Shown here: positions 1 through 64,000 of the stretch, piece by piece
Layout: the number at the start of each line of letters is the position of its first letter
Position numbering within the stretch: the first letter of the stretch is position 1
From: Leptospiraceae bacterium
Lineage (GTDB): Bacteria > Spirochaetota > Leptospiria > Leptospirales > Leptonemataceae
Assembly: GCA_040217195.1 (NCBI GenBank)
Contig: JAVJNR010000002.1
Coordinates: forward strand, 288,001-352,000
DNA: 64,000 nucleotides
Direction: 5' to 3'
The notes under the pieces: model-generated
Databases searched by the model: none
The model's input: only the letters and a program-made list of their open reading frames with translations
What the model was told of the DNA's origin: nothing
Program-made: the position numbers and the translations under genes

Positions 1-227
1 TAATGCTGCTCATTGGCTGCATCCGTTCGGACAGCGATGGGAGATCGCTCCAGCTCCTCCCGGAAGGCCTGAAAATGGGCCTGTTGCGCTTCGGCGCTTC
101 CTTTCCATTCCTGCTTCAGTCGGGTGCGGTTTAGACTACGGATTCCCGTTCGAATCAAAAAATCAGGCACAATGCCACGGGCCAACATCCGATCTAGAAA
201 TCCCGCCGAGGATTGTTCAGAATTCAT
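1..227 (-). CDS. SAM-dependent methyltransferase, CFA-synthase/coclaurine N-methyltransferase-like (N-terminal part; runs off window)
   Basis: Not in ORF track. Manual translation MNSEQSSAGFLDRMLARGIVPDFLIRTGIRSL...PIAVRTDAANEQHY matches the N-terminal 'VPD-x-LIR-x-GIR...ANEQHY' pattern of this family; SD AAGGAG at 238-243 (alternative ATG at 236). Confidence 0.8.
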   Translation of the reverse strand, partial: MNSEQSSAGFLDRMLARGIVPDFLIRTGIRSLNRTRLKQEWKGSAEAQQAHFQAFREELERSPIAVRTDAANEQH

Positions 228-324
228 CTTTTCCATTCTCCTTTATCTGTATGAGGCAGACTGCCCGGGGGTTGCTCCGGATCCAGGGGCAGATCCGGAA
301 ACCAGATACAGCCAACCTGACCCA

Positions 325-353
325 AATATACCCAGGTTGTCGCGGGTTGTCAA
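325..353 (-). promoter_or_regulatory. sigma70-type promoter for the divergent methyltransferase
   Basis: Minus strand TTGACA (353-348), 17-nt spacer, TATATT (330-325). Confidence 0.7.
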
Positions 354-443
354 AATAAAAGTCCAGGGTTACTAAAAAAGATTGGACGTTTCCTGGTTTT
401 GCTCTTTCATTCGTCTCAGGTTTTAGACTCGATGTAGAAGGTT

Positions 444-1925
444 ATGAGCAACTCCAGCCCTGAAATATTACCAATTCGAACCCGTATGGGTTACGGAGCC
501 GCAGAAATGGGCATTTTTGCGGTGGAGATGATGGTGCGTCTGCATCTGATGAAGTTCTACACCGATGTGGCCGGCTTAAGCGCTGGATTGGCCGGGATGG
601 CCATTGCGGTCGCTATGTTCTGGGATGCCTTTACCGATCCTGTGATGGGAATTCTATCCGACCGAACCACTATGAGAATGGGTAAGAGGAGACCGTACCT
701 ATTGCTGGGGAGTTTTGTCATGGCCCTGGCTTTTCTGGCCACTTTTAGACCTCCCATGCTGGATACAGAATCCGGTCGTTTCATTTTTCTTCTCATAAGC
801 TATATAATTCTGAATACGGCCATGACCGTGTTGGCCGTCCCTCATTCGGCCCTGGGCGGAGAGCTTTCTTTTGATTCAAACGTCAGAACCTCAGTTTTCG
901 CCTTCCGGCTGTTCTTTGGTAATATGGGCTTACTGGCTGGTACGATTCTACCCATTGTATTTTTGGATACCATCGCGCCTGCAATGGGAACCGGAGATAC
1001 TCCCGGTGTAAGAGATCCGGAGGCAGCCACCCAGGCCTATTTCTATGGAGCGGCCGTAATCGCCGGGCTAATTCTGCTGACTGGCTGGGTCAGTTACATG
1101 GCAACCGCGGGTAGAGACCGACCGGCCGAAAAGAGGCCTCCGTTGCGCGGAAAGGCCATTCTGAATGAAATCGGCCGGCTATTCCAGGTTCTGCGAAACC
1201 CTATCTTTGTCGTTCTTCTGGGTGCGTACTTCATCGCCTATGTTGGTGTTTCCATCAATTCTACTCTGGCTCTCTATTACTATGAATACAGGCTCAGACT
1301 GGATAGCGGCTCGGTGGGCATCATTCTGGTAGTTTTTATCATTGTATGGTCTGCATCGCTGGTATTCTGGACCTGGCTTTCACGAAAGGCTGGCAAGAAG
1401 TATCCAGGATTTGCCGGAGTATTCCTTCTCGGACTTGCAACCTGCATTACGTATCCATTCTTTCCTCCTGGCGAAATCCTGTATCCGCTAATCATGTCTG
1501 TGCTCGGAGGTTTCCTCGTAGGGGCCATTGTACTTCTGGATAGTCTGGTAGCTGACATTGTAGATTACGATGAGCTGAAGACAGGTGAACACCGGGAAGG
1601 ACTGTATTTTGGATTCTGGAAAATGGCTATCAAGGCATCCCGGGGAGTGTCCATGGCATTTACCGGAACTCTCCTGGCTGCCATAGGATTCCAGGCAAAT
1701 CAGATTCAGACCGAAGAAGTGAGCAATCGTATTGCAGTACTCTTTGGCCCGGGCGTTGGCGCATTCTTTCTACTGGGAGCCATTATCTTTCTATTTCTTC
1801 CCTACAGCCGGGCCATCCACCACAGGGTTCAGAATCTTCTGGTGCGAAAGAGAGAGCTTCGAAACCGCTTGCGTTCTGGTTCAGCCCACTTCCAATCCTC
1901 TGTGCAAACAGGAGGAACGGTATGA
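444..1925 (+). CDS. MFS transporter, GPH/MelB (glycoside-pentoside-hexuronide) family
   Basis: About 12 hydrophobic segments; motifs WDAFTDPVMG-x-SDRT, GKRRPY, ADIVDYDE-x-TGEHREG. Confidence 0.9.
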   Translation: MSNSSPEILPIRTRMGYGAAEMGIFAVEMMVRLHLMKFYTDVAGLSAGLAGMAIAVAMFWDAFTDPVMGILSDRTTMRMGKRRPYLLLGSFVMALAFLATFRPPMLDTESGRFIFLLISYIILNTAMTVLAVPHSALGGELSFDSNVRTSVFAFRLFFGNMGLLAGTILPIVFLDTIAPAMGTGDTPGVRDPEAATQAYFYGAAVIAGLILLTGWVSYMATAGRDRPAEKRPPLRGKAILNEIGRLFQVLRNPIFVVLLGAYFIAYVGVSINSTLALYYYEYRLRLDSGSVGIILVVFIIVWSASLVFWTWLSRKAGKKYPGFAGVFLLGLATCITYPFFPPGEILYPLIMSVLGGFLVGAIVLLDSLVADIVDYDELKTGEHREGLYFGFWKMAIKASRGVSMAFTGTLLAAIGFQANQIQTEEVSNRIAVLFGPGVGAFFLLGAIIFLFLPYSRAIHHRVQNLLVRKRELRNRLRSGSAHFQSSVQTGGTV

Positions 1926-3775
1926 ACTTGAATGATTTTTTGCAACGTTATCCCTGGTCCAGATGGAACGTGGATCCAGAAAAAGAAAGAATCGTGGAAA
2001 ATCTCTGGATTTTCCCACTGGAAGTTAGTCGAGAAGATTTCTGGCCCTACATAGCAGATACATCCAGAACCAATAGCTTGCTGGGACTTCCAGAAATGAT
2101 TTTCGAAGAGAAGAATGGAAAGCTTTTCGGAAAGACCCGGTATGCAGGCATTCAGCATGAATGGGAAGAGGTGCCCTGGCAATGGCGTCGACCGGAAGAG
2201 CTGATTTCCGTGCGTCTGTACTCAAAGGGATTGGGCAGCATGGTTCGCGGAATTTTCTATCTGGAAGAATCCGGTGAAAACCGGACAAATGTACATATCT
2301 ATTTTGGATGGGTTGCCAGTGGTCTATTTGGCGCTCTATTTCTGAAAATCGGAACCGGAAGAATTAAATCCGGATTCGCAAACGTACTCAAGCAATACGA
2401 AAAAGAAATCCAGAGTTCAAAGACTAAAAAGCCGGCTGCGTTGACAACAATTGAGAAGCCAGTGATTGACCTGGAAGATAAGGCCAGAGCCATCGTGGAT
2501 CAGACGCGAAAGACCTGGGATAAGCAGGCAATTCCAGCGGAAGTGTCCGAGGCCCTGGTTCGAATTGTTACTCGATGGGACGATGTAGACCTGTATCGAA
2601 TTCGTCCATTGTCTCTGGCCGATCAGCTAGGTCTGGACAGCAGGGAGGTGATTCGAGCCTTCCTTTACGGGTGTCAGACAGGGCTATTTAATCTTACCTG
2701 GGACGTTATCTGTCCTCATTGTCGCGGAGTTAGAGAGGAAAAGGGCAGCCTGATGAAATTGGACGCCAGAGGCAGCTGCGACGTATGCGATATAGATTTC
2801 GATGCAACCGGCGAAGACAGTCTGGAAATTACCTTTCATGTCAGCCCATCGGTTCGGGACGTTAAGAAACAGTTCTTCTGTAGTGCAGAACCGGCTCGAA
2901 AGCCGCACATCATTCTGCAAGACCACCTACTTTCTGGAGAAGAGCGGAACGTAAACCTGCAACTGGATTCTGGCAGATACAGAGCAAGGCTCCAGGGAAG
3001 TCAGTCATTTTTCTGGCTCCAGTCCGATGACCTGAGCGGAATTCAAAGATATCGGTGGGAGGCAGGTGCAACGTCGACCGGAGAACCGGTAAGTGTTATC
3101 ACAAGGCCGGTCCTGGAATTAAAGAACTCGGATTCTAAAGCATTAACCTTCGTTGTCGATCGCAGCGATGCAGACAATGAAGTCCTGCGACCGGGGGATT
3201 TGTTTGCTCTGCCAGACTATCGATTACTGTATCCGGATGAAAGGCTCCCGGGAGATCTGAAAATAGACATCGGTGTACAGACCATCCTGTTCACTGATAT
3301 TGTCGGCTCTTCAAAAATGTATAATGAGCTGGGAGATACCGGGGCCTTTAAACGAGTAAGGGACCATTTTGCCTCCATCGGTGAAGTCATAGAATCTGGC
3401 AAGGGAGCGATAATAAAAACAGTAGGCGATGCTGTCTTTGCTGTCTTTGGAAACCAGGTCGATGCGTATCGCGCAGCTCTGGAATTGCGAAAGAGATTCG
3501 CAAGCACCGATGCCGCAGTTCAGATTCGCATATCATTGCATACAGGCCCCTGTCTGGCTGTGAACCTGGATACAGGCATCGATTACTTTGGAAACACTGT
3601 GAACCTGAGTGCCAAGCTTCAGGCATTTGCAGGCGCCGGGCAAATCGCATTCACCGGATCTGCTCTGGAAAGTTCCCTTGTAAGGGAGGAGCTTCGCAGG
3701 GAGGGATTGAGACCACAGGAGGTGGATTTGCCGGAGTCCATGAGCTGGATTCCGGACAAGGTGTACCGGGTATGA
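1922..3775 (+). CDS. Class III adenylate/guanylate cyclase with N-terminal SRPBCC-like region and DUF5939-like Cys4 domain
   Basis: C-terminal LFTDIVGSS, IKTVGDAVFA, ISLHTGP, DYFGNTVN motifs; CPHC...CDVC in the middle; ATGA overlap with the MFS gene. Confidence 0.85.
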   Translation: MNLNDFLQRYPWSRWNVDPEKERIVENLWIFPLEVSREDFWPYIADTSRTNSLLGLPEMIFEEKNGKLFGKTRYAGIQHEWEEVPWQWRRPEELISVRLYSKGLGSMVRGIFYLEESGENRTNVHIYFGWVASGLFGALFLKIGTGRIKSGFANVLKQYEKEIQSSKTKKPAALTTIEKPVIDLEDKARAIVDQTRKTWDKQAIPAEVSEALVRIVTRWDDVDLYRIRPLSLADQLGLDSREVIRAFLYGCQTGLFNLTWDVICPHCRGVREEKGSLMKLDARGSCDVCDIDFDATGEDSLEITFHVSPSVRDVKKQFFCSAEPARKPHIILQDHLLSGEERNVNLQLDSGRYRARLQGSQSFFWLQSDDLSGIQRYRWEAGATSTGEPVSVITRPVLELKNSDSKALTFVVDRSDADNEVLRPGDLFALPDYRLLYPDERLPGDLKIDIGVQTILFTDIVGSSKMYNELGDTGAFKRVRDHFASIGEVIESGKGAIIKTVGDAVFAVFGNQVDAYRAALELRKRFASTDAAVQIRISLHTGPCLAVNLDTGIDYFGNTVNLSAKLQAFAGAGQIAFTGSALESSLVREELRREGLRPQEVDLPESMSWIPDKVYRV

Positions 3776-3783
3776 GGTAGAAT

Positions 3784-4680
3784 ATGAAGTATCTGATTAA
3801 GGATCTCAGTAAATTAACAGGCTTTGACGGTGCCAGGATTCGAAAATGGCAGGAAAGGTATGGCATTCTGCGTCCAGAACGAGGGGCTAATGGCTATTGG
3901 TACTACGGAAATGAAGATTACATAGTGTTGCAGAATATGAAGCGGCTTCTGCAGAAGGGCGAAAAGCTGCAATCTGTGATTTCACTGGGTCGTGATCATC
4001 TGATTGGTATGATGGGTGCGGATGATTTCTCCGAGCATGAAATGTCACTCATTCAAAGAATCTCCTCCAATGAATTCTCCAGTATCGAAGAGGACTTTAA
4101 TGAACTCTATTCGCAGATGCCTTTTGGTCAGTTTGTTCGTGGTCCTATCCGGGACGCTGCAGTACTAACGGGGAGTGCCTGGGAAGCGGGCCTATTGTCC
4201 GTAGCCGAAGAGCATTCATTCTCTCGCTGGCTATTTACTTACATCTATGGAAAGACAGGTGCACTGGGCATTCCATCTGATCCTGTATGGCTGGTTTGTG
4301 TCTTTCCTGGAGATCCCCATGAACTGGGTGCGTTGATGCATTATGCGCTTCTGGTTTCGAAAAGGGTTCCGGCGAAGTACGCAGGGACTCTGTCCATAGA
4401 TCATATTATCGATGAAATTAAGAGGAACGGATACAGAAATCTAAGTCTGTCGATGATCATGCCTCAATCACCAGAAAAGATAGAAAGCATTCGCAGTCGC
4501 ATAAAGGAAAGGACCGGACTGCGAAAGGTTCTGATTGGAGGAAGAGGCTACAGGTCATCTTATTCGTCTGGAGAGGACGGTGATGGTCTTCAGTACTGTG
4601 AGCCGCCAGTGATTAATAAGCGCCGGAAAATCCTCCTGGAAAACATAAATAGATCAATAGAGAGCTCGAAGCAGGACTAG
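3784..4680 (+). CDS. MerR-family regulator with cobalamin-binding domains (CarH/LitR-like)
   Basis: N-terminal MerR HTH (IRKWQERYG-x-LRP-x-R); W133-x9-E143-H144; D177-x-H179-x2-G182; C-terminal LIGGRG. Confidence 0.85.
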   Translation: MKYLIKDLSKLTGFDGARIRKWQERYGILRPERGANGYWYYGNEDYIVLQNMKRLLQKGEKLQSVISLGRDHLIGMMGADDFSEHEMSLIQRISSNEFSSIEEDFNELYSQMPFGQFVRGPIRDAAVLTGSAWEAGLLSVAEEHSFSRWLFTYIYGKTGALGIPSDPVWLVCVFPGDPHELGALMHYALLVSKRVPAKYAGTLSIDHIIDEIKRNGYRNLSLSMIMPQSPEKIESIRSRIKERTGLRKVLIGGRGYRSSYSSGEDGDGLQYCEPPVINKRRKILLENINRSIESSKQD

Positions 4681-4726
4681 AGGAAATTGCGAAATACTTA
4701 ATCAATAGCAATTAGAGGTAAATTGG

Positions 4727-6007
4727 ATGAGGGTAGGAATTGTTGGAAGCGGTATCTCCGGTCTCGGGGCCGCGTATCATTTAAAGACAAGATACGGTCA
4801 TGACGTTGAAATCTTTGAAAAGAACAGTTATGCAGGCGGCCATACCAATACCATACCACTGGAAGAGGATGGTCATCCGGTGGCAGTGGATACAGGTTTC
4901 ATAGTCTTTAATGAACGGACCTATCCAGAACTGATCAAACTATTCGCAGAATTGGATGTGGAGTCCCAGCCAGGGGATATGTCCTTTAGCGTCTGGAATT
5001 TGCGGAATAATCTGCAATGGAGTGGAAACGGTTTCTCAGGTCTCTTTGCTCAGAAGCGAAATCTAATGAATCCCCATTATCTGCGAATGCTTTCATCCGC
5101 GAAGCGCTTTTTTAGTGAAGGTGCGGAAGATACAAACCTGGACCCTGATCTGTCGATTGGGCAGTATCTCGGGGACAGAGGGTATTCTAAATATTTCTGC
5201 GATAATTTTGTAATCCCCATGGCCTCCGCCGTTTGGTCCACTCCTATGAAAGAGATGCTGGGTTTTCCCGCCGGATCTTTGCTGCGCTTCTTCAAGAATC
5301 ATGGAATGCTAGATATTGAGAAGACTGTGATCTGGCGAACGCTTTTGGGCGGTTCCTGGACCTACGTTAAAGCGATTCAGCAAAGAGCGGATCTGAAAAT
5401 TCATCTGAATCAGCCCACCCGAGAAGTGAGAAAAAACGAGGGTGGGGCGATGATTGTTACTGATTCCGGAGAACACCAGTTCGACGCAGTGCTCATGGCC
5501 TGCCATTCGAATCAGGCAATCGGCCTGTTTCCGGGTATGCCGGAAGAGCATCGAAACATTCTGAAGCATTTCAAGTACCAGAAAAACCAGGCCATTTTGC
5601 ATAGCGACGAGCGTGCGATGCCACCAAGAAAGAAGGCCTGGGCTGCCTGGAACTTCAAAGTCACTGAAGATGAGCGGACTTGCACAGTTTACTGGATGAA
5701 TAAGTTGCAGAATCTGCACAAGCAGGGGGCGCAAAGAGAATACTTCGTATCCATCAATGAATTCCAGAACATCGACGAATCCAAAATCCATCGGGTTATC
5801 AACTATGAGCATCCACTGTTTGATGTTCAGGCAGTGAAAAACCAGAAAGAACTTCTTCGAATCAATCAGGAAGGACCGGTCCATTACTGCGGTGCCTATT
5901 TTCGATACGGCTTTCATAAAGATGGACTGTGGTCCGGGCTCCAGGCGGCCAGATCTCTGAATGAGCGGTTGGTAGGTTCGGAGGCTCTTGCAGGACGCGG
6001 AAAGTAG
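4727..6007 (+). CDS. FAD-dependent oxidoreductase, COG2907 / UfaD-like fatty acyl desaturase
   Basis: GSGISGL dinucleotide-binding motif, GGHTNT, VDTGFIVFN-x-RTYP, WAAWN, Y-x-HP, GAYF-x-YGFH-x-DG. Confidence 0.85.
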   Translation: MRVGIVGSGISGLGAAYHLKTRYGHDVEIFEKNSYAGGHTNTIPLEEDGHPVAVDTGFIVFNERTYPELIKLFAELDVESQPGDMSFSVWNLRNNLQWSGNGFSGLFAQKRNLMNPHYLRMLSSAKRFFSEGAEDTNLDPDLSIGQYLGDRGYSKYFCDNFVIPMASAVWSTPMKEMLGFPAGSLLRFFKNHGMLDIEKTVIWRTLLGGSWTYVKAIQQRADLKIHLNQPTREVRKNEGGAMIVTDSGEHQFDAVLMACHSNQAIGLFPGMPEEHRNILKHFKYQKNQAILHSDERAMPPRKKAWAAWNFKVTEDERTCTVYWMNKLQNLHKQGAQREYFVSINEFQNIDESKIHRVINYEHPLFDVQAVKNQKELLRINQEGPVHYCGAYFRYGFHKDGLWSGLQAARSLNERLVGSEALAGRGK

Positions 6008-6027
6008 TCCCGAGTCGAGTATTGTCA

Positions 6028-6966
6028 ATGCAGGATCAGATTCTAAACAGCGTAATGTACAATGCCACTGTGTATCACAGAAGAATGCAGGTGGCCATAC
6101 ATGAGTTTCGCACCAGTATGTATACCTGGTATCTGGATCTGGATGAGCTCGATTCATTGAGCGAGAAGCATCCAATTCTTATTGGAGTGAATCGTTCGGG
6201 AATTTACTCTTACAGGGATTCGGATCACTTCCGATTCTGGAACGCAGAAAGAAAGGAAAATGCGAGCATCAATCCTGCAATTCCGGGAAAGATGCGAAGG
6301 AAGGAAAACTCAAACGCGAATTCAAAGAAGTCGGGAATTTCTGCTGCAGCTACTGGCGCCAGTCAGGTGCGCTCCTGGGTGAATCAGTATTTCCGCGAAA
6401 AGGACCAGCCAGAGCCCCATCGTGTTTTGTTGCTTACGAATCTGAGATATCTAGGTTATGGTTTCAATCCGGTGAGCTTCTATTTTGCTCTGGATCGGAA
6501 AGACCGACTCTATGCAATTCTAGCGGAAGTAAACAACACATTTGGAGAACAGAAGCCGTACTTGATACTGCTGGATAAGCCGGTGGAGGATTCTGAAGAT
6601 AAGCGAATCCATGCCCGGGCCTGGAAGAATTTCTATGTTTCTCCCTTCATCGACCGGGACCGAGAATTCGTTTTTCGCATGAAGAGACCAGGAGAGAAGC
6701 TCAGTCTCGGAATAGATACATACGAATCGGAGCAGCCAGTCTTGAGAGCGGCTTACTCCGGGCGACGAATGGCCATTACCCGAACAAGTATGCTTATGAA
6801 TATGCTTCGCTTTCCGTTTGTAACGATCAAGGTAATAGCACTGATTCACTGGCATGCTTTACGTTTATATCTGAAGAAAGTTCCATTTTTTAGCAAGGAA
6901 TCAACGGACAAACTAATCAGGAAAGATGAAAACAAAAGAAATGAGGTTACCCATGCTGCGGTCTAA
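6028..6966 (+). CDS. DUF1365 family protein (UfaO-like)
   Basis: H-x-R, LDLDEL, GY-x-FNPVSFY, AEVNNTFGE, K-x-FYVSPF, IHWHAL-x-L-x2-KKVPF motifs. Confidence 0.88.
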   Translation: MQDQILNSVMYNATVYHRRMQVAIHEFRTSMYTWYLDLDELDSLSEKHPILIGVNRSGIYSYRDSDHFRFWNAERKENASINPAIPGKMRRKENSNANSKKSGISAAATGASQVRSWVNQYFREKDQPEPHRVLLLTNLRYLGYGFNPVSFYFALDRKDRLYAILAEVNNTFGEQKPYLILLDKPVEDSEDKRIHARAWKNFYVSPFIDRDREFVFRMKRPGEKLSLGIDTYESEQPVLRAAYSGRRMAITRTSMLMNMLRFPFVTIKVIALIHWHALRLYLKKVPFFSKESTDKLIRKDENKRNEVTHAAV

Positions 6967-8245
6967 ACAAACTCCCCAACATTTCCTCAAAGGAAATCGA
7001 CTTCCCCAAAAAGAGATCCAGGATTATCCCCGAGGATTTTATCAATCAGTGTTCCACCGTGTCATGTCCCGGGCTACCAGCGGGCAACTGAATCTAGAAA
7101 TAGGAGATGGAACTCATATATATGGTGAATCCGGCTCAGCGGAGGCGGTAAGTCTACGAGTACTGGATGACAGATTTTTCAAGCACGCCGTGCTGCACGG
7201 AGATATTGGATTCGGTGAAGGTTTTGTAGAAGGTCTATGGGACACAGATGATCTTCATGGAGTGCTGAGCTGGTTTCTGCAGAACGGAGATTCCAATCCT
7301 ACTTTCGCTCAGGGGGCAGCCAAAAGCCTGGTCGTGGGCGGGCTGAATTTTCTGGACAAAGTCGGTCATGCCTTTCGTCGGAATACCCGGCAAGGCAGTC
7401 TTAGAAATATTAGCTATCACTATGATATCTCCAACGATCTGTACAGGCTGATGCTGGATCCAACAATGGCCTATTCTTCTGGCAAATACTCCGAAGGAGT
7501 CAATGATCTGCAGAAGGCTCAGGAAAAGAAATACGAGACTATCTGTCGTAAGCTTGCCCTGAAACCGGATCTGGAGCTGCTTGAAGTGGGCTCCGGCTGG
7601 GGCGGCTTTGCCATATATGCAGCAAAGCACTATGGATGCAAAGTTACTACTGTTACAATTTCGCAGCAGCAGTTTGACTATACCCGGGAATTGATAGAGA
7701 GTGAGGGTATGGAGGATCGTGTTAAGGTTTTGCTTCAGGATTACAGGGATATTGAAGGAACCTATGACCGAATCGTTAGTATTGAAATGGTGGAAGCTCT
7801 GGGTCTTGAATACCACGATACATTCTTCAAGAAAATGAATCAGCTACTTAAAACTCAGGGAATCATGCTAATACAGTGTATAACGTTCCCGGAGAGCTCT
7901 TATGATCGATACGTTCAAAGCATAGATTGGATTGCGAAACACATTTTTCCAGGTTCTCTGTTGCTTTCCCAGTTTGAAGTAATGAAGTCGCTTAAAAGAG
8001 TAACGGATCTCAACATCTATAGCATTGAAAGCCTGGGTCTGAGCTATGCCAGGACTCTGAATGCGTGGTATGAAAGATTCAATGCCAATTTGGAACGGGT
8101 CAGAGAACTGGGTTTTGATGATACGTTCATTCGACTCTGGAATTACTACCTGGCATACTGCGAAGTAGGTTTTGCCAGTCGATACATCAATGATGTTCAC
8201 ATAGTGTTTTCCAGGTCTCAGAATACAGAATTGCCAGACGGTTAA
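6953..8245 (+). CDS. Cyclopropane-fatty-acyl-phospholipid synthase family methyltransferase (UfaM/CfaS-like)
   Basis: HYDISND, MAYSS, LEVGSGWGG (SAM binding), SIEMVEA, HIFPG, WNYYLAYCE-x-GF; start placed after SD GAGGT (alternative 6926). Confidence 0.9.
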   Translation: MLRSKQTPQHFLKGNRLPQKEIQDYPRGFYQSVFHRVMSRATSGQLNLEIGDGTHIYGESGSAEAVSLRVLDDRFFKHAVLHGDIGFGEGFVEGLWDTDDLHGVLSWFLQNGDSNPTFAQGAAKSLVVGGLNFLDKVGHAFRRNTRQGSLRNISYHYDISNDLYRLMLDPTMAYSSGKYSEGVNDLQKAQEKKYETICRKLALKPDLELLEVGSGWGGFAIYAAKHYGCKVTTVTISQQQFDYTRELIESEGMEDRVKVLLQDYRDIEGTYDRIVSIEMVEALGLEYHDTFFKKMNQLLKTQGIMLIQCITFPESSYDRYVQSIDWIAKHIFPGSLLLSQFEVMKSLKRVTDLNIYSIESLGLSYARTLNAWYERFNANLERVRELGFDDTFIRLWNYYLAYCEVGFASRYINDVHIVFSRSQNTELPDG

Positions 8246-8271
8246 AGAGTCTTAGAACAACGGAGGTATCT

Positions 8272-8520
8272 ATGTCGGAAGAAACAGAAGACATGCTTAT
8301 GAAGAGCATGGAATCCCAGCTGATCACTCTCTATGGAGAGCGGGAATTGCTGCTGGAGGAATTGGGTGTATGCAACGCTCAAGAATTGATCGCACTGATT
8401 AAGAGCATGGAAGCGCAACTGGCAGACCTCTACGCTGATAGGGAGAATGCCATTATAATAGATGGAAATCGGATAACGATTTCGGGCCCAAAGAAGATCT
8501 TTGTCCGAAAGAGTAAATAA
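8272..8520 (+). CDS. PYP-associated hypothetical protein with two KSME-x-QL-x2-LY repeats
   Basis: Strong SD GGAGGT; 82-aa ORF; internal repeat; fills the gap between cfa-like gene and pyp. Confidence 0.8.
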   Translation: MSEETEDMLMKSMESQLITLYGERELLLEELGVCNAQELIALIKSMEAQLADLYADRENAIIIDGNRITISGPKKIFVRKSK

Positions 8521-8546
8521 TTCCGCGAAAGGAAAAGGAGAATACA

Positions 8547-8972
8547 ATGAGTGAAGCAATAATGAAGAAAATCCAGGAGCAAGCCGCCTACTGGGCCCAG
8601 AGCAGTGCCAGGTTTGTGGAAGACACCGTAGTTGAGGAGATTGCTGGCTATGATCGTTCGAAAATCGATGAGCTGCCCCATGGAGTCATTAAGCTGGATG
8701 ATGAAGGGAAGGTCCTATTGTTCAGCCGATATGAATCCCAGAAGTCCGGTGTCCCCGTTGCAGAAGCGGAAGGTAAGCTGTTTTTCAGCCAGGTGGCTCC
8801 CTGCACAAACAATGCAATCTTTCTGGGAGCATTCCAAAAGGGTGTGTCGGAAGGGCATATGGATTTGATTTTTCCTTACACATTTACCTATAAGATGAAA
8901 CCCGCTCCGGTAAAGGTTCATCTGTATCGCAAGGAGGGAACCAGGGATAACTGGGTCTTCATCAAGTGGTAG
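8547..8972 (+). CDS. pyp: Photoactive yellow protein
   Basis: Ungapped match to the PYP core as I recall it: GVIKLD-x2-G, E63 (=E46), GK-x-FF-x2-VAPCT (C86 = chromophore Cys69), F-x-YTF-x-Y-x-M-x-P-x2-VKVH, WVF-x-K; SD AAGGAG. Confidence 0.93.
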   Translation: MSEAIMKKIQEQAAYWAQSSARFVEDTVVEEIAGYDRSKIDELPHGVIKLDDEGKVLLFSRYESQKSGVPVAEAEGKLFFSQVAPCTNNAIFLGAFQKGVSEGHMDLIFPYTFTYKMKPAPVKVHLYRKEGTRDNWVFIKW

Positions 8973-10471
8973 ATGTCTGGAAGAATCTACTTTACCGGCG
9001 GCTGAAAGGAAAGTCGGAGCCTTTATTTCTATTCCCGGAGCAAGCCGTGTCAGCTGCGGCTCTGTGGATGGGAGTAAGGCTCTGGTTGCAGCGCTGGCAA
9101 AGAGAAGATCCGGTTGTGTTTGCAGCCATCGGAGCAGGTCCCGAATACCTGGAGGTATTGGTGGCTACGCTGGTGCGAGGAGGTACTTTTGTTGCCGGTC
9201 ATCCGGAACAGGGATTCGAACATCTCAGGACTGAAATCCTGCAGTGGCAACCAGACTTTGTGGTTCTGGATAGGCATTCATCCTTTACAATTCCCGGATA
9301 TAGGATATGCGATGAAGTCAACGAACATCGTAATGCCTTACTGTTAGGCCGGATCCATGGTTACGAAGATTTGCAGGAAAAGCACCCTCTGCGGCAATTC
9401 CACTCATCTGAGCGAAGAATCATTCTTTCCACGTCTGGAACCACAGGTGGTCAGCGAAAATGGGCTATCCTTTCAGACTACAATCTATTTAGCGTATTGC
9501 GCACTCATCTACCCAGACTACAAATGAAAGGCGCTACGGTTCTGAGCGTACTTCCCTGGAATCATGCCTTTGGATTAATACTGGATCTAATTCCTGCACT
9601 CCTCCGGGCTCGCACTATTGTCAGAGACATTCCAGGGGACGCTTCCCGATTTCTCGCTGTTCAGAAACGATTTGGGATTGATTATGTAAGTGCAGTCCCC
9701 GCAGTATTCGATCGTTGGCTAAAGGATGACTCCGTTAAAGATGTAATCGGAAGCTTTACAGGTGGTCTGCTCGGAGGAGCTTCCGTAAATTCTCAACTGG
9801 CCAATGCACTTCGCGGTAGTAGCTTTCGAGTTGGATACGGGCAAACCGAGGCATCACCCGGAATCACTCTTGGAAATGCCGGAGATTTCAAACAGGGATT
9901 TATTGGCAACGTACTGGGATGTGAAGTAGATATCTCACAGGGAACATTGCATTATCGTGGTCCCAACGTTTGCACTGCCATGGTTAATTTCACCGAATCG
10001 CCAGGTATTCAATTCTCTGAATCGACCAGAGTAGCGCTAGAAGATGCAATGCATTCGTTAACTATAGGGATTCAAAAAAGAGATTCGGGTAACTGGCAGG
10101 ACACCGGCGATATAGTCCAGGAAGTGGAGGGCGGTTTCAGATATCTGGGCCGTGCCAATGATAATTTCAAACTCTCCAATGGACGTTTTCTGGATGCCAT
10201 TGCCTGGGAGAAAGCCCTGGAAGAATCCACCGGGTATCATTGCTATATCGTTTCATTTGATGGTGGTTTCAAAGTCTACTTCGCAGCCCCGGACCATGAA
10301 TCCGGTAAACAATCATTCCCTACGATAAAATTACAAGCCAGACAGTCTCTGGGAAAACTAGGCGAATACATTCGAGGGATGGAGTTCCTGCAGGCCCGGG
10401 ATATACCTCGCAGCTCCAAGGGCGATGTGAATCGGTCCGCACTATCCAATCCAAAGGCCGGAGGATCATAA
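8966..10471 (+). CDS. pcl: AMP-dependent ligase, probable p-coumaroyl-CoA ligase for PYP chromophore attachment
   Basis: STSGTTG P-loop, LPW-x-HAFG, GYGQTEAS, DTGD, GR-x2-D-x-FK; overlaps pyp stop. Confidence 0.8.
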   Translation: MVDVWKNLLYRRLKGKSEPLFLFPEQAVSAAALWMGVRLWLQRWQREDPVVFAAIGAGPEYLEVLVATLVRGGTFVAGHPEQGFEHLRTEILQWQPDFVVLDRHSSFTIPGYRICDEVNEHRNALLLGRIHGYEDLQEKHPLRQFHSSERRIILSTSGTTGGQRKWAILSDYNLFSVLRTHLPRLQMKGATVLSVLPWNHAFGLILDLIPALLRARTIVRDIPGDASRFLAVQKRFGIDYVSAVPAVFDRWLKDDSVKDVIGSFTGGLLGGASVNSQLANALRGSSFRVGYGQTEASPGITLGNAGDFKQGFIGNVLGCEVDISQGTLHYRGPNVCTAMVNFTESPGIQFSESTRVALEDAMHSLTIGIQKRDSGNWQDTGDIVQEVEGGFRYLGRANDNFKLSNGRFLDAIAWEKALEESTGYHCYIVSFDGGFKVYFAAPDHESGKQSFPTIKLQARQSLGKLGEYIRGMEFLQARDIPRSSKGDVNRSALSNPKAGGS

Positions 10472-10472
10472 T

Positions 10473-10994
10473 ATGACTAACAATTCAACGGAAATGGAAG
10501 GGCTAATTTCCAACAGTAAAGTAGAGCATCTTCTGGAATACTTACTCTCCGACGCTCCGCTTTCTGAGGAACAAAAGCAACACTTAACAGAAGAGGCGAA
10601 TACCTGGAAGCAGGACTTGCTAGATCAGTCTTCCATATTTGCGCAAACCAGGCAGCTGCAATCCTACATTGCCCTGCGCTTCACCGAACTGAAGGCTCGC
10701 TGGATTATCTTGAATGCTCGAATACAGGACTGCAACCGCCAGCTGGTTCAGCCAGATCCTGAATTACTCTACCAATCCTCCATTCTCAGTGGATTCCTGG
10801 GTATGCTGGAAGAAGGATTGGAGGCAGGTAGACTGCATCTAATCAATGATGCCCTGGCAAACCAGGCATCAAGTCTGGAAGGCGGGCCGTACGTGGTTAT
10901 CGAGGGAGATCAAGTGATTATTGAAGGAAAGCGAAAGGTGATGATCTATAGAAAGAGCAGTTTAGACGATGATTCTAACAAGCAGTCCTCCTGA
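10473..10994 (+). CDS. PYP-cluster hypothetical helical protein with C-terminal beta motif
   Basis: SD GGAGGA; 1 nt after pcl stop; overlaps tal start. Confidence 0.75.
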   Translation: MTNNSTEMEGLISNSKVEHLLEYLLSDAPLSEEQKQHLTEEANTWKQDLLDQSSIFAQTRQLQSYIALRFTELKARWIILNARIQDCNRQLVQPDPELLYQSSILSGFLGMLEEGLEAGRLHLINDALANQASSLEGGPYVVIEGDQVIIEGKRKVMIYRKSSLDDDSNKQSS

Positions 10995-12528
10995 ACCAGA
11001 GCAACTGGAGGCACTGACCGATTCTGTTCAGATCTCTACTGAAGTCCAGCAGGTCGCTATCGTCAGCAGGCAGCATTTTGACCGTGCCGTTGCGGCCGGA
11101 CAGTCTATATACGGAACGACCACCGGCTACGGTCCATTTGTAGGCTTTCAGGCCCGGGAAGATGGAGGAACTGATTTAATTGAGCATTTGCTTGTTGGAA
11201 GCGGCGAAGCATTGCCTCCAGATCTAATCTCCCCGGCCCTTTATTTGAGGGCCTGGACCATGGCCCAGGGAAGGTCTGGAGTGCGAATCCCGGTAATTCA
11301 GGCTTATCTGGATGCACTTGGTATTTGTCAGACAGGAATGTATCCGGAAATTCCATCCATCGGATCTCTGGGTGCCAGCGGTGATCTTATACCTCTGGCT
11401 CATCTATTGAATGCAATTCTTGGCAGGGGCTCATGGAAAGGGCACTCCGGTAAGACCAGAGTTGCAAATCTAGTAAAAGGTCATTCCATGGATAGACGCG
11501 AAGCCCTGGCCTGTATCAATGGAATCAGTTTTAGTAAGGCCGGCGCTTCTCTGACTTACTGCAAGCTGAATCGCCTACTTCGGATACATGAAATACTGAC
11601 AGCCATTCTATACTATCTTCTGGATGCCAACCCGGATCATCTCAGCCCTACTCTTTTTCAGTCTGCGAATCCTTCCAATACAGCCGGTCGAATGCTCAAT
11701 TATCTAAACTCAATAAATAAGCGAGCGAGCCAGGGAAACTCCGGTCATTCAGGCGCGAAAGATCTGCAACACAGCGCAGAAGGCGAAAGCCCGCGTCATG
11801 GCTACGCACTTCAGGCCCCTTACAGTCTTAGATGCGCTCCACAGACCATAAGTGCCTGCCTGGGGCTATTGAATTCTGCCAGAAGCTCTATTTTTCAGGA
11901 TCTTGAAACCATCGATGACAATCCATTGATCGATCCGGAAACAGGTTTTGTAGCTCATGGAGGAAATTTCTTTGGGCAGTCCACTGCATTCGGCAGCGAT
12001 GAGCTTACAATGGCCGCCTGTCAGTCTGGAGTGCTGGCCGAGCGCCAGCTGGCCTTGATTCTGGATCCAGACTTAAATGGCGAAGAGGCATTGATGCTGG
12101 CGAGAAAACCAGGCCATAGCAGCGGGCTTGCAGGACTGCAACTGACTACTACAGCTCTGGTGGCTGAAATGAGAAGTTTGAGCCAAATGCATAGCACCTA
12201 CAGTATTCCTACGAACGGCAAAAACCAGGATATTGTACCTATGGCCTTTCTGGCTTCCAGACGTGCCCACCAGGTTACGATTCATCTTTCGGCTGTTCTA
12301 GGAGCTCTTTTAATGGCTACCAGAAATCTCTGGCAAATGCGAAATGAAAATGAGGTAGTCTTTGATTATCCCTTCTGGCCGGAACATCGTCTTCGAATGC
12401 TCAGCGAAGCAATTGTCCTGGCTGGAGAAATGGAATACCCGGATGAGTCCCTGGGAAAAACCCTTCAATTTTATCAAAGAGCATTAATAAACCGGGAGAT
12501 CTTGAGCGATGAAAATCTATACCCTTGA
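10969..12528 (+). CDS. tal: Aromatic amino acid ammonia-lyase, tyrosine ammonia-lyase type
   Basis: YG-x-TTG-x-G, MIO-forming ASG in GSLGASGDL-x-PLAH, YSLRC-x-PQ, DNP, HGGNF, NQD; HL selectivity pair (IEHLL-x-G-x-G). Confidence 0.88.
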   Translation: MILTSSPPEPEQLEALTDSVQISTEVQQVAIVSRQHFDRAVAAGQSIYGTTTGYGPFVGFQAREDGGTDLIEHLLVGSGEALPPDLISPALYLRAWTMAQGRSGVRIPVIQAYLDALGICQTGMYPEIPSIGSLGASGDLIPLAHLLNAILGRGSWKGHSGKTRVANLVKGHSMDRREALACINGISFSKAGASLTYCKLNRLLRIHEILTAILYYLLDANPDHLSPTLFQSANPSNTAGRMLNYLNSINKRASQGNSGHSGAKDLQHSAEGESPRHGYALQAPYSLRCAPQTISACLGLLNSARSSIFQDLETIDDNPLIDPETGFVAHGGNFFGQSTAFGSDELTMAACQSGVLAERQLALILDPDLNGEEALMLARKPGHSSGLAGLQLTTTALVAEMRSLSQMHSTYSIPTNGKNQDIVPMAFLASRRAHQVTIHLSAVLGALLMATRNLWQMRNENEVVFDYPFWPEHRLRMLSEAIVLAGEMEYPDESLGKTLQFYQRALINREILSDENLYP

Positions 12529-12982
12529 GACTCAGGTTACTCTGAACGCTTCGGTGAAGGAGGCCTGGGAATTCTTTTCTGATCCTGGAAATCTAAGCAC
12601 TATTACACCGGCATCCATGGGCTTTGAGATTACTCAGCAGGATGGAAAATCTATGTATCCGGGGATGATGATTGGTTATCGCCTTCGGCCTTTTGGCGGG
12701 ATTCCTATTGGATGGGTCACTGAGATTACCCATGTCCGGGAGCCCTATTTCTTTGTGGATGAACAACGTTTTGGTCCGTATCGGCTTTGGCATCATAAGC
12801 ATTTCTTCGAAGAAACCGAAAGTGGATTGCATTGCCGGGACCTAGTTCACTATGCATTACCGGGTGGTTTGGCCGGACGGGCGCTGCATCCTTTCCTGAT
12901 TCGTCCACGTCTGGAGCAGATTTTTTCCTTCAGGCGAATGGTACTGTTAAAGATATTTCGTGGTCCGGAAGTAGAGGATTAG
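12509..12982 (+). CDS. SRPBCC/START-like ligand-binding protein
   Basis: W-x-FFS-x-P-x-NL-x2-ITP, FVDEQ-x2-GPY-x2-W-x-H-x-H-x-F, IF-x-FR. Confidence 0.85.
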   Translation: MKIYTLETQVTLNASVKEAWEFFSDPGNLSTITPASMGFEITQQDGKSMYPGMMIGYRLRPFGGIPIGWVTEITHVREPYFFVDEQRFGPYRLWHHKHFFEETESGLHCRDLVHYALPGGLAGRALHPFLIRPRLEQIFSFRRMVLLKIFRGPEVED

Positions 12983-13184
12983 AGGCAGGCCTAAAAGCCC
13001 TGGAAAATCCAGAATGCCTGGCCGGACTTTTCTGTGATTCGGTGCCGGAAGTAATGCGAACCTATGGCCGTAGCATTTTTCACGCTGCAGTCCAGAGGCC
13101 CTGGACCAAAGAGGTGAAGGATTGCCAACATCTAATTGAATTCTTGCTGGCCTTAGACGATGCAGTCTGATAGAAAGTAAGTCT

Positions 13185-13694
13185 ATGAGAAAGCAAAGGC
13201 AAAACCCCGTCAGGAAGCTGACTCTGTTGATTCTGATTGTAGCGGGATTTTTTCTGGCTAATGTTTCGCTTCAGGCAGAAGGCCAATGGAGCACGGGTCA
13301 GACCTTCGATGCCATTCGCTATGAGGACCAACATGGAAAATTGAGAATCCTGGATGCTTCCGTTCAATATGTAATCTTTCTGGCCGATATGGATGCCAAG
13401 GACAGTCTGCATCAGTTCTTACAGGATGCAGGACAACCCTGGCTGGACAATCACAAGGCTGTGGTCGTTGCAGACATACATGAGATGCCCTATCTGGTAA
13501 GCGTCATGTTTGCTCTTCCAGCCATGCGTGATTACTCCTACGCATTGCATCTAATCCGGGAAGCCGGACCTGGGGAAAGATTTCCTGCGAAAGCCGGTCA
13601 GTTGACATTAATTCGCCTGGAAAACAGAAAAGTCATGAGTATTGAGATCTTTGAGACAGGGAAAGCCTTGATTGAGGCGATTGAATCCAGGTAA
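13185..13694 (+). CDS. Exported hypothetical protein, possibly thioredoxin-like fold
   Basis: Signal peptide (ends SLQA); DQHG, ADI-x2-MP, FALP-x-MRDY-x-Y. Confidence 0.6.
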   Translation: MRKQRQNPVRKLTLLILIVAGFFLANVSLQAEGQWSTGQTFDAIRYEDQHGKLRILDASVQYVIFLADMDAKDSLHQFLQDAGQPWLDNHKAVVVADIHEMPYLVSVMFALPAMRDYSYALHLIREAGPGERFPAKAGQLTLIRLENRKVMSIEIFETGKALIEAIESR

Positions 13695-13730
13695 GTTTTC
13701 AGCGCGACTTGAATCGCTTCTGGATTAGGC

Positions 13731-14561
13731 CTATTTTTTCTTCTGAGTTGTAGGATCGCCTGCATCCAGAATCAAAGGACCTTTTGTCCTTCCATGAATA
13801 AACTGTTGGACCACCGGGTTGTCGGAGTTTCTAATTTCATCTGGAGTACCTACCATTTCAACCTGACCCTGATAAAGGAATGTAATCCGGTCGGCAATAT
13901 AGTAGGCTGATGCCATATCATGGGTCACAACTATCTGCGTTACGGCAAGCTCGCGCTGGAGCTTTCGCACAAGTTCATTAAATACCTGACTCAAGACAGG
14001 ATCCAGCCCGGATGTAGGCTCATCGTACAATAGTATTTCAGGATTGGTGGTCAGTGCACGCGCAATTCCTGCCCTTTTTTTCATTCCTCCAGAGATATTG
14101 GATGGCAGCAGATTCATGGCAGGCATCAAGCCCATGTACTTTAGCTTCTCTTTTACAATTCCATCGATATCTTCTTCCTTTACCAGGCGATGCTCTCGAA
14201 GAGGTAAAGCCACATTGTCATATACACTTAACCAGTTAATGAGTGCACCACTTTGAAACAGAACTCCCATTCGACCTCTGAGTTTTTCCATTCGCTTCTT
14301 GGAAGCGTGAACCATGGATTCGCCTTCAACCAGAACATCTCCCTTATCCGGACTTAAAAGGCCAATGATATGACGAATACTTACTGACTTTCCGGTGCCC
14401 GAACCTCCCAGAAGAACCATCACTTCTCCTCTGCGGACCTGTATGTCCACGCCCTTCAGAATTTCTCTTTCGCCAAAGGACTTGTGTATTCCTTTCATTT
14501 CTATGACCACTTCGCCAAAAGGGCCAGGCTGTGTTTGGGATTTATTTTCGTAAGGGTCCAT
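13731..14561 (-). CDS. mlaF: ABC transporter ATP-binding protein, MlaF/Ttg2A family
   Basis: GGSGTGKS, FQSGAL, ISGGMKKR, LYDEPTSGLDP, VTHD. Confidence 0.9.
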   Translation of the reverse strand: MDPYENKSQTQPGPFGEVVIEMKGIHKSFGEREILKGVDIQVRRGEVMVLLGGSGTGKSVSIRHIIGLLSPDKGDVLVEGESMVHASKKRMEKLRGRMGVLFQSGALINWLSVYDNVALPLREHRLVKEEDIDGIVKEKLKYMGLMPAMNLLPSNISGGMKKRAGIARALTTNPEILLYDEPTSGLDPVLSQVFNELVRKLQRELAVTQIVVTHDMASAYYIADRITFLYQGQVEMVGTPDEIRNSDNPVVQQFIHGRTKGPLILDAGDPTTQKKK

Positions 14562-14600
14562 AGTGTTACTCGGGTTAGAAAGAAACGATACTACAAAAAG

Positions 14601-15443
14601 TCAAAGTGGGGCCCCCGCGGCCAGCCGGAGCATGGTAATTAAATACGCTTCAAGAAATGAAATGGGAGCCTGGCTTTCGCGTAGGTCTTCTGCAAGCAGG
14701 CGACCCTCTCGGAGAACTACCAGAAGGTCTCGAAGGGAAGCATTGGTTCGGTCCAGAAGCACAGGATCATGAAGTAGCAGACTTGCTGTGCCAGTACCGG
14801 GAGTATTGATTTTGTCTGTGGTCTGTGCGATGTTTCGGATGATTCTGCGAATATCGCCCCGGTTTTCGTTCACTACATCGGCGACGATGGTAAGAGGATC
14901 GTCATAGTTCGATGCCTGAACCAGAGATTGTACAGGCCGATTACCACCAGGCAGACTGCCGGTTTTGCGAAAGAATAGCATTTCTTTTGAATTCCAGAGC
15001 ACCGGATCAATGATTGCGCCGCTATTTTCGCTTCCCGGGCGTATATCAATAATCTTATCTGAAATTACAGCCGGATATCTTGTATAGATACGATAATCCG
15101 AGTAGAGTAATGGTAGAGTCCGCATGTTCAACACAGCAATAACTACCTGGCTTGCGCTGGGAGTAGCGGTAGCCGGGTCATTGGAAAGTATGATATGTCC
15201 TTTCGCATCCAGGGGAGTGTACTGTAGATAATTAACATAACCCTGGTCCACTCCAAGTACCTGGACTCGGGACCCAATCTTAATCCCTTCAGCCGACCTC
15301 AGCACCACCGGAAAATAATATTGTAGATCGCGGTTTCGCTCTGCAGGAAGCAGAACGGTAAGACTCATCACTACTATGATAGCCGCCCAGAAAACAGTGC
15401 CGATGATGATTACGGCAGATTTATGTAACCATTTAGATATCAT
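14601..15443 (-). CDS. MCE/MlaD family protein
   Basis: N-terminal TM helix, A-x-GI-x2-GS-x-V-x-V-x-GV-x2-G-x-V MCE motif, C-terminal helical region; between mlaE and mlaF. Confidence 0.8.
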   Translation of the reverse strand: MISKWLHKSAVIIIGTVFWAAIIVVMSLTVLLPAERNRDLQYYFPVVLRSAEGIKIGSRVQVLGVDQGYVNYLQYTPLDAKGHIILSNDPATATPSASQVVIAVLNMRTLPLLYSDYRIYTRYPAVISDKIIDIRPGSENSGAIIDPVLWNSKEMLFFRKTGSLPGGNRPVQSLVQASNYDDPLTIVADVVNENRGDIRRIIRNIAQTTDKINTPGTGTASLLLHDPVLLDRTNASLRDLLVVLREGRLLAEDLRESQAPISFLEAYLITMLRLAAGAPL

Positions 15444-15525
15444 TGTCTGGTCTGCTCATTCCTCCAGAAGAGTGCAGCGATGGAAAGCACAGCCTCATTG
15501 CCTGAAAATCTGTGGCCTTTGATTC

Positions 15526-16302
15526 TCACCTGTAGAACAACGCTGTTGTGAAATATCCGAAAATAATTACAAATAGATAGGACAGTACCACCGATTGTCG
15601 CACAGCAACACCCACTCCAATGGCACCTCCAGTAGCAGTTAACCCCTGCTGACAGGAAATGGCCGAAATGGTAAGTCCAAATAGCAATGCCTTCAAGTTG
15701 CCTACCCATATGTCTTTGAGTCCTGTGTTACCCAGAAGAACTTCCATCACCAGATTGAAATAGGTAGAACTATCCACACCCAGCTGGGTTTTGGCTACCA
15801 GGGATCCGCCCAGAACTCCTAGAAGGCTTGCGTAGTTCGAAAGCACCGGCGTCATGATTGTAAAGCCAATCACTCGCGGCAGAACAAGGTAACGCACCGG
15901 ATTGATGGACATCACTTCCAGTGCATCAATTTCCTCTGAGACAGTCATGGTGCCAATCTCTGCAGCCATGGCAGAACCCACCGCAGCAGAAAGGATCAGT
16001 GCTGTCATGAAGGGAGCCATTTCCCTGGTCAGTGCAACCACGATCACATTTCCGATTTGCTCTTCCTGGCCAAAGTCCTTCAGAGCCAGACCTGTTTGAA
16101 GCGAAAGGATCATACCAGTGAATGTAGCCACAACACTTACTACAAAGAGGGATTTCAATCCTGCAACGTACATCTGCCTCAGTGTTTCGCGTTTCTTAAA
16201 CCATAGATGCGGTAGCTGAAGCATTGTGCGAAACAGCAATAGAAGGGTGCTGCCTGCACCGATAATGGGATCGTAAATGTAGGTGCGTAATAGCCAGATC
16301 AT
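15526..16302 (-). CDS. mlaE: MlaE family ABC permease
   Basis: REMAP, GSAMAAEIGTM-x2-SEEIDALEVM-x-INP-x2-YLV-x-PR, GGA-x-GVG. Confidence 0.92.
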   Translation of the reverse strand: MIWLLRTYIYDPIIGAGSTLLLLFRTMLQLPHLWFKKRETLRQMYVAGLKSLFVVSVVATFTGMILSLQTGLALKDFGQEEQIGNVIVVALTREMAPFMTALILSAAVGSAMAAEIGTMTVSEEIDALEVMSINPVRYLVLPRVIGFTIMTPVLSNYASLLGVLGGSLVAKTQLGVDSSTYFNLVMEVLLGNTGLKDIWVGNLKALLFGLTISAISCQQGLTATGGAIGVGVAVRQSVVLSYLFVIIFGYFTTALFYR

Positions 16303-17792
16303 AGTTTAAACCAGAGTAGATTTACATAATGTCGCATGGTTCCCTCATCGTCCGGGATATGGCTGTAGCCAAGCAGGCCGCCAAGCAATAAAAACTCAGT
16401 TCGTCTGGGAGCATTGTGATAATCGAACCCGGCAAAGAATACATGATTCTCTTTTTCATTCCATCGTTGCGAATAGAGCCTGAATAACATGCCAAAATAG
16501 CGGTCTCCATTGCTTTCTGTACGCCATTCGGCAATAGAATAAAGCGGGCCCCAGACTCGATCCATGGTGTCGTCGGGAAAAGGCCACAGCGAAATGGTCT
16601 GCCAGCCTGTGCCTCGATGCGGATCATCGTAGTAATGGAACAGTGGCCAGATCTTCAGCGAATGAGCCTGCAGGTTCTCTCTTGTATAATAACGGTTATG
16701 GTTGTAATAGAATGGAATCAAAAAGTCATACTCGGATTGAATACTATTCGAATTGGTGCTTAGTTGCCCGGCCAGAAGCAGGTAGAAATCCATAGACTTT
16801 TGATAGGGTAGCTCCGGATTGCCGAACCGATAGGATGCATAGAAAGGAAAGATCACATACTTGGAGATATGGGGATTCTTACCTTCAATGTCCTGGTATA
16901 GAAACCAGAGGGCCCGAAATTCAGTGGCCTCTCGCTGTCTGTCATAGCCCCAGGCAACAAGAGAAAATGGATAGAGAATGGAATGGGATGAAAGATCCCC
17001 TGAATCGGACCATTTACGGGCATAAAAAGGGAAGAACATGAAATGATGACGTGGATCTCTCTTATTCAAATCAGTGCTGCCCCATTGAAAGAAAGGCCAT
17101 AAAACGGATTTGTAATCGTAGGAGCCCCTATGGAGCTTATGAGAGTAGAAGGGAAGAATGCGAAAATCGGATCTTACCCGTCCATCGCCTCCCCACATGA
17201 TCAATGGCCATAAAATCGAATGGGCCTGGTATTTCCGATGGGACCAGTTTGTATAGAGAGGAAAGGCTACAAAACCAATCTCCGACCAGCCCAGTTTATT
17301 TCGAATTCGACCGTATATTGGGAAGATGCTGAAATACTGTTCTCGCTCTGTATTTCCGTAGCCCCAATAGAATAACGGAGCCAGGAAAATATCTGAATCC
17401 TGCTTTTCTTTTTCCCGGTAACGATCTTCGCCTGTGAACAGATATAGAAAAGTCCATTTTCGCCAGTAATTGGTGCCATGCTCATAGAATACAGGATAGA
17501 GAATGGTATTAAAATCGTAGGCCTTTTCCGAAGATTCGTAGGTAGTGTAGAACGGATGAAAGTTATACTCGCTCTGTCCTGGAGTGAGGGTATGGTCATA
17601 GAGAAATAGAAATTGATAATAGTCCCGGTATCCTTCGCCCTCTGTTTGCACCGGCATCCGGGCTTCCAGGGCCGGAGGTAGCATCAGTGTTATTACCGCA
17701 ATTAGCAGCCACAGTTGGCCGGTAGGTCGTATCATTCTTCCTGGTCCTGCCAATTCGTCCCGCACAGGGACATTTCTGAAATGCCTGGGCAA
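16299..17792 (-). CDS. Exported aromatic-rich beta-repeat protein of unknown function
   Basis: Signal peptide; about 20 short repeats such as ILWPLI-x-WG, FPFY, VLWPFF-x-WG; ATGA overlap with mlaE. Confidence 0.7.
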   Translation of the reverse strand: MPRHFRNVPVRDELAGPGRMIRPTGQLWLLIAVITLMLPPALEARMPVQTEGEGYRDYYQFLFLYDHTLTPGQSEYNFHPFYTTYESSEKAYDFNTILYPVFYEHGTNYWRKWTFLYLFTGEDRYREKEKQDSDIFLAPLFYWGYGNTEREQYFSIFPIYGRIRNKLGWSEIGFVAFPLYTNWSHRKYQAHSILWPLIMWGGDGRVRSDFRILPFYSHKLHRGSYDYKSVLWPFFQWGSTDLNKRDPRHHFMFFPFYARKWSDSGDLSSHSILYPFSLVAWGYDRQREATEFRALWFLYQDIEGKNPHISKYVIFPFYASYRFGNPELPYQKSMDFYLLLAGQLSTNSNSIQSEYDFLIPFYYNHNRYYTRENLQAHSLKIWPLFHYYDDPHRGTGWQTISLWPFPDDTMDRVWGPLYSIAEWRTESNGDRYFGMLFRLYSQRWNEKENHVFFAGFDYHNAPRRTEFLLLGGLLGYSHIPDDEGTMRHYVNLLWFKL

Positions 17793-17828
17793 TACGGTAA
17801 ACGGAAAATCATTGGAAGATACAAATCC

Positions 17829-19631
17829 TCAAGGATTGGAATAGGGTTGGCTAACAGACGGATGTGCCAGCAGGGACTGAATCACAGTATCCTCATGGTA
17901 AACAATCTGCCAGTCTTGCCAGAAGCCTTCAAAACGTATGGTCTGTTCCAATCGATGGTATTCCGGCGGCCACATGTATATGTGAACATTCCTTTCCCTC
18001 ATATACTCCAGGGTGGCTTCTTTTTCATGACCTATCCTTCCTCGATCCTTCAGTATTTTGCGGGCCAGGGTTCGATCTGTCAAACCTGTGGAAGCCTCCA
18101 GAGCATAGTCCGGATCCAGATTATAGATCAAAAAAGCAGCTCCACCATGGAAAGCTAATCTAAGACCAGTGCCCTGAACCAGGGGCCGATAGGACCGAGC
18201 CAGTCGGCCCAGCTTTTCCATTTCCTGTCGTGGATAATAATATCTTTCTTCTACAACACCCTGAATCTCAGGAATTAGATTCTGCTGGCGCAGGATTTTG
18301 TACGGATCCAGACGAAATGCTGGCAACAGTAGCAACAGTATCGGAAGTACCAGCCCCAGGTAAGTACCTTGCTTACCGGTTCTTTCAAGAGAGAGGGCCT
18401 TTTCAGAATTTTCCGGGGGATTCTGGCCTCGGTTGAATCTGTCAATCCATCCTGCCAGTGCCCATGCGATAAGAGCACACTGAGCTGGAAGGATGGGAAT
18501 CAAGAACCGAGCAAACATGAAATCCCCACCCACCCAGATGACATAGAGATGCCAGGCTATTACCACCAGAAGAAGCATCCACCAGGAGCTGGACCTGGAA
18601 TGACGAGCCTGCAGTGCAATGGAGACAGCCAGAAGCAGGGGAAGATACCAGTACGACTTGTAAAACAATATCAGATAGAATAGTCCCTGGCCGGGGTACG
18701 GATCATAAGCGGATTTCGCATAAAACGTGTTGGGAAAAAAAGAATCGTAGTAATAGAGCCGCCAGCTCTGGTACAGAAGAAGAAACAGTCCAGTTGCCAG
18801 GATGGGCCGTATTGCAGTTACCAGGGATTGGTACTGGCCCCGGCCACCGCTGAATCCTGCGGAACTATTCGTCTCAAGTATCCCCTGTGCTGAATTATGG
18901 CTTTGTTTGTCTGTTACTATTGATCTTAATGCAACTGTCGCAAGGTAGGCGTAAGCGATGATCAATACAATGAGTCCATCGGGTCGTAACAGGCAGGCCA
19001 GAGTGAGAAACAGTAGTGCCCGGCCAGGCTTTCTCTTTTGTGCGATCCAGAGAAAGTATGTCCCCAGGGAAATGGACAGAGTAAAGGACATTGTTTCCAG
19101 GCCGGAAGTAGCAAAGACATGCATATGATGTATGCCACCCAGAATCAGCAATGTGTAGAATAAGAGCGTAGTAGTCTCCGGGTTCACAGGGGCTTCCGTT
19201 TCGGAGGCATGATTGGACAGATTAATTCTGTATCTGCGCCAGGGGATGGCGCCTGCCAGCAACAGTATAAGTAATGTAGCCAGAGAGCCGATGGAGAGCA
19301 CCATGCTAAATGATTCAGCCGGAAAGTCTACGGAAAGACCAAGGGAGATTAGAATGGTCCACAGAAAGTTAGTGAATCCTTCCACATATTCGCCCTGGTT
19401 AAATACCAGACCATAGCCCCGAACCAGATTCCAGGCATAGCGAAAGGAAATAAAAGCATCATCGCTTAACCATCGGAGGCGAAAGGACTCATACAGTGCC
19501 CAGGTTAATGTCAGGATACCCGCCAGCAGACGATACAGGATCCGAGTATTGCTTTTACTTTGATGTTTGTCTTTCAAGTCCATGTCCTGAATATCATGAA
19601 AGGTCCTATGTGTTCGGTCCGGCCCTTGCAT
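17829..19631 (-). CDS. GT-C type membrane glycosyltransferase (AftB-like)
   Basis: DDAFISFRYA-x-NL-x2-G-x-GL-x-FN-x-GE-x-VEGFTNFLW, SGLET, RPDG, PNTFYAK, GGD-x-M-x2-RF; polytopic. Confidence 0.75.
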   Translation of the reverse strand: MQGPDRTHRTFHDIQDMDLKDKHQSKSNTRILYRLLAGILTLTWALYESFRLRWLSDDAFISFRYAWNLVRGYGLVFNQGEYVEGFTNFLWTILISLGLSVDFPAESFSMVLSIGSLATLLILLLAGAIPWRRYRINLSNHASETEAPVNPETTTLLFYTLLILGGIHHMHVFATSGLETMSFTLSISLGTYFLWIAQKRKPGRALLFLTLACLLRPDGLIVLIIAYAYLATVALRSIVTDKQSHNSAQGILETNSSAGFSGGRGQYQSLVTAIRPILATGLFLLLYQSWRLYYYDSFFPNTFYAKSAYDPYPGQGLFYLILFYKSYWYLPLLLAVSIALQARHSRSSSWWMLLLVVIAWHLYVIWVGGDFMFARFLIPILPAQCALIAWALAGWIDRFNRGQNPPENSEKALSLERTGKQGTYLGLVLPILLLLLPAFRLDPYKILRQQNLIPEIQGVVEERYYYPRQEMEKLGRLARSYRPLVQGTGLRLAFHGGAAFLIYNLDPDYALEASTGLTDRTLARKILKDRGRIGHEKEATLEYMRERNVHIYMWPPEYHRLEQTIRFEGFWQDWQIVYHEDTVIQSLLAHPSVSQPYSNP

Positions 19632-19744
19632 CCAATCTTTCTGGGCTCCATCGTAGCCTGGCTTTGCGGAAGCTTTTTTGCTCGACCCATAGAATCCATC
19701 TGCATTCTTCGATTGAGATCTTCAAAGCAGGAATGAATAGCTCA

Positions 19745-21004
19745 ATGCAGAAGTGGAAGGATTATTTCTTTGGCGTATTCTATACAGATCCCAGAGAAAT
19801 CGGCAGCCTGAATGGAATTCGAAGCCTGGCAATCTTTATGCTCTTTTATGTGCATCTGTTTCGGTTCCTCGGTGTGGATGACCCGAACCAGGGAGTGGAC
19901 CAGAGCCTGGGTTGGCTGCGAAACTTTCTGGATAATGGCTCCCAGAGTATCGATATGTTTTTCGTGCTCAGCGGATTTCTCATTTCAGGTCCGCTCATGC
20001 GTCAGCTGGATCGCAAAGGTACGCTGGATCTGAAAAACTTCTATATAAAGCGATCGCTTCGAATTTTTCCTCCTTACTTCATTTTCTGCGCCATTCAATT
20101 CTTCATTTTTATTCCCAGCGCTGCCAGGTGGAATCCAGCCTATGCAGAAAATAGCTGGCGAATCATTTTTGACCTACTGTATGTGAGCAACTACTGGCAT
20201 GGTACCATCTTTCACGGGTGGTCTCTTTCTCTGGAGGAGCAGTTCTATTTGCTTTTTCCATTTCTTCTTTTGATGGTATTTCCTAAGCTGGGAAAAAGGG
20301 GACGCCTCTGGTTCCTGATCGTATTTACGGCGATCCCTCTGGTTTTCAGAGCGGTATATCTGTACGCAGTCATCCTTCCCGCATCTGGTGTGGAGCAGAT
20401 CAATCTCTATAACAAGGGAATCTATTATCCGTTCCATGGGCATTACGATTCGATTTTTATTGGAATTATCCTGGCATTCATCTATGACAATTACCGGGAT
20501 TTTATGAATCGGCTGTTCTCGAACAAAGTGCTTTTCTATTCCGTGCAAACTGGTGCCTGGGGCGGAATCATCGCCTATTCCTTTCTGGTGTTCGAGTTTG
20601 ATACCAGCGTTGCCAGCATGGTAATTCGATTTCCATTATTCAGTACTTTATGGGCATTGGTAATGATAACCAGTATGAAAGAAGGGACGATCATCAATCG
20701 ACTGCTGTCTTTTAAAATTTACAGCCCCATTGCGAAGTTGTCCTATTGTGCCTATCTGATTCATATTGCTGTTATGACTCCTCTGATACGTAAATTCTTT
20801 GTTACTCGCACCGAGGAAGGTATCCCAATGACTCGATTTATTGAGCAATGGGAAGTGATTCCTTACTCCATTCTCATGGGATTCATAATCCTGACTGTAG
20901 CGTATTTGTATCATCTTGTGGCAGAGAGACCATTCATGATTCTAAAAGAAAAGTACGCAGGTAAGCAGATTAGCTTTGAGAAAGTGAAAAGCGCTGAAGC
21001 CTGA
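19745..21004 (+). CDS. Acyltransferase family 3 (OafA-like O-acyltransferase)
   Basis: LNGIR-x-[15 protein letters not shown]-x-KR-x-LRI-x-P, WSL-x-LEEQFY, SY-x2-YL-x-H, E-x-PF; start trimmed from ORF track. Confidence 0.88.
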   Translation: MQKWKDYFFGVFYTDPREIGSLNGIRSLAIFMLFYVHLFRFLGVDDPNQGVDQSLGWLRNFLDNGSQSIDMFFVLSGFLISGPLMRQLDRKGTLDLKNFYIKRSLRIFPPYFIFCAIQFFIFIPSAARWNPAYAENSWRIIFDLLYVSNYWHGTIFHGWSLSLEEQFYLLFPFLLLMVFPKLGKRGRLWFLIVFTAIPLVFRAVYLYAVILPASGVEQINLYNKGIYYPFHGHYDSIFIGIILAFIYDNYRDFMNRLFSNKVLFYSVQTGAWGGIIAYSFLVFEFDTSVASMVIRFPLFSTLWALVMITSMKEGTIINRLLSFKIYSPIAKLSYCAYLIHIAVMTPLIRKFFVTRTEEGIPMTRFIEQWEVIPYSILMGFIILTVAYLYHLVAERPFMILKEKYAGKQISFEKVKSAEA

Positions 21005-21066
21005 GAACTAATTGGCGGGCATCTAATCCGGTCCAGTGCACCGGGATGCCTTGAGTAATGTTCGCA

Positions 21067-22722
21067 TCAATTCCGATCCGATGGCCCTTTTACGATCCCT
21101 TCTATATAGATTAGTCCGGGATTTATGATCCCGTTTTCTGGATTCATCAGAAATTCCCGGATGGAGCTTTTTTCCTCTGGACTCAAACTATTTCTAACCT
21201 GCATTTCCAGAACTTCATTCTCTGTGGATGCCTCAGTCCCGGCGCCATCTGGTCTATTGGAGTGGGACTCTTGCATAGGAGCTGGCAATGCGATGAACAG
21301 GATCTTCTTTCCGGGGGCCGAGGACTGCAGCAAACCGAGTAGCTCGGGCAATTCTTTGTGATCATTAATGGAAAGAATGGGCCTGCGAGTATATTCAACG
21401 CCACTGTAGTAAAAGATATCGATTCCAGCAAAAACCCAGACATCTGCATTTCGATCCTTCATTTGCTGAATAGCCGTAGCTGTAGTCTTACGCGCATTTC
21501 GCAAGAATTTCAGGCCAGCATAATTAAGAGTAATCGTAACCAGCGAAAGAGCGATGAGGAAAGCCTGGAGAATCCGTCTGGCTGGAACCTGCTTCAGATG
21601 CCAGATTTCCCGTGCCAGAACCACTGAAGGGAGCAAGATGGGCCCAAAATAGCGAGGTCCCCAGTCCATGATTCCATTGTTTGGAACGATTAAGAGCACC
21701 ACGGGAATGTAGATCAGTACCGTGCCCAAAAGGATTCGGCCAACGGTTTCTAGCCTGCGATGAAAAAAGATAGCTATGAGAAGAACAAAGGCCAGCCCAG
21801 GCATATAGCCGAACAATCCAGGCTTTACGTTATGCCAGAATAGTAGATCGAAGGCCCATTCTGCGCGTAAAGCAGGAGAAACGCTCAGGCCGGAAGCATT
21901 GATCAAGAAGCGAGGACCCAGGGGATGGCCATAGAGAAATAGATTAAAACCAGAAAAAGAGAACACCAGGATACTAGCTGCCAGAGTGAATTGCAACAAC
22001 CCACTTTCTTTAATTCGCTGGAAGAAATTATTGGAGGTTGCGGCTTCAGATTGTTCGGGAACCACTTTTTCTGAATCAATCGTCTTTTGCGCATAAGTTT
22101 CAAAAAGCGAAGAAGCGATAGATGCCATTCCCACAGCCAGTAAGAGAGGTAGAGTTTCATGGCGAAAGAATAGTGCCAGTGCTATAACGGTTCCTCCCAG
22201 CATTGGCCGCTTGGCCTTGAGCCAGAGGGATAGCCCTGCAAAAGAAAGAAAAGCAACGATAAGGTGTTCGCTGAACTCAAGTGTAAAGCTCATCAAGAAC
22301 GTTAGTAGCACCGGCACAAAAAGCCAGAATCCGCGAAAATTCCAGAAACGGTACAGTAGCCAGCAACATCCAATCAGAAATGAGGCAGACAAAAGCACTA
22401 CGCCTGCAGGTCCCAGAAAAGACCAGACGGGTGCGAATAGGGCCGCCAGAGCTACCGGGAAAGCGCTTACATATCGCCCATCAATCTTTCCGAATGCATT
22501 TGCTCCGTGGGGGAAGAAGCGATAGTTCGGATCTTCTGTAGAGAAATGATAGAATAGCTCATCCGAGCTGAATCCCTGTTCCCAGAGAGAGAAGGACTGT
22601 ACAAGTTTGTTATGTGAATCCCAGGAAAAAGAAAAGTTCGGACGAGCATAAGCAGAGATGCCCAGAACAATAAAGCCTAACAGGGCGAAAGCCAGCCATG
22701 GTTTTGCTTTTTCTGAAATCAT
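21067..22722 (-). CDS. Putative polytopic membrane glycosyltransferase (resembles Leptospira LA_3751/LA_3752-type proteins)
   Basis: Polytopic; D-x3-K-x2-Q, DP-x3-F-x-P, R-x-E, WGPRY motifs. Confidence 0.55.
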   Translation of the reverse strand: MISEKAKPWLAFALLGFIVLGISAYARPNFSFSWDSHNKLVQSFSLWEQGFSSDELFYHFSTEDPNYRFFPHGANAFGKIDGRYVSAFPVALAALFAPVWSFLGPAGVVLLSASFLIGCCWLLYRFWNFRGFWLFVPVLLTFLMSFTLEFSEHLIVAFLSFAGLSLWLKAKRPMLGGTVIALALFFRHETLPLLLAVGMASIASSLFETYAQKTIDSEKVVPEQSEAATSNNFFQRIKESGLLQFTLAASILVFSFSGFNLFLYGHPLGPRFLINASGLSVSPALRAEWAFDLLFWHNVKPGLFGYMPGLAFVLLIAIFFHRRLETVGRILLGTVLIYIPVVLLIVPNNGIMDWGPRYFGPILLPSVVLAREIWHLKQVPARRILQAFLIALSLVTITLNYAGLKFLRNARKTTATAIQQMKDRNADVWVFAGIDIFYYSGVEYTRRPILSINDHKELPELLGLLQSSAPGKKILFIALPAPMQESHSNRPDGAGTEASTENEVLEMQVRNSLSPEEKSSIREFLMNPENGIINPGLIYIEGIVKGPSDRN

Positions 22723-22779
22723 AGAAATGATCCGCCTGAGAATCGCCGCAACCTCTTTGATATAAGCCAGAGCTCAACT

Positions 22780-24045
22780 CTACGGAGGCGCAGGCATTGG
22801 AGGCAATGGCTTGCCCTTCATCTTTGAAATGATTACATCTCGCAATATCATGAATGGTCGTTCCGTAACCAGGTAATAGAAATAAGCCAATAGCATCACA
22901 AATGCGCCGGTGGCAACGCCGTAAAATAGTACGAATTTATGTTCTACGTATCCATCCAGGCCAATGAGCAGTGCTGTAGCCGGAAGACTGCCCACTACAT
23001 GAAGAATGTAGGTTGTATACGTTAGTTTAGCCGGTGCTGAGAAAATGTTCCAGGCAAAGATCTTGCTAATCCAGAAGTCCGGTCGATAGGCCAGAAATAG
23101 AAGGAAGTAGCCATAGAACATGTTAAATACGTTGAAGCGAATTACCTGACTGAAAAATCCATACGTGAATTCATTAACAAGCAGTGAATTTAATCCAACA
23201 ATGATGGCGGCCACGCTTAGAATTACAATATTCAATTTCTTTCGATTGAAAAACTCCTGGAGCTTTTGCGGCCCGGTAACGTGTAATCGGCCAATTATGA
23301 CTCCCATAAGAAGCGAGTCAGCATGACCATGAAATGGATGATAAATGTACTTGTGGTACGCATGCTCCATCTCCGGTCCGCTTGGCGGAAGTTCGGCCAT
23401 GAATGTGAAGTGGGCCCAGAGTCTGTACAAGAATGGCATCAAGTACAGAGAGATTAGCAAACGATTTCGCAGGCGTTCCGGAGTGCGAATATAGATAAAA
23501 GCCAGGAAGAATGGGATAAGCAAATAGAACTGTTCTTCCAGAGCAAGAGACCAGGTGTGATACTGAATTCCTTCCATGTAGTTGGAAAGATACAGATACT
23601 CAACGATTGCATTTTGCTGGGTTTGCTCAATGTGCTGCGCCGTATCCGGTGTTGCATTTTTGCCTAGAGTGGCTGGCATGAGTACAAAAGCGTAAAGAGT
23701 TATGAATATGTAGTAGGCCGGGAAAATTCGCAGAGTTCGCTTGAGGAAGTACTCCCCGAACTTCAAGCCCTTTCCGGCTTCCATACGCGCTATCAGGGGA
23801 CCTGCAATTAGAAAGCCACTAAGTACAAAGAACATATCCATGAACTGGGAGGCGCTGTCGTAGAAATTCTTCCAGTAAGGTGAGAAGTTCAAAATCCGAT
23901 CATGCTGCTCCAGGGTCTGGGAAAGGTGCGTCGTGATGACTGCAAAGACACCTATAGCCCTGGGCGCATTAAGAGGTGCTATGTCTCCAGGCACCGGCCG
24001 AAAAACATAGGTGAGGTAATTCCAGATGGACTTTAGCATGATCAT
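22780..24045 (-). CDS. Acyltransferase family 3 (OafA-like O-acyltransferase)
   Basis: [38 protein letters not shown]. Confidence 0.9.
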
Positions 24046-24098
24046 TTTTACTCGACCCGGCAGGCTTGGAACAAATCCTTTCCTCCGAGGAGCTAATC

Positions 24099-25787
24099 AT
24101 GCCACTGATTCTGGAAAACCCGCTGAAAAAAACCAAAAAAACCGAAAGCCAGGATAACGGAGCATCCAAAACCCCCGTTACCGCTCAGGCCAAGAACAGC
24201 CACCCGGATTCTCCCTACGAAAAAGCGCTTAAAATGGGCCAGGATCTGGTGGAACGACCCTATCGAGGGGGCGGAACCAGACGAATTACGATTCAGCACT
24301 CCAAGGACCGAATGACCGTTTTCGAACGGATCAAGGTACTAACTCAGGAGGAACCGAATCTTACCTTCCAGAACTGGGGTAATCAGCTAGATGGGGCCAG
24401 CATAGTAACCGGAATACTAAAGATTGGGAACCGGGATGTTGCCATTTATGGTCACGATTTCACTAATCGGGCCGGTTCCATGGATGCCACCAACGGTGCC
24501 AAGCTTGCCCGTTTGATTTACATGGCTGGTGAAAAAGGGATTCCGTTGATAGGAATGAATGATTCCGCAGGTGCATTCGTTCCTGCAGGTGTTGGCGGAC
24601 TGGATGGATATTCGGAAGCTTTCGCAGCACTTCGCAGAGTATCCGGTGTGGTTCCTTCTATTATGTTGATGTTTGGCTTCAATGCCGGGGGTGGATCCTA
24701 TCTACCTCGTCAGGGAAGCTTCATGATTCAGCATCATGATACTTTCTTTGGTCTCACCGGTCCCCAGGTTGTAAAAGATGTACTGGGAGAAGAGGTTACT
24801 CCGGATGAGCTGGGTGGCCCCGGCGTGCATGGCAAAAGTGGAGTCGTGGACATTGTGGCAAACGATGAACTGGGAGCTCTGCGAAAGGCTCTTAGGCTAC
24901 TTAGCTATATTCCAGATAACAATCACAGCGTTGCACCTTTTCATGAAACCAGCGACCCTACGGATCGTTTCATCTATGAAGAGGATATTTTGCTTCGCCG
25001 GACTTTTAATTCCCCTGCGGGCTTCAATACTCCATTCGACATTACTTTGATGATTCAAAACATTTTTGACCATGGTGAATATTTTGAAGTCCAGCCTCAA
25101 AGAGCGCGAAACCTGGTTACCTGTTTTGGACGCCTGGGCGGTCATGTTGTAGGAATTCTGGCAAACAACTCGGCTGTGGCCAGCGGGCAGATCGATATTA
25201 ATGCAGCATTCAAGGGTGCTCGATTCACCAGATTCTGCAATCTATATAATATTCCGGTAATTTTCTTCGAAGATACTACAGGATTTCTGCCGGGAAAAGA
25301 GCAGGAGTCCGGCGGTATTGTTCAGGCCGGCCGTGCATTGCTTGATTCAATTATTGATCTTCGAGTTCCTCGTTTCTTAGTAATCGTGCGAAATGCATTT
25401 GGTGGTGCCTATGCCACCTGGAATTCCTACCATGTGGGTGCAGATATGGTATTTACACTGCCCACGGCTCGAGTAGCGGTAATGGGCCCTGCGGGCAAGG
25501 AATTCGTATACAAGAAAGATATGCAGGAAGCAAGGAAGCAGGCCAGGGACCTGGAAAAGCAGGGCAAAACCGAAGAGGCCCGAGCCTTGATGGATCAGAT
25601 AAACAAAGATCTTACCGATCGTTACGAGGCAGATTTAATGAATCCCAAGGAAGCGCTATCCCTTGGCTCCATTTCCAGAGTGATGATGCCCGGTGAAAGC
25701 CGCAAACTTCTGGCCTCTAACCTGGATTTCTATATGCGACATTACAAGGCTTCGGCCATGGGTGGACCGCAGCGCGAATTCCATTAA
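24099..25787 (+). CDS. Acyl-CoA carboxylase carboxyltransferase subunit
   Basis: DFT-x2-AGS, NDSAGA, GFNAGGG-x-Y, LTGP-x-[10 protein letters not shown]-x2-QE, AFGGAY, AVMGP; SD GAGGAG before 24099. Confidence 0.92.
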
Positions 25788-25935
25788 GTACGCTGGAGGA
25801 AAGCTGGCCCTCCGTCCTGGGCCGGCCGCTCCGGGGAATCGTCCCATCCGTTCATTGCTGATTTCAAGAGTTCGCTACCGTCTGCTCCATTCAATTCTAA
25901 TTGCTGAGACTCCCAGTAATCCTTATCTTTGATTC

Positions 25936-26871
25936 ATGAAAATCGCGGTCATAACCGGAGTGAGTGGTCTGGTAGGCGGAGAATTGTCCAGGATGCTTCA
26001 GGCATCAGGGTACGAAGTTCGAGGCCTTTCCAGAAGTCCCGAGAAATTGAAATCTCCCATCCGCGGCTTTCACTGGGATCCGGATCAGAGTGTAATGGAT
26101 GAATCGGCTCTGGAAGGAGCAACCACGGTAATCCATCTGGCCGGCGAAAGCATAGCGGATGGTCGCTGGACTGAAAAAAGGAAGAGAGAAATAATCGATA
26201 GTCGCACCCGTTCCTGTAATCTACTGGCCAATGCCCTAAGAAGGCAGGAGACCAGCGGAAATTCTGTACCCCGGTCTGTGGTTCTGGCAAGCGCCATAGG
26301 ATATTATGGAAATCGAGGGGATGAGTTGCTTCATGAGGATTCCGATCCAGGGGTTGGCTTTCTTTCGGAAACAACCCTGGAATGGGAAAAGGCTGGCGAA
26401 TTTTCTAGTGCTCTGCGCGAGGTCCGTCTTCGCATAGGAGTGGTTCTGTCGCGGAAGGGCGGAGCACTACGTGAGATGGAAAAGCCGCTAAAACTATTCG
26501 CAGGCGCAGTACCCGGTAGCGGTGATCAGTACCTGAGCTGGATACATTACAAGGATCTGGCCAGTATGATACAGTTTGCCGCGGAAAATGAATCCATTCG
26601 CGGAATCTACAATGCAGTCTCCCCTGATCCCAGGACCATGCAATCGTTTATGAAATCCCTGGGAAAATCCGTAGGTAGACCAGTTTACCTTCCCAATGTT
26701 CCAGGATTTGCATTGAAACTGATGCTGGGTGAAATGTCCGAAATGATTCTGGGAGGGGCTAGAATCTCCAGCGAAAAGATCCAGAAATCTGGCTTCGAAT
26801 TTGAATATCCTGATCTGGACCTGGCACTGAAAAACCTCTATGCTGAGAAAAACCAGTCGGTCCGGAATTAA
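25936..26871 (+). CDS. TIGR01777 family NAD-dependent epimerase/oxidoreductase
   Basis: ITG-x-SG-x-VG, HLAGESIA-x2-RWT, SAIGYYG, RIGVVL, SWIH-x2-D, GEMS. Confidence 0.9.
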   Translation: MKIAVITGVSGLVGGELSRMLQASGYEVRGLSRSPEKLKSPIRGFHWDPDQSVMDESALEGATTVIHLAGESIADGRWTEKRKREIIDSRTRSCNLLANALRRQETSGNSVPRSVVLASAIGYYGNRGDELLHEDSDPGVGFLSETTLEWEKAGEFSSALREVRLRIGVVLSRKGGALREMEKPLKLFAGAVPGSGDQYLSWIHYKDLASMIQFAAENESIRGIYNAVSPDPRTMQSFMKSLGKSVGRPVYLPNVPGFALKLMLGEMSEMILGGARISSEKIQKSGFEFEYPDLDLALKNLYAEKNQSVRN

Positions 26872-26920
26872 TTAGTTTCGCAGACCCATCAGGAAATCGC
26901 AAGGAACTAAATCGTCAGAA

Positions 26921-27451
26921 ATGAGCAAGAAGAAGGACAAGAAGAAGGACAAGAAGAACTCTGGGTCCAGGCAGGAATGGACTTCACTTTCGCAGATCGG
27001 ACAGTCCACTATTTCAGAGCCATACAGTGCTCCTGGCAGTTTTCAAGAAAGGGATTCGGTAGAATATAGAAAAACGATGAAAGAACAGGAAGAAAAGCTG
27101 CAAAAGATCGCGAATAGTTTGAAGATTCAGAATGTAAAAAGGCACATCTTCTTATGCTGCGATCAGACAAAGGATAAGTGCTGCAGTAGAAAAGAAAGCC
27201 TGGAATCCTGGGATTACCTGAAGAGCCGATTGAAAGAGGAAGGATTGGCGGACTCCGGTACCGGCGAAGTCTTTCGGACCAAGGCGAATTGTCTCCGGGT
27301 CTGCAAACAGGGACCCATTGCAGTGGTTTATCCCGAAGCAGTCTGGTACCATAGCTGCAGCCCGGATGTTCTGGAGAAGATTATTCAGAGCCATCTGAAG
27401 CAAGGAGAGCCAGTGGAAGAATACAGGATTCCACTAGTTCCCGAAGAATAG
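26921..27451 (+). CDS. Thioredoxin-like [2Fe-2S] ferredoxin
   Basis: RHIFLC...[12 protein letters not shown]2-GP-x2-VVYPE-x-VWY, IIQSHL-x2-G-x-PV; true start may be downstream. Confidence 0.85.
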
Positions 27452-27502
27452 ACTTCTACGGGAAAACCTTGCCCTGTTTCTGGCCGATCGTAACCTGACC
27501 CG

Positions 27503-28312
27503 ATGAACTCTGCTCAGGATTCCCGCTATGCATTGTTTGATCTGGATTATACTCTAATAGGCCACGATACACTTCTTCTTTTCTGCAATTACATTCTAAA
27601 GAAGAATCCGCTTCGAATCCTGTACCTGCTTTTCTTTGTACCTGTTGCCTTCCTTGCAGCACCGGGCTGGGTTTCGTCAGGAACTCTAAAACGATTCTTT
27701 CTTGCCTTTCTGTGGGGTATACCGGCTGACAAATTAAAATATCTGGCACGGGACTTTGTTCAGAGATCGGTGCTACCCAGAATGTATCCCGAAATGCTTG
27801 AGATTCTAAAGAGTCATCAGCGGGCAGAAAGAGTGGTCGTTCTGAATACAGCTGCACCAGACATTTATGCACCGTACATCGCCGAGGCCCTGGGGATCCA
27901 GCACTGCTACGCAACAAGAATTGTATCCAGAAATCGCATGCCTCTGCTTCCGGCCGTCATTGGAAAGAATAATAAGAACCTGGAGAAGATCCATAGAATG
28001 ACGGAAATATTACCGGAAAAAGTGGCCTCCGGCCTGGAGGGGCTGGACTGGAAGAAACCAGAATACCCGCCAGAAATTCTGCTGCACGGAAGTTACAGCT
28101 ACTCGGATTCACCGGCAGATCTGCCGCTGCTTCGGCTTACGGAATTTGCCGCCGTAGTCAATCCTGAATCGAGTAACTACATTGAGGAAGCCAGGAAAAA
28201 GGGATGGGAATTTCTGTATCCTGCCAGTGACTTTCGTGGAAAGGCAGGCAAAGTATGGTTGATGTTCAGGCAGATTCTGGGTCTTTATCCAGTGAAGCCC
28301 CTTCTTAAATGA
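27503..28312 (+). CDS. HAD-superfamily hydrolase (subfamily IB)
   Basis: FDLD-x-TL, TA, N-x4-K, YSDS-x2-DLPLL, VVNP. Confidence 0.88.
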   Translation: MNSAQDSRYALFDLDYTLIGHDTLLLFCNYILKKNPLRILYLLFFVPVAFLAAPGWVSSGTLKRFFLAFLWGIPADKLKYLARDFVQRSVLPRMYPEMLEILKSHQRAERVVVLNTAAPDIYAPYIAEALGIQHCYATRIVSRNRMPLLPAVIGKNNKNLEKIHRMTEILPEKVASGLEGLDWKKPEYPPEILLHGSYSYSDSPADLPLLRLTEFAAVVNPESSNYIEEARKKGWEFLYPASDFRGKAGKVWLMFRQILGLYPVKPLLK

Positions 28313-28385
28313 GGTTAGGCCCTGGTTTAGAAATTCTAAAGAAATCTCGGGAGCGCCTGATTGCAGTGAATGACGGAAAGCAAAT

Positions 28386-28973
28386 ATGAGTCCTATAAAT
28401 CAAACTCCGAATAGATCGCAGTTCCAGATCGATGTATCTGTGCGAACTGGCTTAAGTGGCCGGCATGGACGAAAAATTGCAGCAGTCCTGATGCAAATCT
28501 CAATGGCCATTTTTCCGACCTTTATCGGTTCGAATTGTACGAATTATTCCAGCGATCCCTATCCACCCTCGACTCCAGTCCTTCTGGGCCTTAGTCCGGA
28601 CGGAAGTACATCAGCCAATATCCAGGCGATTCAAACCTATGGAAACGGGCATAAGATCCGAATTGCTGCACAGAACTATGAACCTGGTTTCCAGGGCTAT
28701 AGACTGTTCGAAGCTGCCAGCGAGGATGCCGTTCGAAATGCCGATTCCACAAGTGGGATCGATTGTGGCACTCTATTGCAGACACCTGTTCTGGGTACGG
28801 TCTACACGATTGAGGTGCGAACTGATTCCATTGCTTCTGAATCTACAGCTCTTTGTGTGGTTCCTATTCTGCTTACTTCTGGCAACTTTGTTGCATTTCG
28901 CGCCGTGTATTTTCGGGGAATCCTGGACCCGGAATCCACAGGCCCATCATCGAATGCGTTGCAGGTTCCCTAA
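28386..28973 (+). CDS. Putative spirochaetal lipoprotein
   Basis: Hydrophobic stretch ending FIGSN-C; start uncertain. Confidence 0.6.
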   Translation: MSPINQTPNRSQFQIDVSVRTGLSGRHGRKIAAVLMQISMAIFPTFIGSNCTNYSSDPYPPSTPVLLGLSPDGSTSANIQAIQTYGNGHKIRIAAQNYEPGFQGYRLFEAASEDAVRNADSTSGIDCGTLLQTPVLGTVYTIEVRTDSIASESTALCVVPILLTSGNFVAFRAVYFRGILDPESTGPSSNALQVP

Positions 28974-29567
28974 TTTCTTTATCTTTTCCAATCGACTGGA
29001 TTTTTCTGATCTGGATTCAACAGGTGTTGCAAACCAGCGGTGCTGGATATATCTATTTCCGTGCTTTCTGAATCTGTCCACTTCCAGAAATCCATTTCTT
29101 GCCAGAATCTTTCGGGATGCAGTATAGTCTTCCCGGGTAATGGCCTGCAACTGCGAATACCCTAAATTCGTAGCGATCTTGAGCATTGCTCCCAGAAGCT
29201 GGGTGCCCAGTCCACGGTGTTTACCGCCAATCCAGTATCCGATTTCTGCATCGTCTTTGCAGGATTTGAAGGCAAAGCAACCGGCCGGGACTCCTCCCCT
29301 GGTAATCAGGAAAGTTCGGGACCGGTTATGAATCCAATCTTCCACTCCCTGGGACAGAAAGTTACGGGCATCTCGCTGTGTGTACCGACCCTGGATGCTG
29401 ATTCCAGCATCTTCCAGAAGTCGCAGTATGTCCGCTTCGTTCACGATTTGCATGAACCGTGATACGAATGAATCGGACAAATAGGTGGAAACAACCGGCA
29501 GCACAGTGTACTCGCTGCCGTTGTCTTTATGAATTAATGAAATCTCCAGCTCTTCCGGAACGTCCAT
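28947..29567 (-). CDS. GNAT family N-acetyltransferase (RimJ/RimL-like)
   Basis: AEIGYWI-x4-RGLGT, AS-x-KIL-x2-NGF. Confidence 0.8.
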   Translation of the reverse strand: MDVPEELEISLIHKDNGSEYTVLPVVSTYLSDSFVSRFMQIVNEADILRLLEDAGISIQGRYTQRDARNFLSQGVEDWIHNRSRTFLITRGGVPAGCFAFKSCKDDAEIGYWIGGKHRGLGTQLLGAMLKIATNLGYSQLQAITREDYTASRKILARNGFLEVDRFRKHGNRYIQHRWFATPVESRSEKSSRLEKIKKLGNLQRIR

Positions 29568-29587
29568 TGTCTCCCTGTGCGAATGAT

Positions 29588-30070
29588 TTAGTGTTGGTGA
29601 CCACCCGGGCCATGCACATGACCATGGGATAATTCTTCTTCCGTAGCTTCTCTTACATCGCGTACCGTCACGTCGAAATGCAAAGTTTCTCCAGCCAGGG
29701 GATGATTTCCATCGATCTTCACTGATTCACCTTCTACGGCGACCACGGTGAAAATCTGAGCACCGGACTCAGTCTGTGCTTGAAATTGCATGCCGGATTC
29801 AATCTTATCCACACCCTGGAACATGCTTTTTTGCACGTCCTGAATTAGAGCGTCATTTCGCAGGCCATAACCCTTCTCTGGCGGAACAGATACCTGAATA
29901 TTTTCGCCGGAGCCCTTGCCTTCCAGAGCTTCTTCAAGACCAGCGATTAGATTTCCATTTCCATGCAGGTAAAAGAGCGGGTCTCTACCCTCGGAAGAAT
30001 CCAATACGCTACCTGTATCGTCGGTTAATTTATAGTCGATGCTGGCGACTTTATCTTTAGCAATCTGCAT
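29588..30070 (-). CDS. slyD: FKBP-type peptidyl-prolyl isomerase SlyD
   Basis: LDSS-x-G-x2-PL-x-YLHG, GLEEAL-x-G, DGNHPLAG-x2-L-x-F, EEL-x-HGHVHG. Confidence 0.95.
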   Translation of the reverse strand: MQIAKDKVASIDYKLTDDTGSVLDSSEGRDPLFYLHGNGNLIAGLEEALEGKGSGENIQVSVPPEKGYGLRNDALIQDVQKSMFQGVDKIESGMQFQAQTESGAQIFTVVAVEGESVKIDGNHPLAGETLHFDVTVRDVREATEEELSHGHVHGPGGHQH

Positions 30071-30257
30071 TTTCTATCCTGATGTTCGTTTTGGCATGCC
30101 ATGAAGGCATTTTCAGCAACATAGTGATACGGAAGTGTACTTCAAGAACTTTTCTAACAGAATCCCGGGGTGCGGTTCCGGGCATTCTTCGCAGCTAACT
30201 GTCGGTACAACGCGGCGATCGAGCCGGCACGCACCATGCGAATTCGCTGACTGTCTG

Positions 30258-30902
30258 TCAAACATGACTTCCCGGTAAAACGGACTTACGAAGAAGACAA
30301 CGGATTTCAAGATAGCGCATCGGTCTGGTCTCTTCACAGTGCCAGCCCCGATTCATCAATTCTCGAGTCAGCAGGAAGAGAAAGAATCCATGAGAGAATA
30401 AGCTCACTGGATTGCGGGATTCGTAGGATTCAATTAGATCCGCAGCCTTTTTTGCTCTTCTTCTAGCAGCTTTCCGGGGTTCATGGGATTTCTTGCCTGC
30501 ATACCAGAGCAGACGCGCCAGGATTAAATGCCAGTAGGCCGGTAACTTCAGAAACGTCGGAACCCGGGGCAATGGAACTTCACGGAATAATTCGTTGGTG
30601 TCTACTGGACTATCGTCGCCCAGCAATAGAGAGGCCGTCTGTCTGGCTCTGCGGATATCCGAGCTAATGGCCTGGCTGGCGCGGATCCGGCCAAGAAGGT
30701 CTGGATCATGTACATCCAGTTTGTCATTATTCCATTCCGGGTTCAAAGAGGATTCATCATACAGACGAGTCAGACGATTGAATTCCCGTCCCCAGATCCA
30801 GCGTCCAGGTTCATTTGTATAAGGGAACTCTGGTTTACCGTGGCGGATCAGGAAGATACGACCTTCCCTCGAGATTATGTTTGGTTTCTGGGGATGCCCC
30901 AT
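30258..30902 (-). CDS. Histidine phosphatase family protein
   Basis: LIRHG, SSD-x2-RA-x-QTA, FRE, SHG. Confidence 0.82.
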   Translation of the reverse strand: MGHPQKPNIISREGRIFLIRHGKPEFPYTNEPGRWIWGREFNRLTRLYDESSLNPEWNNDKLDVHDPDLLGRIRASQAISSDIRRARQTASLLLGDDSPVDTNELFREVPLPRVPTFLKLPAYWHLILARLLWYAGKKSHEPRKAARRRAKKAADLIESYESRNPVSLFSHGFFLFLLTRELMNRGWHCEETRPMRYLEIRCLLRKSVLPGSHV

Positions 30903-31035
30903 GGCTCTAAGCAGTGTACCGAAAAAGACCGGGTTTCAGCTAGCTCCAGATTGTTCCAGGGCCATGAGACGGCCACCGTTTATTATCTTTGAGATAATCA
31001 TAAATGGCGGAGCTTTCGAAAGGAAAATGCGAAAA

Positions 31036-32046
31036 TCAACCGGGTTTCACTTCATTCGCCAGCGGTTGCCCGGTAGAATAATCTTTTAGATTCTCCAGAG
31101 TTATATGCGCGATTTCTCTCAGCGCATTTTCAGTGAAGAAAGCTTGATGACCGGTGATCAGCACATTTGAAAAAGTTAGTAACCTGGCAATATCGTCATC
31201 TAGAAGTACATCGCTGGAATGATCTGCAAAGAATAGATCTTCTTCCTGTTCATATACATCGATTCCCAGAGCTCCAATAATTCCCTGTTTCAGTCCTCGA
31301 ATGACCGCCGGAGTATCGATAATTGGGCCTCGGCTCGTATTGATGATCATCACACCTGGCTTCATTTTCATTATTGCGGATTCATTGATCATATGCCGGC
31401 TGCTTTCGGTGAGCGGGCAATGGAGGCTGATGATGTCAGAATCAGAGTAAATGCGATTTAGATCGCAAAACTCAATCCTCGAATCTGGTACCGCGCCAAT
31501 GATTTTTTCCTGACTTTGAAACGGATCGTAAGCGAGCACCTTGCAGCCGAATCCAACCATAATGTTTGCGAATACAGAGCCAATCCTGCCCATGCCAACC
31601 ACGCCCACCGTTTTCTGGTTCAGGTCAAATCCTACGAGTCCATCAAGTGCAAAGTTTCCTTCTCGAACCCGGTTATAGGCCTTATGAGTCTTTCTATTGA
31701 GGGTGAGAATTAATGCCACTGCATGTTCAGCTACTGCATGGGGAGAGTAGGCTGGCACTCGCACTACGGTCAGGCCCAGTTCGGATGTTGCCTTCAGGTC
31801 CACATTGTTGAAACCCGCACATCGCAAGGCCACCGCCTTTACTCCAAGTGTTTTTAGAATCTGGACGGTTTCTCGATCCACATGATCGTTTACAAAAACG
31901 CAAATTGCATCAAACCCTTCAGCCAGCCGGGCCGTTAATGGCGATAGGGGGGCATCGAAATAAGTGATTTCAAATTCATAGTCAGCATTCATTCGATTAA
32001 AGAACTGCCTGTCGTAGGATCGAGTGCTGAAGAACGCTATTTTCAT
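31036..32046 (-). CDS. ldhA: D-lactate dehydrogenase / D-2-hydroxyacid dehydrogenase
   Basis: LRCAGFNNVD, RVPAYSP-x-AVAEH, G-x-GRIG, SLHCPLT, INTSRG, DVYE-x-E, ITGHQAF. Confidence 0.9.
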   Translation of the reverse strand: MKIAFFSTRSYDRQFFNRMNADYEFEITYFDAPLSPLTARLAEGFDAICVFVNDHVDRETVQILKTLGVKAVALRCAGFNNVDLKATSELGLTVVRVPAYSPHAVAEHAVALILTLNRKTHKAYNRVREGNFALDGLVGFDLNQKTVGVVGMGRIGSVFANIMVGFGCKVLAYDPFQSQEKIIGAVPDSRIEFCDLNRIYSDSDIISLHCPLTESSRHMINESAIMKMKPGVMIINTSRGPIIDTPAVIRGLKQGIIGALGIDVYEQEEDLFFADHSSDVLLDDDIARLLTFSNVLITGHQAFFTENALREIAHITLENLKDYSTGQPLANEVKPG

Positions 32047-32164
32047 ACATGCAGAATATTTCGGGTATGAAAAACTTGCAAGGCTTTCGCGGAGGTCCTA
32101 TGTAGAATTCTCGTGCGTGATTTGTTGACAGGATCTGCGATCCAGTACCATTCTGATCTTCAAT

Positions 32165-33973
32165 ATGGGCGAAAAAACGAAAGGGCTAATAAGCAGAAAG
32201 AAGCTACTGGCCGGGATCGGAGGCATGGCTGCAGCCGGAGTATCCTACCAATTATTGAAAAGCGAGGATTCCGGACTGGGGTCAATACCACAGAAAAAGA
32301 AAGTGGATCCTGCGATGTTTCGCCCTGGAATCAACCGCAACAAAGTAAAAGTCGCTTATTCGCCGGCCAGGACTCTATTAAAGAACGGATATATAGTCGA
32401 CGGAACGGGTAAAAAAGGATTCGTAGGCGACCTGGTTGTGAAAGGCGATCGAATTGAATTAGTTACCGACGATGACATTGAGTTTACAGGAAAAACCGTA
32501 GATTGTTCCGGACTTGTGGTAGCTCCAGGATTTATTGATCCGCATTCGCATATGGATCAGATCATCGCAGAGGATGGTCGGGAGAATCTTAAGCTACCAT
32601 TTACAGAGCAAGGAATTACTACGATAGTTGTAGGAAACTGTGGTCATGGAATTGCAGGCATTGATCCGGACGGCGGTCACGAAGATCTATTGCGCAAGGG
32701 CCTGGCTGGAAAAGGTGCCAATTCCTGGTCCACGTACGATCAGTATTTTGAACATCTTTCTCGATCCCGCCTGACCCACAATGTGGCTGCCATGGCCGGA
32801 CATGGAACGACCAGAACCAGTATTCATGGATTCAACTCGACCCCATTGAGCTCAGATTCCCGGAAGCGTCTGCTCTATCTGCTAGATCAGGCAATGGAGC
32901 ACGGAGCTCTTGGAGTTTCATTTGGGTTGCAGTACGAGCCAGGAGTGTTTACTCCGTTGGAAGAATTGAGCAAAGTGGCCGGGACTGTGGCTGCCAGAGA
33001 CAGAATCGTTAGCAGCCATATGAAGGCTTACTCCAGTATTTCTGGAACCTATCCGTTGAGGATTTTTGGCCGTCCACACAATCTGCTCGCCATAGAGGAC
33101 ATGCTCAGAATCGCCAGAGAGACAAATGTGCGAATGCAGCTTTCGCATTTGATATTTGTTGGTTCATCTTCCTGGGATACCTGCGGTGAGGCACTGGCGT
33201 TGATTGAGGAAGGTATCCAATCCGGATTGGATTTGATGTTCGATACTTATTCGTACCACTGTGGCTTTTCGGTCATTAATGTACTCTATCCAGAATGGTT
33301 TCTGGCCAGGGTACCGGAGGTATATCGAGATAGTTGGGCCCTTCTCCGCCTACGCGCAGAACTGGAGCTGATCGTTGCTTTGCTGGGCTTTGGCTATGAA
33401 AACGTTCAGGTATTGAATACAAAGCATCCTTCATTGAAGAAATACAATGGTATGTTTCTGAAAGACATCGCAGAAGATAGAGGTATGAGTCAGTTCGATA
33501 ATTTTCTGGATGTAACCGAAAAAAGCGAAGGGCGGGCGGTAGTCCTCAATCACCGGTACAGCAGTCAGGAAAACATAAAGAAATTAATGATGCATCCAGC
33601 CTCTCTGTTCATGACTGATGCTCTGGTCTATGATGAAGGAGCGCAAAATCCGGCTTCTTTTGGTTGCTATCCGAGGTTTCTGCAATTTGCCAGAGACTTT
33701 CAATTGATTTCGCTAGAGGAATGCGTCGCCAAGATGACTGGAGCTGTGGCTCGCCGGTTTCAGTTACCGCAGCGAGGCTTTTTAAAAGAAGGACACTTCG
33801 CTGATGTTACTGTATTCGATTGGGCGAATGTCATGGATCGAAACACCAGGGAAGTGACAGATAATCGGCCAGCAGGAATTGAGCAGGTATTCATTAATGG
33901 GCAGACTGTCTTGAAATCAGGCCAGGCAGCCCCAGGGTTGTCCGCAGGCCAGGTGATTCGAGCCGGAGCATAA
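32165..33973 (+). CDS. N-acyl-D-amino-acid deacylase (amidohydrolase) with Tat-like signal
   Basis: APGFID-x-HSH, GITT-x-VVGNCG, G-x-S-x-GL-x-Y-x-PG, QLSH, KMT, G-x2-AD-x-TVFD. Confidence 0.85.
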   Translation: MGEKTKGLISRKKLLAGIGGMAAAGVSYQLLKSEDSGLGSIPQKKKVDPAMFRPGINRNKVKVAYSPARTLLKNGYIVDGTGKKGFVGDLVVKGDRIELVTDDDIEFTGKTVDCSGLVVAPGFIDPHSHMDQIIAEDGRENLKLPFTEQGITTIVVGNCGHGIAGIDPDGGHEDLLRKGLAGKGANSWSTYDQYFEHLSRSRLTHNVAAMAGHGTTRTSIHGFNSTPLSSDSRKRLLYLLDQAMEHGALGVSFGLQYEPGVFTPLEELSKVAGTVAARDRIVSSHMKAYSSISGTYPLRIFGRPHNLLAIEDMLRIARETNVRMQLSHLIFVGSSSWDTCGEALALIEEGIQSGLDLMFDTYSYHCGFSVINVLYPEWFLARVPEVYRDSWALLRLRAELELIVALLGFGYENVQVLNTKHPSLKKYNGMFLKDIAEDRGMSQFDNFLDVTEKSEGRAVVLNHRYSSQENIKKLMMHPASLFMTDALVYDEGAQNPASFGCYPRFLQFARDFQLISLEECVAKMTGAVARRFQLPQRGFLKEGHFADVTVFDWANVMDRNTREVTDNRPAGIEQVFINGQTVLKSGQAAPGLSAGQVIRAGA

Positions 33974-34107
33974 GATAAATAATCCAGTCGGTCCAGGTTG
34001 TCAGCAGGCCGGGTGATTCGAGCCAGAACATAAGATATATAATCCAGTCGGTCCAGGTTGTCAGCAGACCAGGTGCATCGTGAGAATGTATTAGATAGAA
34101 AATCCAG
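33936..34107 (+). repeat. Tandem 60-bp repeat (about 3 copies) of the deacylase 3' end and downstream flank
   Basis: 33936-33995 and 33996-34055 match at 55/60 positions; degenerate third copy from 34056. Confidence 0.9.
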
Positions 34108-34306
34108 GCAGCGCGGGTTCACTGTTGAATCAATAACTGAAACCTGGCTGAGGTATGGATTGAAACCTACAGGGATAGGCCAAGCTAAGCCCACTGAAAA
34201 AAACTTCCTCAGAAAAATATCTGGCAGGCTTCGCAGCCAGAGAAACTAAACCTATCTGGCCGATGCGAAACCCGGAATCGAAAATGCAGGGATCTCTATT
34301 ATTCTT

Positions 34307-35713
34307 TCATCGTCGTATCTCCAGAATAGAATCTGGATTAAGACTCTGTGCGAAAATGGGATCATGGCTCACAAACATTATAGCTCCAGAATAATCATTC
34401 AAACTTGCCAGTAGCTCCTCCCGGGCCACCAGGTCCAGGTTCTGTTCCGGTTCGTCCAGTAGTAGCAGAGCAGGCTCAGCCACTGCAGCCAGACATAGAA
34501 GTATACGCATTCGTTCGCCTCCACTGAAACTGGACAGGGATCTGTGGAAATCGTCCCCCCGAATGCCAGAGTATCCCAGAAGAGTCCTCCATTGAGACAG
34601 AATATTCTGATTCGGCACCGGTTCTGCAGGACAGCAGAGTGTCCAGAGGTCCGAGAATGCAGACTCAAGGGAGCCGCTCCGTTCGAATGCATTCAAGCTC
34701 TGACTCAAATAGAATACCGTGCCTCCCAATCTAGCAGACCCCCTGAACGGATGAAGACCCAGAATGGCCCGAATGAAGGAGGATTTGCCCGCACCATTGG
34801 GACCCTGTATCCATATACGCTCCGTCCTACCAAGGGAAATGGAATGGTTCGAAGAATCCTGTCTGCCTCTAAAGGTCGGTGCGAAACCTACCGTATCCAG
34901 TGCCGATTTTCGCACATTTCCTGCCGGGATGTGAACTATGCCCCCTGTATCTCTTTGAACCGACAGCAGCTCATCTGTTGTCTGATTCAGGCGCTCATCA
35001 TTCGCTTGCGCTTTTCTTCTTGTCTGTTTTTCCAGTTTTGCGGCTGTTTTCTGGGCTCGGCCTTTTTGTTTGTTAATAAGTGACCTGGGAATATTTTGTT
35101 TCAGGTTGTCCTTTTGCGCCTTTCGAGTCCGGTGCTCCTGTCGATGCTGAATCTTTTGACCGGCCTTCTGCACTTTCTGTATTGTGGACTGGAGACTGGA
35201 AATTCTCTTTTCCCGGGCCTCTGCCTGTTGCTTTCGCACACTGGCATAGGTTTGATATCCTCCTCCATAGAACTGAAGAACACCACTTTGAAGATGATAA
35301 ATAGTCTCCACTTCGCCCAGGAAGTCCAGGTCATGACTAACGATCAATGCGTAGCCCTGAATCTGTTTCAGGAAATCCATAGCCCGACTGCGAAAGTCCA
35401 TGTCCAGGTGCCGGAAGGGTTCATCCAGAAGCAACACCGAGTTCGCAGTTAGGCCCCTTTCCATCCAATCCAGCCATCGATAAATCTGATTCTGTCCTTC
35501 GCTTAATGCTGCCGGATCGGGATGTTGTGCTCCATAGACTACGTCCACCCCGGCCTGCTGGCATCGATGATAGATCAATTTCAACAGAGTGGATTTACCT
35601 CCTCCATTTGGCCCTGTCAGAGCCATTGCGGAACAAGATAGAGTAATCTCCAGGTTGGAAAACAAATGCGCGGGCGCATCTACATCGATAGAATTCAAGT
35701 TGGTAAAATGCAT
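34307..35713 (-). CDS. ABC-F family ATP-binding protein
   Basis: Two NBDs (GPNGGGKS/LLLDEP/VSHD and GPNGAGKS/FSGGE/LLLDEP/VSHD), coiled linker, no TM; SD GGAGGT before 35713. Confidence 0.85.
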   Translation of the reverse strand: MHFTNLNSIDVDAPAHLFSNLEITLSCSAMALTGPNGGGKSTLLKLIYHRCQQAGVDVVYGAQHPDPAALSEGQNQIYRWLDWMERGLTANSVLLLDEPFRHLDMDFRSRAMDFLKQIQGYALIVSHDLDFLGEVETIYHLQSGVLQFYGGGYQTYASVRKQQAEAREKRISSLQSTIQKVQKAGQKIQHRQEHRTRKAQKDNLKQNIPRSLINKQKGRAQKTAAKLEKQTRRKAQANDERLNQTTDELLSVQRDTGGIVHIPAGNVRKSALDTVGFAPTFRGRQDSSNHSISLGRTERIWIQGPNGAGKSSFIRAILGLHPFRGSARLGGTVFYLSQSLNAFERSGSLESAFSDLWTLCCPAEPVPNQNILSQWRTLLGYSGIRGDDFHRSLSSFSGGERMRILLCLAAVAEPALLLLDEPEQNLDLVAREELLASLNDYSGAIMFVSHDPIFAQSLNPDSILEIRR

Positions 35714-35841
35714 ACTAAACCTCCGGGTTTCCCCGAATTGATAACGCTCCTGGATGGAGCATGGAAGTATCAAGTTTAGCTACGCATAGAGAGGTCCGGA
35801 GACCTGATCATAGTAAGTAATGCACCGCAAGTTTCGTCAAC

Positions 35842-35866
35842 AAAAAAGCCCGGCCTGAGCCGGGCT
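35842..35866 (-). terminator. Rho-independent terminator of the 3-hydroxyacyl-CoA dehydrogenase gene
   Basis: Stem AGCCCGGC/GCCGGGCT with 4-nt loop, followed by a U-run on the minus strand. Confidence 0.8.
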
Positions 35867-35934
35867 CGTTGAGCACAGAGATTTCAGTTCTCTGCTCTAA
35901 ATCGAATGTCGAAATCTATATTTCGCAGTAGATA

Positions 35935-37242
35935 TCAGGACCCGCGGAACAGTTGCCGATAGTCCAGTTTGCTTTGCAGGTTATATACAGATTTGCCGGA
36001 GATCTTTCCCAAATATTCAGGCACTGGAATTCCAGCCTGCTCTATGAATTTTTTGGTTTCATCTACTCCGCCCAATAGATCTACCCATGCAGATGGTGGT
36101 ACCCAGTTGAATCCGAATCCCATTGCTCCATCAACGCCGTCCTGATCGGTTACATCTGGAATTAGCGAGTAGGAGTAAGAGATGTAGCGTGCGATGAACC
36201 TGCGAACCAGATCTGCTTCTTCGCCTTTTTCCGTTTTCAGTAGATCAGCAAAGTGAAAATACTGGGACTCATGGATCAAAGTGGCTGCCTTCTTCTTGAA
36301 GGAAAGATCCAGTTTGGGTAATTCTTCGTAGTTTCCGGTCTTGATATTGTAGACCTTTTTAACGCTTTTGCCTTCAGGGGTCTTTTCGCGCATATAGAGA
36401 CCCTTGCCCTTCTTATTTCCCAGAGCTCCCTGATCTACAAGCTTCTGCATGTAATCCGGCATCTTAAACGTGTCGTGGGCCAAATCTTTGGTATTTTCGT
36501 AGATGTTATCCACAATTGCCTTGTGAACATCCAGTCCAACGAGGTCAGCAGTGGCCAGAGGAGCCATGGCCCGGCCGGTATAACCAGAAAGAAGCTGATC
36601 TACTAGATGGATTCCGCCTTTGTCCGCCAATTTTTCAGCATAGATGGCTGCTTCATTCATGAACTGGAATCCGATGCGATTGCCGGCAAATCCAGGTCGA
36701 TCATTTGCGATGATTACATGACGATGAAGCTTGTTTTCCAGGTAATCGGAAAGCTCTTTCGTATAGGCAGCGTCATTCTTAGGATGAACAATCAATTCGC
36801 AGAGCACCAGCTTGTACGGTGGATTGAAAAAGTGCGTGCCGTAGTAATATTTCTGTCCATCTTCGTCCAGGTGGGAAGCCAGTCTTTCGATGGAAAGTCC
36901 GGAGCTAACCGTAGAAACCAGAGTTCCAGGCTTTCGAGCCGCAGAAATGCGCTTCATTAGAGGCTCTTTGACTTCATAGCTTTCCGCTACTAACTCGAAT
37001 ACCCAGTCCGATTCGGAAACGGCCTTTTCCAGGTCATCATCATAGGTGCCCGGAATGAGATTTTCGGCGAATACTCCGGAGCGTACCGATGCAATAGCCG
37101 TCTGAACTCCCTCTTTCGCTTTATCCAGCGTTCGGGCCAGCATATACACCTTGGCGCCTCCGAAGGCAGCTACAATGGCCGCGCTATTAGCACCCATGGT
37201 TCCGTTGGCACCCAGAACCGTTACTGTCTTAAAATCCTTCAT
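35935..37242 (-). CDS. 3-hydroxyacyl-CoA dehydrogenase family protein
   Basis: [10 protein letters not shown]-x-V-x-[16 protein letters not shown]-x-GNRIG, D-x-VGLDV, LG-x-K-x-G-x-G-x-Y. Confidence 0.9.
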
Positions 37243-37443
37243 AGCGTTTCTCTTTCTCCTGGCGCTGAATCATTGGCAGACCAGCGCATGATAATAATAC
37301 CTGGCCCGCAGGCCTCATGCTTACCGGTAAGGTAAGTGCCCCCAAGATCCGGGGCCTGGACAGCTTCCGGTGTCGGCTTTCTGAGTCAAATCCTTTGGAT
37401 TAAGCACTTTACCCGAGTTTGCTGGACTTTACAATTGCCGGAC

Positions 37444-37839
37444 ATGTTTCACCGGGATTTCATCCTACGATTGATACAGGAATTTGCAGTCTTTCTGGCC
37501 CGACTTACTGGTTTGAAGGACCGCAACGATCCGGAAGTCATTTTTCTGGAGCTAGAAAGGTCTTTTCGGCAATTTATTGGCTACGACTCTCCGTTACTGG
37601 AAAGCCTGGGGCCTAAGGGCGCCCTTTCCGTGTTATCTGCAGCTGATGGTGGAAATCCGGATCAACTGGCCATGGGCGCCATTCTGTTTCGGGAAAAGGC
37701 CAGTAACTATGATACCTACGGAGATCCACAAAAAGCGGAGAAATGCAGGGAGATTTCCAGAACCTTGAAATCAGCCATCGGAGAGCGGCCGCTTACAAAG
37801 GAGATTGCGCGGCTGCTGGATCCCGAATCGGATCAGTGA
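37444..37839 (+). CDS. Hypothetical protein (DUF6483-like)
   Basis: N-terminal M-x2-RD-x-ILR-x-I pattern; start trimmed. Confidence 0.55.
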   Translation: MFHRDFILRLIQEFAVFLARLTGLKDRNDPEVIFLELERSFRQFIGYDSPLLESLGPKGALSVLSAADGGNPDQLAMGAILFREKASNYDTYGDPQKAEKCREISRTLKSAIGERPLTKEIARLLDPESDQ

Positions 37840-37849
37840 GTGGGCTGAG

Positions 37850-39382
37850 TTAGAGGCCCAGCCGGTATTCCGCGCCAAAGCTTATTCGGGAATGATGGTC
37901 GCGGAGACCTCCAAATTTGAGGTTCTCGTTATATGACTGGATGGTATAGTATGCATCCAGCGGGGCCAGGTTACTGAAATTTTGAGCGATGTTCGGTTCC
38001 GTTACAGTGGCCTTTCCGGTCTGGCCTGCCAGACCTACATAAAGTCTTACTTCCGGAAGCAAATTATAGTAAAGCGTTGATTCCAGAGAAGTGCCTTCAT
38101 AGAATATCTTTGGATCCAGGCGAAAGGTGCGCTCTCCTGTGTAGGCACCCCCTGAATCGAAGAATTGTCCTCTGGACTCAGATACTGCGGATCCCTGGAG
38201 CTGAACAGCACCGCCCCGTAATTTCCACTGAAAGGATTGGCCCATCAGCTGAAAAGAGTAAAGAACCTCCAGGCTACCTCTTACTCCTCGTAGCCACATT
38301 CGATTTGTTGCGCTCTGTAATCCAAAGTAGCTCAATGCAGATGTTTGAAAACCAAAAGCGCTACCGTCATTATTTGAAGAAGTGAATTGTCCTATGTATT
38401 CCGCTACGGGTCTCACTTCCAGAAACTCATTGGAGTATGCTGTGAATCCCAGGCCCACTGCATGTTCCACCCGGTTCAGATCCCGGGCATAATCCAGATC
38501 CATCAGAAAGGAATCTGTGGGCAGACCGGTTAATACATCTGTAGTTGTACCCAGCTCAAATGTGGCCTGGCTATGGGCCGCCTCCAATCTTCTGGAAGAA
38601 AGTTTAACCAAAAATCTGTCATATAGGTATTCTATCTCACCGCCATACGAAGCTCCATCTACATAGCTGGCCGGCGAAGAGGTAATAGATTTCTGGCTCA
38701 ATGGTCCGCGGATCTGATTGAACTCCTCAGAGAATGGAATAAAAACTGGCCTGATACGACCGGCACCCCCTTCCAGGCGAAAGCGAATTTCATGACGATT
38801 CACTTCTTCTCCGATGAGGGTCCTCCATAGATCGCTTTCCCAGAAACTACTATCCTTTCTTTGTTGTTCCCTGCGTTCCCGTTCTTCTCTTGCCAGTTCT
38901 TCTGGAGTCTTCTCCTCCACAGGGTCGGTAGTTTCCTGCTCCCGAGTTTCTTCTGCTTGCTCGGCTTTCTCTTGCTCAATACGATCGAGGATTTCTTGCT
39001 GTCGTTTCTGCTCTTCCTGCTTTCTCTGCTCTTCTTGTTGCTTGCGTCTTTGTTCTTCCAGGCGTTTTCGCTCTGCTTCAGCCTGCCTGCGCTCTTCCTG
39101 TTGTCGTCTTAGTTCCTCTTCGCGTTTTTTATCTTCCTCTGCATCATCGTTTCCATAATTATTATTGTATAGAATTCGAGCGATTTGTCTTTTCGAAATA
39201 ACGCGACGCTTGTTTCCAGATACAATCACTACATTGGCCTGATTTTGCTGGATAATGCGGCCATTGATGGAGCTGCCATCCCGAAGCAGAACTGTATCTG
39301 CGAATAGACCTGCAGGTAGTAGAAAAAGGACCAGGATCCATCCTGTAAGAAGGTTCAGGTTAATGGTAAATATTTTCTTCAT
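37850..39382 (-). CDS. Outer-membrane protein with LA_0442/LA_0875-like N-terminal domain
   Basis: Signal peptide (LFA-D), TVLLRDG-x2-I-x-G-x-I domain, E/R/K/Q-rich helix, amphipathic beta-rich C-terminus. Confidence 0.7.
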   Translation of the reverse strand: MKKIFTINLNLLTGWILVLFLLPAGLFADTVLLRDGSSINGRIIQQNQANVVIVSGNKRRVISKRQIARILYNNNYGNDDAEEDKKREEELRRQQEERRQAEAERKRLEEQRRKQQEEQRKQEEQKRQQEILDRIEQEKAEQAEETREQETTDPVEEKTPEELAREERERREQQRKDSSFWESDLWRTLIGEEVNRHEIRFRLEGGAGRIRPVFIPFSEEFNQIRGPLSQKSITSSPASYVDGASYGGEIEYLYDRFLVKLSSRRLEAAHSQATFELGTTTDVLTGLPTDSFLMDLDYARDLNRVEHAVGLGFTAYSNEFLEVRPVAEYIGQFTSSNNDGSAFGFQTSALSYFGLQSATNRMWLRGVRGSLEVLYSFQLMGQSFQWKLRGGAVQLQGSAVSESRGQFFDSGGAYTGERTFRLDPKIFYEGTSLESTLYYNLLPEVRLYVGLAGQTGKATVTEPNIAQNFSNLAPLDAYYTIQSYNENLKFGGLRDHHSRISFGAEYRLGL

Positions 39383-39397
39383 AACAGGGGAGTGGAG

Positions 39398-40465
39398 TTA
39401 CTGATCTGATAGAGTCTGGGCTTTTGCCAGGCGCTCCAGTACCTCCTTTTCTTTTTGTAGCTTGCTCTTATTGTTTTCCAGAAAGAATGGATCATCGGGG
39501 TTGGCCAGCAAGATATTGATTTGTTCCAGGGCTCGCACATAATCGCGGGATTCTCTGTAGATATCGGCCAGATAGTAGTGGAGCGAAAGATCATAATCCT
39601 TGCGACGGTCCCCGCCCAGAGTTTCTGTGGGAACACTTTCCAGCAGTACCTGAGCTCTCAATCTATCTCCAGAAGCAAGCATCAGTCGGGCCATTCCAAT
39701 CTTCATCTTTGAGTTGTCCGGAAAACTCTTCAGACCCTTTTTTAGATAGATTTCCGCCTGGGGTCTTCGTCCAGTTTCCAGGGAATAGATTCCAAGTGCA
39801 TACAAAGCATCCGGTCGCAATGGAGCTTTTGTATGGGCTTTGCGATAATAATGCATCACACAACGATGGTCCTGGAGCTCTTCGCAAGCCTTCGCAATGT
39901 TCAAATACGGTCCGGGATCATTTGGGATCAGTCCAGATAATCTCTGAAAAAGGCTGATGGATTGCTCAAAATTGCGGAGCAATAGCTGCAATCTGGCCGC
40001 ATTATACAAGAATGGATAGAACTGGGGATCTGATTTCAGTCCGGCTTCGAATCGCTCCAGGGCAAGCTGCCTGTTCTTTCTGTCCGAGATGTCTCTTAGG
40101 AGCTCATCCACTGTTTCATTATTGAAGCGCGCTATGTTGTTTTCTGTATTTCCCTGCCATTCAACGGGAGTAGTCCCTGCTGGTCCCGGTCCCTGGAAAT
40201 CCTTGCCGGTGCACAGAATAAAGTCCTGTTTGGTTCGGATGAAAGTGCCCTCGGGTGTGGACACTCCTGGCATGGGACTGCCATCTTCGGGAATTAATAG
40301 ATCAGGAAATCGCGGTGACTCTGCTTTCAGGCCATTTTGGGTCAGGGCAGCTATTGTGGCTAGAAGCAGCAGTTTGCTAATTCGAGAAATTAGGGAATGT
40401 TTCAGCGTCACTGGTCTGGATGCCGGGATATGGTAGCTAGTCTTAACTTTATTCCTGCAAACCAT
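39398..40465 (-). CDS. Exported tetratricopeptide repeat protein
   Basis: Repeated TPR-like helices (YN-x-A, Y-x-LG, YYLA-x-IY); signal-like segment LLLLATIAAL; start uncertain. Confidence 0.75.
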   Translation of the reverse strand: MVCRNKVKTSYHIPASRPVTLKHSLISRISKLLLLATIAALTQNGLKAESPRFPDLLIPEDGSPMPGVSTPEGTFIRTKQDFILCTGKDFQGPGPAGTTPVEWQGNTENNIARFNNETVDELLRDISDRKNRQLALERFEAGLKSDPQFYPFLYNAARLQLLLRNFEQSISLFQRLSGLIPNDPGPYLNIAKACEELQDHRCVMHYYRKAHTKAPLRPDALYALGIYSLETGRRPQAEIYLKKGLKSFPDNSKMKIGMARLMLASGDRLRAQVLLESVPTETLGGDRRKDYDLSLHYYLADIYRESRDYVRALEQINILLANPDDPFFLENNKSKLQKEKEVLERLAKAQTLSDQ

Positions 40466-40559
40466 ACTACAGTATCGGACGATCTTTCCATACCGTTTGT
40501 TTTCTCTGAGGTCCTTTTTCTGGCCGAAAAGGGGAAAAAACCGGCGGTACCCTGGAGCT

Positions 40560-41870
40560 TCAGGAGGCTCTGCCCAGTGCAGCCACTGCCTGCTGCCCGG
40601 TTTGTATGGCGCCTTCCACCGTAGCTGTTGATAGATAATCGCCGGCGAAGACAATTGGTCCTTTTTGCATGTCCAGAAAATTCGCCGATGTGCGATAGCG
40701 ACCTACGGAGTGCACCGGAATGGCACGTTCTCGCTGTACCAGATGAAAGGGCTGTAGCGGAAGGTTTTCCAGCCGTCGGTCTACTTTTCGAGCCAGGCTG
40801 AGTGCCCGGTCAAAGGTTGTCTTTTTGTTTGTTCTTAACAATTCTTTCGCAATCTCTCCACGGAAATAGATAGTTAGCAGATCTTCTGCAGATCCGGATC
40901 TCTTGTCGCTGTTAACCGTGATCGCCGCCACTGAGTTTTCGCCGGGCCCGCAAGGGATTCTTGTATCGCTGTCAGGCAGTAGGCCGCTCGGTAAGCGAAA
41001 GGAGGTGAGTACATTGGAAGTATACTCCTGGCTTTGCAAAAAATTCCTCTGTTCTGGAGTAACCAGGGTGTCCGGCATTTCGCTTACCAGTTTTTCAGCA
41101 ACGTTTGCTGTAGTTGCAATAAGGACTTCGTCGAAGACATCTTTGCCACCGGGATAGGTGATCCGGAATCTATTCTTTTCCGGATGGATGGAGCTCACCC
41201 CTAGTCCGGTGCGCAACTCCACTTTATTGGCCAGTGTTTGACAAAACACATCCATCCCGGAACGGTACGTATAGAAGACTGCATCTGCGGCTTTGGCCTG
41301 CAAACCGATATAGAGTGCCTGCGAAACCTTCTCGCAGGAAAAATACCAGAAAGGTTCAATGCCAGGCCGCACCAGATACTGATAGGCCTGTTCGCCCAGG
41401 GTTCGGCGTGCATCCTCTGCAATGGACTGTGTATCCAGATCTGCAAGCGCCGCCGGATTGGCCAGATCCATTCTGCGGTACCGCAAAGTCCGACCAATGG
41501 TGCGCCAGATCATTCTTAGCTTGTCTGCTCCGTCAATGAGAGGAAAACGCATAAAGGAAATTGGAGAACCAAGGGCCAGGGGAGCAGAGATATCGCCGGC
41601 AATCAAGACATTCTGGCGAGAGGGGCGAACCACATCGTTTTCAAGAGCGAGTTCTTTATTGTAGGACTTTAGTCGCGGATAAAAGTTAGTAAAGAATCCT
41701 GCTCCGGTGTCCAGGACATGGCCGCCAGAGCGATGGCTTCTAGTGCGCCCACCTACAGATTTTTCCTTCTCAAATAGCACTACCTCGCGGCCCGTTCTGG
41801 CCGCCTCAAAAGCAGCTGTGCAGCCCGCCGGGCCAGCTCCGATTACTGCTATGCGTTTACTCACTGCCAT
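40560..41870 (-). CDS. FAD-dependent oxidoreductase (protoporphyrinogen/amine oxidase-like)
   Basis: VIGAGPAG, E-x5-GGR, D-x-GA, FAGDY-x4-T-x-EGA. Confidence 0.85.
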   Translation of the reverse strand: MAVSKRIAVIGAGPAGCTAAFEAARTGREVVLFEKEKSVGGRTRSHRSGGHVLDTGAGFFTNFYPRLKSYNKELALENDVVRPSRQNVLIAGDISAPLALGSPISFMRFPLIDGADKLRMIWRTIGRTLRYRRMDLANPAALADLDTQSIAEDARRTLGEQAYQYLVRPGIEPFWYFSCEKVSQALYIGLQAKAADAVFYTYRSGMDVFCQTLANKVELRTGLGVSSIHPEKNRFRITYPGGKDVFDEVLIATTANVAEKLVSEMPDTLVTPEQRNFLQSQEYTSNVLTSFRLPSGLLPDSDTRIPCGPGENSVAAITVNSDKRSGSAEDLLTIYFRGEIAKELLRTNKKTTFDRALSLARKVDRRLENLPLQPFHLVQRERAIPVHSVGRYRTSANFLDMQKGPIVFAGDYLSTATVEGAIQTGQQAVAALGRAS

Positions 41871-41888
41871 GGGTTCCGGATAATGCGT

Positions 41889-42125
41889 TTATCGCATATT
41901 TTGAAGTTGTGACTTTAGCCGATCTAGATCGCTGATTAGATCTAACGGCTTCGGGTTAACTTTATCAGCCAGATTCATGCCATCGTCAATAAGATCTATA
42001 ATAAGTTTCTTTTCGGACTTAGCTCTTACTTCAGGCATTCCAGCGATTTCATCTTTGTATTTGGCCGCTTTTTCATCTATCATGGCCACAATCTGGTTGA
42101 GACTTGCAATCTGTTCATCGGGCAT
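41889..42125 (-). CDS. Small helical hypothetical protein
   Basis: 78-aa amphipathic ORF co-oriented 18 nt upstream of the oxidoreductase. Confidence 0.6.
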   Translation of the reverse strand: MPDEQIASLNQIVAMIDEKAAKYKDEIAGMPEVRAKSEKKLIIDLIDDGMNLADKVNPKPLDLISDLDRLKSQLQNMR

Positions 42126-42520
42126 GTAACACTGAGCCTGACTGACGGCCATCAGTCCACAGGAAAACGGGAAGCCTGGAAACAACGGAGGGGAGTTCCG
42201 GCAGCGGAATTGTTACTGTGATTGGGGTCTGGATTTGCTCTGTACCGGGGCTAGCGCAAAGACCCGCGGAGCGGTTTCTGGCTCCTTCCAGATAAAGACT
42301 TAACCGGCAGGCACTGCTTGCTCAGTATGAAGGGTAGATAATCGTATTGCAGAGTCGTAAGAAAGTTACACAAAAGAGTGCGGTACCCGCCAGCTACATT
42401 AGACTTTATCTGTCTAAAATTCCTTACCAGGGCCTATTTTGCATATGCAGGCCCGAAGAATGTGTCCAGCCTGCCTGAGCCGGGTAACCGCAGGGCTCAG
42501 CCCGGACTCAGGAGAGACAA

Positions 42521-42643
42521 ATGGGCGATAAAAATCCAAAATCGAAACGTAAACAGGATACTCAAAAAGAATCCAGAACGGCCGCGAAGGATGCAGTGAA
42601 AGAGGCTGCCATCGCGGCGAAAAAGGTGCCAGTCAAAAAATAA
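42521..42643 (+). CDS. 40-aa basic small protein (MGDKNPKSKRKQ...)
   Basis: Below ORF-track cutoff; SD AGGAG just upstream; K/A-rich; downstream hairpin CGCCTG/CAGGCG at 42651-42673. Confidence 0.7.
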   Translation: MGDKNPKSKRKQDTQKESRTAAKDAVKEAAIAAKKVPVKK

Positions 42644-42756
42644 ACCAATCCGCCTGGGGCGCCCTAACAGGCGCCAACCTTTCTGGCTGTTTGCTGGGCA
42701 AACTTGTATGAATTGGGCTACGGGCAAACCGGCCAGATCAAACAAATGAAAATCGA

Positions 42757-43170
42757 TTATGCATTGCTTGATTCCCTCGTTTGCGATTCTTCCAGTGCTT
42801 TTCGTAGCCTGATTGGAGCCGACATCAAATACGCATCTTGCAGCAACCGCTCCAGCTCTTTCCAGCGAGTCCTGGTATTTAGTTTTACACCCACCCATCC
42901 CTTTGGTCCCATATAAGGCGGAACGAAGTAAGCATTGGGATCCCTTTCAACCAGCTCTGGCTGTACCAGCGGCGCCGCCTTCACCCATACTGCGATATGT
43001 CCGCTTCCATGATGGTTGCAATCCGTCATGGCAAACATGGTTCCTTTGTTTACTCGATAGGTTGCTTCTCCCCATGCCTCCTTCTGATACGTCTCAGGAA
43101 ATAGCAGGCACTTCTCGTGCAGTTTAACAATAAGTGGATGATTCGCCTTAACTTTGCGTGAATGGGTCAT
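42757..43170 (-). CDS. MmcQ/YjbR family protein
   Basis: WG-x2-T-x-RV, FA, YFVPPY-x-G-x-KGWVG, W-x-E-x3-L-x2-DAY. Confidence 0.85.
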   Translation of the reverse strand: MTHSRKVKANHPLIVKLHEKCLLFPETYQKEAWGEATYRVNKGTMFAMTDCNHHGSGHIAVWVKAAPLVQPELVERDPNAYFVPPYMGPKGWVGVKLNTRTRWKELERLLQDAYLMSAPIRLRKALEESQTRESSNA

Positions 43171-43366
43171 CGTACAATTCAGCGTCCGTTCCCGAAAAAA
43201 TGTCAAGTGGTATAACTAACAGAATATGTCGGGCCTCCCCTCCCTCCGATGGATTGAATTTCTGATAGCGCCGAGAGCGGGGAACAGACACAGCCCTGTT
43301 CCAGGTCCATCCTGCGTTCCATGCAGGCGCTAAAGCTGTACTGGTACAGCTCAAGAATATTGGTAG

Positions 43367-44629
43367 TCAGTTTGCAGATTCAATTCGCCTTTTCAAATGT
43401 ACTCTTTCTTGCTCATTTTCCGTGAGCTCCAATGCACGTTGAAACGATTTAATAGCCTCTGATTTTCGCGCAAGCTCCAGAAGGAATTCCGCACGGGTGG
43501 AGTGATAATAGCGATAGTTGTCCAGTTCACGGGCCAGATCTAAATCTTCCAGAGATTCAAGGGCTTCCAGCGGACCAATTGCCTTGCTGATTGCCACGGA
43601 ACGGTTCAGTATTACAACAGCCGTGGGATGAATCGTCTGCAGCTGATCATAAAGCTGCAGGATTTCCATCCAATTGGTTTGCCGGGCATCTGGACTGGTA
43701 GCATGCACTGCTGCGATTCGCGCCTGAAGAGAGTAGGCCCCTGAGTCGGATTCTGGATTGGATCCAAGTACTTTGATAGCTTCTCGGATCTGATCTTTGT
43801 CCCACAAAGAACGATCCTGAAATCCCAGCAAGACCGGGCTTCCATCCTCAGCTACTCGGGCATGCCGTCTGGAATGCTGAAATAATAACAGTGCAAGTAG
43901 CCCTCGAATTTCTGAATTTCCCGGTAGGAGTTGTGCAAGCATGCGGGAAAGAAACAATGCCTCATCGCATAAATTGATTTTAATGAGTTTGGAACCCTTA
44001 TGGGCGGTGTAGCCTGCATTGAATATTAGGTAGATTACTGACAGAACAGAATCTAATCGCTCCGGTGCACTTTCTATATCCGGAATGGAAAATGGGATGC
44101 CTGCCTCTTTGATCTTTCGTTTGGCTCGCACGATTCGCTGGGCAACAGCTGTTTCTTTGAGCAGGAAGCCCGCTGCGATTTCTGCTGTGCTAACTCCGGT
44201 TAGAGTGTGCAATGTCAGGGCTATTTGTGCGGGCTCACTTATGGCCGGGTGGCAACAGGCAAATATGAGACTCAATCGCTCATCAGCGGGTCCCGGGGCC
44301 CCATACATCCCGGATAGTCCGGAATCCGGAGGCGGTGGTTCCATTGCTGCAGACTGAGTTCGTTTACTCTGCCTGGCCTGCTTCCTTAGTTGATCAATGG
44401 CTTTTCGGCGAGCCACTACATAGAGCCAGCCGGCTGCATTTTCAGGCAACCCTTCCTGGGGCCATCTGCCTGCAGCGACTTCCAGAGCCTCCTGAAGTGA
44501 ATCCTCAGCAAGTTCCAGATCCCGAAACTCCTTCGCGAGCGCGGCCGCAATTCGACCGTACGACTCGCGAAAGAGACCGTCAAAGGCGCGTTGGAAATCA
44601 AAACCTACATTTGAGTGTTCAGCCATCAA
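43367..44629 (-). CDS. ECF42-type RNA polymerase sigma factor with C-terminal TPR/DUF6596 extension
   Basis: AED-x2-Q-x-A, WP-x2-G-x-P, L-x-LIF-x-CCHP, QR-x-VRAK, YLIFN-x-GY, QDR-x2-W, QA-x-IAA-x-H. Confidence 0.9.
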   Translation of the reverse strand: MMAEHSNVGFDFQRAFDGLFRESYGRIAAALAKEFRDLELAEDSLQEALEVAAGRWPQEGLPENAAGWLYVVARRKAIDQLRKQARQSKRTQSAAMEPPPPDSGLSGMYGAPGPADERLSLIFACCHPAISEPAQIALTLHTLTGVSTAEIAAGFLLKETAVAQRIVRAKRKIKEAGIPFSIPDIESAPERLDSVLSVIYLIFNAGYTAHKGSKLIKINLCDEALFLSRMLAQLLPGNSEIRGLLALLLFQHSRRHARVAEDGSPVLLGFQDRSLWDKDQIREAIKVLGSNPESDSGAYSLQARIAAVHATSPDARQTNWMEILQLYDQLQTIHPTAVVILNRSVAISKAIGPLEALESLEDLDLARELDNYRYYHSTRAEFLLELARKSEAIKSFQRALELTENEQERVHLKRRIESAN

Positions 44630-44963
44630 ATTTCATGATTGGTCTGATCTCCACGGAACCTCCATGAGGCACATGTGGCATTTTGCTGGCCCAGGCCACT
44701 GCTTCGTCCAGGTCTCTTGCTTCGATCAAATAGAAGCCGCCCAGCTGCTCTTTTGTCTCGGCAAAGGGACCATCCGTTGTCACAATCTTCTTTCCATTCA
44801 TTCTTACGGTGGTGGCCGTTGTAGTGGGCTTCAATGCCTCACCACCTATCATGTTTCCGGACTTCTCAATCTCATCCGTAACGGCGAACCACTTTTCCAT
44901 TTCTTCTTCGCCGTAGCCTTCGGCCCGTTGTTCGTTATCGTAAAGTAGAAGCAGATACTGCAT
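44619..44963 (-). CDS. YciI/DGPF family protein
   Basis: DGPFAETKE-x-LGGFY, G-x-VE-x-RP; SD AAGGAG before 44963. Confidence 0.92.
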   Translation of the reverse strand: MQYLLLLYDNEQRAEGYGEEEMEKWFAVTDEIEKSGNMIGGEALKPTTTATTVRMNGKKIVTTDGPFAETKEQLGGFYLIEARDLDEAVAWASKMPHVPHGGSVEIRPIMKFDG

Positions 44964-44994
44964 TTTCAGTCTCCTTTGATTAATTCTGCAACTA

Positions 44995-45022
44995 GACGAA
45001 TGCCGCTCCACTGATTTCGACA
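44995..45022 (-). promoter_or_regulatory. ECF42-type promoter
   Basis: Minus strand TGTCGA (45022-45017), 18 nt, CGTC (44998-44995), upstream of yciI-ECF42. Confidence 0.7.
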
Positions 45023-45255
45023 TTCCTGAGTAAAAAAATGCCGGGGATTTTTTTGCTGAATCTCCGGTATTCCCCGAGGTTATTCTGGAATCTGCGCAAG
45101 ATTCGAATCAGCTCCAGGAGCAGAAATTCTCCTTCCGGAGTTTGAATGGCTCCCGGCGACTCAGACCCGGACAGGGACTCAGCAGATCCGAATGTAGCTT
45201 GATATCATCTGGCTCTGCTGCAAATAGTGAATCGTATCTTTCTCAGGTCTCAGCC

Positions 45256-46017
45256 ATGGAATATTGCCCATCCAACGACTATAAGCCCATCAGAGACGGC
45301 ATTGAAAAAGAGGCCAGGTCCGTGCGCTATTCAGAGGCACAGCCTCCAGAGGAACTCTCCAATCTAGTTCATTGTTTCTGGGAACTGAGAACAGAGTCCA
45401 AGCTGAAAGAAGATTTCAGTCTCCACGCAGTTCCGGATGCCTGCGTCAATATACTGTTCAACGAACTGGATCCTGAAATTGCAGGTGTGACCGCGCTTCG
45501 AACTACATTCGAAGTTCTAAATCTGGGTAAGGAATTCCACTATGTGGGTATTCAATTCCTGCCCGGCGTATGGCAGGGAAACCGAGAGGAGATATTCGAT
45601 AGTTATGTTGGGACTCCATACCAGGGCCGTTTGCCTTTGCTGGAAACCAACCGGGAACTAGTTCCATTGGAATTTTTGGGTAAACAAACGGTCCTTTCCA
45701 GGCTGGTTCGGCAGCTCACCGATAGCAAACATGTAGTTCCGAACAATGTCACCGAGAGAATTTTGAGAAACCTCAACGAAATTCATGATGTTCGGGATAT
45801 GGCCAAAATCGCAGGGATGTCTTCGCGGCAACTCCAGCGAATACTTAAACGGACTACCGATTTCACTCCCCATGATTTGCTCAAAGTGCTTCGATTGCAG
45901 CAATCCTTCAGACAACACTACCTGGATTTCTATGCCGACCAGGCACACTATATTCATTCCTTTCGCAAGATCACAGGCTATACTCCGGAGAAGTACATCC
46001 GGAAGTTCGATGTCTGA
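45256..46017 (+). CDS. AraC family regulator (DUF6597 + HTH)
   Basis: V-x2-FW, VPD-x-C-x2-I, GI-x-F-x-PG, S-x-RQLQR, Y-x-DQ-x-H-x-I-x2-F-x3-TG-x-TP. Confidence 0.85.
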   Translation: MEYCPSNDYKPIRDGIEKEARSVRYSEAQPPEELSNLVHCFWELRTESKLKEDFSLHAVPDACVNILFNELDPEIAGVTALRTTFEVLNLGKEFHYVGIQFLPGVWQGNREEIFDSYVGTPYQGRLPLLETNRELVPLEFLGKQTVLSRLVRQLTDSKHVVPNNVTERILRNLNEIHDVRDMAKIAGMSSRQLQRILKRTTDFTPHDLLKVLRLQQSFRQHYLDFYADQAHYIHSFRKITGYTPEKYIRKFDV

Positions 46018-46086
46018 CATCTACAATACAGTTTCCTCTACTTCGGTTACAATTGGTGTAGAATTTGAGAGGAAAGGAGCTTTAAA

Positions 46087-46476
46087 ATGGCAAATCTAAA
46101 TACTATTGGATGGTTCGATATCTACGTGGACGATATGAAAAGGGCCGCTGCATTCTATGAATCCGTGCTCGGACAGACTCTGGAGAAAATGGAGGATCCT
46201 ACTGGAAACTCACAGATGATGAGTTTCCCCGGAGGGGAGGAGTCAATGAACCGGTACGGTGCTCTGGGCGCCCTGGTAAAGATGGAAGGTGTTGGTCCAG
46301 GAGTGGGGGGAACAGTCGTATATTTCAACTCAGAGGACTGCACTCGGGAAGAATCTCGTGTTGTGGCGGCAGGGGGCCAGATACTGAGGTCCAGGTTCTC
46401 CATCGGAGAGTTTGGATGGGTAGTATTATGTAAGGACACGGAAGGAAATGTTTTTGGCGTGAACTCTATGAAATAG
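46087..46476 (+). CDS. VOC/glyoxalase family protein
   Basis: WF-x-I-x-V-x-D-x2-RA-x2-FY-x2-V, VYF, AAGG, DTEGN-x-FG; SD AAGGAG. Confidence 0.9.
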   Translation: MANLNTIGWFDIYVDDMKRAAAFYESVLGQTLEKMEDPTGNSQMMSFPGGEESMNRYGALGALVKMEGVGPGVGGTVVYFNSEDCTREESRVVAAGGQILRSRFSIGEFGWVVLCKDTEGNVFGVNSMK

Positions 46477-46544
46477 GCGTTCTAGATCCATGACTTCCGC
46501 GGAATGGAAAGGGGCAGAGGGTACTGACCGTTTCTGATATAGAT

Positions 46545-46578
46545 GATAGCGGCCGTTGCTACCGGCACGGTCGTTATC
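46545..46578. terminator. Hairpin between convergent VOC and LuxR-type genes
   Basis: GATAGCGGCCG pairs with CGGTCGTTATC (includes G-U pairs); no clear U-tract. Confidence 0.4.
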
Positions 46579-46626
46579 GCTTCAGGACCTACTGGTGTGC
46601 CGGGTAGGTAGCGTATAGCCGTACCT

Positions 46627-47145
46627 TTAGGTATCCTCCAGGTTCAGGATGTCCTGTAAGAAGAACGCTGCCAGATCGTGTCGGCCGGTCATGCCAGCTT
46701 TGTCATAAAGCGCCTGGCTCTGGTTTCGTACGGTCTTTTCTTTCTTATCCAATTGTGCAGCGATTTCTTTGAATGCATATCCCTGGATTAATTTTTCCGC
46801 TACCTGGCGTTCCCCGGCGGAGAAGCCCCATCGTTCAAATTGATCCTGCACAGCCTGTCTGTAATCACTCATCAATCCTTCGTTTTTTTCTCGGAATCGT
46901 TCCAGTTCCAGACGCATCTGACTCAACTCCTGAGCGGCGCGGCTGAATTCCTGATCCGCGGAATTGCGTATGGCCAGAATGATAAAAGCCAGACCCAGCA
47001 AGAAGAAGCCTTCCAGGAGGGAATGCATGGTCACCGTCCCTTCTTCATGTAGATGGTGTCCAATATCATATACAGTGAAAAGGAAAAGCATAGCAGCAAT
47101 GACCAATCCAATGCGGCGAAGTGTGATTTGGATGTCAGATTGCAT
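46627..47145 (-). CDS. Two-TM membrane-anchored LuxR-type HTH regulator
   Basis: Two hydrophobic helices around a His-rich loop, coiled linker, then W-x-FS-x2-E-x2-VA...G-x3-KEIA...EKTVR-x-Q-x4-Y-x-K. Confidence 0.82.
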   Translation of the reverse strand: MQSDIQITLRRIGLVIAAMLFLFTVYDIGHHLHEEGTVTMHSLLEGFFLLGLAFIILAIRNSADQEFSRAAQELSQMRLELERFREKNEGLMSDYRQAVQDQFERWGFSAGERQVAEKLIQGYAFKEIAAQLDKKEKTVRNQSQALYDKAGMTGRHDLAAFFLQDILNLEDT

Positions 47146-47201
47146 CCATCGGGACAAATGACCCATTGCGATTTCTCCTCATATAGTATTTAATACTACC
47201 T

Positions 47202-48644
47202 ATGAGTCAGTTTAAGCAGGAAACCCCGTTACATCATCTCCAAAACCGGAGGCGGGTACCGGTACGGTCGACTTTGATTCCGGATATCAAAGTCGGAGCC
47301 GTCAGTTCGGTCTTCCCCTGGAAGATGGCAGCACTGATCGGCTTGATTCTCTGGCCATTTCTCCTATCTGCAGAGAATCAGCCTTCCCTTGGCTATGTAG
47401 ATGCACTGAACCTGGCCTTTGAGCATGCCCCGGAAGTGAAGCTGGCCCGGGCCGATCTTGCAATTGCAGAAAAAGAGACAGAAAAAGCTGACTCCCTGGT
47501 CTCTGAAGCGCCCTCCCTGGAGGCCTCCATTACTCGAGGAACCAGCAAAGACTCCATTGAAGCTCTAGATTACAATTATAGCGCCCAGGTGAACGGTAAG
47601 GAAGTGCCAGTGAAAGGTTGGGAGCTGGGTCTTTCGCAAAAAGTGGAACTTGGCGGTCAACGTGGGCTACGGCAGGACCAGAGGGATGCAGAACAGAAGT
47701 ATTATCAGGCTCGCTTCTCCGCAAGTCAATTGGAGGCCAGATCAAAAGCCAGGGAACTCTATATCCAGGCAGCGCTTCTTCAGGAATGGGAAGTGCACCT
47801 CAACGAGCACCTCAGTCGATTCTACAGATTGAAAGCAAGATTTGGCGGAGGCTACATCGATAGGCGATTGGGCAGCTACAGCCTGGTGGCACTAAACATG
47901 GGTATTCAGACGCTAAAATCCGAGCGCGATGAAGTATCGGTGCTTAAGCGAAAGCTTATACGTGAGCTTTCCCTTCTGGTTCATAATCCCGCCGATGACC
48001 TGGCTCTGGAAAACATTGAATCTATTAAGATGCCCTCATTGCCGCCGCTTCCCGAATTACAAACTGCCATGGAACAGCAGGGATCCACTTTAAAGGAACG
48101 AAGGGCTCAACTGGAAGCGAGAATGAAAGCTGCGGATCTGGAATCAAGGAAGCTCTGGCCATCTCCTTCAATCTTTCTCTTTGGAGGAGAAAGGACAGTA
48201 AACTCAGGCAACACTATCTCAGTATATCCGGGAAGTCGGGAATCCTATATGCGAGCCGGTATTCAATTCCCTCTGTCTTTTCTTGGTCCTGAAAACAAAT
48301 CTCCCGGGATCGCAAGGCTTGAGGCTCAAAAGGCACAGGTGGAGCTGGAGACTGAGACTTCCCGTGCTTCGCTCCGACTCAAGGCAGCGTACCAGAACTA
48401 CGAATCGTTCAAGAAGCAATATATACAGATGCATCTCTTTCTGACTCAGGCGGAACGGTTTCTTCCAGCTCTGGATCAGGCACTGATGGGAAGGAGAATC
48501 AGCTACTTTGAATTCTGGGGTGAACATGAGCGATACCATGCACTCTTCCAGAAGACACTGGATGTAAGGCTTAATGCAGCCAGGTCTCTCAGCGAAATTG
48601 AAATATTAACGGGCCGGGTCCTGGATTCAGAAGGGAGTAATTAA
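47202..48644 (+). CDS. TolC/CzcC family outer-membrane efflux protein
   Basis: A-x3-A-x3-P, LSQ-x-VE-x-GG-x-R, long helices, P-x-P, L-x2-LTG; start may be 47325. Confidence 0.75.
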   Translation: MSQFKQETPLHHLQNRRRVPVRSTLIPDIKVGAVSSVFPWKMAALIGLILWPFLLSAENQPSLGYVDALNLAFEHAPEVKLARADLAIAEKETEKADSLVSEAPSLEASITRGTSKDSIEALDYNYSAQVNGKEVPVKGWELGLSQKVELGGQRGLRQDQRDAEQKYYQARFSASQLEARSKARELYIQAALLQEWEVHLNEHLSRFYRLKARFGGGYIDRRLGSYSLVALNMGIQTLKSERDEVSVLKRKLIRELSLLVHNPADDLALENIESIKMPSLPPLPELQTAMEQQGSTLKERRAQLEARMKAADLESRKLWPSPSIFLFGGERTVNSGNTISVYPGSRESYMRAGIQFPLSFLGPENKSPGIARLEAQKAQVELETETSRASLRLKAAYQNYESFKKQYIQMHLFLTQAERFLPALDQALMGRRISYFEFWGEHERYHALFQKTLDVRLNAARSLSEIEILTGRVLDSEGSN

Positions 48645-48645
48645 G

Positions 48646-51600
48646 ATGATTATCAGATGGATTGAAGCTGCTACGCGAAACCCGGTCTGGGTATTATTTC
48701 TTCTTTCTTTGCTAGGTCTACTGGGGCTTCGCAGTGCCGTTCGCCTGCCCGTGGATGCTGTGCCAGATATTACCGGAGTGCAGGTCATGGTTGCAACCCA
48801 TACCGGGGCCATGGATCCAGAAGAAATCGAAACTACAGTAACCTATCCCATAGAGGCGGAGCTGGCCGGAATTCAGAATGTAACAGAGATTCGCAGTATT
48901 ACCAAATATGGACTGAGTCAGGTTAACGTTATCTTTTCGGATGCCATGGATGTGTATTTTGCAAGGCAATTGATTGCTGAGAGATTGCAATCTGTGGCTG
49001 CAACTCTGCCCGAGGGTCTGAAACCAGAAATGGGAGCTGTGACCACGGGACTTGGCGAGGTTGTAATGTATTCCGTGGAGGCCAGACCCGGCACGGAGCT
49101 GGCCGGAAAGCCCCCGGAAGAGAGGCTCAGATATCTGCGCACAATCCAGGAATGGGTTGTAAGACCTGTACTGAAAACAGTTCCGGGAGTTGCAGAGGTT
49201 GATTCGAACGGAGGTTACCAGAAAGCCATCTATATTCAATTCGATCCATCGCAGTTAATAGCTCAGGGGATAGGCCCCGTAGCTCTGGCACAATTACTTC
49301 AGGAATCCGGAATGAATCGTGGAGGCGGCTATATCGAGCGCGATGATCGAAGAATTATAGTGAAGAATAATGCACGATTCAAGAGTCTGGAAGAGATCAG
49401 GAACTTTCCGGTGCGAATCCATGCCATTGGAGCACCGGAAAAATTATCCGAGTTGGCCCGTGTGTCCGAAGGGAATCGGCCCAGGGTCGGTTCTGCAACT
49501 CATAACGGTGCTGAAACGGTGCTCGGGACGATTCTCATGCGAACCGGAGCCAATAGTAGAACTGTGGCGCATGAATCGGTCCAGAAGATCAAAACTCTGT
49601 CCTTGCCGGATGATGTAAAGGTGGAAGTGCTCTATGCCCGGAGCTATCTAGTTGATGCTACCATTCAGACTGTTGCCAAAAACCTTATCGAAGGCGGAGT
49701 CCTTGTAATCATCGTTCTGCTTCTTATAGCCGGAAACTTTCGGGCTGCGCTAATAGTTTCTCTGGCCATCCCTCTATCCATGCTGGCCGCTCTGATGGGA
49801 ATGGAGCAGATGGGAATTTCAGCGAATCTCATGAGTCTGGGAGCCATTGACTTTGGTCTCATTGTGGATGGTTCCGTTGTGGTCATTGAAAATATATTGC
49901 GGAAGATGGAAGATGAGCCAGAGGCTCTGGAGGAGAAAGGGAAATTCGCAGTCATTATGGAGGCCATGAAAGAGGTGACCGGACCGGTGCTCACCGGCTT
50001 GAGCATTATCATGATCGTCTATGTTCCTATTCTGTTGCTCACTGGAATAGAAGGAAAGATGTTTCGACCCATGGCCATCACGGTTCTACTGGCCCTGGCA
50101 GCTTCCCTGGTGATCGCTCTGCTGGTCATGCCTTCTCTGGCACTTCTATTTCTAAAGCCTCCCAGGCCGCATAAGGCCTCCCTTTTTCAGTACATCAGCA
50201 ATGCCTTTGAGCCTTTATTGCAATATTCAATTCGGCATCCGTATCGCATTACGTCGGGAAGTGTTGGAATTTTTGTTCTGTCGGTTTTACTGTTCTTTAC
50301 TCTTGGAGCGAACTTTCTGCCGGAATTCGATGAGAGGGACATGGTCATTGGGCTGACGCGAAACGCAGATATCAGCATGGATGCTACTCTGGAGCACCAG
50401 AAAAGAAGCGAGCAGGCCATAATGCAGTTTCCAGAAGTGGATACGGTGTTTTCCCGGATCGGAACACCGGAATCTGCAACCGATCCCATGGGAATCCACC
50501 TATCCGACACATTTGTCATCCTGAAGAAGGATTACGATGATTGGCCCCTGCGAAACGATGGAGAACGATACACAAAAAATGAATTATTCGATGCCATGAG
50601 TCAGGCCATCGAGAAGGCCTCTCCCGGGCAGGAGCATTCTCCAACCCAGCCCATTGCTATGCGATTCAACGAAATGTTGGAAGGATCCAGAGCGGATCTA
50701 TCGTTACGAATCTTTGGTCCCGATCTGAAGATGTTGATGAAATATATCCAGGTTTCGGAAGATATCTTGAAAGACATAGATGGTGTAGTGGAGGTTAGTG
50801 CCGATGCACTGACAGCCCTTCGTCAGAGCCCGGTTCTGGAATTCAGACCTCGTCCCCAGGATATGACTTACTGGGGAATCGATTCGTCGGGTATTGGGCA
50901 GGCATTTGAAATCTCCATGGCAGGCCATGAGATCGCAAGCTTCTACGAGCTTGACCGGCGATTTCCGATCATATTGAGCATGCGCGATGATTACAGAAAC
51001 GATATGAATCGTGCGGCTAGATTGCCGGTGGATTTACCGGATGGAGGAGTTGTTCCTCTCTCGGATGTTGCCAATTTGCAGCTAATGGAGCAGGTTACCA
51101 CAATATCAAGAATCAATTCCAGAAGGTACTCCAGTCTGGCTATCTATATTCAGGACAGGGATGTGGAATCGGTAGTGGAAGAAGCTGACAAGCGAATTCG
51201 CGAAAAGCTGGATCTGCAGGGGGACTTCTCCATTGAGTGGGCCGGTCAGTACAAGAACTTGCAGCGAGCCCGGTTGCGAATACTGATGATAATTCCGCTA
51301 ACTCTAATTCTTATCTTTCTGCTTCTGTATCAAAGCCTGAAAAGTTTAAAACAGACCTTGCTGGTACTCAGTTGTATTCCTATGGCAATTTCAGGAGGCA
51401 TTCTTTTGCTCTGGTTGCGTGACATACCGTTTAGCGTTTCTGCATCTGTGGGGATGATTGCACTTTCCGGAATTGCAATCCTGAACGGAACGGTACTGGT
51501 TAATTTCTTTAACGATCTCAGGCGAAGCGGACATTCGGTGCTTGATTCTGTATTTCGAGGTACCCTGATTCGATTGCGTCCGGTTCTGATGACCGGACTT

Positions 51601-51771
51601 GTAGCGGGCCTGGGCTTCATTCCCATGGCTTTCAACTCCGGTACCGGCGCCGAGGTTCAAAGGCCTCTGGCTACTGTAGTGGTAGGAGGATTGATCACAG
51701 CAACTATTCTAACCCTGTTTGTAGTTCCAGCGCTGTACTATCGCCTGGAAAGAAAGCACGATGATCATTAG
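48646..51771 (+). CDS. CusA/CzcA family heavy-metal efflux RND permease
   Basis: DAVPDIT-x2-QV, E-x3-TYPIE, NLMSLGAIDFG-x-IVDG-x-VV-x-IEN, EGKMF-x-PMA, RLRPVLMT, GAEVQRPLA. Confidence 0.93.
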   Translation: MIIRWIEAATRNPVWVLFLLSLLGLLGLRSAVRLPVDAVPDITGVQVMVATHTGAMDPEEIETTVTYPIEAELAGIQNVTEIRSITKYGLSQVNVIFSDAMDVYFARQLIAERLQSVAATLPEGLKPEMGAVTTGLGEVVMYSVEARPGTELAGKPPEERLRYLRTIQEWVVRPVLKTVPGVAEVDSNGGYQKAIYIQFDPSQLIAQGIGPVALAQLLQESGMNRGGGYIERDDRRIIVKNNARFKSLEEIRNFPVRIHAIGAPEKLSELARVSEGNRPRVGSATHNGAETVLGTILMRTGANSRTVAHESVQKIKTLSLPDDVKVEVLYARSYLVDATIQTVAKNLIEGGVLVIIVLLLIAGNFRAALIVSLAIPLSMLAALMGMEQMGISANLMSLGAIDFGLIVDGSVVVIENILRKMEDEPEALEEKGKFAVIMEAMKEVTGPVLTGLSIIMIVYVPILLLTGIEGKMFRPMAITVLLALAASLVIALLVMPSLALLFLKPPRPHKASLFQYISNAFEPLLQYSIRHPYRITSGSVGIFVLSVLLFFTLGANFLPEFDERDMVIGLTRNADISMDATLEHQKRSEQAIMQFPEVDTVFSRIGTPESATDPMGIHLSDTFVILKKDYDDWPLRNDGERYTKNELFDAMSQAIEKASPGQEHSPTQPIAMRFNEMLEGSRADLSLRIFGPDLKMLMKYIQVSEDILKDIDGVVEVSADALTALRQSPVLEFRPRPQDMTYWGIDSSGIGQAFEISMAGHEIASFYELDRRFPIILSMRDDYRNDMNRAARLPVDLPDGGVVPLSDVANLQLMEQVTTISRINSRRYSSLAIYIQDRDVESVVEEADKRIREKLDLQGDFSIEWAGQYKNLQRARLRILMIIPLTLILIFLLLYQSLKSLKQTLLVLSCIPMAISGGILLLWLRDIPFSVSASVGMIALSGIAILNGTVLVNFFNDLRRSGHSVLDSVFRGTLIRLRPVLMTGLVAGLGFIPMAFNSGTGAEVQRPLATVVVGGLITATILTLFVVPALYYRLERKHDDH

Positions 51772-51885
51772 TCCAGTGGAGGGTCTGCTTAAACGAAGTG
51801 GGCGAGAGGGAAAGATGAAGTGTAGAATCCAAACAGAACTTCGGAGGCAGTGGCTCAATCCGTCACTGCACCGGGGACAGGATAG

Positions 51886-51905
51886 GAGAGGCCCGGGGGC
51901 CTCTC
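51886..51905. terminator. GC-rich hairpin between convergent RND and HU genes
   Basis: GAGAGGCC-CGGG-GGCCTCTC. Confidence 0.5.
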
Positions 51906-51920
51906 ATCCGGTGGAAAGGC

Positions 51921-52328
51921 TTACCAGTTCTTTTTATTGGAGAATGTTTCTTTCAAGCTCTTGGGAAAGGACCATCGGGGTTTCTTGCTGGCCGGCCGCG
52001 CCGCTACCATCATTTCTTCTCCGGTGAAAGGATTCATTTGCTTGCCTGCTTTTCTGGCCTTCACTTCGCTTCGAACCAGAGCGCCAATTGCGGGGAAGCG
52101 AACTCTTTGACCACCGGCGGCTGCCTTGCCCGCACGCTCAAAGCTGGATTCCAGAGCAGATTTCAAATCGGTTTTTTTGATTTTCGCCTGGCCCTTCTTG
52201 TCCACCTGGATTACTTCATGAAGCTCTTCCAGAAGATCGTCTATGAATGAATACTTTCCGTTGGAGGATGCCTTCGTAGCACCTCTTGTTGTTTTCTTTG
52301 CAGATTTCTTCGCTGCTTTCTTTGCCAT
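51921..52328 (-). CDS. HU/IHF family DNA-binding protein with Lys/Ala-rich N-terminal tail
   Basis: G-x2-V-x-F-x2-IG, AR-x-A...NPFTGE, ARPAS-x-K-x-R-x-S-x-PK-x-LKE. Confidence 0.85.
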   Translation of the reverse strand: MAKKAAKKSAKKTTRGATKASSNGKYSFIDDLLEELHEVIQVDKKGQAKIKKTDLKSALESSFERAGKAAAGGQRVRFPAIGALVRSEVKARKAGKQMNPFTGEEMMVAARPASKKPRWSFPKSLKETFSNKKNW

Positions 52329-52469
52329 AATCGGTGATTAATGCGACATAATCTGATGTGTCCAGTAAAAATAGAAGGTTGCATGCAAAAATACCCGGAG
52401 CGGGCGGAAAATGCCTATTTTTGCCGGTTTTTTGCATTACAGGCGCATCCAGAACGTCCAAGCATAGAT

Positions 52470-53945
52470 ATGAGATACTTGAAGAGAGACTTTTTGACAC
52501 ATAGATTTCCAACCGCGATGCTCCTATTCGTTGGTGTAATTCTCATGGGTACAACGGTTGCCCTGGCTCGTACCTTGAATTCCGGTCCGGGGCAGGCGCC
52601 AGACTCGCAATCTCCTGATGAAGTCTCTTCTGCATCCTGGTTTTTCTCCACTCGTGGTCTGCAGGTTGACCTCCAGGGAAGAAAGTCTGTGGCTCAATTC
52701 TATCGGGATCACTATGTACCCTATGGGAAGGTAGTGAACCAATGGTCTGGAAGTACAGCCAACTGTAAGGTGGGAAAGAACAGTGATGCCTACGACGAAG
52801 CCACGCTGCAGAACTTGAAATTCTATCGTGCCATGGCAGGAGTGCCCACCGATATCAGTTTCGCAGAGAAATACAACCAAAAGGCCCGGGCGGCAGCCTT
52901 GATGATGGATGCAAAAGGTGATCTCAGTCATGGTCCGGGTACGAACTGGCCCTGCTATAGCCCGGAAGGCAAAGAGGGAGCTGGATCGTCAAATTTGTGT
53001 CTGGGCTGCGTTGGACCGAGCGCGATAGATGCCTATGTCCGGGACTCTGGCGTGACCGGTGTTGGTCATCGACAGTGGGCCCTGCATCCCAGACAGAGGA
53101 TTCTCGGTAACGGTAGTAGTGCCCGAGCCAATGCTCTTTACGTCTTTGGAGATTGGCGTCCGGAAGAGGAAGTCCAACACATAAGAAAAGTAGCCTGGCC
53201 GCCTGAGGGGTTTGTTCCCTATCGGCTTGGGCTGGACTCTCAATATCCCTGGTCCTATACAGTTTTTACAGAGAACTCAGATCTAAGCAAGGCGAAAGTT
53301 CAGCTGACCATGAATGGAAGACAGGTACCTGTGCGACAGGAAGAAGGCCGTCGGGATTTGCTTGTTTGGTATCCAACAGGGTTGCAGCGCGCCTCCCACC
53401 AGAATGATTATAATCGTCCTGCGAATGATGTGGAGATTCGCGTCGTAATAAACAATGTTGTCATAGAGGGCAAAACTACGTCCGTGGAGTACAATGTAAT
53501 TTTCATTGATCCAGAAGCTGTCTTACGAGAAGAGAATTCGGAAGAATTGAATCCGGAAGTGGACACCAACGTGGATCCGGAGACGGAAACAGACAATGAA
53601 ACTCAGGTGGCTATAGATTCCACCCTGAATACTTCCTTACTTCAGGCAATTTACCAGGGAAAGACTAAAGAGGCTCTGGATTTGCTTTCCCGGGGTGCGG
53701 ATCCCAATGCGCGATACGAACAGAGATGGACTGCACTTATGTATGCAGCCTATTACGGGCATTCAGAGATCGTGAAGGATTTGCTGCGCCGGGGAGCCGA
53801 TGCATCGGTTAAACTGGAAGGCTGGGATGCACGTGCCATGGCAACGGCTCAGGGACACGATAAAATTGCAGCAATGATTTCTGAAAAGACGAGTAATACT
53901 CTGGAAATTCCAGGCAGACGCGGACTTACTCTTCCAGCTCCGTAG
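52470..53945 (+). CDS. Exported CAP/SCP domain protein with C-terminal ankyrin repeats
   Basis: N-x2-FYR-x-MAG, LSH, SNL, GHR-x-W-x-L, AWP; C-terminal GADPN, TALM-x-AA-x2-GH. Confidence 0.78.
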   Translation: MRYLKRDFLTHRFPTAMLLFVGVILMGTTVALARTLNSGPGQAPDSQSPDEVSSASWFFSTRGLQVDLQGRKSVAQFYRDHYVPYGKVVNQWSGSTANCKVGKNSDAYDEATLQNLKFYRAMAGVPTDISFAEKYNQKARAAALMMDAKGDLSHGPGTNWPCYSPEGKEGAGSSNLCLGCVGPSAIDAYVRDSGVTGVGHRQWALHPRQRILGNGSSARANALYVFGDWRPEEEVQHIRKVAWPPEGFVPYRLGLDSQYPWSYTVFTENSDLSKAKVQLTMNGRQVPVRQEEGRRDLLVWYPTGLQRASHQNDYNRPANDVEIRVVINNVVIEGKTTSVEYNVIFIDPEAVLREENSEELNPEVDTNVDPETETDNETQVAIDSTLNTSLLQAIYQGKTKEALDLLSRGADPNARYEQRWTALMYAAYYGHSEIVKDLLRRGADASVKLEGWDARAMATAQGHDKIAAMISEKTSNTLEIPGRRGLTLPAP

Positions 53946-54012
53946 GCCTGGTCATGCACGTAGACTGTATCTGAATTCTACGTTGACCAGCGCGAGCTAC
54001 CAGCCACAATTG

Positions 54013-54034
54013 AGCCAGCTATTGCTGGCTTTAT
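54013..54034 (+). terminator. Probable terminator after the CAP/ankyrin gene
   Basis: AGCCAGC-TATT-GCTGGCT followed by TTAT. Confidence 0.45.
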
Positions 54035-54043
54035 ATCGCGGGC

Positions 54044-55045
54044 TCAAGGAGTGATCAGTACCTTTCCGCCGCTCATTATTTCTGTATAATCTCTCACCGC
54101 CTGCTGGCCTTCTTCCAGGGAATATCGCTTCCTTACATCAGACTTCAGTTCGGTCTTGAGCATCTTCTGTACTTTTCGGGATAGTCGGATGATGCTCAAA
54201 GCTCCTCTGGAGGCAAGATAGCTGGAAAGCCAGTAACCATGAATGGTCTGGCCTTGAAAAATCAGACTGCCCGGATGTACTTCGCAGGCTGTACCGGCCA
54301 GACCACCATATACGATTACATGAGATCCGGTGGGCATACAGCTGGCCATAGTTCCGGTCATTTCGCCTCCCACAGCATCAAAGGCGACTCGGGCATTGAG
54401 TTTTTTGGCCCGAATTGTTAACTCTCTTTGAAAATTGGAATCTTTACTGATCAGGACATTCTCAAAGCCCTGATTACTCAGAGATTCCCATTGATCTTCT
54501 CTTCGCACAATATCGATTACTTGCAGGCCCTTTTTTCTGGCCAGGCGATGGATCATTTGCCCCAGGGCCCCCGCAGCAGCGGTCTGAATAATGGATCGGC
54601 TACCCAATTTTTCAGCCCATTCAATAAGGCTCCAGGCTGTAAGAGGGTTAACGATGGTCATGGAGCCCTGCTCAAGCTCAATGTCCTTCCTTAAAGGCAG
54701 GCAAAGTTTGGCCGAGGTCTTCATATACTGGGCCCAGGTACCGTCTCCGTCCTGAGAAGAGGTGCATGCGACGTTTTTGCCCTTCAGATAATTTGCATAG
54801 AAACCGCCACCGCTGGCGACCACCGTTCCAGACGCTTCAAAGCCGGGAATGCAGGGCAATTTCTTTTTGATTCCGTAATGTCCGCGAAGGAATGATAGAT
54901 CCGAAGGATTGATCGGCGAAGCTGCGATTTTGATCAAAACCTCTCCCTTCTTGAGTTCTGGCTTTTGTTTCTCGACCACATGAAACGTGGGTAGCTCTTC
55001 TGTGTACTCTCTAAGTTCCAGGGCTTTGTAGGTATCGGGGATCAT
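54044..55045 (-). CDS. Medium-chain dehydrogenase/reductase (quinone oxidoreductase/enoyl reductase-like)
   Basis: PINPSD, PGFE-x-SG-x-V, GTWA-x-Y, VNPLTA, AA-x-G-x-LG, DAVGG, GKVL. Confidence 0.88.
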   Translation of the reverse strand: MIPDTYKALELREYTEELPTFHVVEKQKPELKKGEVLIKIAASPINPSDLSFLRGHYGIKKKLPCIPGFEASGTVVASGGGFYANYLKGKNVACTSSQDGDGTWAQYMKTSAKLCLPLRKDIELEQGSMTIVNPLTAWSLIEWAEKLGSRSIIQTAAAGALGQMIHRLARKKGLQVIDIVRREDQWESLSNQGFENVLISKDSNFQRELTIRAKKLNARVAFDAVGGEMTGTMASCMPTGSHVIVYGGLAGTACEVHPGSLIFQGQTIHGYWLSSYLASRGALSIIRLSRKVQKMLKTELKSDVRKRYSLEEGQQAVRDYTEIMSGGKVLITP

Positions 55046-55097
55046 AATGGCTCCTTGTAGGCCGATCCTTGAGAAAAACCCCTGAGATGCAAGGACC

Positions 55098-57527
55098 TCA
55101 GGAATTTTTTTCTGCTTCTGGAATCATTCGGCCATAGTAGGCCAGCATATCAGGCTGAACGCTCAGTATCTTGTTTCGGTCATCGCGAATTAGTTTTCGC
55201 GAACGAAGATCCTTTCTGCCGCGCCTCAGGATCTTGCCTGGATCTGTGGTAGAATAGTTTAAACGATTTTTCTGGATGAACTGTGCGATCTGCTTTTCAG
55301 CTTCTTTAAGGTCCAGGGAACCTTCGTTTTCTGTAAGCAATCGAGCCAGAATGAAATGTGGTTGGACGCGAAAATTTCGTCTCCAGGAAGAGAGGATGGC
55401 ATCGGAAACCGCAGCTGTGGGGTCGCTACTTTTAATGTGATTGCTGATTAGAATGGGCCGGCCAAAATCCAGGTAAACCTTTCGTCTTCTTCTTACAAAT
55501 CGCATGAAGGATGTATTGGGAGTCAGATTGTTGAATTCCAGGTCCTCCGGAATCCATTTATGGCTGATTGCCATGGGCACTACTATGATTTCCTGGCCGG
55601 AACTTCTGAAGGCGTCTACAGCCGTAGAAAGTAGTCCGGTCTTAATTCCCTGGAAATTTCCATTTCTGCTTCTGGTTCCCTCGGGATAGGCAAGTGCAGG
55701 AATGCCGGCCTCCAGCATTAGAATGGAATACTGAGTCAATGTTTCTAGATAAAGTATGTTTCGCGTGTTTTCGCGGTCCACGGAATAAGCACCCATGGAC
55801 TTCAGGAATTTTCCCCAGAGAGGATTGCTCATCAGAATACTGGCCGCGGCGAATCTGGGCAATGGAAGGCGGCTGAGGTACAATGCATAGGCCAGCTCTA
55901 CGGAATCGATATGAGTCTTATGAGTCGGTGCATAAAAAACCGGATAATAGTTGGCCAACCGGCGTACTTCTGCCACCGGACCGCCGATTACAGGAGCCAC
56001 AGACCCCCTCTGGAATCCGCCCAGTACGAATCTAAAGGGAGCGATTATATTCATTAGAGTGCCGCGAATTACCGGCACATAGCTGTCCGCAATATTGGAC
56101 ACATAGAATTCAACAATTCGATCCAGATGTATTGTTTCGCTTTCTTCCGGCGATGCAGCAAGTCCTCTCCATAGTTCCAGTTCTTTGCGAAAGTTGGCAG
56201 CATCATTCTTCAGTCGTCTGCGCTCGGCTTTCTGAACTCTCTTTTCCAGCGAAGATATAACATGCCCGGATTGCTTCTTAATTCTTGCCTGCATTCCTCG
56301 AGTACTGGAAATCTCTCGCAGGATTCGCTCCTGCAAGGCCTGGCCCAGGGCTTTACCCGAAGTAATCAGATCCAGCCTGGCTCGTTTCTTGGTTACAGGG
56401 ATGGCCGTGTTTGTATTCAAACCTGTGAGCTGGTCCACAAATGCGTTGGGAGATTGCCTTCTTGAAAGAATATCAAATAGAGTCTGAAACAATGGTAGTT
56501 CGACGCTCTTTTCTTTTGCTATGTCGAGAACGGTGCTGATGGTAAGTCCGCCTTCATGTAATTCCCGGCTCTGGTGCACTTCCCGTTCAATGAAGCGGCC
56601 CGGGAAGAGTAGTAGTTCGATTCGTTCCAGAAAATCCGGTTCGATCTCACCGGACTGAATTCTTTCCATGAATCGCCGACCATAGCTTCTGTTTCGACTA
56701 TCCGGACTGAATGCATTGGCTGCCAGATCAGAAAGCCCCGATCGACCCATCAAAGTTTCTGGCCGCGCCCCCAGAGCTGTGCCCAGTCGCATGATTTCAT
56801 TGAATCCTTTGCCTACCAGTTCGCCTTTGAAGGAGGATCCTGCATCGGGAAGAAAGTCAGCCATACCGCTTATGATTGCTACTGGATTTTTTAGAATACC
56901 TCCCAGCTCTACTCCAACCATGTCCTTGCTTCGCTCCCAGTGCAGATGGGGGGCCTCAAAGAGTTTTTCGACCAGGGTTTGCATCTCGGGTTCTTTGCTT
57001 CCTACGGCGAAAAAGCAGTGCCTTCCGGCATGGAGGTCCGCAAGCAAACTTGGACCAGTGGCCACGGCAACATGGGACTGTAGCTGATAGGCCTCCATGG
57101 CCCGGGCCAGAAATTCACTGAATGTTGCCACCTGGTATTTTCGGCGACCGACCGATGACAGAAATCCCTTCGAAAATGTAATAATTGCATGTTGATTCGT
57201 GCGATTCATGTGGGTTACCACATGCTCATGCACTTCTTCGAATTGGCGGGCCGGAACAACGGAGGCTATAAAATGGGACCCTTGCTGGAAGAGGCGGTAA
57301 CCTGATACGATTCGGACATTGGACGGAATTTCAAAGTCCAGGTTAAGCAGTCGTATGTGTTTTCTTCCGGACCATTGATGGGCCATGGAAGACTCCGGTA
57401 ACCAGAGAAGAACCCGTTCCACATTCTTGGCCAGGATGGCTGCAAGCATCAGTCCCATAGGACCTCCGCCCATTACAGTGTAGTGATCAAAGGTTGCAGG
57501 TATATGTTGATTAATTTCTTCGCTCAT
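55098..57527 (-). CDS. Fusion of GpsA-like glycerol-3-phosphate dehydrogenase and PlsB/PlsC-type glycerolipid acyltransferase
   Basis: N-terminal GGGPMG, SKG, GPS, GVELGG-x-LKN, GL-x-DL, SRN; C-terminal H-x4-D (HKTHID), GAY-x-V-x-R, PEGTRS. Confidence 0.85.
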   Translation of the reverse strand: MSEEINQHIPATFDHYTVMGGGPMGLMLAAILAKNVERVLLWLPESSMAHQWSGRKHIRLLNLDFEIPSNVRIVSGYRLFQQGSHFIASVVPARQFEEVHEHVVTHMNRTNQHAIITFSKGFLSSVGRRKYQVATFSEFLARAMEAYQLQSHVAVATGPSLLADLHAGRHCFFAVGSKEPEMQTLVEKLFEAPHLHWERSKDMVGVELGGILKNPVAIISGMADFLPDAGSSFKGELVGKGFNEIMRLGTALGARPETLMGRSGLSDLAANAFSPDSRNRSYGRRFMERIQSGEIEPDFLERIELLLFPGRFIEREVHQSRELHEGGLTISTVLDIAKEKSVELPLFQTLFDILSRRQSPNAFVDQLTGLNTNTAIPVTKKRARLDLITSGKALGQALQERILREISSTRGMQARIKKQSGHVISSLEKRVQKAERRRLKNDAANFRKELELWRGLAASPEESETIHLDRIVEFYVSNIADSYVPVIRGTLMNIIAPFRFVLGGFQRGSVAPVIGGPVAEVRRLANYYPVFYAPTHKTHIDSVELAYALYLSRLPLPRFAAASILMSNPLWGKFLKSMGAYSVDRENTRNILYLETLTQYSILMLEAGIPALAYPEGTRSRNGNFQGIKTGLLSTAVDAFRSSGQEIIVVPMAISHKWIPEDLEFNNLTPNTSFMRFVRRRRKVYLDFGRPILISNHIKSSDPTAAVSDAILSSWRRNFRVQPHFILARLLTENEGSLDLKEAEKQIAQFIQKNRLNYSTTDPGKILRRGRKDLRSRKLIRDDRNKILSVQPDMLAYYGRMIPEAEKNS

Positions 57528-58435
57528 TTCAGCCCATGCTCGGGCCCTTCTTCCACTTGCGCCACCTCAGCGGATTGGTACTTCTGCCGCGCATAGGCGA
57601 TCTGCTTGTAGAACATGGCCATTGGATCATCTACATATTCCTTTTGAATGGTGTATCTGTCCATTATTCCCGAAAATTTTGACGTTAAATCAACGGGGGC
57701 CGCATCCACAGTAAGAATCAAGTCATATCCTGCTTTTCGAACTCTGGATTCCAGATATGGGCTATAATAGCCCATGGGATAGGCGAAGGCCCAGATCTTA
57801 TGACCGGGCAGATTCTCTTCCAGGATTTTGCGGGAGGTCACTACTTCCTGGGTCACACGGGCCGCAAACTGTTCCCTGGATTCACCGGGACGGGGCTCAT
57901 GGAATGCTGTATGGCTATGGGAATGATTTTGAACATCGAACCCCTCGGCCAATAATCTGTGCAGGTCTTCCCAGGCCATACCGCCCCGGGGATGGTTATT
58001 TATGTCCTTTGTATAAACGAAGAATGTGGCCGGATAGTCATACTCACGAAGGATGGGGGCGGCCACTCGGGCTATATTCTCAAAATCATCATCGATGGTG
58101 ATGGCCATGGTTGGCTCTTCCATCAGTCGGTTTTGCCGGGCATATTCCATGACCTTGCGCAGAGGCCAGACTCGAATATTTTCCTTTTTCAGGATTTCCA
58201 GATAATTCCTGAACTCCTGAATACTCACCGAATAAGGGCCTGCACCATTCACATCATGGAAGCATAAAATAGGCACCAGATGATGCCCGGCACTGATCGC
58301 CTCCGGGTCCTGGCCCAGCTTCTTCCAGAGTGCAGGATTGCCCGAGAGAAGTAGCCAGCTGGAAATGCAAACCAGGAAAACAGGCAATGAGATGAAAATA
58401 CGTTTCCGCATCATGGGAATTATCGGTTCCTGCAC
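57524..58435 (-). CDS. Polysaccharide deacetylase (CE4/NodB)
   Basis: PIL-x-FH, IT-x-DD, ATFF, NHS-x-SH, FAYP-x-G; N-terminal membrane anchor. Confidence 0.88.
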   Translation of the reverse strand: MQEPIIPMMRKRIFISLPVFLVCISSWLLLSGNPALWKKLGQDPEAISAGHHLVPILCFHDVNGAGPYSVSIQEFRNYLEILKKENIRVWPLRKVMEYARQNRLMEEPTMAITIDDDFENIARVAAPILREYDYPATFFVYTKDINNHPRGGMAWEDLHRLLAEGFDVQNHSHSHTAFHEPRPGESREQFAARVTQEVVTSRKILEENLPGHKIWAFAYPMGYYSPYLESRVRKAGYDLILTVDAAPVDLTSKFSGIMDRYTIQKEYVDDPMAMFYKQIAYARQKYQSAEVAQVEEGPEHGLK

Positions 58436-58594
58436 TCATCAAAATCAAAGCGCAATTCTTTTCTTGTTTCGTTCCCTGCCGTTGTCAAAAAAGTGATGTA
58501 ACATTGGGAAAAGACCGTTTTTCTAAATGAAAGGACCTTTCATTAGCCAGGGTATGGCTTGAGAATGGAAAGGCCGCAACAGGCGGACCGCTTT

Positions 58595-60145
58595 ATGTCG
58601 CAAAGAATTGAAATCATGGATACTACTCTCCGGGATGGAGAACAGACCGATGGTGTGTCTTTCTCTCCATTCGAGAAATTGCAGATTGCTCGCTACCTTC
58701 TGGAAAAGCTAAATGTTGATAGAATTGAAGTGGCCAGTGCCCGGGTTTCTGCGGGCGAGCAGGAAAGTGTAAAAGCCATTTTCGAGTGGGCCAGAAATAG
58801 AGACCTGGATAAGAGAATCGAGATTCTGGGCTTTGTGGATCACCGAGCAAGTGTGGATTGGATTCAGGGTGCCGGTGGTTCTGTAATCAATCTACTAACG
58901 AAAGGTTCTCAAAAGCATTGCGAACTGCAGCTGGGAAAAACACTGTCCGAGCATATCGCGGACATTGAAAGAACGGTCACCTATGCTGCAGACCAGGGAG
59001 TAATCGTAAACGTTTACCTGGAAGACTGGTCCAATGGATTTCTCCATTCTTCAGATTACGTCCTGGAAATGCTAAGAGCTCTTCGTACCATGCCTATTCA
59101 TCGATTTCTATTTCCTGATACTCTGGGTATCATGTCGCCAGATGAAGTTAAGGCAGGAATCAATCATGCCCTTGAAGCTTACCCTGACCTGGCCATAGAT
59201 TTCCATGGACACAACGATTATGGTCTTGCCACGGCCAATTGTCTGGCTGCTGCACAATGCGGAGTGAAAGGACTTCATGTGGCCGTGAATGGTCTGGGAG
59301 AGAGAGCAGGAAACGCACCTCTGGAGGCTGTGGTTACAGCATTACATGATAAACTGGGAATTCAGACTTCCATCAAAGAAGAAGCCATCACCGACGCTTC
59401 GCGTCTGGTAGAAACGTTCAGCCGAAAACGAATCTCTTCGAATCGACCCATTGTAGGCACGGATGTATTTACACAGACAGCTGGCATTCATGCAGACGGA
59501 GATAAAAAGCATAATCTATATGCGAATCCTATTTTGCCGGAGCGATTTGGCCGGCAGCGTGTCTATGCTCTGGGAAAACTGGCAGGTAAAGCCAGCGTGG
59601 CCAACAACCTGACTTCTCTTGGAATTGAGCTTCCTCCGGAACAGGAAAAGGCATTACTGGAGAAAATCAAGGAACTGGGTGAGCGAAAGGAAACGGTTAC
59701 TGCAGACGATCTGCCATTCTTGATCGAAGATTTATTTGGTGGCATTCAAACCAGGTTTGTGCGAATCACCGATGTCCGAATTCTGACAGAGATACAACAA
59801 TCTCCAAGCGCCGAGATTGCTCTGGAACTGGACGGTAAGGAATATAGAGCATCCTCCACCGGCGATGGAGGATACGATGCATTTATGAATGCTCTGGGCA
59901 AGATCTCTGAAGGAATAGAACTCCAGCTTCCAGAGCTGGTAGACTATGAGGTTCGAATTCCCCCGGGCGGCAAAACCGATGCACTGGTGGAAACGGTAAT
60001 TACCTGGAAAAGTCAGGATGGAGCCAGCGCTTTTCGCACTGTAGGCGTGGACAGCGACCAGATGATTGCAGCTGTGAAGGCAACGGAGAAAATGCTCAAC
60101 CGATTGTTCATTTCCAATCCCACTCTGGTCAGCAAAGGCAATTGA
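58595..60145 (+). CDS. cimA: (R)-citramalate synthase
   Basis: DTTLRDGEQ, DR-x-E-x-ASARVS, NLLTKGS, YLEDWSNG, HGHNDY, HADGDKK-x-NLY-x-N-x-I-x-PERFGR, as in Leptospira CimA; C-terminal regulatory domain. Confidence 0.92.
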   Translation: MSQRIEIMDTTLRDGEQTDGVSFSPFEKLQIARYLLEKLNVDRIEVASARVSAGEQESVKAIFEWARNRDLDKRIEILGFVDHRASVDWIQGAGGSVINLLTKGSQKHCELQLGKTLSEHIADIERTVTYAADQGVIVNVYLEDWSNGFLHSSDYVLEMLRALRTMPIHRFLFPDTLGIMSPDEVKAGINHALEAYPDLAIDFHGHNDYGLATANCLAAAQCGVKGLHVAVNGLGERAGNAPLEAVVTALHDKLGIQTSIKEEAITDASRLVETFSRKRISSNRPIVGTDVFTQTAGIHADGDKKHNLYANPILPERFGRQRVYALGKLAGKASVANNLTSLGIELPPEQEKALLEKIKELGERKETVTADDLPFLIEDLFGGIQTRFVRITDVRILTEIQQSPSAEIALELDGKEYRASSTGDGGYDAFMNALGKISEGIELQLPELVDYEVRIPPGGKTDALVETVITWKSQDGASAFRTVGVDSDQMIAAVKATEKMLNRLFISNPTLVSKGN

Positions 60146-60197
60146 TTCGCTGAGGTCATGATTTGACTGCCAGGCTCCTCTGTTCAAATGTGATGCT

Positions 60198-63100
60198 TTG
60201 AACATGGCCGGTAAAAAAAAGCAAAATGGGCACCTTGAGCGGATTTTAAATCGAGCGCCGCCTGCCGTTCATACCCGCGCCCGGGATTACCTGGTCCGGG
60301 GCCAGATTGGCATATCCGAAAGAATTCAAAATACCTGGATGGGTTTTGCACGAGGCCAGGATCTGTATGCGCTGACAATCGATCTGTATACTGGAAAGTC
60401 CAGTTGTACCTGTCCAGCTCCCAGACCCTGCAAGCACCTTGTTGCATTTGCTCTACTTCTAAAATCTGAATACGCGACTCCCACAGAGTCAGAATTACTG
60501 CCCGGGGAATTTCTGGAGGACAATCAGGTTAGTGCGAAAGCAGAGGAGTCGGAGGCTCGAGGTTCAGGCTCGTCGGACGTGGCAGGTGCAATAGATTCGC
60601 CTCAAAGCGCATTGTCGCAAAGAAAAAGAAGCAAATCGAAATCCGCCCCGGAAAACAAAACCACCTCCGGAAAAAGCTCCGAAGCTGAAATTGGGGTCAA
60701 AAAGCCTGGAAGCAAATCAGCATGGAAAAGTGAGGCATTCCCAGATGCGATGCCAGGCAGCTACGAACAGGCGGAAGCGCAAATGGGCAACCGTAAGAGA
60801 GGCAGCTTGCCACTATGTCTTGTTCTAAACGAGCAGACGGAAAAGTTAAGACTGGATCCTGGAATGGCCATGGTGGCGGGCAACCTGGAAGATCGGCTGA
60901 TTCCGGAGCATGCAACATTCTGGACTGATCTGAAGAAGAGATATCCGTTTCCCTATCAAATTCCTCTTTCCGAGGTTCGAAACTGGCAGGACCTGGAGGC
61001 TTCTATCCTCCTGAAGGACTTAAACGGCCGAGACCTGGATTATCTGGGAGAATTGAAGGCTCGGCCGGCCCTTCGCGGTTTTAGCAACCGGCTCGATGCT
61101 CGTCGAGTGCTGGTTCCTTTCGTTACAGTTAAAGGTTCTGAGAATTGGCTGAAACCCGGGCAAACCAGCCTGATTGAGCCAGGTAGTGCCAGGCGACAAC
61201 GAAGCTTCTGGCTTATAGATTATTCAGAATTGAATCCGGCTCTGGAGCAGAGAATGCATTCTGTGCTGAGTCCAGAACAGATCATAGAATCTGCCAGTTC
61301 ATTCGCCCAGGGCGGCGTTTCTGGATTGGATGTTTTTCAAAACGTCTATGCCTCCAGGCCACGATTTCGCATCTCACTGGATCATAGCATAGACACTGAC
61401 CTCTGGTTACATGGAGAACTGGATCTGGTCTATGCCAGGTCCGAAGAGGACTTCAACCCGGACTATATGGAAAAGCAGCCTCATGGAAACATTCTACGCC
61501 CGGTGTATAGATCTGAAGTGAAACTGGCAAGCGTATGGGGCTCTTCCGTACTGCCGGGTCTGGAAGAAGTGGAAGCGGTTCGTCCGCCACACTATACACA
61601 CAGCGAAGAAGGCCATTTAATCTGGAGGCAACCCGCAGAAGAACTGGAAGTTTACAGTAGTCTTAAGAGAGTCTTTTCGCCTGTGGACCTGGAGGAATTC
61701 TATCCAGAAGATGCGTCGTTCACTTTGAGTGGGCCGTACCTGTATGAATTTCTGACCGTAATATTACCTCAATTAATCGAAGCCGGAATAATCGTAGAAT
61801 TTAATCGAGAACTTGCCCGTCTTTTCAAACCAGCTCCCAGAGCCAGAATCCGAATTGAAAAGCCTTCTGGAATCGATTGGTTTTCTGGAAAGATCAATCT
61901 ACCAGGTATGAGCCGGGCCGAGCAAGAACAGATATTTACAGCTTACAAAGAGAATCGACCGTATGCGCAAATCAACAAAGGAAATTGGATCAATATTGCA
62001 GAGTCCGGATTAGAGGAATTGGCGGAAACTTTACGAGATCTTGGAATTGAATTAGATTCCGGTGGCAGTATTGCATTACGCCGTTCTCATTGGATGGCTC
62101 TGGAAAGCGAGCTGGCAGAGCAATTACAGACCAGGACAAGATCGAATCAGCTCAAGCAAGGAAGCGCCCATCAATTGAAGTGCAGGCTGGAAAAAGGCTT
62201 CAAAGGCAAATTGAGAAAGTATCAGCGGGAGGGGCTTGAGTATCTCATCAATCTATATAACTGCGGAACGGGAGGTCTGCTGGCCGATGAAATGGGCCTG
62301 GGTAAAACGGTTCAGGCGCTGGCATTCCTTTACACAGTCCTGGAACAAGAGAAGGGTCTCATACTTGTAGTATGTCCTGTGTCTGCGCTGTCGGTATGGG
62401 AGCAGGAAGCCAGGCGATTCTGTCCCGATATTCCAATTACCATCTGGCATGGTTCGCAGCGAAGGCAAAGGACAATCCCTGACTCCGGCCTGTTGATCAG
62501 TACGTTTGCCACAATTCAAAAGGATATAAGTCATATGTCCGAAACCTCTTTTTCAGTAACGATAGTGGATGAGGCGCAGAATGTAAGAAATGCCAGAACT
62601 GAAGCAGCCCGCTCTCTAAGAAAACTGAATACTCGAAGCGTTTTTTGTCTCACCGGCACTCCTATGGAAAACCATTTAATGGATTACTGGTCTCTTCTGG
62701 ATCTTTCGGTTCCCGGACTTCTGGGCACAAGACAATCCTTTGCTCGTCGGTTCGACAGCAATCCGGATCGAATCGAATACCTGCGAAGGCTGACTGCGCC
62801 ATTCATATTGCGAAGAACCAAAGATCAGGTAATTCAAGAGCTTCCAGGAAAAACGGAAATACAATCCTTTTTGCCCATGGAAAGAAAGCAGGCTGCCATA
62901 TATGAATCTGTACGTCAGGAAGCTGTAGAATTTCTTAAGGAAGCCGGTAGCGAATATCTGGTGCGAATGCTGCCTTATTTAATGCGATTGAGGCGAATAG
63001 CCTGCCATCCGCATGTTGCCGACGTAAAGAGTGATCCTCTGGAATCCGGGAAGTTTGCTTATCTAAAGGAACTATTATATGAGATTCATCAGGGAAATTC

Positions 63101-63557
63101 TGCTGCATTGATTTTTAGCCAGTTTACGGATGTGCTGGACGTTGCCGGGCGAATGTTGAAATCCATGGACCTGGAATTTTTTCGCATAGATGGTAGCACA
63201 TCTTCCAGGAATCGGGCCGGTCAGGTGCAGCGATTCCAGGAGGGGGAAAGATCTTTCTTCTTGATCAGTCTTAAAGCCGGGGGCACAGCTCTTACTTTGC
63301 ACCGAGCGGACCGGGTAATTCATCTGGACCCCTGGTGGAATCCCGCAGCCGAGAGTCAGGCCACGGACAGAGCCCATCGAATAGGTCAGAAAAAGCATCT
63401 ATTTGTCTACAAATTGTTCGCAAAGGACACAGTAGAGCAGAGGGTTCTGGAACTTCAGGAAAAGAAGAGAGCATTGTTTAATAGTTTGTTTTCTGAAAGT
63501 CCATCCTCCAGTTCTGGCATTAGCCGTGATGAACTCCTAAGAATTCTGGACGATTGA
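60198..63557 (+). CDS. SWIM zinc finger-SNF2 family helicase
   Basis: CTC-x5-CKH SWIM; LR-x-YQ, LADEMGLGKT, DEAQ, LTGTP-x-EN, LRR-x-K, FSQF, SLKAGG, WWNPA-x-E-x-QA-x-DRAHRIGQ. Confidence 0.92.
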   Translation: MNMAGKKKQNGHLERILNRAPPAVHTRARDYLVRGQIGISERIQNTWMGFARGQDLYALTIDLYTGKSSCTCPAPRPCKHLVAFALLLKSEYATPTESELLPGEFLEDNQVSAKAEESEARGSGSSDVAGAIDSPQSALSQRKRSKSKSAPENKTTSGKSSEAEIGVKKPGSKSAWKSEAFPDAMPGSYEQAEAQMGNRKRGSLPLCLVLNEQTEKLRLDPGMAMVAGNLEDRLIPEHATFWTDLKKRYPFPYQIPLSEVRNWQDLEASILLKDLNGRDLDYLGELKARPALRGFSNRLDARRVLVPFVTVKGSENWLKPGQTSLIEPGSARRQRSFWLIDYSELNPALEQRMHSVLSPEQIIESASSFAQGGVSGLDVFQNVYASRPRFRISLDHSIDTDLWLHGELDLVYARSEEDFNPDYMEKQPHGNILRPVYRSEVKLASVWGSSVLPGLEEVEAVRPPHYTHSEEGHLIWRQPAEELEVYSSLKRVFSPVDLEEFYPEDASFTLSGPYLYEFLTVILPQLIEAGIIVEFNRELARLFKPAPRARIRIEKPSGIDWFSGKINLPGMSRAEQEQIFTAYKENRPYAQINKGNWINIAESGLEELAETLRDLGIELDSGGSIALRRSHWMALESELAEQLQTRTRSNQLKQGSAHQLKCRLEKGFKGKLRKYQREGLEYLINLYNCGTGGLLADEMGLGKTVQALAFLYTVLEQEKGLILVVCPVSALSVWEQEARRFCPDIPITIWHGSQRRQRTIPDSGLLISTFATIQKDISHMSETSFSVTIVDEAQNVRNARTEAARSLRKLNTRSVFCLTGTPMENHLMDYWSLLDLSVPGLLGTRQSFARRFDSNPDRIEYLRRLTAPFILRRTKDQVIQELPGKTEIQSFLPMERKQAAIYESVRQEAVEFLKEAGSEYLVRMLPYLMRLRRIACHPHVADVKSDPLESGKFAYLKELLYEIHQGNSAALIFSQFTDVLDVAGRMLKSMDLEFFRIDGSTSSRNRAGQVQRFQEGERSFFLISLKAGGTALTLHRADRVIHLDPWWNPAAESQATDRAHRIGQKKHLFVYKLFAKDTVEQRVLELQEKKRALFNSLFSESPSSSSGISRDELLRILDD

Positions 63558-63907
63558 GAAGCGTAGTTTAGCCTGGAATTGTTTCATACGCTGCATTCCT
63601 TGAGGCCACTTGATTAGCGAGAATCGATTCCACAAATCGCACGGTAACCTGAGAATTTGTATTTCTTCTCTGGTATTCTTTGCGATGACGAATCGCGTGG
63701 CGCATCCTTCTATTCAGCGTCAATTGAACTAAGAAGATGAGTTCAATTTGCTTTCCCTGATCTAGCTGGTAGCAGGCCCTACTCAATCTTCCAGCGCCGA
63801 TCCAGGATACAGACGCATTTTGTTACAACTACAAGTTGTGGAGCAGTGGTTTAGATAGTTTCTGAATAAGGAAAGGCCTCCGACAGATTCAGCAGAGGCC
63901 CCATCAA

Positions 63908-64000
63908 TTAATTTCCGCACTGAATAGAATCGATTTCGAAGTTGCCTTGAGTACCTTTACCTTTTTCGCCCCAGGTGCCCTTGATTCCGGCCATAGTCTG
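63908..64000 (-). CDS. C-terminal fragment of a gene entering from the right edge
   Basis: Open frame QTMAGIKGTWGEKGKGTQGNFEIDSIQCGN-stop; too short to assign. Confidence 0.4.
   Translation of the reverse strand, partial: QTMAGIKGTWGEKGKGTQGNFEIDSIQCGN

Follow-up and report, generated by a model that had tools for sequence, protein, structure and literature searches.

A run of genes at the start of the window (the whole 64,000-nucleotide stretch of Leptospiraceae DNA that was analysed) appears to combine two layers: a lipid and PYP block switched by a CarH-type regulator, and two small proteins, REP and HD, acting as dedicated partners of clade-B PYPs. We place the probability of this two-layer explanation at roughly 0.55. 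REP is a constant neighbour of clade-B PYP, and HD, as judged from a modelled complex, may be the long-sought signal relay of PYP. PYP is a model photoreceptor. Its signal chain is named as an open gap in a 2025 survey (PMC12826048, cited here, like the other papers below, from the parts available), and the PBP of Rhodobacter capsulatus was the only native PYP partner found in the literature searched. REP and HD provide small, soluble, named partner candidates for an entire PYP clade, including the PYPs of Leptospira biflexa and Salinibacter ruber, and they come with a residue-level predicted interface and a single-residue specificity test, Thr97 versus Asp97. If true, a natural light-dependent PYP binder would make a compact optogenetic pair. 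Should the reading of a CarH-type switch hold, the operon would exemplify a photoreceptor that controls whether a second one is made; it also contributes a candidate new CarH operator.

The initial annotation had described a run of co-oriented genes with a divergent second methylase, and both were recovered (Table 1). Twelve same-strand ORFs occupy 444-12982 with a maximum gap of 46 nt and five overlapping junctions; in gene order the junction gaps are −4, 8, 46, 14, −41, 26, 26, −7, 1, −26 and −20 nt, where the overlaps are possibly shorter because ORFs were called from the first start codon. The divergent methylase starts at 236 and continues beyond the window to −825. Among six same-genus genomes, the 13-gene array is complete in three and is carried up to contig ends in the other three, a repetition indicating that the arrangement is not due to chance.

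Table 1. Features of the light-related locus, in order of position in the window.
Feature	Position	Strand	Basis or remark
Second SAM-dependent lipid-type methylase, 5' part	1..236	−	353 aa in full, rest outside window
Sigma-70-like promoter of divergent methylase	325..353	−	11/12 matches, 17-bp spacer
Candidate CarH operator	359..390	+	inverted half-sites GTC-N21-GAC with A-tract
GPH-type MFS transporter	444..1925	+	MFS_2/GPH, E 5e-83
DUF5939 + class III nucleotide cyclase	1922..3775	+	Lys499/Asp554
CarH/class I LitR-type MerR regulator	3784..4680	+	MerR HTH, PDB CarH E 5e-17
FAD oxidoreductase, UfaD-like by family and position	4727..6007	+	FAD amine-oxidase-like
DUF1365 protein	6022..6966	+	E 4e-66
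CFA/UfaM-like fatty-acyl methylase	6926..8245	+	CMAS, E 5e-82
REP, unnamed 82-aa acidic helical hairpin	8272..8520	+	two QLxxLY repeats and C-terminal beta-tail
Clade-B-type PYP with additional N-terminal helix	8547..8972	+	TIGR02373 96 bits (cut-off 143); PDB E 2e-23
AMP-binding ligase, presumed p-coumarate:CoA ligase (pCL)	8966..10471	+	AMP-binding family
HD, unnamed 173-aa helical-bundle domain	10473..10994	+	conserved W77, N81, S106; beta-tail like that of REP
Aromatic MIO ammonia-lyase, presumed TAL	10969..12528	+	ASG 136-138, Tyr48, His73-Leu74
SRPBCC-like protein	12509..12982	+	weak family match

The His-Leu pair of the ammonia-lyase is what we take to be the TAL signature, and its substrate specificity is presumed. 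In the PYP, residues Cys86, Glu63, Phe59, Thr114, Tyr115 and Met117 correspond to positions 69, 46, 42, 97, 98 and 100. Judged by PYP-family criteria, Cys69 and Glu46 are kept and Tyr42 is replaced by Phe, a natural Y42F change seen in 18 of 89 aligned PYPs. In the available parts of PMC9664959 and PMC12826048, Y42F is given for ~9% of PYPs, and a link to chemoreceptors is suggested from gene neighbourhood. Cys69, Glu46 and Thr97 are shared with the clade-B PYPs of L. biflexa and S. ruber treated in these papers, and Table 1 of PMC12826048 records the L. biflexa PYP as a characterised, photoactive protein.

REP and HD had no match in Pfam, NCBIfam, PDB or Atlas, and their source annotations read 'hypothetical' apart from one stray label. 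Wider profiles detected REP in 77 and HD in 61 members of a set of 80 clade-B-type pyp loci that spans about nine phyla, versus 0/80 and 0/80 in clade-A/C pyp loci; these counts strongly back the earlier proposal of a PYP with its own partners. Profiles made from Leptospirales rows alone recovered REP in 76/80 and HD in 58/80 pyp loci, exceeding the homologs of pCL (46/80) and TAL (41/80). REP lies at most 300 bp from pyp in 72 of 75 loci, and its occurrence is identical to that of PYP in the family (14 of 42 genomes) and in the phylum (35 of 401). HD is present in 11 of the 14 family genomes with PYP and REP and in 0 of the remaining 28; across the phylum, 6 of the 35 PYP and REP genomes gave no HD match, and one genome (G339) has HD with no PYP or REP match. 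Second loci of saprophytic Leptospira carry REP and HD-REP with no intervening pyp (4/4 by position, two of them read out). Thr97 separates the PYP sets with and without these partners, a separation that is confounded with PYP phylogeny and for which one of the two search patterns includes Thr97.

No description of REP, HD or the CarH-ufa-pyp operon was found in the open literature; Meyer et al. 2012 (pyp contexts), closed supplements and subscription papers may mention these ORFs. In the available supplement rows for the L. biflexa and S. ruber PYPs, the neighbour carries the entry 'None' or is called 'hypothetical protein (134 aa)', and the available text of PMC9664959 and PMC12826048 does not treat REP or HD as a family or a partner and is silent on HD-CheA fusions. 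REP was found not to be what PMC9664959 calls a 'chemoreceptor without sensory domain': in the available rows the latter is a separate gene of ~410 aa, and the 'None' entry between this gene and pyp corresponds to REP.

Fusions connect HD with chemosensory proteins. In five representatives HD replaces P1 on CheA-like proteins; it is also found on a ~480-aa pseudo-CheA in pyp loci, and as the C-terminal part of a complete CheA (P0134, L162). Like CheA (P1-P2-P3-P4-P5), these proteins possess dimerisation, HATPase-like and CheW parts, and in this genome they match each of the two CheA genes, at E 3e-5 and 1e-4; unlike in CheA, HD sits in the place of the His-phosphotransfer domain. The ATP-binding part of 13 ~480-aa HD proteins from pyp loci has decayed beyond Pfam detection, suggesting that HD-pseudo-CheA proteins are scaffolds rather than kinases. 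HD was rejected as an Hpt (CheA P1) domain, there being no Hpt match over the HD region of the HD proteins scanned and no conserved His in a 99-row alignment. REP occurs in fusions with PYP-like domains and with HD. Fold searches with both returned generic helical matches alone, which does not amount to evidence of a new fold; the best for HD, the HscB helical domain (Z 8.5, rmsd 2.9, 87 aligned), is within the generic helical-bundle range. The beta-tail appeared CsrA-like by eye, a likeness dropped after an empty profile comparison (probability 0.5%).

An HD-REP fusion from a relative (G020) and its own PYP gave a complex prediction scoring 0.69, versus 0.01 for the best control. Of 157 solved complexes, 116 attained the score mark, compared with 2 of 215 mismatched pairs. 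Contact agreement among runs was at least 78%, partner pLDDT was at least 86, and no similar complex was present in PDB. The predicted interface comprises the chromophore-lid loop of PYP (Hhal 94-102) and its Cys69 loop, the nearest contacts linking PYP Thr97/Tyr98 with a W (98%) and an N (99%) that are near-invariant in HD; REP made no confident contact. This prediction describes the G020 pair, not that of the window, and is chromophore-free and silent on light dependence. The HD of the window keeps the interface residues W77, N81, I84, Q85, S103 and S106, and departs with Asp, Arg and Val from the Tyr (86%), Phe (52%) and Gly (84%) of the family. A working precedent is PBP (RCAP_rcc01067) of R. 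capsulatus, which is likewise small, acidic and pyp-adjacent and binds PYP light-dependently (10.1101/2021.06.01.446672, available part). Its partner is a clade-A PYP, whereas REP and HD are absent from the 80 clade-A/C loci, among which R. capsulatus is not known to be.

On this basis REP and HD would be dedicated partners of clade-B (Thr97) PYPs, with a conserved Trp/Asn/Ser groove of HD clamping the pocket-closing and Cys69 loops. As these loops frame the chromophore, HD binding should vary with light state. As HD is elsewhere joined to CheA-like scaffolds, it would most likely be an adaptor passing the PYP signal to chemosensory machinery, with a possible link to motility. REP may be a repeat scaffold whose fusions, or whose beta-tail shared with HD, keep the module together. 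A bolder version, which we hold only tentatively and at somewhat less than even odds, takes HD as the receiver of clade-B PYPs, reading the lid loop state-dependently via Thr97/Tyr98 and plugging into chemosensory arrays as a P1 stand-in on a CheA-like scaffold in many phyla; REP would cluster PYP-HD units, and the two would form an undescribed photoreceptor-to-CheA relay extending across about nine phyla. Within the present genus, the blue-light module would be timed by a green-light switch based on B12. In the genome of the window, HD is unfused to CheA and the locus has no chemotaxis gene.

HD (and REP) could instead bind PYP and act in maturation or photocycle control, as a chaperone loading p-coumaroyl-CoA on Cys69 or as a factor resetting or stabilising a state, with no relay. 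We regard this as unlikely. The predicted interface covering the pocket lid and Cys loop would suit it, as would the stand-alone HD of the window and the common placement of HD between pCL and TAL, also seen here. It is opposed by the recurrent HD fusions to CheA-like, CheW-bearing proteins, by the retention of HD-REP genes next to a chemoreceptor after local pyp loss, and by the photoactivity of the L. biflexa PYP, which may have been made with or without HD.

For the switch layer, the CarH-type AdoB12 regulator claimed initially is borne out by B12-site motifs in the MerR protein. Its DNA-binding domain matches PF13411 (E 3e-11), and the RxWxxRY helix reads RKWQERY at 20-26. Pfam B12-binding matches are weak and under cut-off (E 0.015 and 0.056). 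The Wx9EH motif is intact (W133, E143-H144, aligned to T. thermophilus CarH), with Glu instead of His following the motif Trp; the lower-ligand motif D177-P-H179-E-L-G182 and G252-G253 are present, and the SxT/V strand is degenerate. Motif definitions (RxWxxRY, Wx9EH, D/ExHxxG) follow PMC9304148. Like the CarH/class I LitR proteins of Thermus thermophilus, Bacillus megaterium and Myxococcales described in the available part of that paper, the regulator has a MerR HTH with the three motifs and a candidate site overlying a −35 element of divergent promoters; it differs in lacking His after Trp and in having lipid-modifying and PYP genes, not crt genes, as candidate targets. AdoB12-related genes of the genome include an adenosyltransferase, CobS and a cobalamin riboswitch; neither CobA/BtuR nor photolyase was found in this 94%-complete genome. 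Photolyase adjoins carH in 6 of 21 relatives of other genera.

The right half of the candidate operator overlaps a −35-like hexamer of the 12-gene run. Of 21 relatives, 11 have the box in front of carH, against a mean of 1.0 and a maximum of 5 in shuffles; its spacer was picked after a scan of 40 spacers, the next-best of which gave 3/21. A matrix built from the sites of 10 relatives, excluding that of the window, ranked 359-390 first in the 4.6-Mb genome (26.1 bits versus 20.5 for the next). Lower matches were set aside as unconvincing, and that at C1:665730-665760 falls across what is probably the start codon of a gene that relatives carry in their carH block. In contrast to canonical CarH operators, in which three or four 11-bp TnnACA repeats stand in tandem, the box is inverted, and no triple repeat exists anywhere in the genome. 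One perfect 11-bp repeat is present, with pseudo-repeats 12 and 10 bp away; Sorangiineae CarH sites with a single repeat plus pseudo-repeats have been reported (PMC9304148).

The operon frame is a family-wide CarH-type/furan-fatty-acid block, carH being present in 30 and pyp in 14 of 42 family genomes. The adjacent FAD desaturase-like, DUF1365 and CFA-like methylase genes (4727-8245) complete the Ufa gene trio; DUF1365 is the family of UfaO (PMC7380195), and NCBIfam CFA models match the methylase below cut-off. These assignments come from family and gene order rather than from comparison with the Rhodobacter enzymes, and the product is probably a furan fatty acid. In 21 carH loci of other genera, the FAD oxidoreductase gene adjoins carH in 13, and the MFS gene accompanies the block in 6. 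The SRPBCC gene follows CFA in 4/21 and the FAD oxidoreductase in 1/21; it is the final gene of the ancestral block. Compared with the Pseudomonas regulon under class II LitR (phrB, an FAD oxidoreductase gene and ufaM; PMC9758184) and with the Rhodobacter sphaeroides Ufa pathway (PMC7380195), as far as the available parts describe them, the block similarly has a light-linked FAD oxidoreductase, DUF1365 and methylase, photolyase in relatives and a second photoreceptor close by. It differs in that the regulator retains a complete B12 site, the second photoreceptor is PYP rather than a short LOV protein, and the genome yielded no photolyase.

The locus is probably a light-switched membrane-protection operon. 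In the dark, an AdoB12-dependent CarH-type repressor would occupy the conserved inverted box that covers its own promoter. Light would split the Co-C bond and free the repressor, and the UfaD/UfaO/UfaM-like enzymes would then alter fatty acids of the membrane, the likely products being furan fatty acids. In the genus of the window, the MFS and cyclase genes lie between box and carH, and a prebuilt cassette in the order REP-pyp-pCL-HD-TAL would have been inserted between CFA and SRPBCC, both members of the ancestral block. From an insertion at this point we infer co-transcription, with PYP and its chromophore made under the CarH-type switch. Motifs, AdoB12 supply, box and cassette position together make B12 control of furan-lipid genes and PYP synthesis plausible, which sustains that part of the two-tier light circuit first proposed; its cyclic-nucleotide output found no support.

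Synteny across the family supports recurrence of a carH/pyp/DUF1365 array within the genus and places the full combination at genus level, not as a conserved circuit. carH and pyp are neighbours only in the genus of the window and in G027 among 42 family genomes, the cassette lying within the block solely in the former and alongside it in the latter. The pair of pyp with MerR(-B12) and the pyp and DUF1365 trio are already in Data Set S3 of PMC9664959, undiscussed in its available text. Independent capture of the cassette in the two genera was not upheld: joining all nine of their PYPs was not rejected (p-AU 0.31), and a narrower 7-row tree test (p 0.002) omits the close copies of G030; 37 of 89 PYP rows were used.

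The cassette might be a passenger with its own promoter, and REP and HD linked hitch-hikers that do not touch PYP. Its separation from carH in most genomes agrees with this, as does RNA contig coverage. Contigs near-identical to the locus, from one marine run (X1), cover 1861-2800, 3590-3765, 4321-4815, 5467-5664 and 8110-8266; two span gene junctions, and all fall in the front half with pyp uncovered, although such contigs prove neither transcripts nor absence. The 26-nt gaps on either side of REP, the ancestral genes on both flanks and a CFA-REP junction with no strong terminator or promoter match except a 9/12 site within CFA speak against a passenger, and linkage of REP and HD to pyp in about nine phyla, in varied gene orders and with fusions, speaks against hitch-hiking. 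We consider this account improbable.

The cyclase, whose Lys499/Asp554 we take as an adenylyl-type signature, is loosely linked to carH and not linked to pyp, as judged from gene neighbourhoods. That CarH derepression is followed by PYP signalling to this cyclase and cAMP, along the lines of the initial annotation, is very improbable: catalytic residues are in place and the gene lies downstream of the box in every same-genus locus reaching that far, but it occurs in 3/80 pyp loci, all from this genus, is absent from the only other CarH and pyp island (G027), stands near carH in 3/21 loci of other genera (L190, L192, L200) that lack pyp, and has unlinked paralogs on C1 and C3 of the same genome.

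The second methylase shares 25% identity with the CFA-like gene and adjoins carH in 9 of 21 carH loci of other genera; a FufM-like furan methylase role is only a guess. Its sigma-70-like promoter is the best site in a scan whose overall site count was at chance level, and is conserved in 4/4 aligned same-genus loci.

The photoactive yellow protein (PYP) signal chain is termed an open gap in a passage of PMC12826048. Leptospira PYPs are proposed in PMC9664959 to signal to an adjacent chemoreceptor, and the gene between pyp and the chemoreceptor is given as 'None' in Data Set S3 of that paper and as a 134-aa hypothetical protein in PMC12826048. The main value of this analysis lies in two ORFs of the cassette REP-pyp-ligase-HD-lyase, designated REP and HD, by which the PYP downstream-partner question becomes directly testable. 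PBP of R. capsulatus, a neighbor-encoded protein binding PYP in a light-dependent manner, is a working precedent for such a partner (10.1101/2021.06.01.446672).

Coordinates of features (window positions, unless a contig of the window's genome, G000, or a locus read, L, is named)
Position	Strand	Feature
359-390		candidate CarH operator (box)
444-12982	+	twelve-gene run
3784-4680	+	carH
8272-8520	+	REP
8547-8972	+	pyp
8547-8615	+	N-terminal extra helix of PYP
10473-10994	+	HD
13185-13694		169-aa secreted-looking ORF without family
13731-16302		convergent MlaF/MlaD/MlaE lipid-transport operon
G000:C1:665635-666492		256-aa-gene homolog
G000:C10:796783-797586 (L286:5784-6587)		third beta-tail protein
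L029:900-14326		light island of relative G027
L111:12578-15502		ligase-ammonia-lyase fusion
L137:4270-7299		REP array with pseudo-PYP (Salinivenus)
L165:48-2862		oxidoreductase-DUF1365-CFA trio
L166:9207-10154		REP and HD-REP beside chemoreceptor
L167:9502-10451		REP and HD-REP beside chemoreceptor

REP (82 aa) forms a helical hairpin and contains two QLxxLY repeats, and HD (173 aa) is a helical bundle with a near-invariant Trp and Asn. They have a C-terminal beta-tail in common (profile comparison: probability 94%, E 8e-8) and are frequently fused to each other. Neither had a match in Pfam, NCBIfam or PDB; 658 relatives were found among 1.84 billion representatives searched. A third protein of the window's genome carries the tail (probability 94%, E 2e-7) behind an HD-like but decayed N-terminus, in which the conserved Trp and Asn are missing. 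It is a possible tail-mediated partner of the REP/HD module; homologs occur in three same-genus genomes, with a nadD-like gene adjoining in the two read out.

GTDB genomes yielded 584 pyp loci; in the 80 best, Leptospirales-only profiles detected REP in 76 and HD in 58, making the ligase (46) and lyase (41) rarer than either. Wider profiles gave 77/80 and 61/80, versus none of either in 80 controls, of which 74 were clade-A loci from metagenomes and 6 others belonged to clades A/C. With the comparison restricted to loci of at least 5 kb, the values were 66/68 and 53/68 versus 0/52. By record titles, in which MAG labels may be wrong, the 80 loci span Spirochaetota, Planctomycetota, Armatimonadota, Gemmatimonadota, Bdellovibrionota, Ignavibacteriota/Bacteroidota, Rhodothermota, Myxococcota and Pseudomonadota. 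Residue 97 (H. halophila numbering) is Thr in 79 of their 85 PYP domains, a count partly built in because one of two search patterns includes Thr97, and Asp in 68 of 76 domains of the metagenome control, the remainder of each set having no motif match. Whole-genome searches, which are free of this bias, found REP and PYP in identical sets of genomes, 14 of 42 in the family and 35 of 401 in the phylum; as kin genomes are not independent, such co-occurrences, including those of HD, are patterns rather than tests. Of the 14 family genomes, 11 have an HD match, the three without one being 54-78% complete; HD was not found in the remaining 28. At phylum level, HD was found in 29 of the 35 plus one genome that lacked a PYP match. 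Of eleven other PYP matches in the phylum search, three are H. halophila-like proteins and the other eight weak PAS matches. The N-terminal extra helix marks a PYP subgroup that goes with tail-bearing REP/HD in Leptospirales and includes many natural Y42F variants. Fimbriimonas-type pyp loci (L111, L120, L130, L143) encode natural ligase-ammonia-lyase fusions of 935-981 aa, possibly a one-protein chromophore supply.

Complex prediction was carried out with a natural HD-REP fusion and the PYP of the relative G020 (54% identical to the window's PYP), with an alignment for each and without chromophore. The pair scored 0.69 (runs 0.69, 0.74, 0.67) versus 0.01 for the best control; the score mark was reached by 116/157 solved complexes and 2/215 mismatched pairs, counts that apply only approximately to our own alignments. 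Contacts agreed by at least 78% across runs, with partner pLDDT of at least 86. In the model, the HD Trp/Asn/Ser groove lies against PYP residues 108-120 and 79-91. In H. halophila numbering these are residues 92-104 and the Cys69 loop; Thr97 and Tyr98 form the closest pairs. The REP part made no confident contact, and the window's HD departs from its family at three interface positions. The prediction supports, rather than shows, binding of PYP by HD.

Fusions of REP and HD suggest a link to chemotaxis. In five representatives the protein begins with HD and ends in CheW, two also having a Pfam HATPase domain, and in another HD forms the C-terminus of a full CheA. HD is likewise C-terminal in an Oligoflexus protein (L162), whose gene adjoins a REP-PYP fusion. 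Thirteen ~480-aa proteins in pyp loci consist of HD with a decayed CheA body behind it; CheW matches in 8, and their profile matches both CheA genes of the window's genome. Long REP arrays terminate in a Cys-less PYP-like domain: such 870-1290-aa proteins with many REP repeats occur at L137, directly upstream of a true pyp, and as P0008, P0028 and P0042. In saprophytic Leptospira, a chemoreceptor gene adjoins both kinds of locus. At L071 pyp is still present between REP and HD-REP; at L166 and L167 it is lost, and the remaining pyp of those genomes lies elsewhere with a tail-less REP.

The order and spacing of the twelve genes described in the initial annotation were confirmed by re-derived ORFs, and their family assignments hold by Pfam, NCBIfam and PDB matches. 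The genome is ~4.6 Mb, with the window on contig C2. The array and divergent methylase are complete in three of six same-genus genomes and extend to contig ends in the other three. Downstream, in the window's genus, lies the 169-aa ORF, and beyond it the Mla operon.

The run's frame is an older block. carH homologs occur in 30/42 family genomes, and pyp in 14/42. Among 21 carH loci from other genera, some ending at contig ends, we found the FAD oxidoreductase in 13, DUF1365 in 12, CFA-like methylase in 11, second methylase in 9, MFS and photolyase in 6 each, SRPBCC in 5, cyclase in 3 and pyp in 1 (G027). Within the family, carH and pyp are neighbors in the window's genus and G027 only. Ancestrally, carH was followed by the oxidoreductase, DUF1365, CFA, the 256-aa gene and SRPBCC; the cassette of the window's genus occupies the former place of the 256-aa gene. 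Leptospira ainlahdjerensis has a cassette free-standing in the same order, its PYP being sister to those of the window's genus (support 99/90). Two modules are joined in the operon at genus level: a light-stress block of a known kind, which has a new candidate operator, and a PYP cassette. Data Set S3 of PMC9664959 lists MerR or MerR-B12 genes beside pyp in Massilia and Acidithiobacillus and DUF1365 genes in Janthinobacterium and Methylomicrobium; MerR and B12 go unmentioned in its main text.

The regulator is of the CarH type, as first annotated: it carries RKWQERY, W133-x9-E143-H144 and D177-x-H179-xx-G, such motifs being marks for assigning CarH (PMC9304148), and has no His after the Trp. 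For B12 supply, genes for a PduO-type adenosyltransferase and CobS are present in the genome, as is a cobalamin riboswitch. The canonical tandem 11-bp CarH operator was not found in the genome. Upstream of carH, 11 of 21 relatives have GTC-N21-GAC (mean 1.0 and maximum 5 in 1000 shuffles), its spacer picked out of 40 tried (next best, 3 relatives). A matrix from 10 relatives' sites, none from the window's genus, ranks the window's box first genome-wide (26.1 bits versus 20.5 for the next). This places the box before MFS, which argues for the whole run as one putative CarH-controlled unit. In Pseudomonas, LitR is known to place ufaM-type genes under light control (PMC9758184), and UfaO belongs to the DUF1365 family (PMC7380195); by family membership, the product of the window's ufa-like genes would be a furan fatty acid.

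The cyclase carries the residues for catalysis typical of class III adenylyl cyclases. The suggested cyclic-nucleotide output of PYP was dropped, as nothing connects the two: the cyclase occurs in 3 of the 80 pyp loci analyzed, all from the window's genus, is absent from the G027 carH and pyp island, and has unlinked paralogs elsewhere in the window's genome. The larger G027 island holds lyase, photolyase, carH, the ufa-like trio, SRPBCC, two REP-pyp pairs, ligase, HD and MFS. The L165 trio, from an unrelated bacterium, lies at most 7 kb from HD-REP-pyp. A homolog of the 256-aa gene, which belongs to the carH block in relatives, is displaced in the window's genome, and a weak box match overlaps its probable start.

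Follow-up and report, generated by a model that had tools for sequence, protein, structure and literature searches.

A PYP operon with predicted, previously undescribed accessory modules in a Leptospiraceae bacterium

The pyp operon and its two small genes

The window, i.e. the whole stretch of 64,000 nucleotides analysed here (contig JAVJNR010000002.1 of a Leptospiraceae bacterium, positions 288,001 to 352,000), contains a run of genes on one strand from 444 to 12982. According to Pfam and NCBIfam they encode, in this order, an MFS transporter, a DUF5939 adenylate cyclase, a CarH-like regulator, a flavin oxidoreductase, a DUF1365 protein, a cyclopropane synthase, an 82-aa ORF, the blue-light sensor photoactive yellow protein (PYP), a CoA ligase, a 173-aa ORF, an ammonia-lyase and an SRPBCC protein. 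Neither library has a family for the 82-aa or the 173-aa ORF; the former is adjacent to pyp, its end being 27 bases away. A scan for promoters and terminators gave results at chance level. Judged from its sequence this feature is real, a PYP operon with previously undescribed accessory modules: a helical domain A (~130 aa), a helical repeat R (~35 aa) and a beta tail B (~22 aa). They are located in Table 1.

Table 1. Genes and protein modules of the pyp cassette (window positions)
Feature	Position	Strand	Basis or remark
82-aa gene, R-B architecture (~1.5 R copies + beta tail B)	8272..8520	+	immediately 5' of pyp
R repeat region, residues 10-58 of the 82-aa protein	8299..8445	+	own R profile; tandem copies in relatives
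Beta tail B copy 1, residues 60-81 of the 82-aa protein	8449..8514	+	tail profiles, family alignment
PYP, clade-B type, 141 aa	8547..8972	+	chromophore Cys motif; ~20-residue N-terminal extension
AMP-binding enzyme, probable p-coumaroyl-CoA ligase (pCL)	8966..10471	+	PF00501; role from position and from the available part of PMC12826048
173-aa gene, A-B architecture without R	10473..10994	+	profiles; AlphaFold2 model
Domain A, residues 6-134 of the 173-aa protein, helical bundle, invariant Trp77 and Asn81	10488..10874	+	
Beta tail B copy 2, residues 140-161 of the 173-aa protein, three predicted strands	10890..10955	+	
Aromatic amino-acid ammonia-lyase, probable chromophore TAL	10969..12528	+	PF00221; substrate inferred from context

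The PYP of the window matches TIGR02373 with an E-value of 1.5e-27 and 96 bits, i.e. under the 143-bit cut-off, as do the Leptospira clade-B PYPs in the available part of Xing et al. (PMC9664959). The chromophore-binding Cys and the Glu46 equivalent are both present. At the position of Tyr42, whose equivalent is present in short Leptospira PYPs, stands a Phe; the same Phe is found in two Leptospira rows among the data of Xing et al. that were available. The N-terminal extension (8547-8612) is absent from the short Leptospira PYPs.

Upstream of the cassette and on the same strand (3784-8245) lie the genes of the CarH-like regulator, a B12-binding MerR protein, of the flavin oxidoreductase, of the DUF1365 protein and of the cyclopropane synthase. 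The same set, along with the genes for the SRPBCC and MFS proteins, is found around the cassette of another genome (G033, locus L153). This arrangement suggests that set and cassette may form a light-induced membrane-protection regulon. Directly 5' of the CarH-like gene stands the cyclase gene (1922-3775; 617 aa, DUF5939 and class III cyclase); another, different cyclase gene adjoins the tail-less cassette of genome G326 (L149).

Modules A, R and B and their arrangements

A preliminary description of this locus proposed that the two small ORFs, otherwise unrelated, share a C-terminal beta motif. Its letters and positions are correct: 8452-8514 encodes residues 61-81 of the 82-aa ORF (8272-8520), and 10893-10958 residues 141-162 of the 173-aa ORF (10473-10994). 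By direct pairwise comparison the similarity is insignificant: BLASTP between the two ORFs gives an E-value of 0.45, and the two tails, which belong to diverged R-type and A-type classes, have 5 ungapped identities out of 22 (23%). By profile, however, the sharing of the tail exceeds chance. Tail profiles were trained on proteins of other genera and assayed on the 32,586 six-frame ORFs of this genome. The profile of seven R-B proteins places the 82-aa ORF first (E 4.6e-11) and the 173-aa ORF second (E 0.0017), the next match being at 0.65. That of five A-B proteins also has the 82-aa ORF as its best match (E 1.1e-4; the following one at 0.04), the 173-aa ORF not being among its best rows, and a profile of nine fused proteins reaches the 82-aa ORF at E 5e-6 and the 173-aa ORF only at E 1.9. 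Aligned against each other by hhalign, the two family alignments score 94.3% (E 1e-7). One part of the proposed motif falls away: the closing RKS is a chance resemblance which requires a gap without counterpart in the family alignment, and all four orthologues of the 173-aa ORF have KRG or KKG at this position. Loss of the motif in orthologues and a non-significant profile similarity, the two outcomes named beforehand as telling against it, were both looked for and neither was observed. On these comparisons, the shared motif is a matter of common descent and retained function, not of convergence.

The two ORFs, each searched against 61 related genomes, matched the same open frames in several of them. 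We conclude from these searches that the 82-aa and 173-aa proteins are two forms of one previously undescribed modular family, and that common membership in it explains why the two genes beside pyp share their tail. The architectures encountered are R-B, Rn-B, A-B, A-R-B and A-R-R-R-B, besides tail-less R and tail-less A. The bodies of the two proteins cannot be aligned, yet they are the R and A modules of this family and are fused in relatives; the proteins are not "otherwise unrelated", and the tail, rather than a tag common to unrelated proteins, is the C-terminal module that a single family (R-B, A-B, A-Rn-B) has inherited.

How an A-B protein arose is suggested by genome G322, which has the gene order of the window with an A-R-B gene standing where the window has A-B. 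The simplest history that we infer is that an A-R-B gene lost its R and retained B: R-B and A-R-B genes would have occurred together in the operon, and in this lineage the latter gene would have become A-B. On the best tree of domain A, a quick and poorly resolved one (8 of its 55 branches starred), A-B proteins have three origins, and a single origin is also compatible.

The profile of the fused form retrieves 609 cluster representatives at E <= 0.001; Bacteroidota, Armatimonadaceae and Kapabacteria are represented among the 150 for which matches were listed. Family libraries gave only scattered weak matches to the fused members and to A proteins, the ESM Atlas no named relative, and plasmids no match for an A protein. 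In a 73-row alignment of domain A the invariant or near-invariant columns are W77, N81, Y70, E72, E113, L128 and P131. One database protein (P0049) runs through R, a garbled PYP and A in a single frame; it seems to be the three-gene cassette assembled with a frameshift rather than a true fusion.

Predicted fold and conservation of the tail

AlphaFold2 supports the helical bodies and strand tails of the preliminary description. The model of the 173-aa protein (mean pLDDT 90.3) is a helical bundle followed by three strands at 140-159, and that of the 82-aa protein consists of helices 2-31 and 36-58 and of a hairpin of strands 61-64 and 67-70. Strands 1 and 3 of the tail carry runs of three hydrophobic residues, which suggests that B would be buried on both faces. 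We give an even chance to the reading that B is an oligomerisation module holding the R and A proteins together, in a predicted complex serving the adjacent PYP. Given its small size and its hydrophobicity on both faces, B would be unable to fold by itself and would complete a sheet with the B tails of other chains. This would restore, non-covalently, the union of A and R found within a single chain in relatives: A-R-R-R-B fusion genes in three genomes (G024, G032, G036) and A-R-B fusion genes in Leptospira-type genomes count in favour of oligomerisation, as do the retention of B on A proteins that have no R and the low confidence of the tail in the 82-aa model (pLDDT 65-67). Against it, the tail already forms a three-strand unit in the 173-aa monomer (pLDDT 81-84). 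Moreover, several loci (L011, L033, L037) have a single fused B-bearing gene, so hetero-assembly cannot be the only use of B.

The same monomer model, in which B folds within A-B, would suit a different and in our estimate unlikely reading: B as a mere intramolecular cap, or as a passenger from duplication of the end of an A-R-B gene, with no role between chains. Common ancestry alone could explain the sharing of the tail, and B is missing from most cassettes. A passenger would hardly be expected, in contrast, to be kept on three different bodies, to be the most conserved part of one of them and to remain invariant in most orthologues of the R gene.

These points of conservation are as follows. 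In four of five congeneric genomes the tail of the 82-aa gene shows 10-14 silent codon changes and not a single amino-acid change, and in the same comparison the 48-codon body of this R gene has 4-11 amino-acid changes. For the 173-aa protein the congeners differ at 4-6 of 21 tail positions vs 28-31 of 100 body positions; conservation of its tail does not clearly exceed that of its body, and this counts against oligomerisation by B. Both tails are conserved in Leptospira, with pN/pS ratios of 0.29 (10 genomes) and 0.21 (11 genomes) that are uncorrected and near saturation.

Used alone, a tail profile trained on 27 tails reaches E <= 0.001 for 41 matches; these come from 20 of the 61 genomes, and PYP is present in all 20. 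Of ten weaker matches four lie at E 0.005-0.035 and six are one further gene, a third paralogue. In the genome of the window it is situated outside the window and unlinked to pyp (G000:C10:796792-797589, or L186:6793-7590; 265 aa). Among the 42 genomes of the family six have it, and all six are of this genus. It comprises a diverged A domain with a rewritten core motif, an acidic linker, a short coil and tail B; hhalign scores it at 97.6% against the A alignment and 92.4% against the tail alignment. Its tail is its most conserved part, with 18 of 21 positions invariant across the six genomes at 52-61% overall identity; its pN/pS values were set aside, as a wrong ORF stood in one of the six rows. 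The 14 kb around it contain no pyp; its neighbours are a pair of hydrolase-like genes on one side and a Vut_1 transporter gene on the other. Being conserved in both sets of orthologues, under purifying selection, always C-terminal and present on a third paralogue, B is plausible as a functional interaction module.

Fold searches with domain A and R-B found no match above background. The best match of domain A is the helical bundle of Jac1 (Z 8.6, rmsd 2.7, 86 residues aligned) and R-B reaches at best Z 5.0, neither above background; Foldseek gave no match at E <= 0.001. In PDB sequences, the profiles of A, R-B and the tail met only weak or coiled-coil matches. The tail has basic ends rich in Lys and Arg, and a likeness to strands 3-5 of CsrA was considered. 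That it binds RNA or membrane as a partial CsrA fold is nonetheless very improbable: the basic ends differ between family members, and hhalign against this genome's own CsrA scores 0.5%. As a candidate, CsrA/RsmA was rejected, PF02599 matching one other gene here, the one used in this comparison, and neither ORF having a Pfam match.

The closest mechanistic analogy to B is the C-terminal beta-helix or beta-prism of T4 gp5 and VgrG, which has short strands and Ile-x-Gly turns and folds only as an oligomer. B differs in having only three strands and no phage or secretion context. The 26-position tail profile, a query too short for a firm negative, gave no match below E 0.33 among PDB sequences and no relevant one among Pfam or PHROGs families.

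PYP, chemosensory proteins and known systems

R homologues and PYP are present in exactly the same 21 of the 61 related genomes, some of which are kin and not independent. In metagenomes a DNA pattern of the A core found 68 loci, 66 of them with an A gene. These are accompanied by PYP in 46 cases, R in 43, pCL in 29, TAL in 29 and tail B in 2, as far as the recovered flanks extend, many contigs being short and some loci near-copies; the recurrent cassette is A-R-pyp-pcl-tal. With 2 of 66 loci, B is dispensable for the wider system, which counts against oligomerisation by B, as does genome G326 where R, a short PYP and A occur together, all without tails. The tail is not a general part of the PYP system: outside Leptospirales most A/R/PYP cassettes are without B. 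R and pyp are also tied by duplication: in G033 the R-B gene and pyp were copied together (L153:5289-6952). A duplication of an R gene and pyp is seen as well at L103:4736-7105, a locus unrelated to the former. At two loci (L121:10177-11636 and L087:1149-1811) GvpL/GvpF gas-vesicle genes lie 3' of the A-R-pyp-pcl-tal cassette.

Outside Leptospirales, the end of many R proteins is formed by a different conserved beta hairpin, B2, in which Pro, Ala and Trp are invariant (L063, L087, L121 and 11 more metagenome loci). Homology of B2 to B was considered and is unsupported; the two do not align (hhalign 0.4%). Finally, 22 long R arrays (P0020, P0028, P0030 and 19 more) end in a PYP-like domain. The chromophore Cys is missing in all 18 with a readable motif; thus they are not simple sensor fusions.

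The tail of the R protein and the extension of PYP go together. Of 56 PYPs, six without a visible R gene and one truncated were dropped; among the 49 unfused ones with an R gene in the locus, and with a length threshold and three tail labels fixed after inspection of the data, the 34 whose partner is beta-tailed are all extended and the 15 whose partner is tail-less are all short. This agreement is what the main rival to oligomerisation would lead one to expect, i.e. that B docks on the N-terminal extension of PYP and recruits both proteins to the photoreceptor, the common partner envisaged in the preliminary description. That a PYP-like domain occupies the place of the tail in the 22 long homologues points the same way. 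We consider docking rather unlikely all the same. The correlation amounts to one supported independent pair (four on the best tree), a single clade of short PYPs is compatible with the data (p-AU 0.33), and independence from descent could not be demonstrated on the PYP tree. Half of the extended PYPs (17/34) have partners that carry not B but the unalignable B2, and the fused PYP-like domains lack the Cys in all 18 readable cases. In 11 Leptospira genomes both tails are kept while no pyp lies between the two tailed genes and the sole PYP is short and located elsewhere; the tails should then need each other, or a partner other than an extended PYP. Oligomerisation and docking on the extension can be compatible with each other.

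Domain A is linked to chemosensory proteins in other lineages. In 7 of 66 scanned homologues it is fused ahead of a CheW-bearing CheA-like body, and one further CheA ends in A. Two such fusion genes sit in pyp operons (L089, L116), and in three loci an MCP gene lies directly 5' of R-B. Fusions with A in the place of Hpt were recorded at L089:6975-8615 and L116:229-1746 and in P0060, P0064, P0068, P0097, P0128, P0137, P0163 and P0124; some may be dead kinases, since three have no HATPase match. In Leptospira loci without pyp (G058, L151:4338-8050), R-B and A-R-B genes are flanked by a short-chain dehydrogenase gene and an MCP-domain gene, the latter with a Cache domain at its C-terminus.

In CheA-like proteins domain A forms an N-terminal helical bundle, in the place normally taken by the P1 (Hpt) domain of CheA. 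It differs from P1 in having no conserved His in the 73-row alignment and no Pfam Hpt match, and A is therefore better read, from its sequence, as an input or docking domain than as an Hpt. An Hpt identity was considered and rejected, the invariant phospho-accepting His not being found.

These fusions, in which CheA stands in the stead of B, and the MCP neighbours would also accord with docking of both proteins by B on a third partner, for instance an MCP/CheW array. A variant has A-B loading the chromophore with pCL and TAL, as pcl and tal flank the A gene in this window, in G322 and in several metagenome loci. We hold this pair of possibilities to be quite improbable: B-bearing genes persist in Leptospira loci where the surrounding 14 kb contain neither pcl nor tal (L151), and known pyp-pcl-tal operons function with three genes according to the available part of PMC12826048.

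To return to oligomerisation, the A/R complex held together by B would bind or scaffold PYP and relay the light signal, most plausibly to chemosensory components. The PYP cluster of the window has no MCP or CheA gene, which counts against a chemosensory output. Such an R-A complex would be a testable candidate for the missing signalling partner of PYP. A broader and tentative reading, which we judge possible, sees in A, R and B the signalling apparatus that is still missing for clade-B PYPs. R would scaffold the photoreceptor, and A would read its lit state and relay it to outputs, CheA-like or other. At the C-terminus of R, an exchangeable assembly address would be provided by B in Leptospirales and by B2 or a chromophore-less PYP domain elsewhere. 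In this genus, B might also connect the unlinked third paralogue, with its rewritten A, to this complex, as a second output or an inhibitor.

Three small, soluble, easily expressed modules can now be named as travelling with clade-B PYP, and the question of the PYP partner becomes directly testable. The natural split form (R-B and A-B) allows assembly to be tested by a deletion of 22 residues, with tail-less cassettes, fused genes and Leptospira loci without pyp as natural controls. A light-gated PYP partner, if true, would be of interest to optogenetics.

In the available parts of PMC9664959 and PMC12826048, signal relay by single-domain PYPs is stated as unknown, and the neighbourhood surveys counted annotated domains only. 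The PYP literature searched gave no description of modules A, R and B; these genes may be mentioned in Meyer et al. 2012, which both surveys cite. Within the literature found, the sole experimentally shown partner of a single-domain PYP is PBP of Rhodobacter capsulatus (RCAP_rcc01067), a small acidic protein encoded beside pyp (bioRxiv 10.1101/2021.06.01.446672, available part). The 82-aa gene is likewise adjacent to pyp. By its description there, PBP differs, with 142 aa and N-terminal helices plus beta sheets, from the all-helical bundle of A and the helical repeat of R.

The association of PYP with a CoA ligase and an ammonia-lyase is likewise that of the pyp-pcl-tal operon of Halorhodospira halophila and of the Leptospira clade-B PYP loci (available parts of PMC12826048 and PMC9664959). 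In the accessible part of the Data Set of Xing et al. (PMC9664959), two Leptospira rows read None, PYP, ligase, None, lyase, which is the order of the window. No description of the two "None" genes was found in the available parts of these two papers. Compared with those Leptospira loci, as far as the two papers were available, the "None" genes are resolved here into modules A, R and B, and they accompany an extended PYP.

Follow-up and report, generated by a model that had tools for sequence, protein, structure and literature searches.

A Leptospiraceae photoactive yellow protein with phenylalanine and serine at the Tyr42 and Asn43 positions: a probable clade-B blue-light sensor

The pyp gene of the window (the whole stretch of 64,000 nucleotides analysed here) is, judging by its sequence, an intact and conserved member of the family of photoactive yellow protein (PYP), belonging to clade B and evolving under purifying selection. 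Its product carries phenylalanine and serine at the positions of Tyr42 and Asn43, and is probably a working p-coumarate blue-light sensor, in which Ser50 would replace the hydrogen bond of Tyr42 and Ser43 would keep the helix cap. We favour this explanation because of the gapless alignment, the retention of key residues, the fold, the recurrence of both residues, the pN/pS ratios and the syntenic operon, although caution is imposed by a family-wide compensation that is not significant, by the defect caused by an Asn-to-Ser exchange in BvgS and by the rare T103A change in the window genome. Residue names with numbers such as 42, 43, 46, 50, 52 and 69 follow Halorhodospira halophila PYP. The gene and the residues discussed are:

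8547..8972, + strand: pyp, single-domain PYP of 141 aa (ORF list, phmmer, profile and model)
8679..8681, + strand: His45, at the Phe28 position; His in 11/247 listed domains, common to several Phe42/Ser50 congeners
8721..8723, + strand: Phe59 (TTC), at the Tyr42 position
8724..8726, + strand: Ser60 (AGC), at the Asn43 position, directly before helix 61-67 (N-cap in the model)
8733..8735, + strand: Glu63 (GAA), equivalent to the proton donor Glu46, kept
8745..8747, + strand: Ser67 (TCC), at the Thr50 position, hydroxyl retained; proposed substitute hydrogen-bond donor to the phenolate
8751..8753, + strand: Val69 (GTC), at the Arg52 position, the commonest residue there among the matches listed (105/247)
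8802..8804, + strand: Cys86 (TGC), equivalent to Cys69; site of the chromophore thioester, within a VAPCT motif
8904..8906, + strand: Ala120, at the Thr103 position; Ala in 4/247 listed domains, private to the window genome within its genus

The earlier note had placed F59, S60, E63, S67, V69 and C86, with the equivalents of F96, Y98 and M100, at an offset of 17, and both the codons and the alignments bear this out. With phmmer, residues 25-140 align with residues 8-123 of wild-type H. halophila PYP (E 1.6e-22), the four printed alignments are gap-free, hence the offset of 17, and Phe113, Tyr115 and Met117, which correspond to Phe96, Tyr98 and Met100, are all kept. At ~36-38% identity, the window PYP differs from that of H. 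halophila in Ser43, Ser50, Val52, His28, Ala103 and an N-terminal extension, while sharing Glu46, Cys69, Phe96, Tyr98, Met100 and the fold (1NWZ, TM ~0.88). An AlphaFold2 model from a 66-row alignment (pLDDT 87.6) has the PYP fold and is matched by Foldseek to PYP structures at E 9e-14 and TM ~0.88; the top rank of the Y42F structure in that search was dropped as evidence, since the best matches differ trivially. The score against the TIGR02373 equivalog, 96.2 bits, does not reach the curated cut-off of 143, which does not exclude membership of the family, because the characterised Leptospira biflexa and Salinibacter ruber PYPs also fall below it. Published practice assigns to the family those sequences that are similar to PYP, conserve Cys69 and retain Tyr42 and/or Glu46 (Xing et al., 2022; PMC9664959), and in the window PYP Cys86 is present, Glu63 is kept and Tyr42 is replaced by Phe. 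In the pocket formed by I31, Y42, E46, F62, V66, A67, P68, C69 and F96, eight of nine residues are kept, the exception being this known variant, Tyr42 to Phe.

This is the sole pyp in its genome, which is 94% complete. The assignment to clade B comes from its grouping with Leptospirales and Bacteroidota PYPs by nearest loci and in our own tree. Among the best 80 of 568 loci, the nearest named ones lie in Leptospirales-type genomes at 50-89% identity: metagenome assemblies under the titles Leptonemataceae, Spirochaetaceae or Leptospiraceae stand at 76-89%, followed by Leptospira at 50-62%. The N-terminal extension of ~17-20 aa (8547-8610, + strand) is nearly invariant in the genus and common to a Leptospirales/Planctomycetota subgroup; a helix is predicted at residues 3-19 with low confidence (AlphaFold2, pLDDT ~58).

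The earlier note had proposed a survey of positions 42 and 43 in relatives. Pooling 23 word-search matches with the top 150 of 1331 representatives, the top 80 of 568 genome loci and 20 family-search loci gave 286 domains with 271 distinct cores. Of these we kept the 247 that have Cys69 and letters at positions 42, 43, 46, 50 and 69, leaving out the remaining 24; the sample is skewed to relatives of the window PYP. Among these 247 listed domains, position 42 is Tyr in 199, Phe in 40 and another residue in 8; position 43 is Asn in 233 and Ser in 14, with no third residue; position 50 is Ala in 132, Ser in 60 and Thr in 30; and position 52 is Val in 105 and Arg in 44. Phe42 is combined with Ser43 in 4/247 and Tyr42 with Ser43 in 10/247. 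By these sequence counts Phe42 and Ser43 are the commonest natural substitutes at their positions among the matches listed. The implied rarity of Phe42, Ser50 and Val52 does not hold, all three being common or recurrent in the pooled sample; that of Ser43 stands in so far as few domains have it, yet it is the only natural substitute for Asn43 found there. Nor are Thr50 and Arg52, taken as reference residues in the note, the family consensus, which is Ala50 and Leu52, with Asn43 more than 70% conserved (PMC12826048). Phe42 is a known natural variant: Y42F is the commonest change at position 42, found in ~9% of PYP homologues in clades A and B (PMC9664959), and Phe42 occurs in 8.9% of 984 PYPs (PMC12826048). 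Ser43 is a recurrent variant and apparently an undescribed one, as the literature searched, with most subscription papers outside reach, holds no description of natural Ser43 (N43) variants.

In a 230-row tree built with the trait columns removed, Phe42 takes 19 changes and Ser43 ~11, and a single clade of the four Phe42/Ser43 rows is rejected (p-AU 2.6e-5). Within the genus, Phe42 is found in 6/7 genomes and Ser43 in 2/7, and among 38 distinct Leptospirales pyp genes, a listed subset of the matches in 65 positive genomes, Phe42 is found in 20/38 and Ser43 in 4/38. We read these distributions as showing that Phe42 is probably of long standing in the lineage, while Ser43 is an allele that recurs and is tolerated. 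We do not claim an independent origin of Ser43 within the genus: one clade is weakly rejected by the PYP tree (p-AU 0.040) and not rejected by the neighbour genes (p-AU 0.10), and the combined tree joins the window genome (G000) and G039 without support (42/29).

In the mechanism that we propose, the neighbouring lyase and ligase would make p-coumaroyl-CoA, as their homology and intact motifs suggest, and this would acylate Cys86. The chromophore phenolate would be held by Glu63 and by the Ser67 hydroxyl, as it is by Thr50 in the structure of the engineered H. halophila Y42F mutant (1F9I), which likewise combines Phe42, natural in the window PYP and engineered in the mutant, with a hydroxyl residue at position 50. 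Ser60, at its position in the model, would still cap the Glu63-bearing helix through a hydrogen bond. Blue light would then isomerise the chromophore, Glu63 would protonate it and the signalling state would form. The main band should stay blue (~430-460 nm); the pKa may be higher, recovery slower and a minor band present near 400 nm, all of which would lie inside the known family range. In engineered Y42F the hydrogen bond shifts to Thr50, with a red shift (PMC9664959) and a main band at 458 nm (PMC9062252), and two measured Ser50 PYPs absorb at 434 nm (PMC12826048). The characterised clade-B members are the PYPs of L. biflexa (457 nm, 0.35 s) and S. ruber (432 nm, 1 h), which resemble the window PYP in clade, by sequence and taxon, and in scoring under the TIGR02373 cut-off, but both have Tyr42 (Y/E/C; PMC9664959 supplement), and that of L. 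biflexa has Ala50 (PMC12826048). Tyr42 and Asn43 are among the residues with large mutational effects (PMC12826048). Serine occurs naturally at the Asn cap position of PAS domains; in BvgS, another PAS protein, an Asn-to-Ser change at the cap abolished activity and lowered the Tm by >10 C (PMC3726324).

In an 11-row genus clade, Ser50 accompanies Phe42 in 8/8 rows and Ala50 accompanies Tyr42 in 3/3, so that every row keeps one hydroxyl, at position 42 or at position 50, a pattern which fits the Y42F structure and may go back to a single event. Across the family, an association of Phe42 with Ser/Thr50 was significant in a raw Fisher test (26/39 vs 58/181, p 1e-4) but failed after kinship handling: grouped by kinship it is seen in 14/22 Phe42 groups (p 0.10), independent-pair tests are null, and Phe42 stands with Ala50 in 10/38 Leptospirales genes among the matches listed. 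A link of Ser43 with Ser/Thr50 is not claimed; it holds in 13/14 rows and 10/11 groups (p 0.004), but ranks fourth of 998 column tests and is null in independent-pair tests. There is no covariation between Phe42 and Ser43: among the matches listed, Tyr42 is found in 10 of 14 rows with Ser43, and here too the independent-pair test is null.

The surroundings of pyp comprise:

1922-3775, + strand: DUF5939 and adenylate/guanylate cyclase gene, just upstream of the cluster
3784..4680, + strand: CarH-like MerR/B12-binding regulator, head of the cluster (CarH, E 5.6e-17)
4727..8245, + strand: flavin oxidoreductase, DUF1365 and cyclopropane-synthase-like (cfa-like) methyltransferase genes, upstream of pyp
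8272..8520, + strand: orfA, 82 aa, without a known family, containing two repeats plus a hairpin at the C-terminus; candidate partner of PYP
8966..10471, + strand: AMP-binding acyl-CoA ligase with adenylation motifs, presumably a p-coumaroyl-CoA ligase
10473..10994, + strand: orfB, 173-aa protein of no known family, PYP-associated
10969..12528, + strand: aromatic amino acid ammonia-lyase with an intact Ala-Ser-Gly MIO motif, presumably a TAL

The genes follow one another on the same strand (CarH-like, flavin oxidoreductase, DUF1365, cfa-like, orfA, pyp, ligase, orfB, ammonia-lyase and an SRPBCC protein), in an order which is the same in three long-contig congeners and in the available parts of the other three. 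Ligase and lyase are divergent and score under every curated NCBIfam cut-off; the lyase selectivity position is His-Leu, presumably the tyrosine-accepting type. The B12-binding residues of the CarH-like protein align with those of CarH, and two photoreceptor types, CarH-like B12 and PYP, are found in one cluster, the CarH-like gene heading the flavin oxidoreductase, DUF1365 and cfa-like genes that lie directly upstream of pyp. This arrangement is seen in the genus and in G027, yet in just 3-6 of the 80 listed loci, and our literature search returned no description of a CarH-headed cluster joined to pyp. It resembles photo-oxidative lipid-modification clusters. The PYP output may, on this gene order, be part of a light-stress cluster with the CarH-like regulator at its head, a setting that points to control of genes under light stress more than to a chemoreceptor link as in L. 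biflexa, whose pyp adjoins a chemoreceptor gene. The cyclase gene (1922-3775) is syntenic in three congeners and is a possible PYP output. Elsewhere in the window genome there is a BLUF domain (G000:C10:395833-396108, - strand, E 1.6e-25), and neither photolyase nor rhodopsin was matched in that 94% complete genome, the rhodopsin control query having matched nowhere either. A promoter and terminator scan was unusable (12 promoter-like sites vs 17.3 expected, 18 terminator-like vs 13.5 expected), and one RNA-run contig covers 8556-8708, too weak a trace to show expression.

Homologues of orfA lie within ~6 kb of pyp in 76/80 listed genome loci from many phyla, often with long repeat expansions, a count made with a once-iterated profile that may overcall coiled coils and with no control loci. 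The protein is strongly conserved in the genus (pN/pS 0.08-0.19), finds no Pfam match with E up to 1 and has Atlas matches of at most 0.81; this association makes it a candidate PYP partner, for which the natural dual-band Rhodobacter capsulatus PYP, with its small partner protein (PBP), is a precedent. The orfB profile scores in 65/80 listed pyp loci, an overcount in that it also picks up orfA through a shared C-terminal tail, and in L025 the homologues of orfA and orfB apparently lie in one open frame.

Among the closest published counterparts is the Leptospira stimsonii PYP, a natural Y42F variant of clade B that shares Phe42, Glu46 and Cys69 (F/E/C) and lies beside an acyl-CoA ligase and an aromatic amino acid lyase, as in the window (PMC9664959 supplementary file 4). 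The L. stimsonii protein P0009 is 62% identical to the window PYP but has Asn43 and Ala50 instead of Ser43 and Ser50, and at the head of the window cluster, unlike that of L. stimsonii, stand a CarH-like regulator and genes of lipid modification.

The main alternative is that the lost Tyr42 bond and a weaker cap raise the pKa far enough to retune the sensor, giving a large 360-400 nm dark fraction or a far longer signalling state; we regard it as unlikely, yet worth keeping in view. Such a PYP, which we put forward tentatively, would respond in two bands, lean towards UV-A or integrate light, and would suit the switching of gene expression. Work by Kumauchi in 2010 on Asn43 capping is said to have found that N43S blue-shifts absorption, raises the pKa and slows recovery less than N43A does. 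Because both substitutions raise the pKa in engineered mutants, that of N43S reportedly so, a dual-band or long-lived form is conceivable. The background that the earlier note gave for Y42F was right, the engineered mutant being an equilibrium of species near 446 and 400 nm, and natural two-band PYPs are known (PMC12826048). Among them, Rc-PYP is a 375/438 nm UV sensor that signals from its UV form and lacks Met100, a loss offered as the cause of its long-lived state (bioRxiv 10.1101/2021.06.01.446672). The pair Phe42/Ser43 arose more than once, as the rejected single clade indicates, and the CarH-like neighbourhood, unlike the chemoreceptor context of L. biflexa, would also suit such a role. 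Against this, Asn43 is retained in the closest relatives, which are 84-89% identical and have the same operon, the two residues vary independently of each other, Ser50 can supply the lost hydrogen bond, and the Met100 replacement typical of the R. capsulatus UV-A/dual-band PYP, a clade-A protein with Met100 changed to Gly, is not seen here, Met117 being retained. It is plausible that the photocycle is altered or that there is a shoulder in the near-UV; a sensor dedicated to UV-A is less likely, and it is doubtful that Phe42/Ser43/Ser50 (with His28) forms a repeatedly evolved retuning towards a dual-band (~400/450 nm) or long-lived light-dose sensor in a CarH-headed stress operon.

Were that the case, the 77-89% identical orthologues with Tyr42/Asn43/Ala50 (G038), Phe42/Asn43/Ser50 (G036) and Phe42/Ser43/Ser50 would be a natural series in the compensation of the Y42F defect. 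Genus orthologues that differ at positions 42, 43 and 50 within the same operon offer a cheap test of how PYPs cope without the bond of Tyr42, and of a natural tuning of kinetics through position 43. No measured spectrum for the Phe42/Ser43 combination was found in the literature searched; natural Phe42 PYPs are catalogued, none being named as measured in the available portions of the PYP literature covered, and the accessions of a close Phe42/Ser43 relative are absent from supplementary file 3 of PMC12826048. The significance of the window PYP is modest: it is mostly ordinary, and the picture of the PYP family is unchanged.

A decaying gene, with both changes being drift in a dispensable sensor, is a very improbable reading. 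The earlier note raised relaxed selection on the grounds that TTC and AGC are each one base away from Tyr and Asn codons, and two of the five private changes, N43S and T103A, do strike well-conserved sites; the mean profile score, -1.11, lies close to the bottom of the genus range (-1.01 to -1.13). The dN/dS check that it suggested was run as pN/pS, the only ratio given because synonymous sites are saturated, and the ratio points to purifying selection. Compared with six congeners, pyp has pN 0.06-0.16 and pS 0.67-0.82 (saturated), hence pN/pS 0.08-0.20, with cfa alike (0.10-0.21) and the ligase (0.36-0.45) and lyase (0.34-0.42) above pyp. The branch is not accelerated, outgroup distances being 0.229/0.243 for the window PYP vs 0.214-0.221/0.221-0.243 for congeners, and its five private changes compare with 2-14 in eight relatives. 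Moreover, Phe42 is retained across the genus in two synonymous codons, this is the only pyp of the genome, and the ligase and lyase frames are open with intact motifs. Relaxed selection is therefore unsupported, although selection may have been relaxed very recently, on the terminal branch. Purifying selection and the syntenic operon with ligase and ammonia-lyase genes make both decay and sequencing error unlikely.

It is just as improbable that the pocket now takes a different cinnamate chromophore, such as cinnamic or caffeic acid, or a ligand that works independently of light: one phenolate-binding group is gone and the two biosynthetic enzymes are divergent, but Glu46 is retained, the His-Leu position is presumably of the tyrosine-accepting type, and Tyr42/Ala50 orthologues exist at 77-80% identity, one of them, in G038, in the same operon. 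A sequencing or assembly error at codons 59-60 can be practically dismissed: the genome is seemingly a metagenome assembly and the codons are covered in one of the four sequencing runs examined, but the contig of that run, X4, matches 8525-8735 with 0 differences (the two codons lying 9-14 letters from its end, under the 31-letter bridging rule) and comes from a different study than the best-matching runs, Phe42 is present in 6/7 congeneric genomes as TTC or TTT, Ser43 is AGC also in G039, and the Phe-Ser pair recurs in G039, P0006, P0174 and P0175. At least half of the sampled words were contained in 4 run rows, which come from 3 studies and are without exception marine metagenomes.

By their sequences, the Leptospira-type PYPs with Phe42 and Ala50, which have no hydroxyl at either site (L040, L042, L043, L045, L046, L115-L117, L120, L121 and L123-L127), are likelier than the window PYP to have a shifted spectrum; L042 and L043 each also encode a second PYP with Tyr42. 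Second-copy PYPs with Gln46 and Phe52 were observed in three genomes of the same family (L016, L018 and L019), and P0047 is an HTH/MerR-PYP fusion protein with Tyr42, Ser43 and Ser50.
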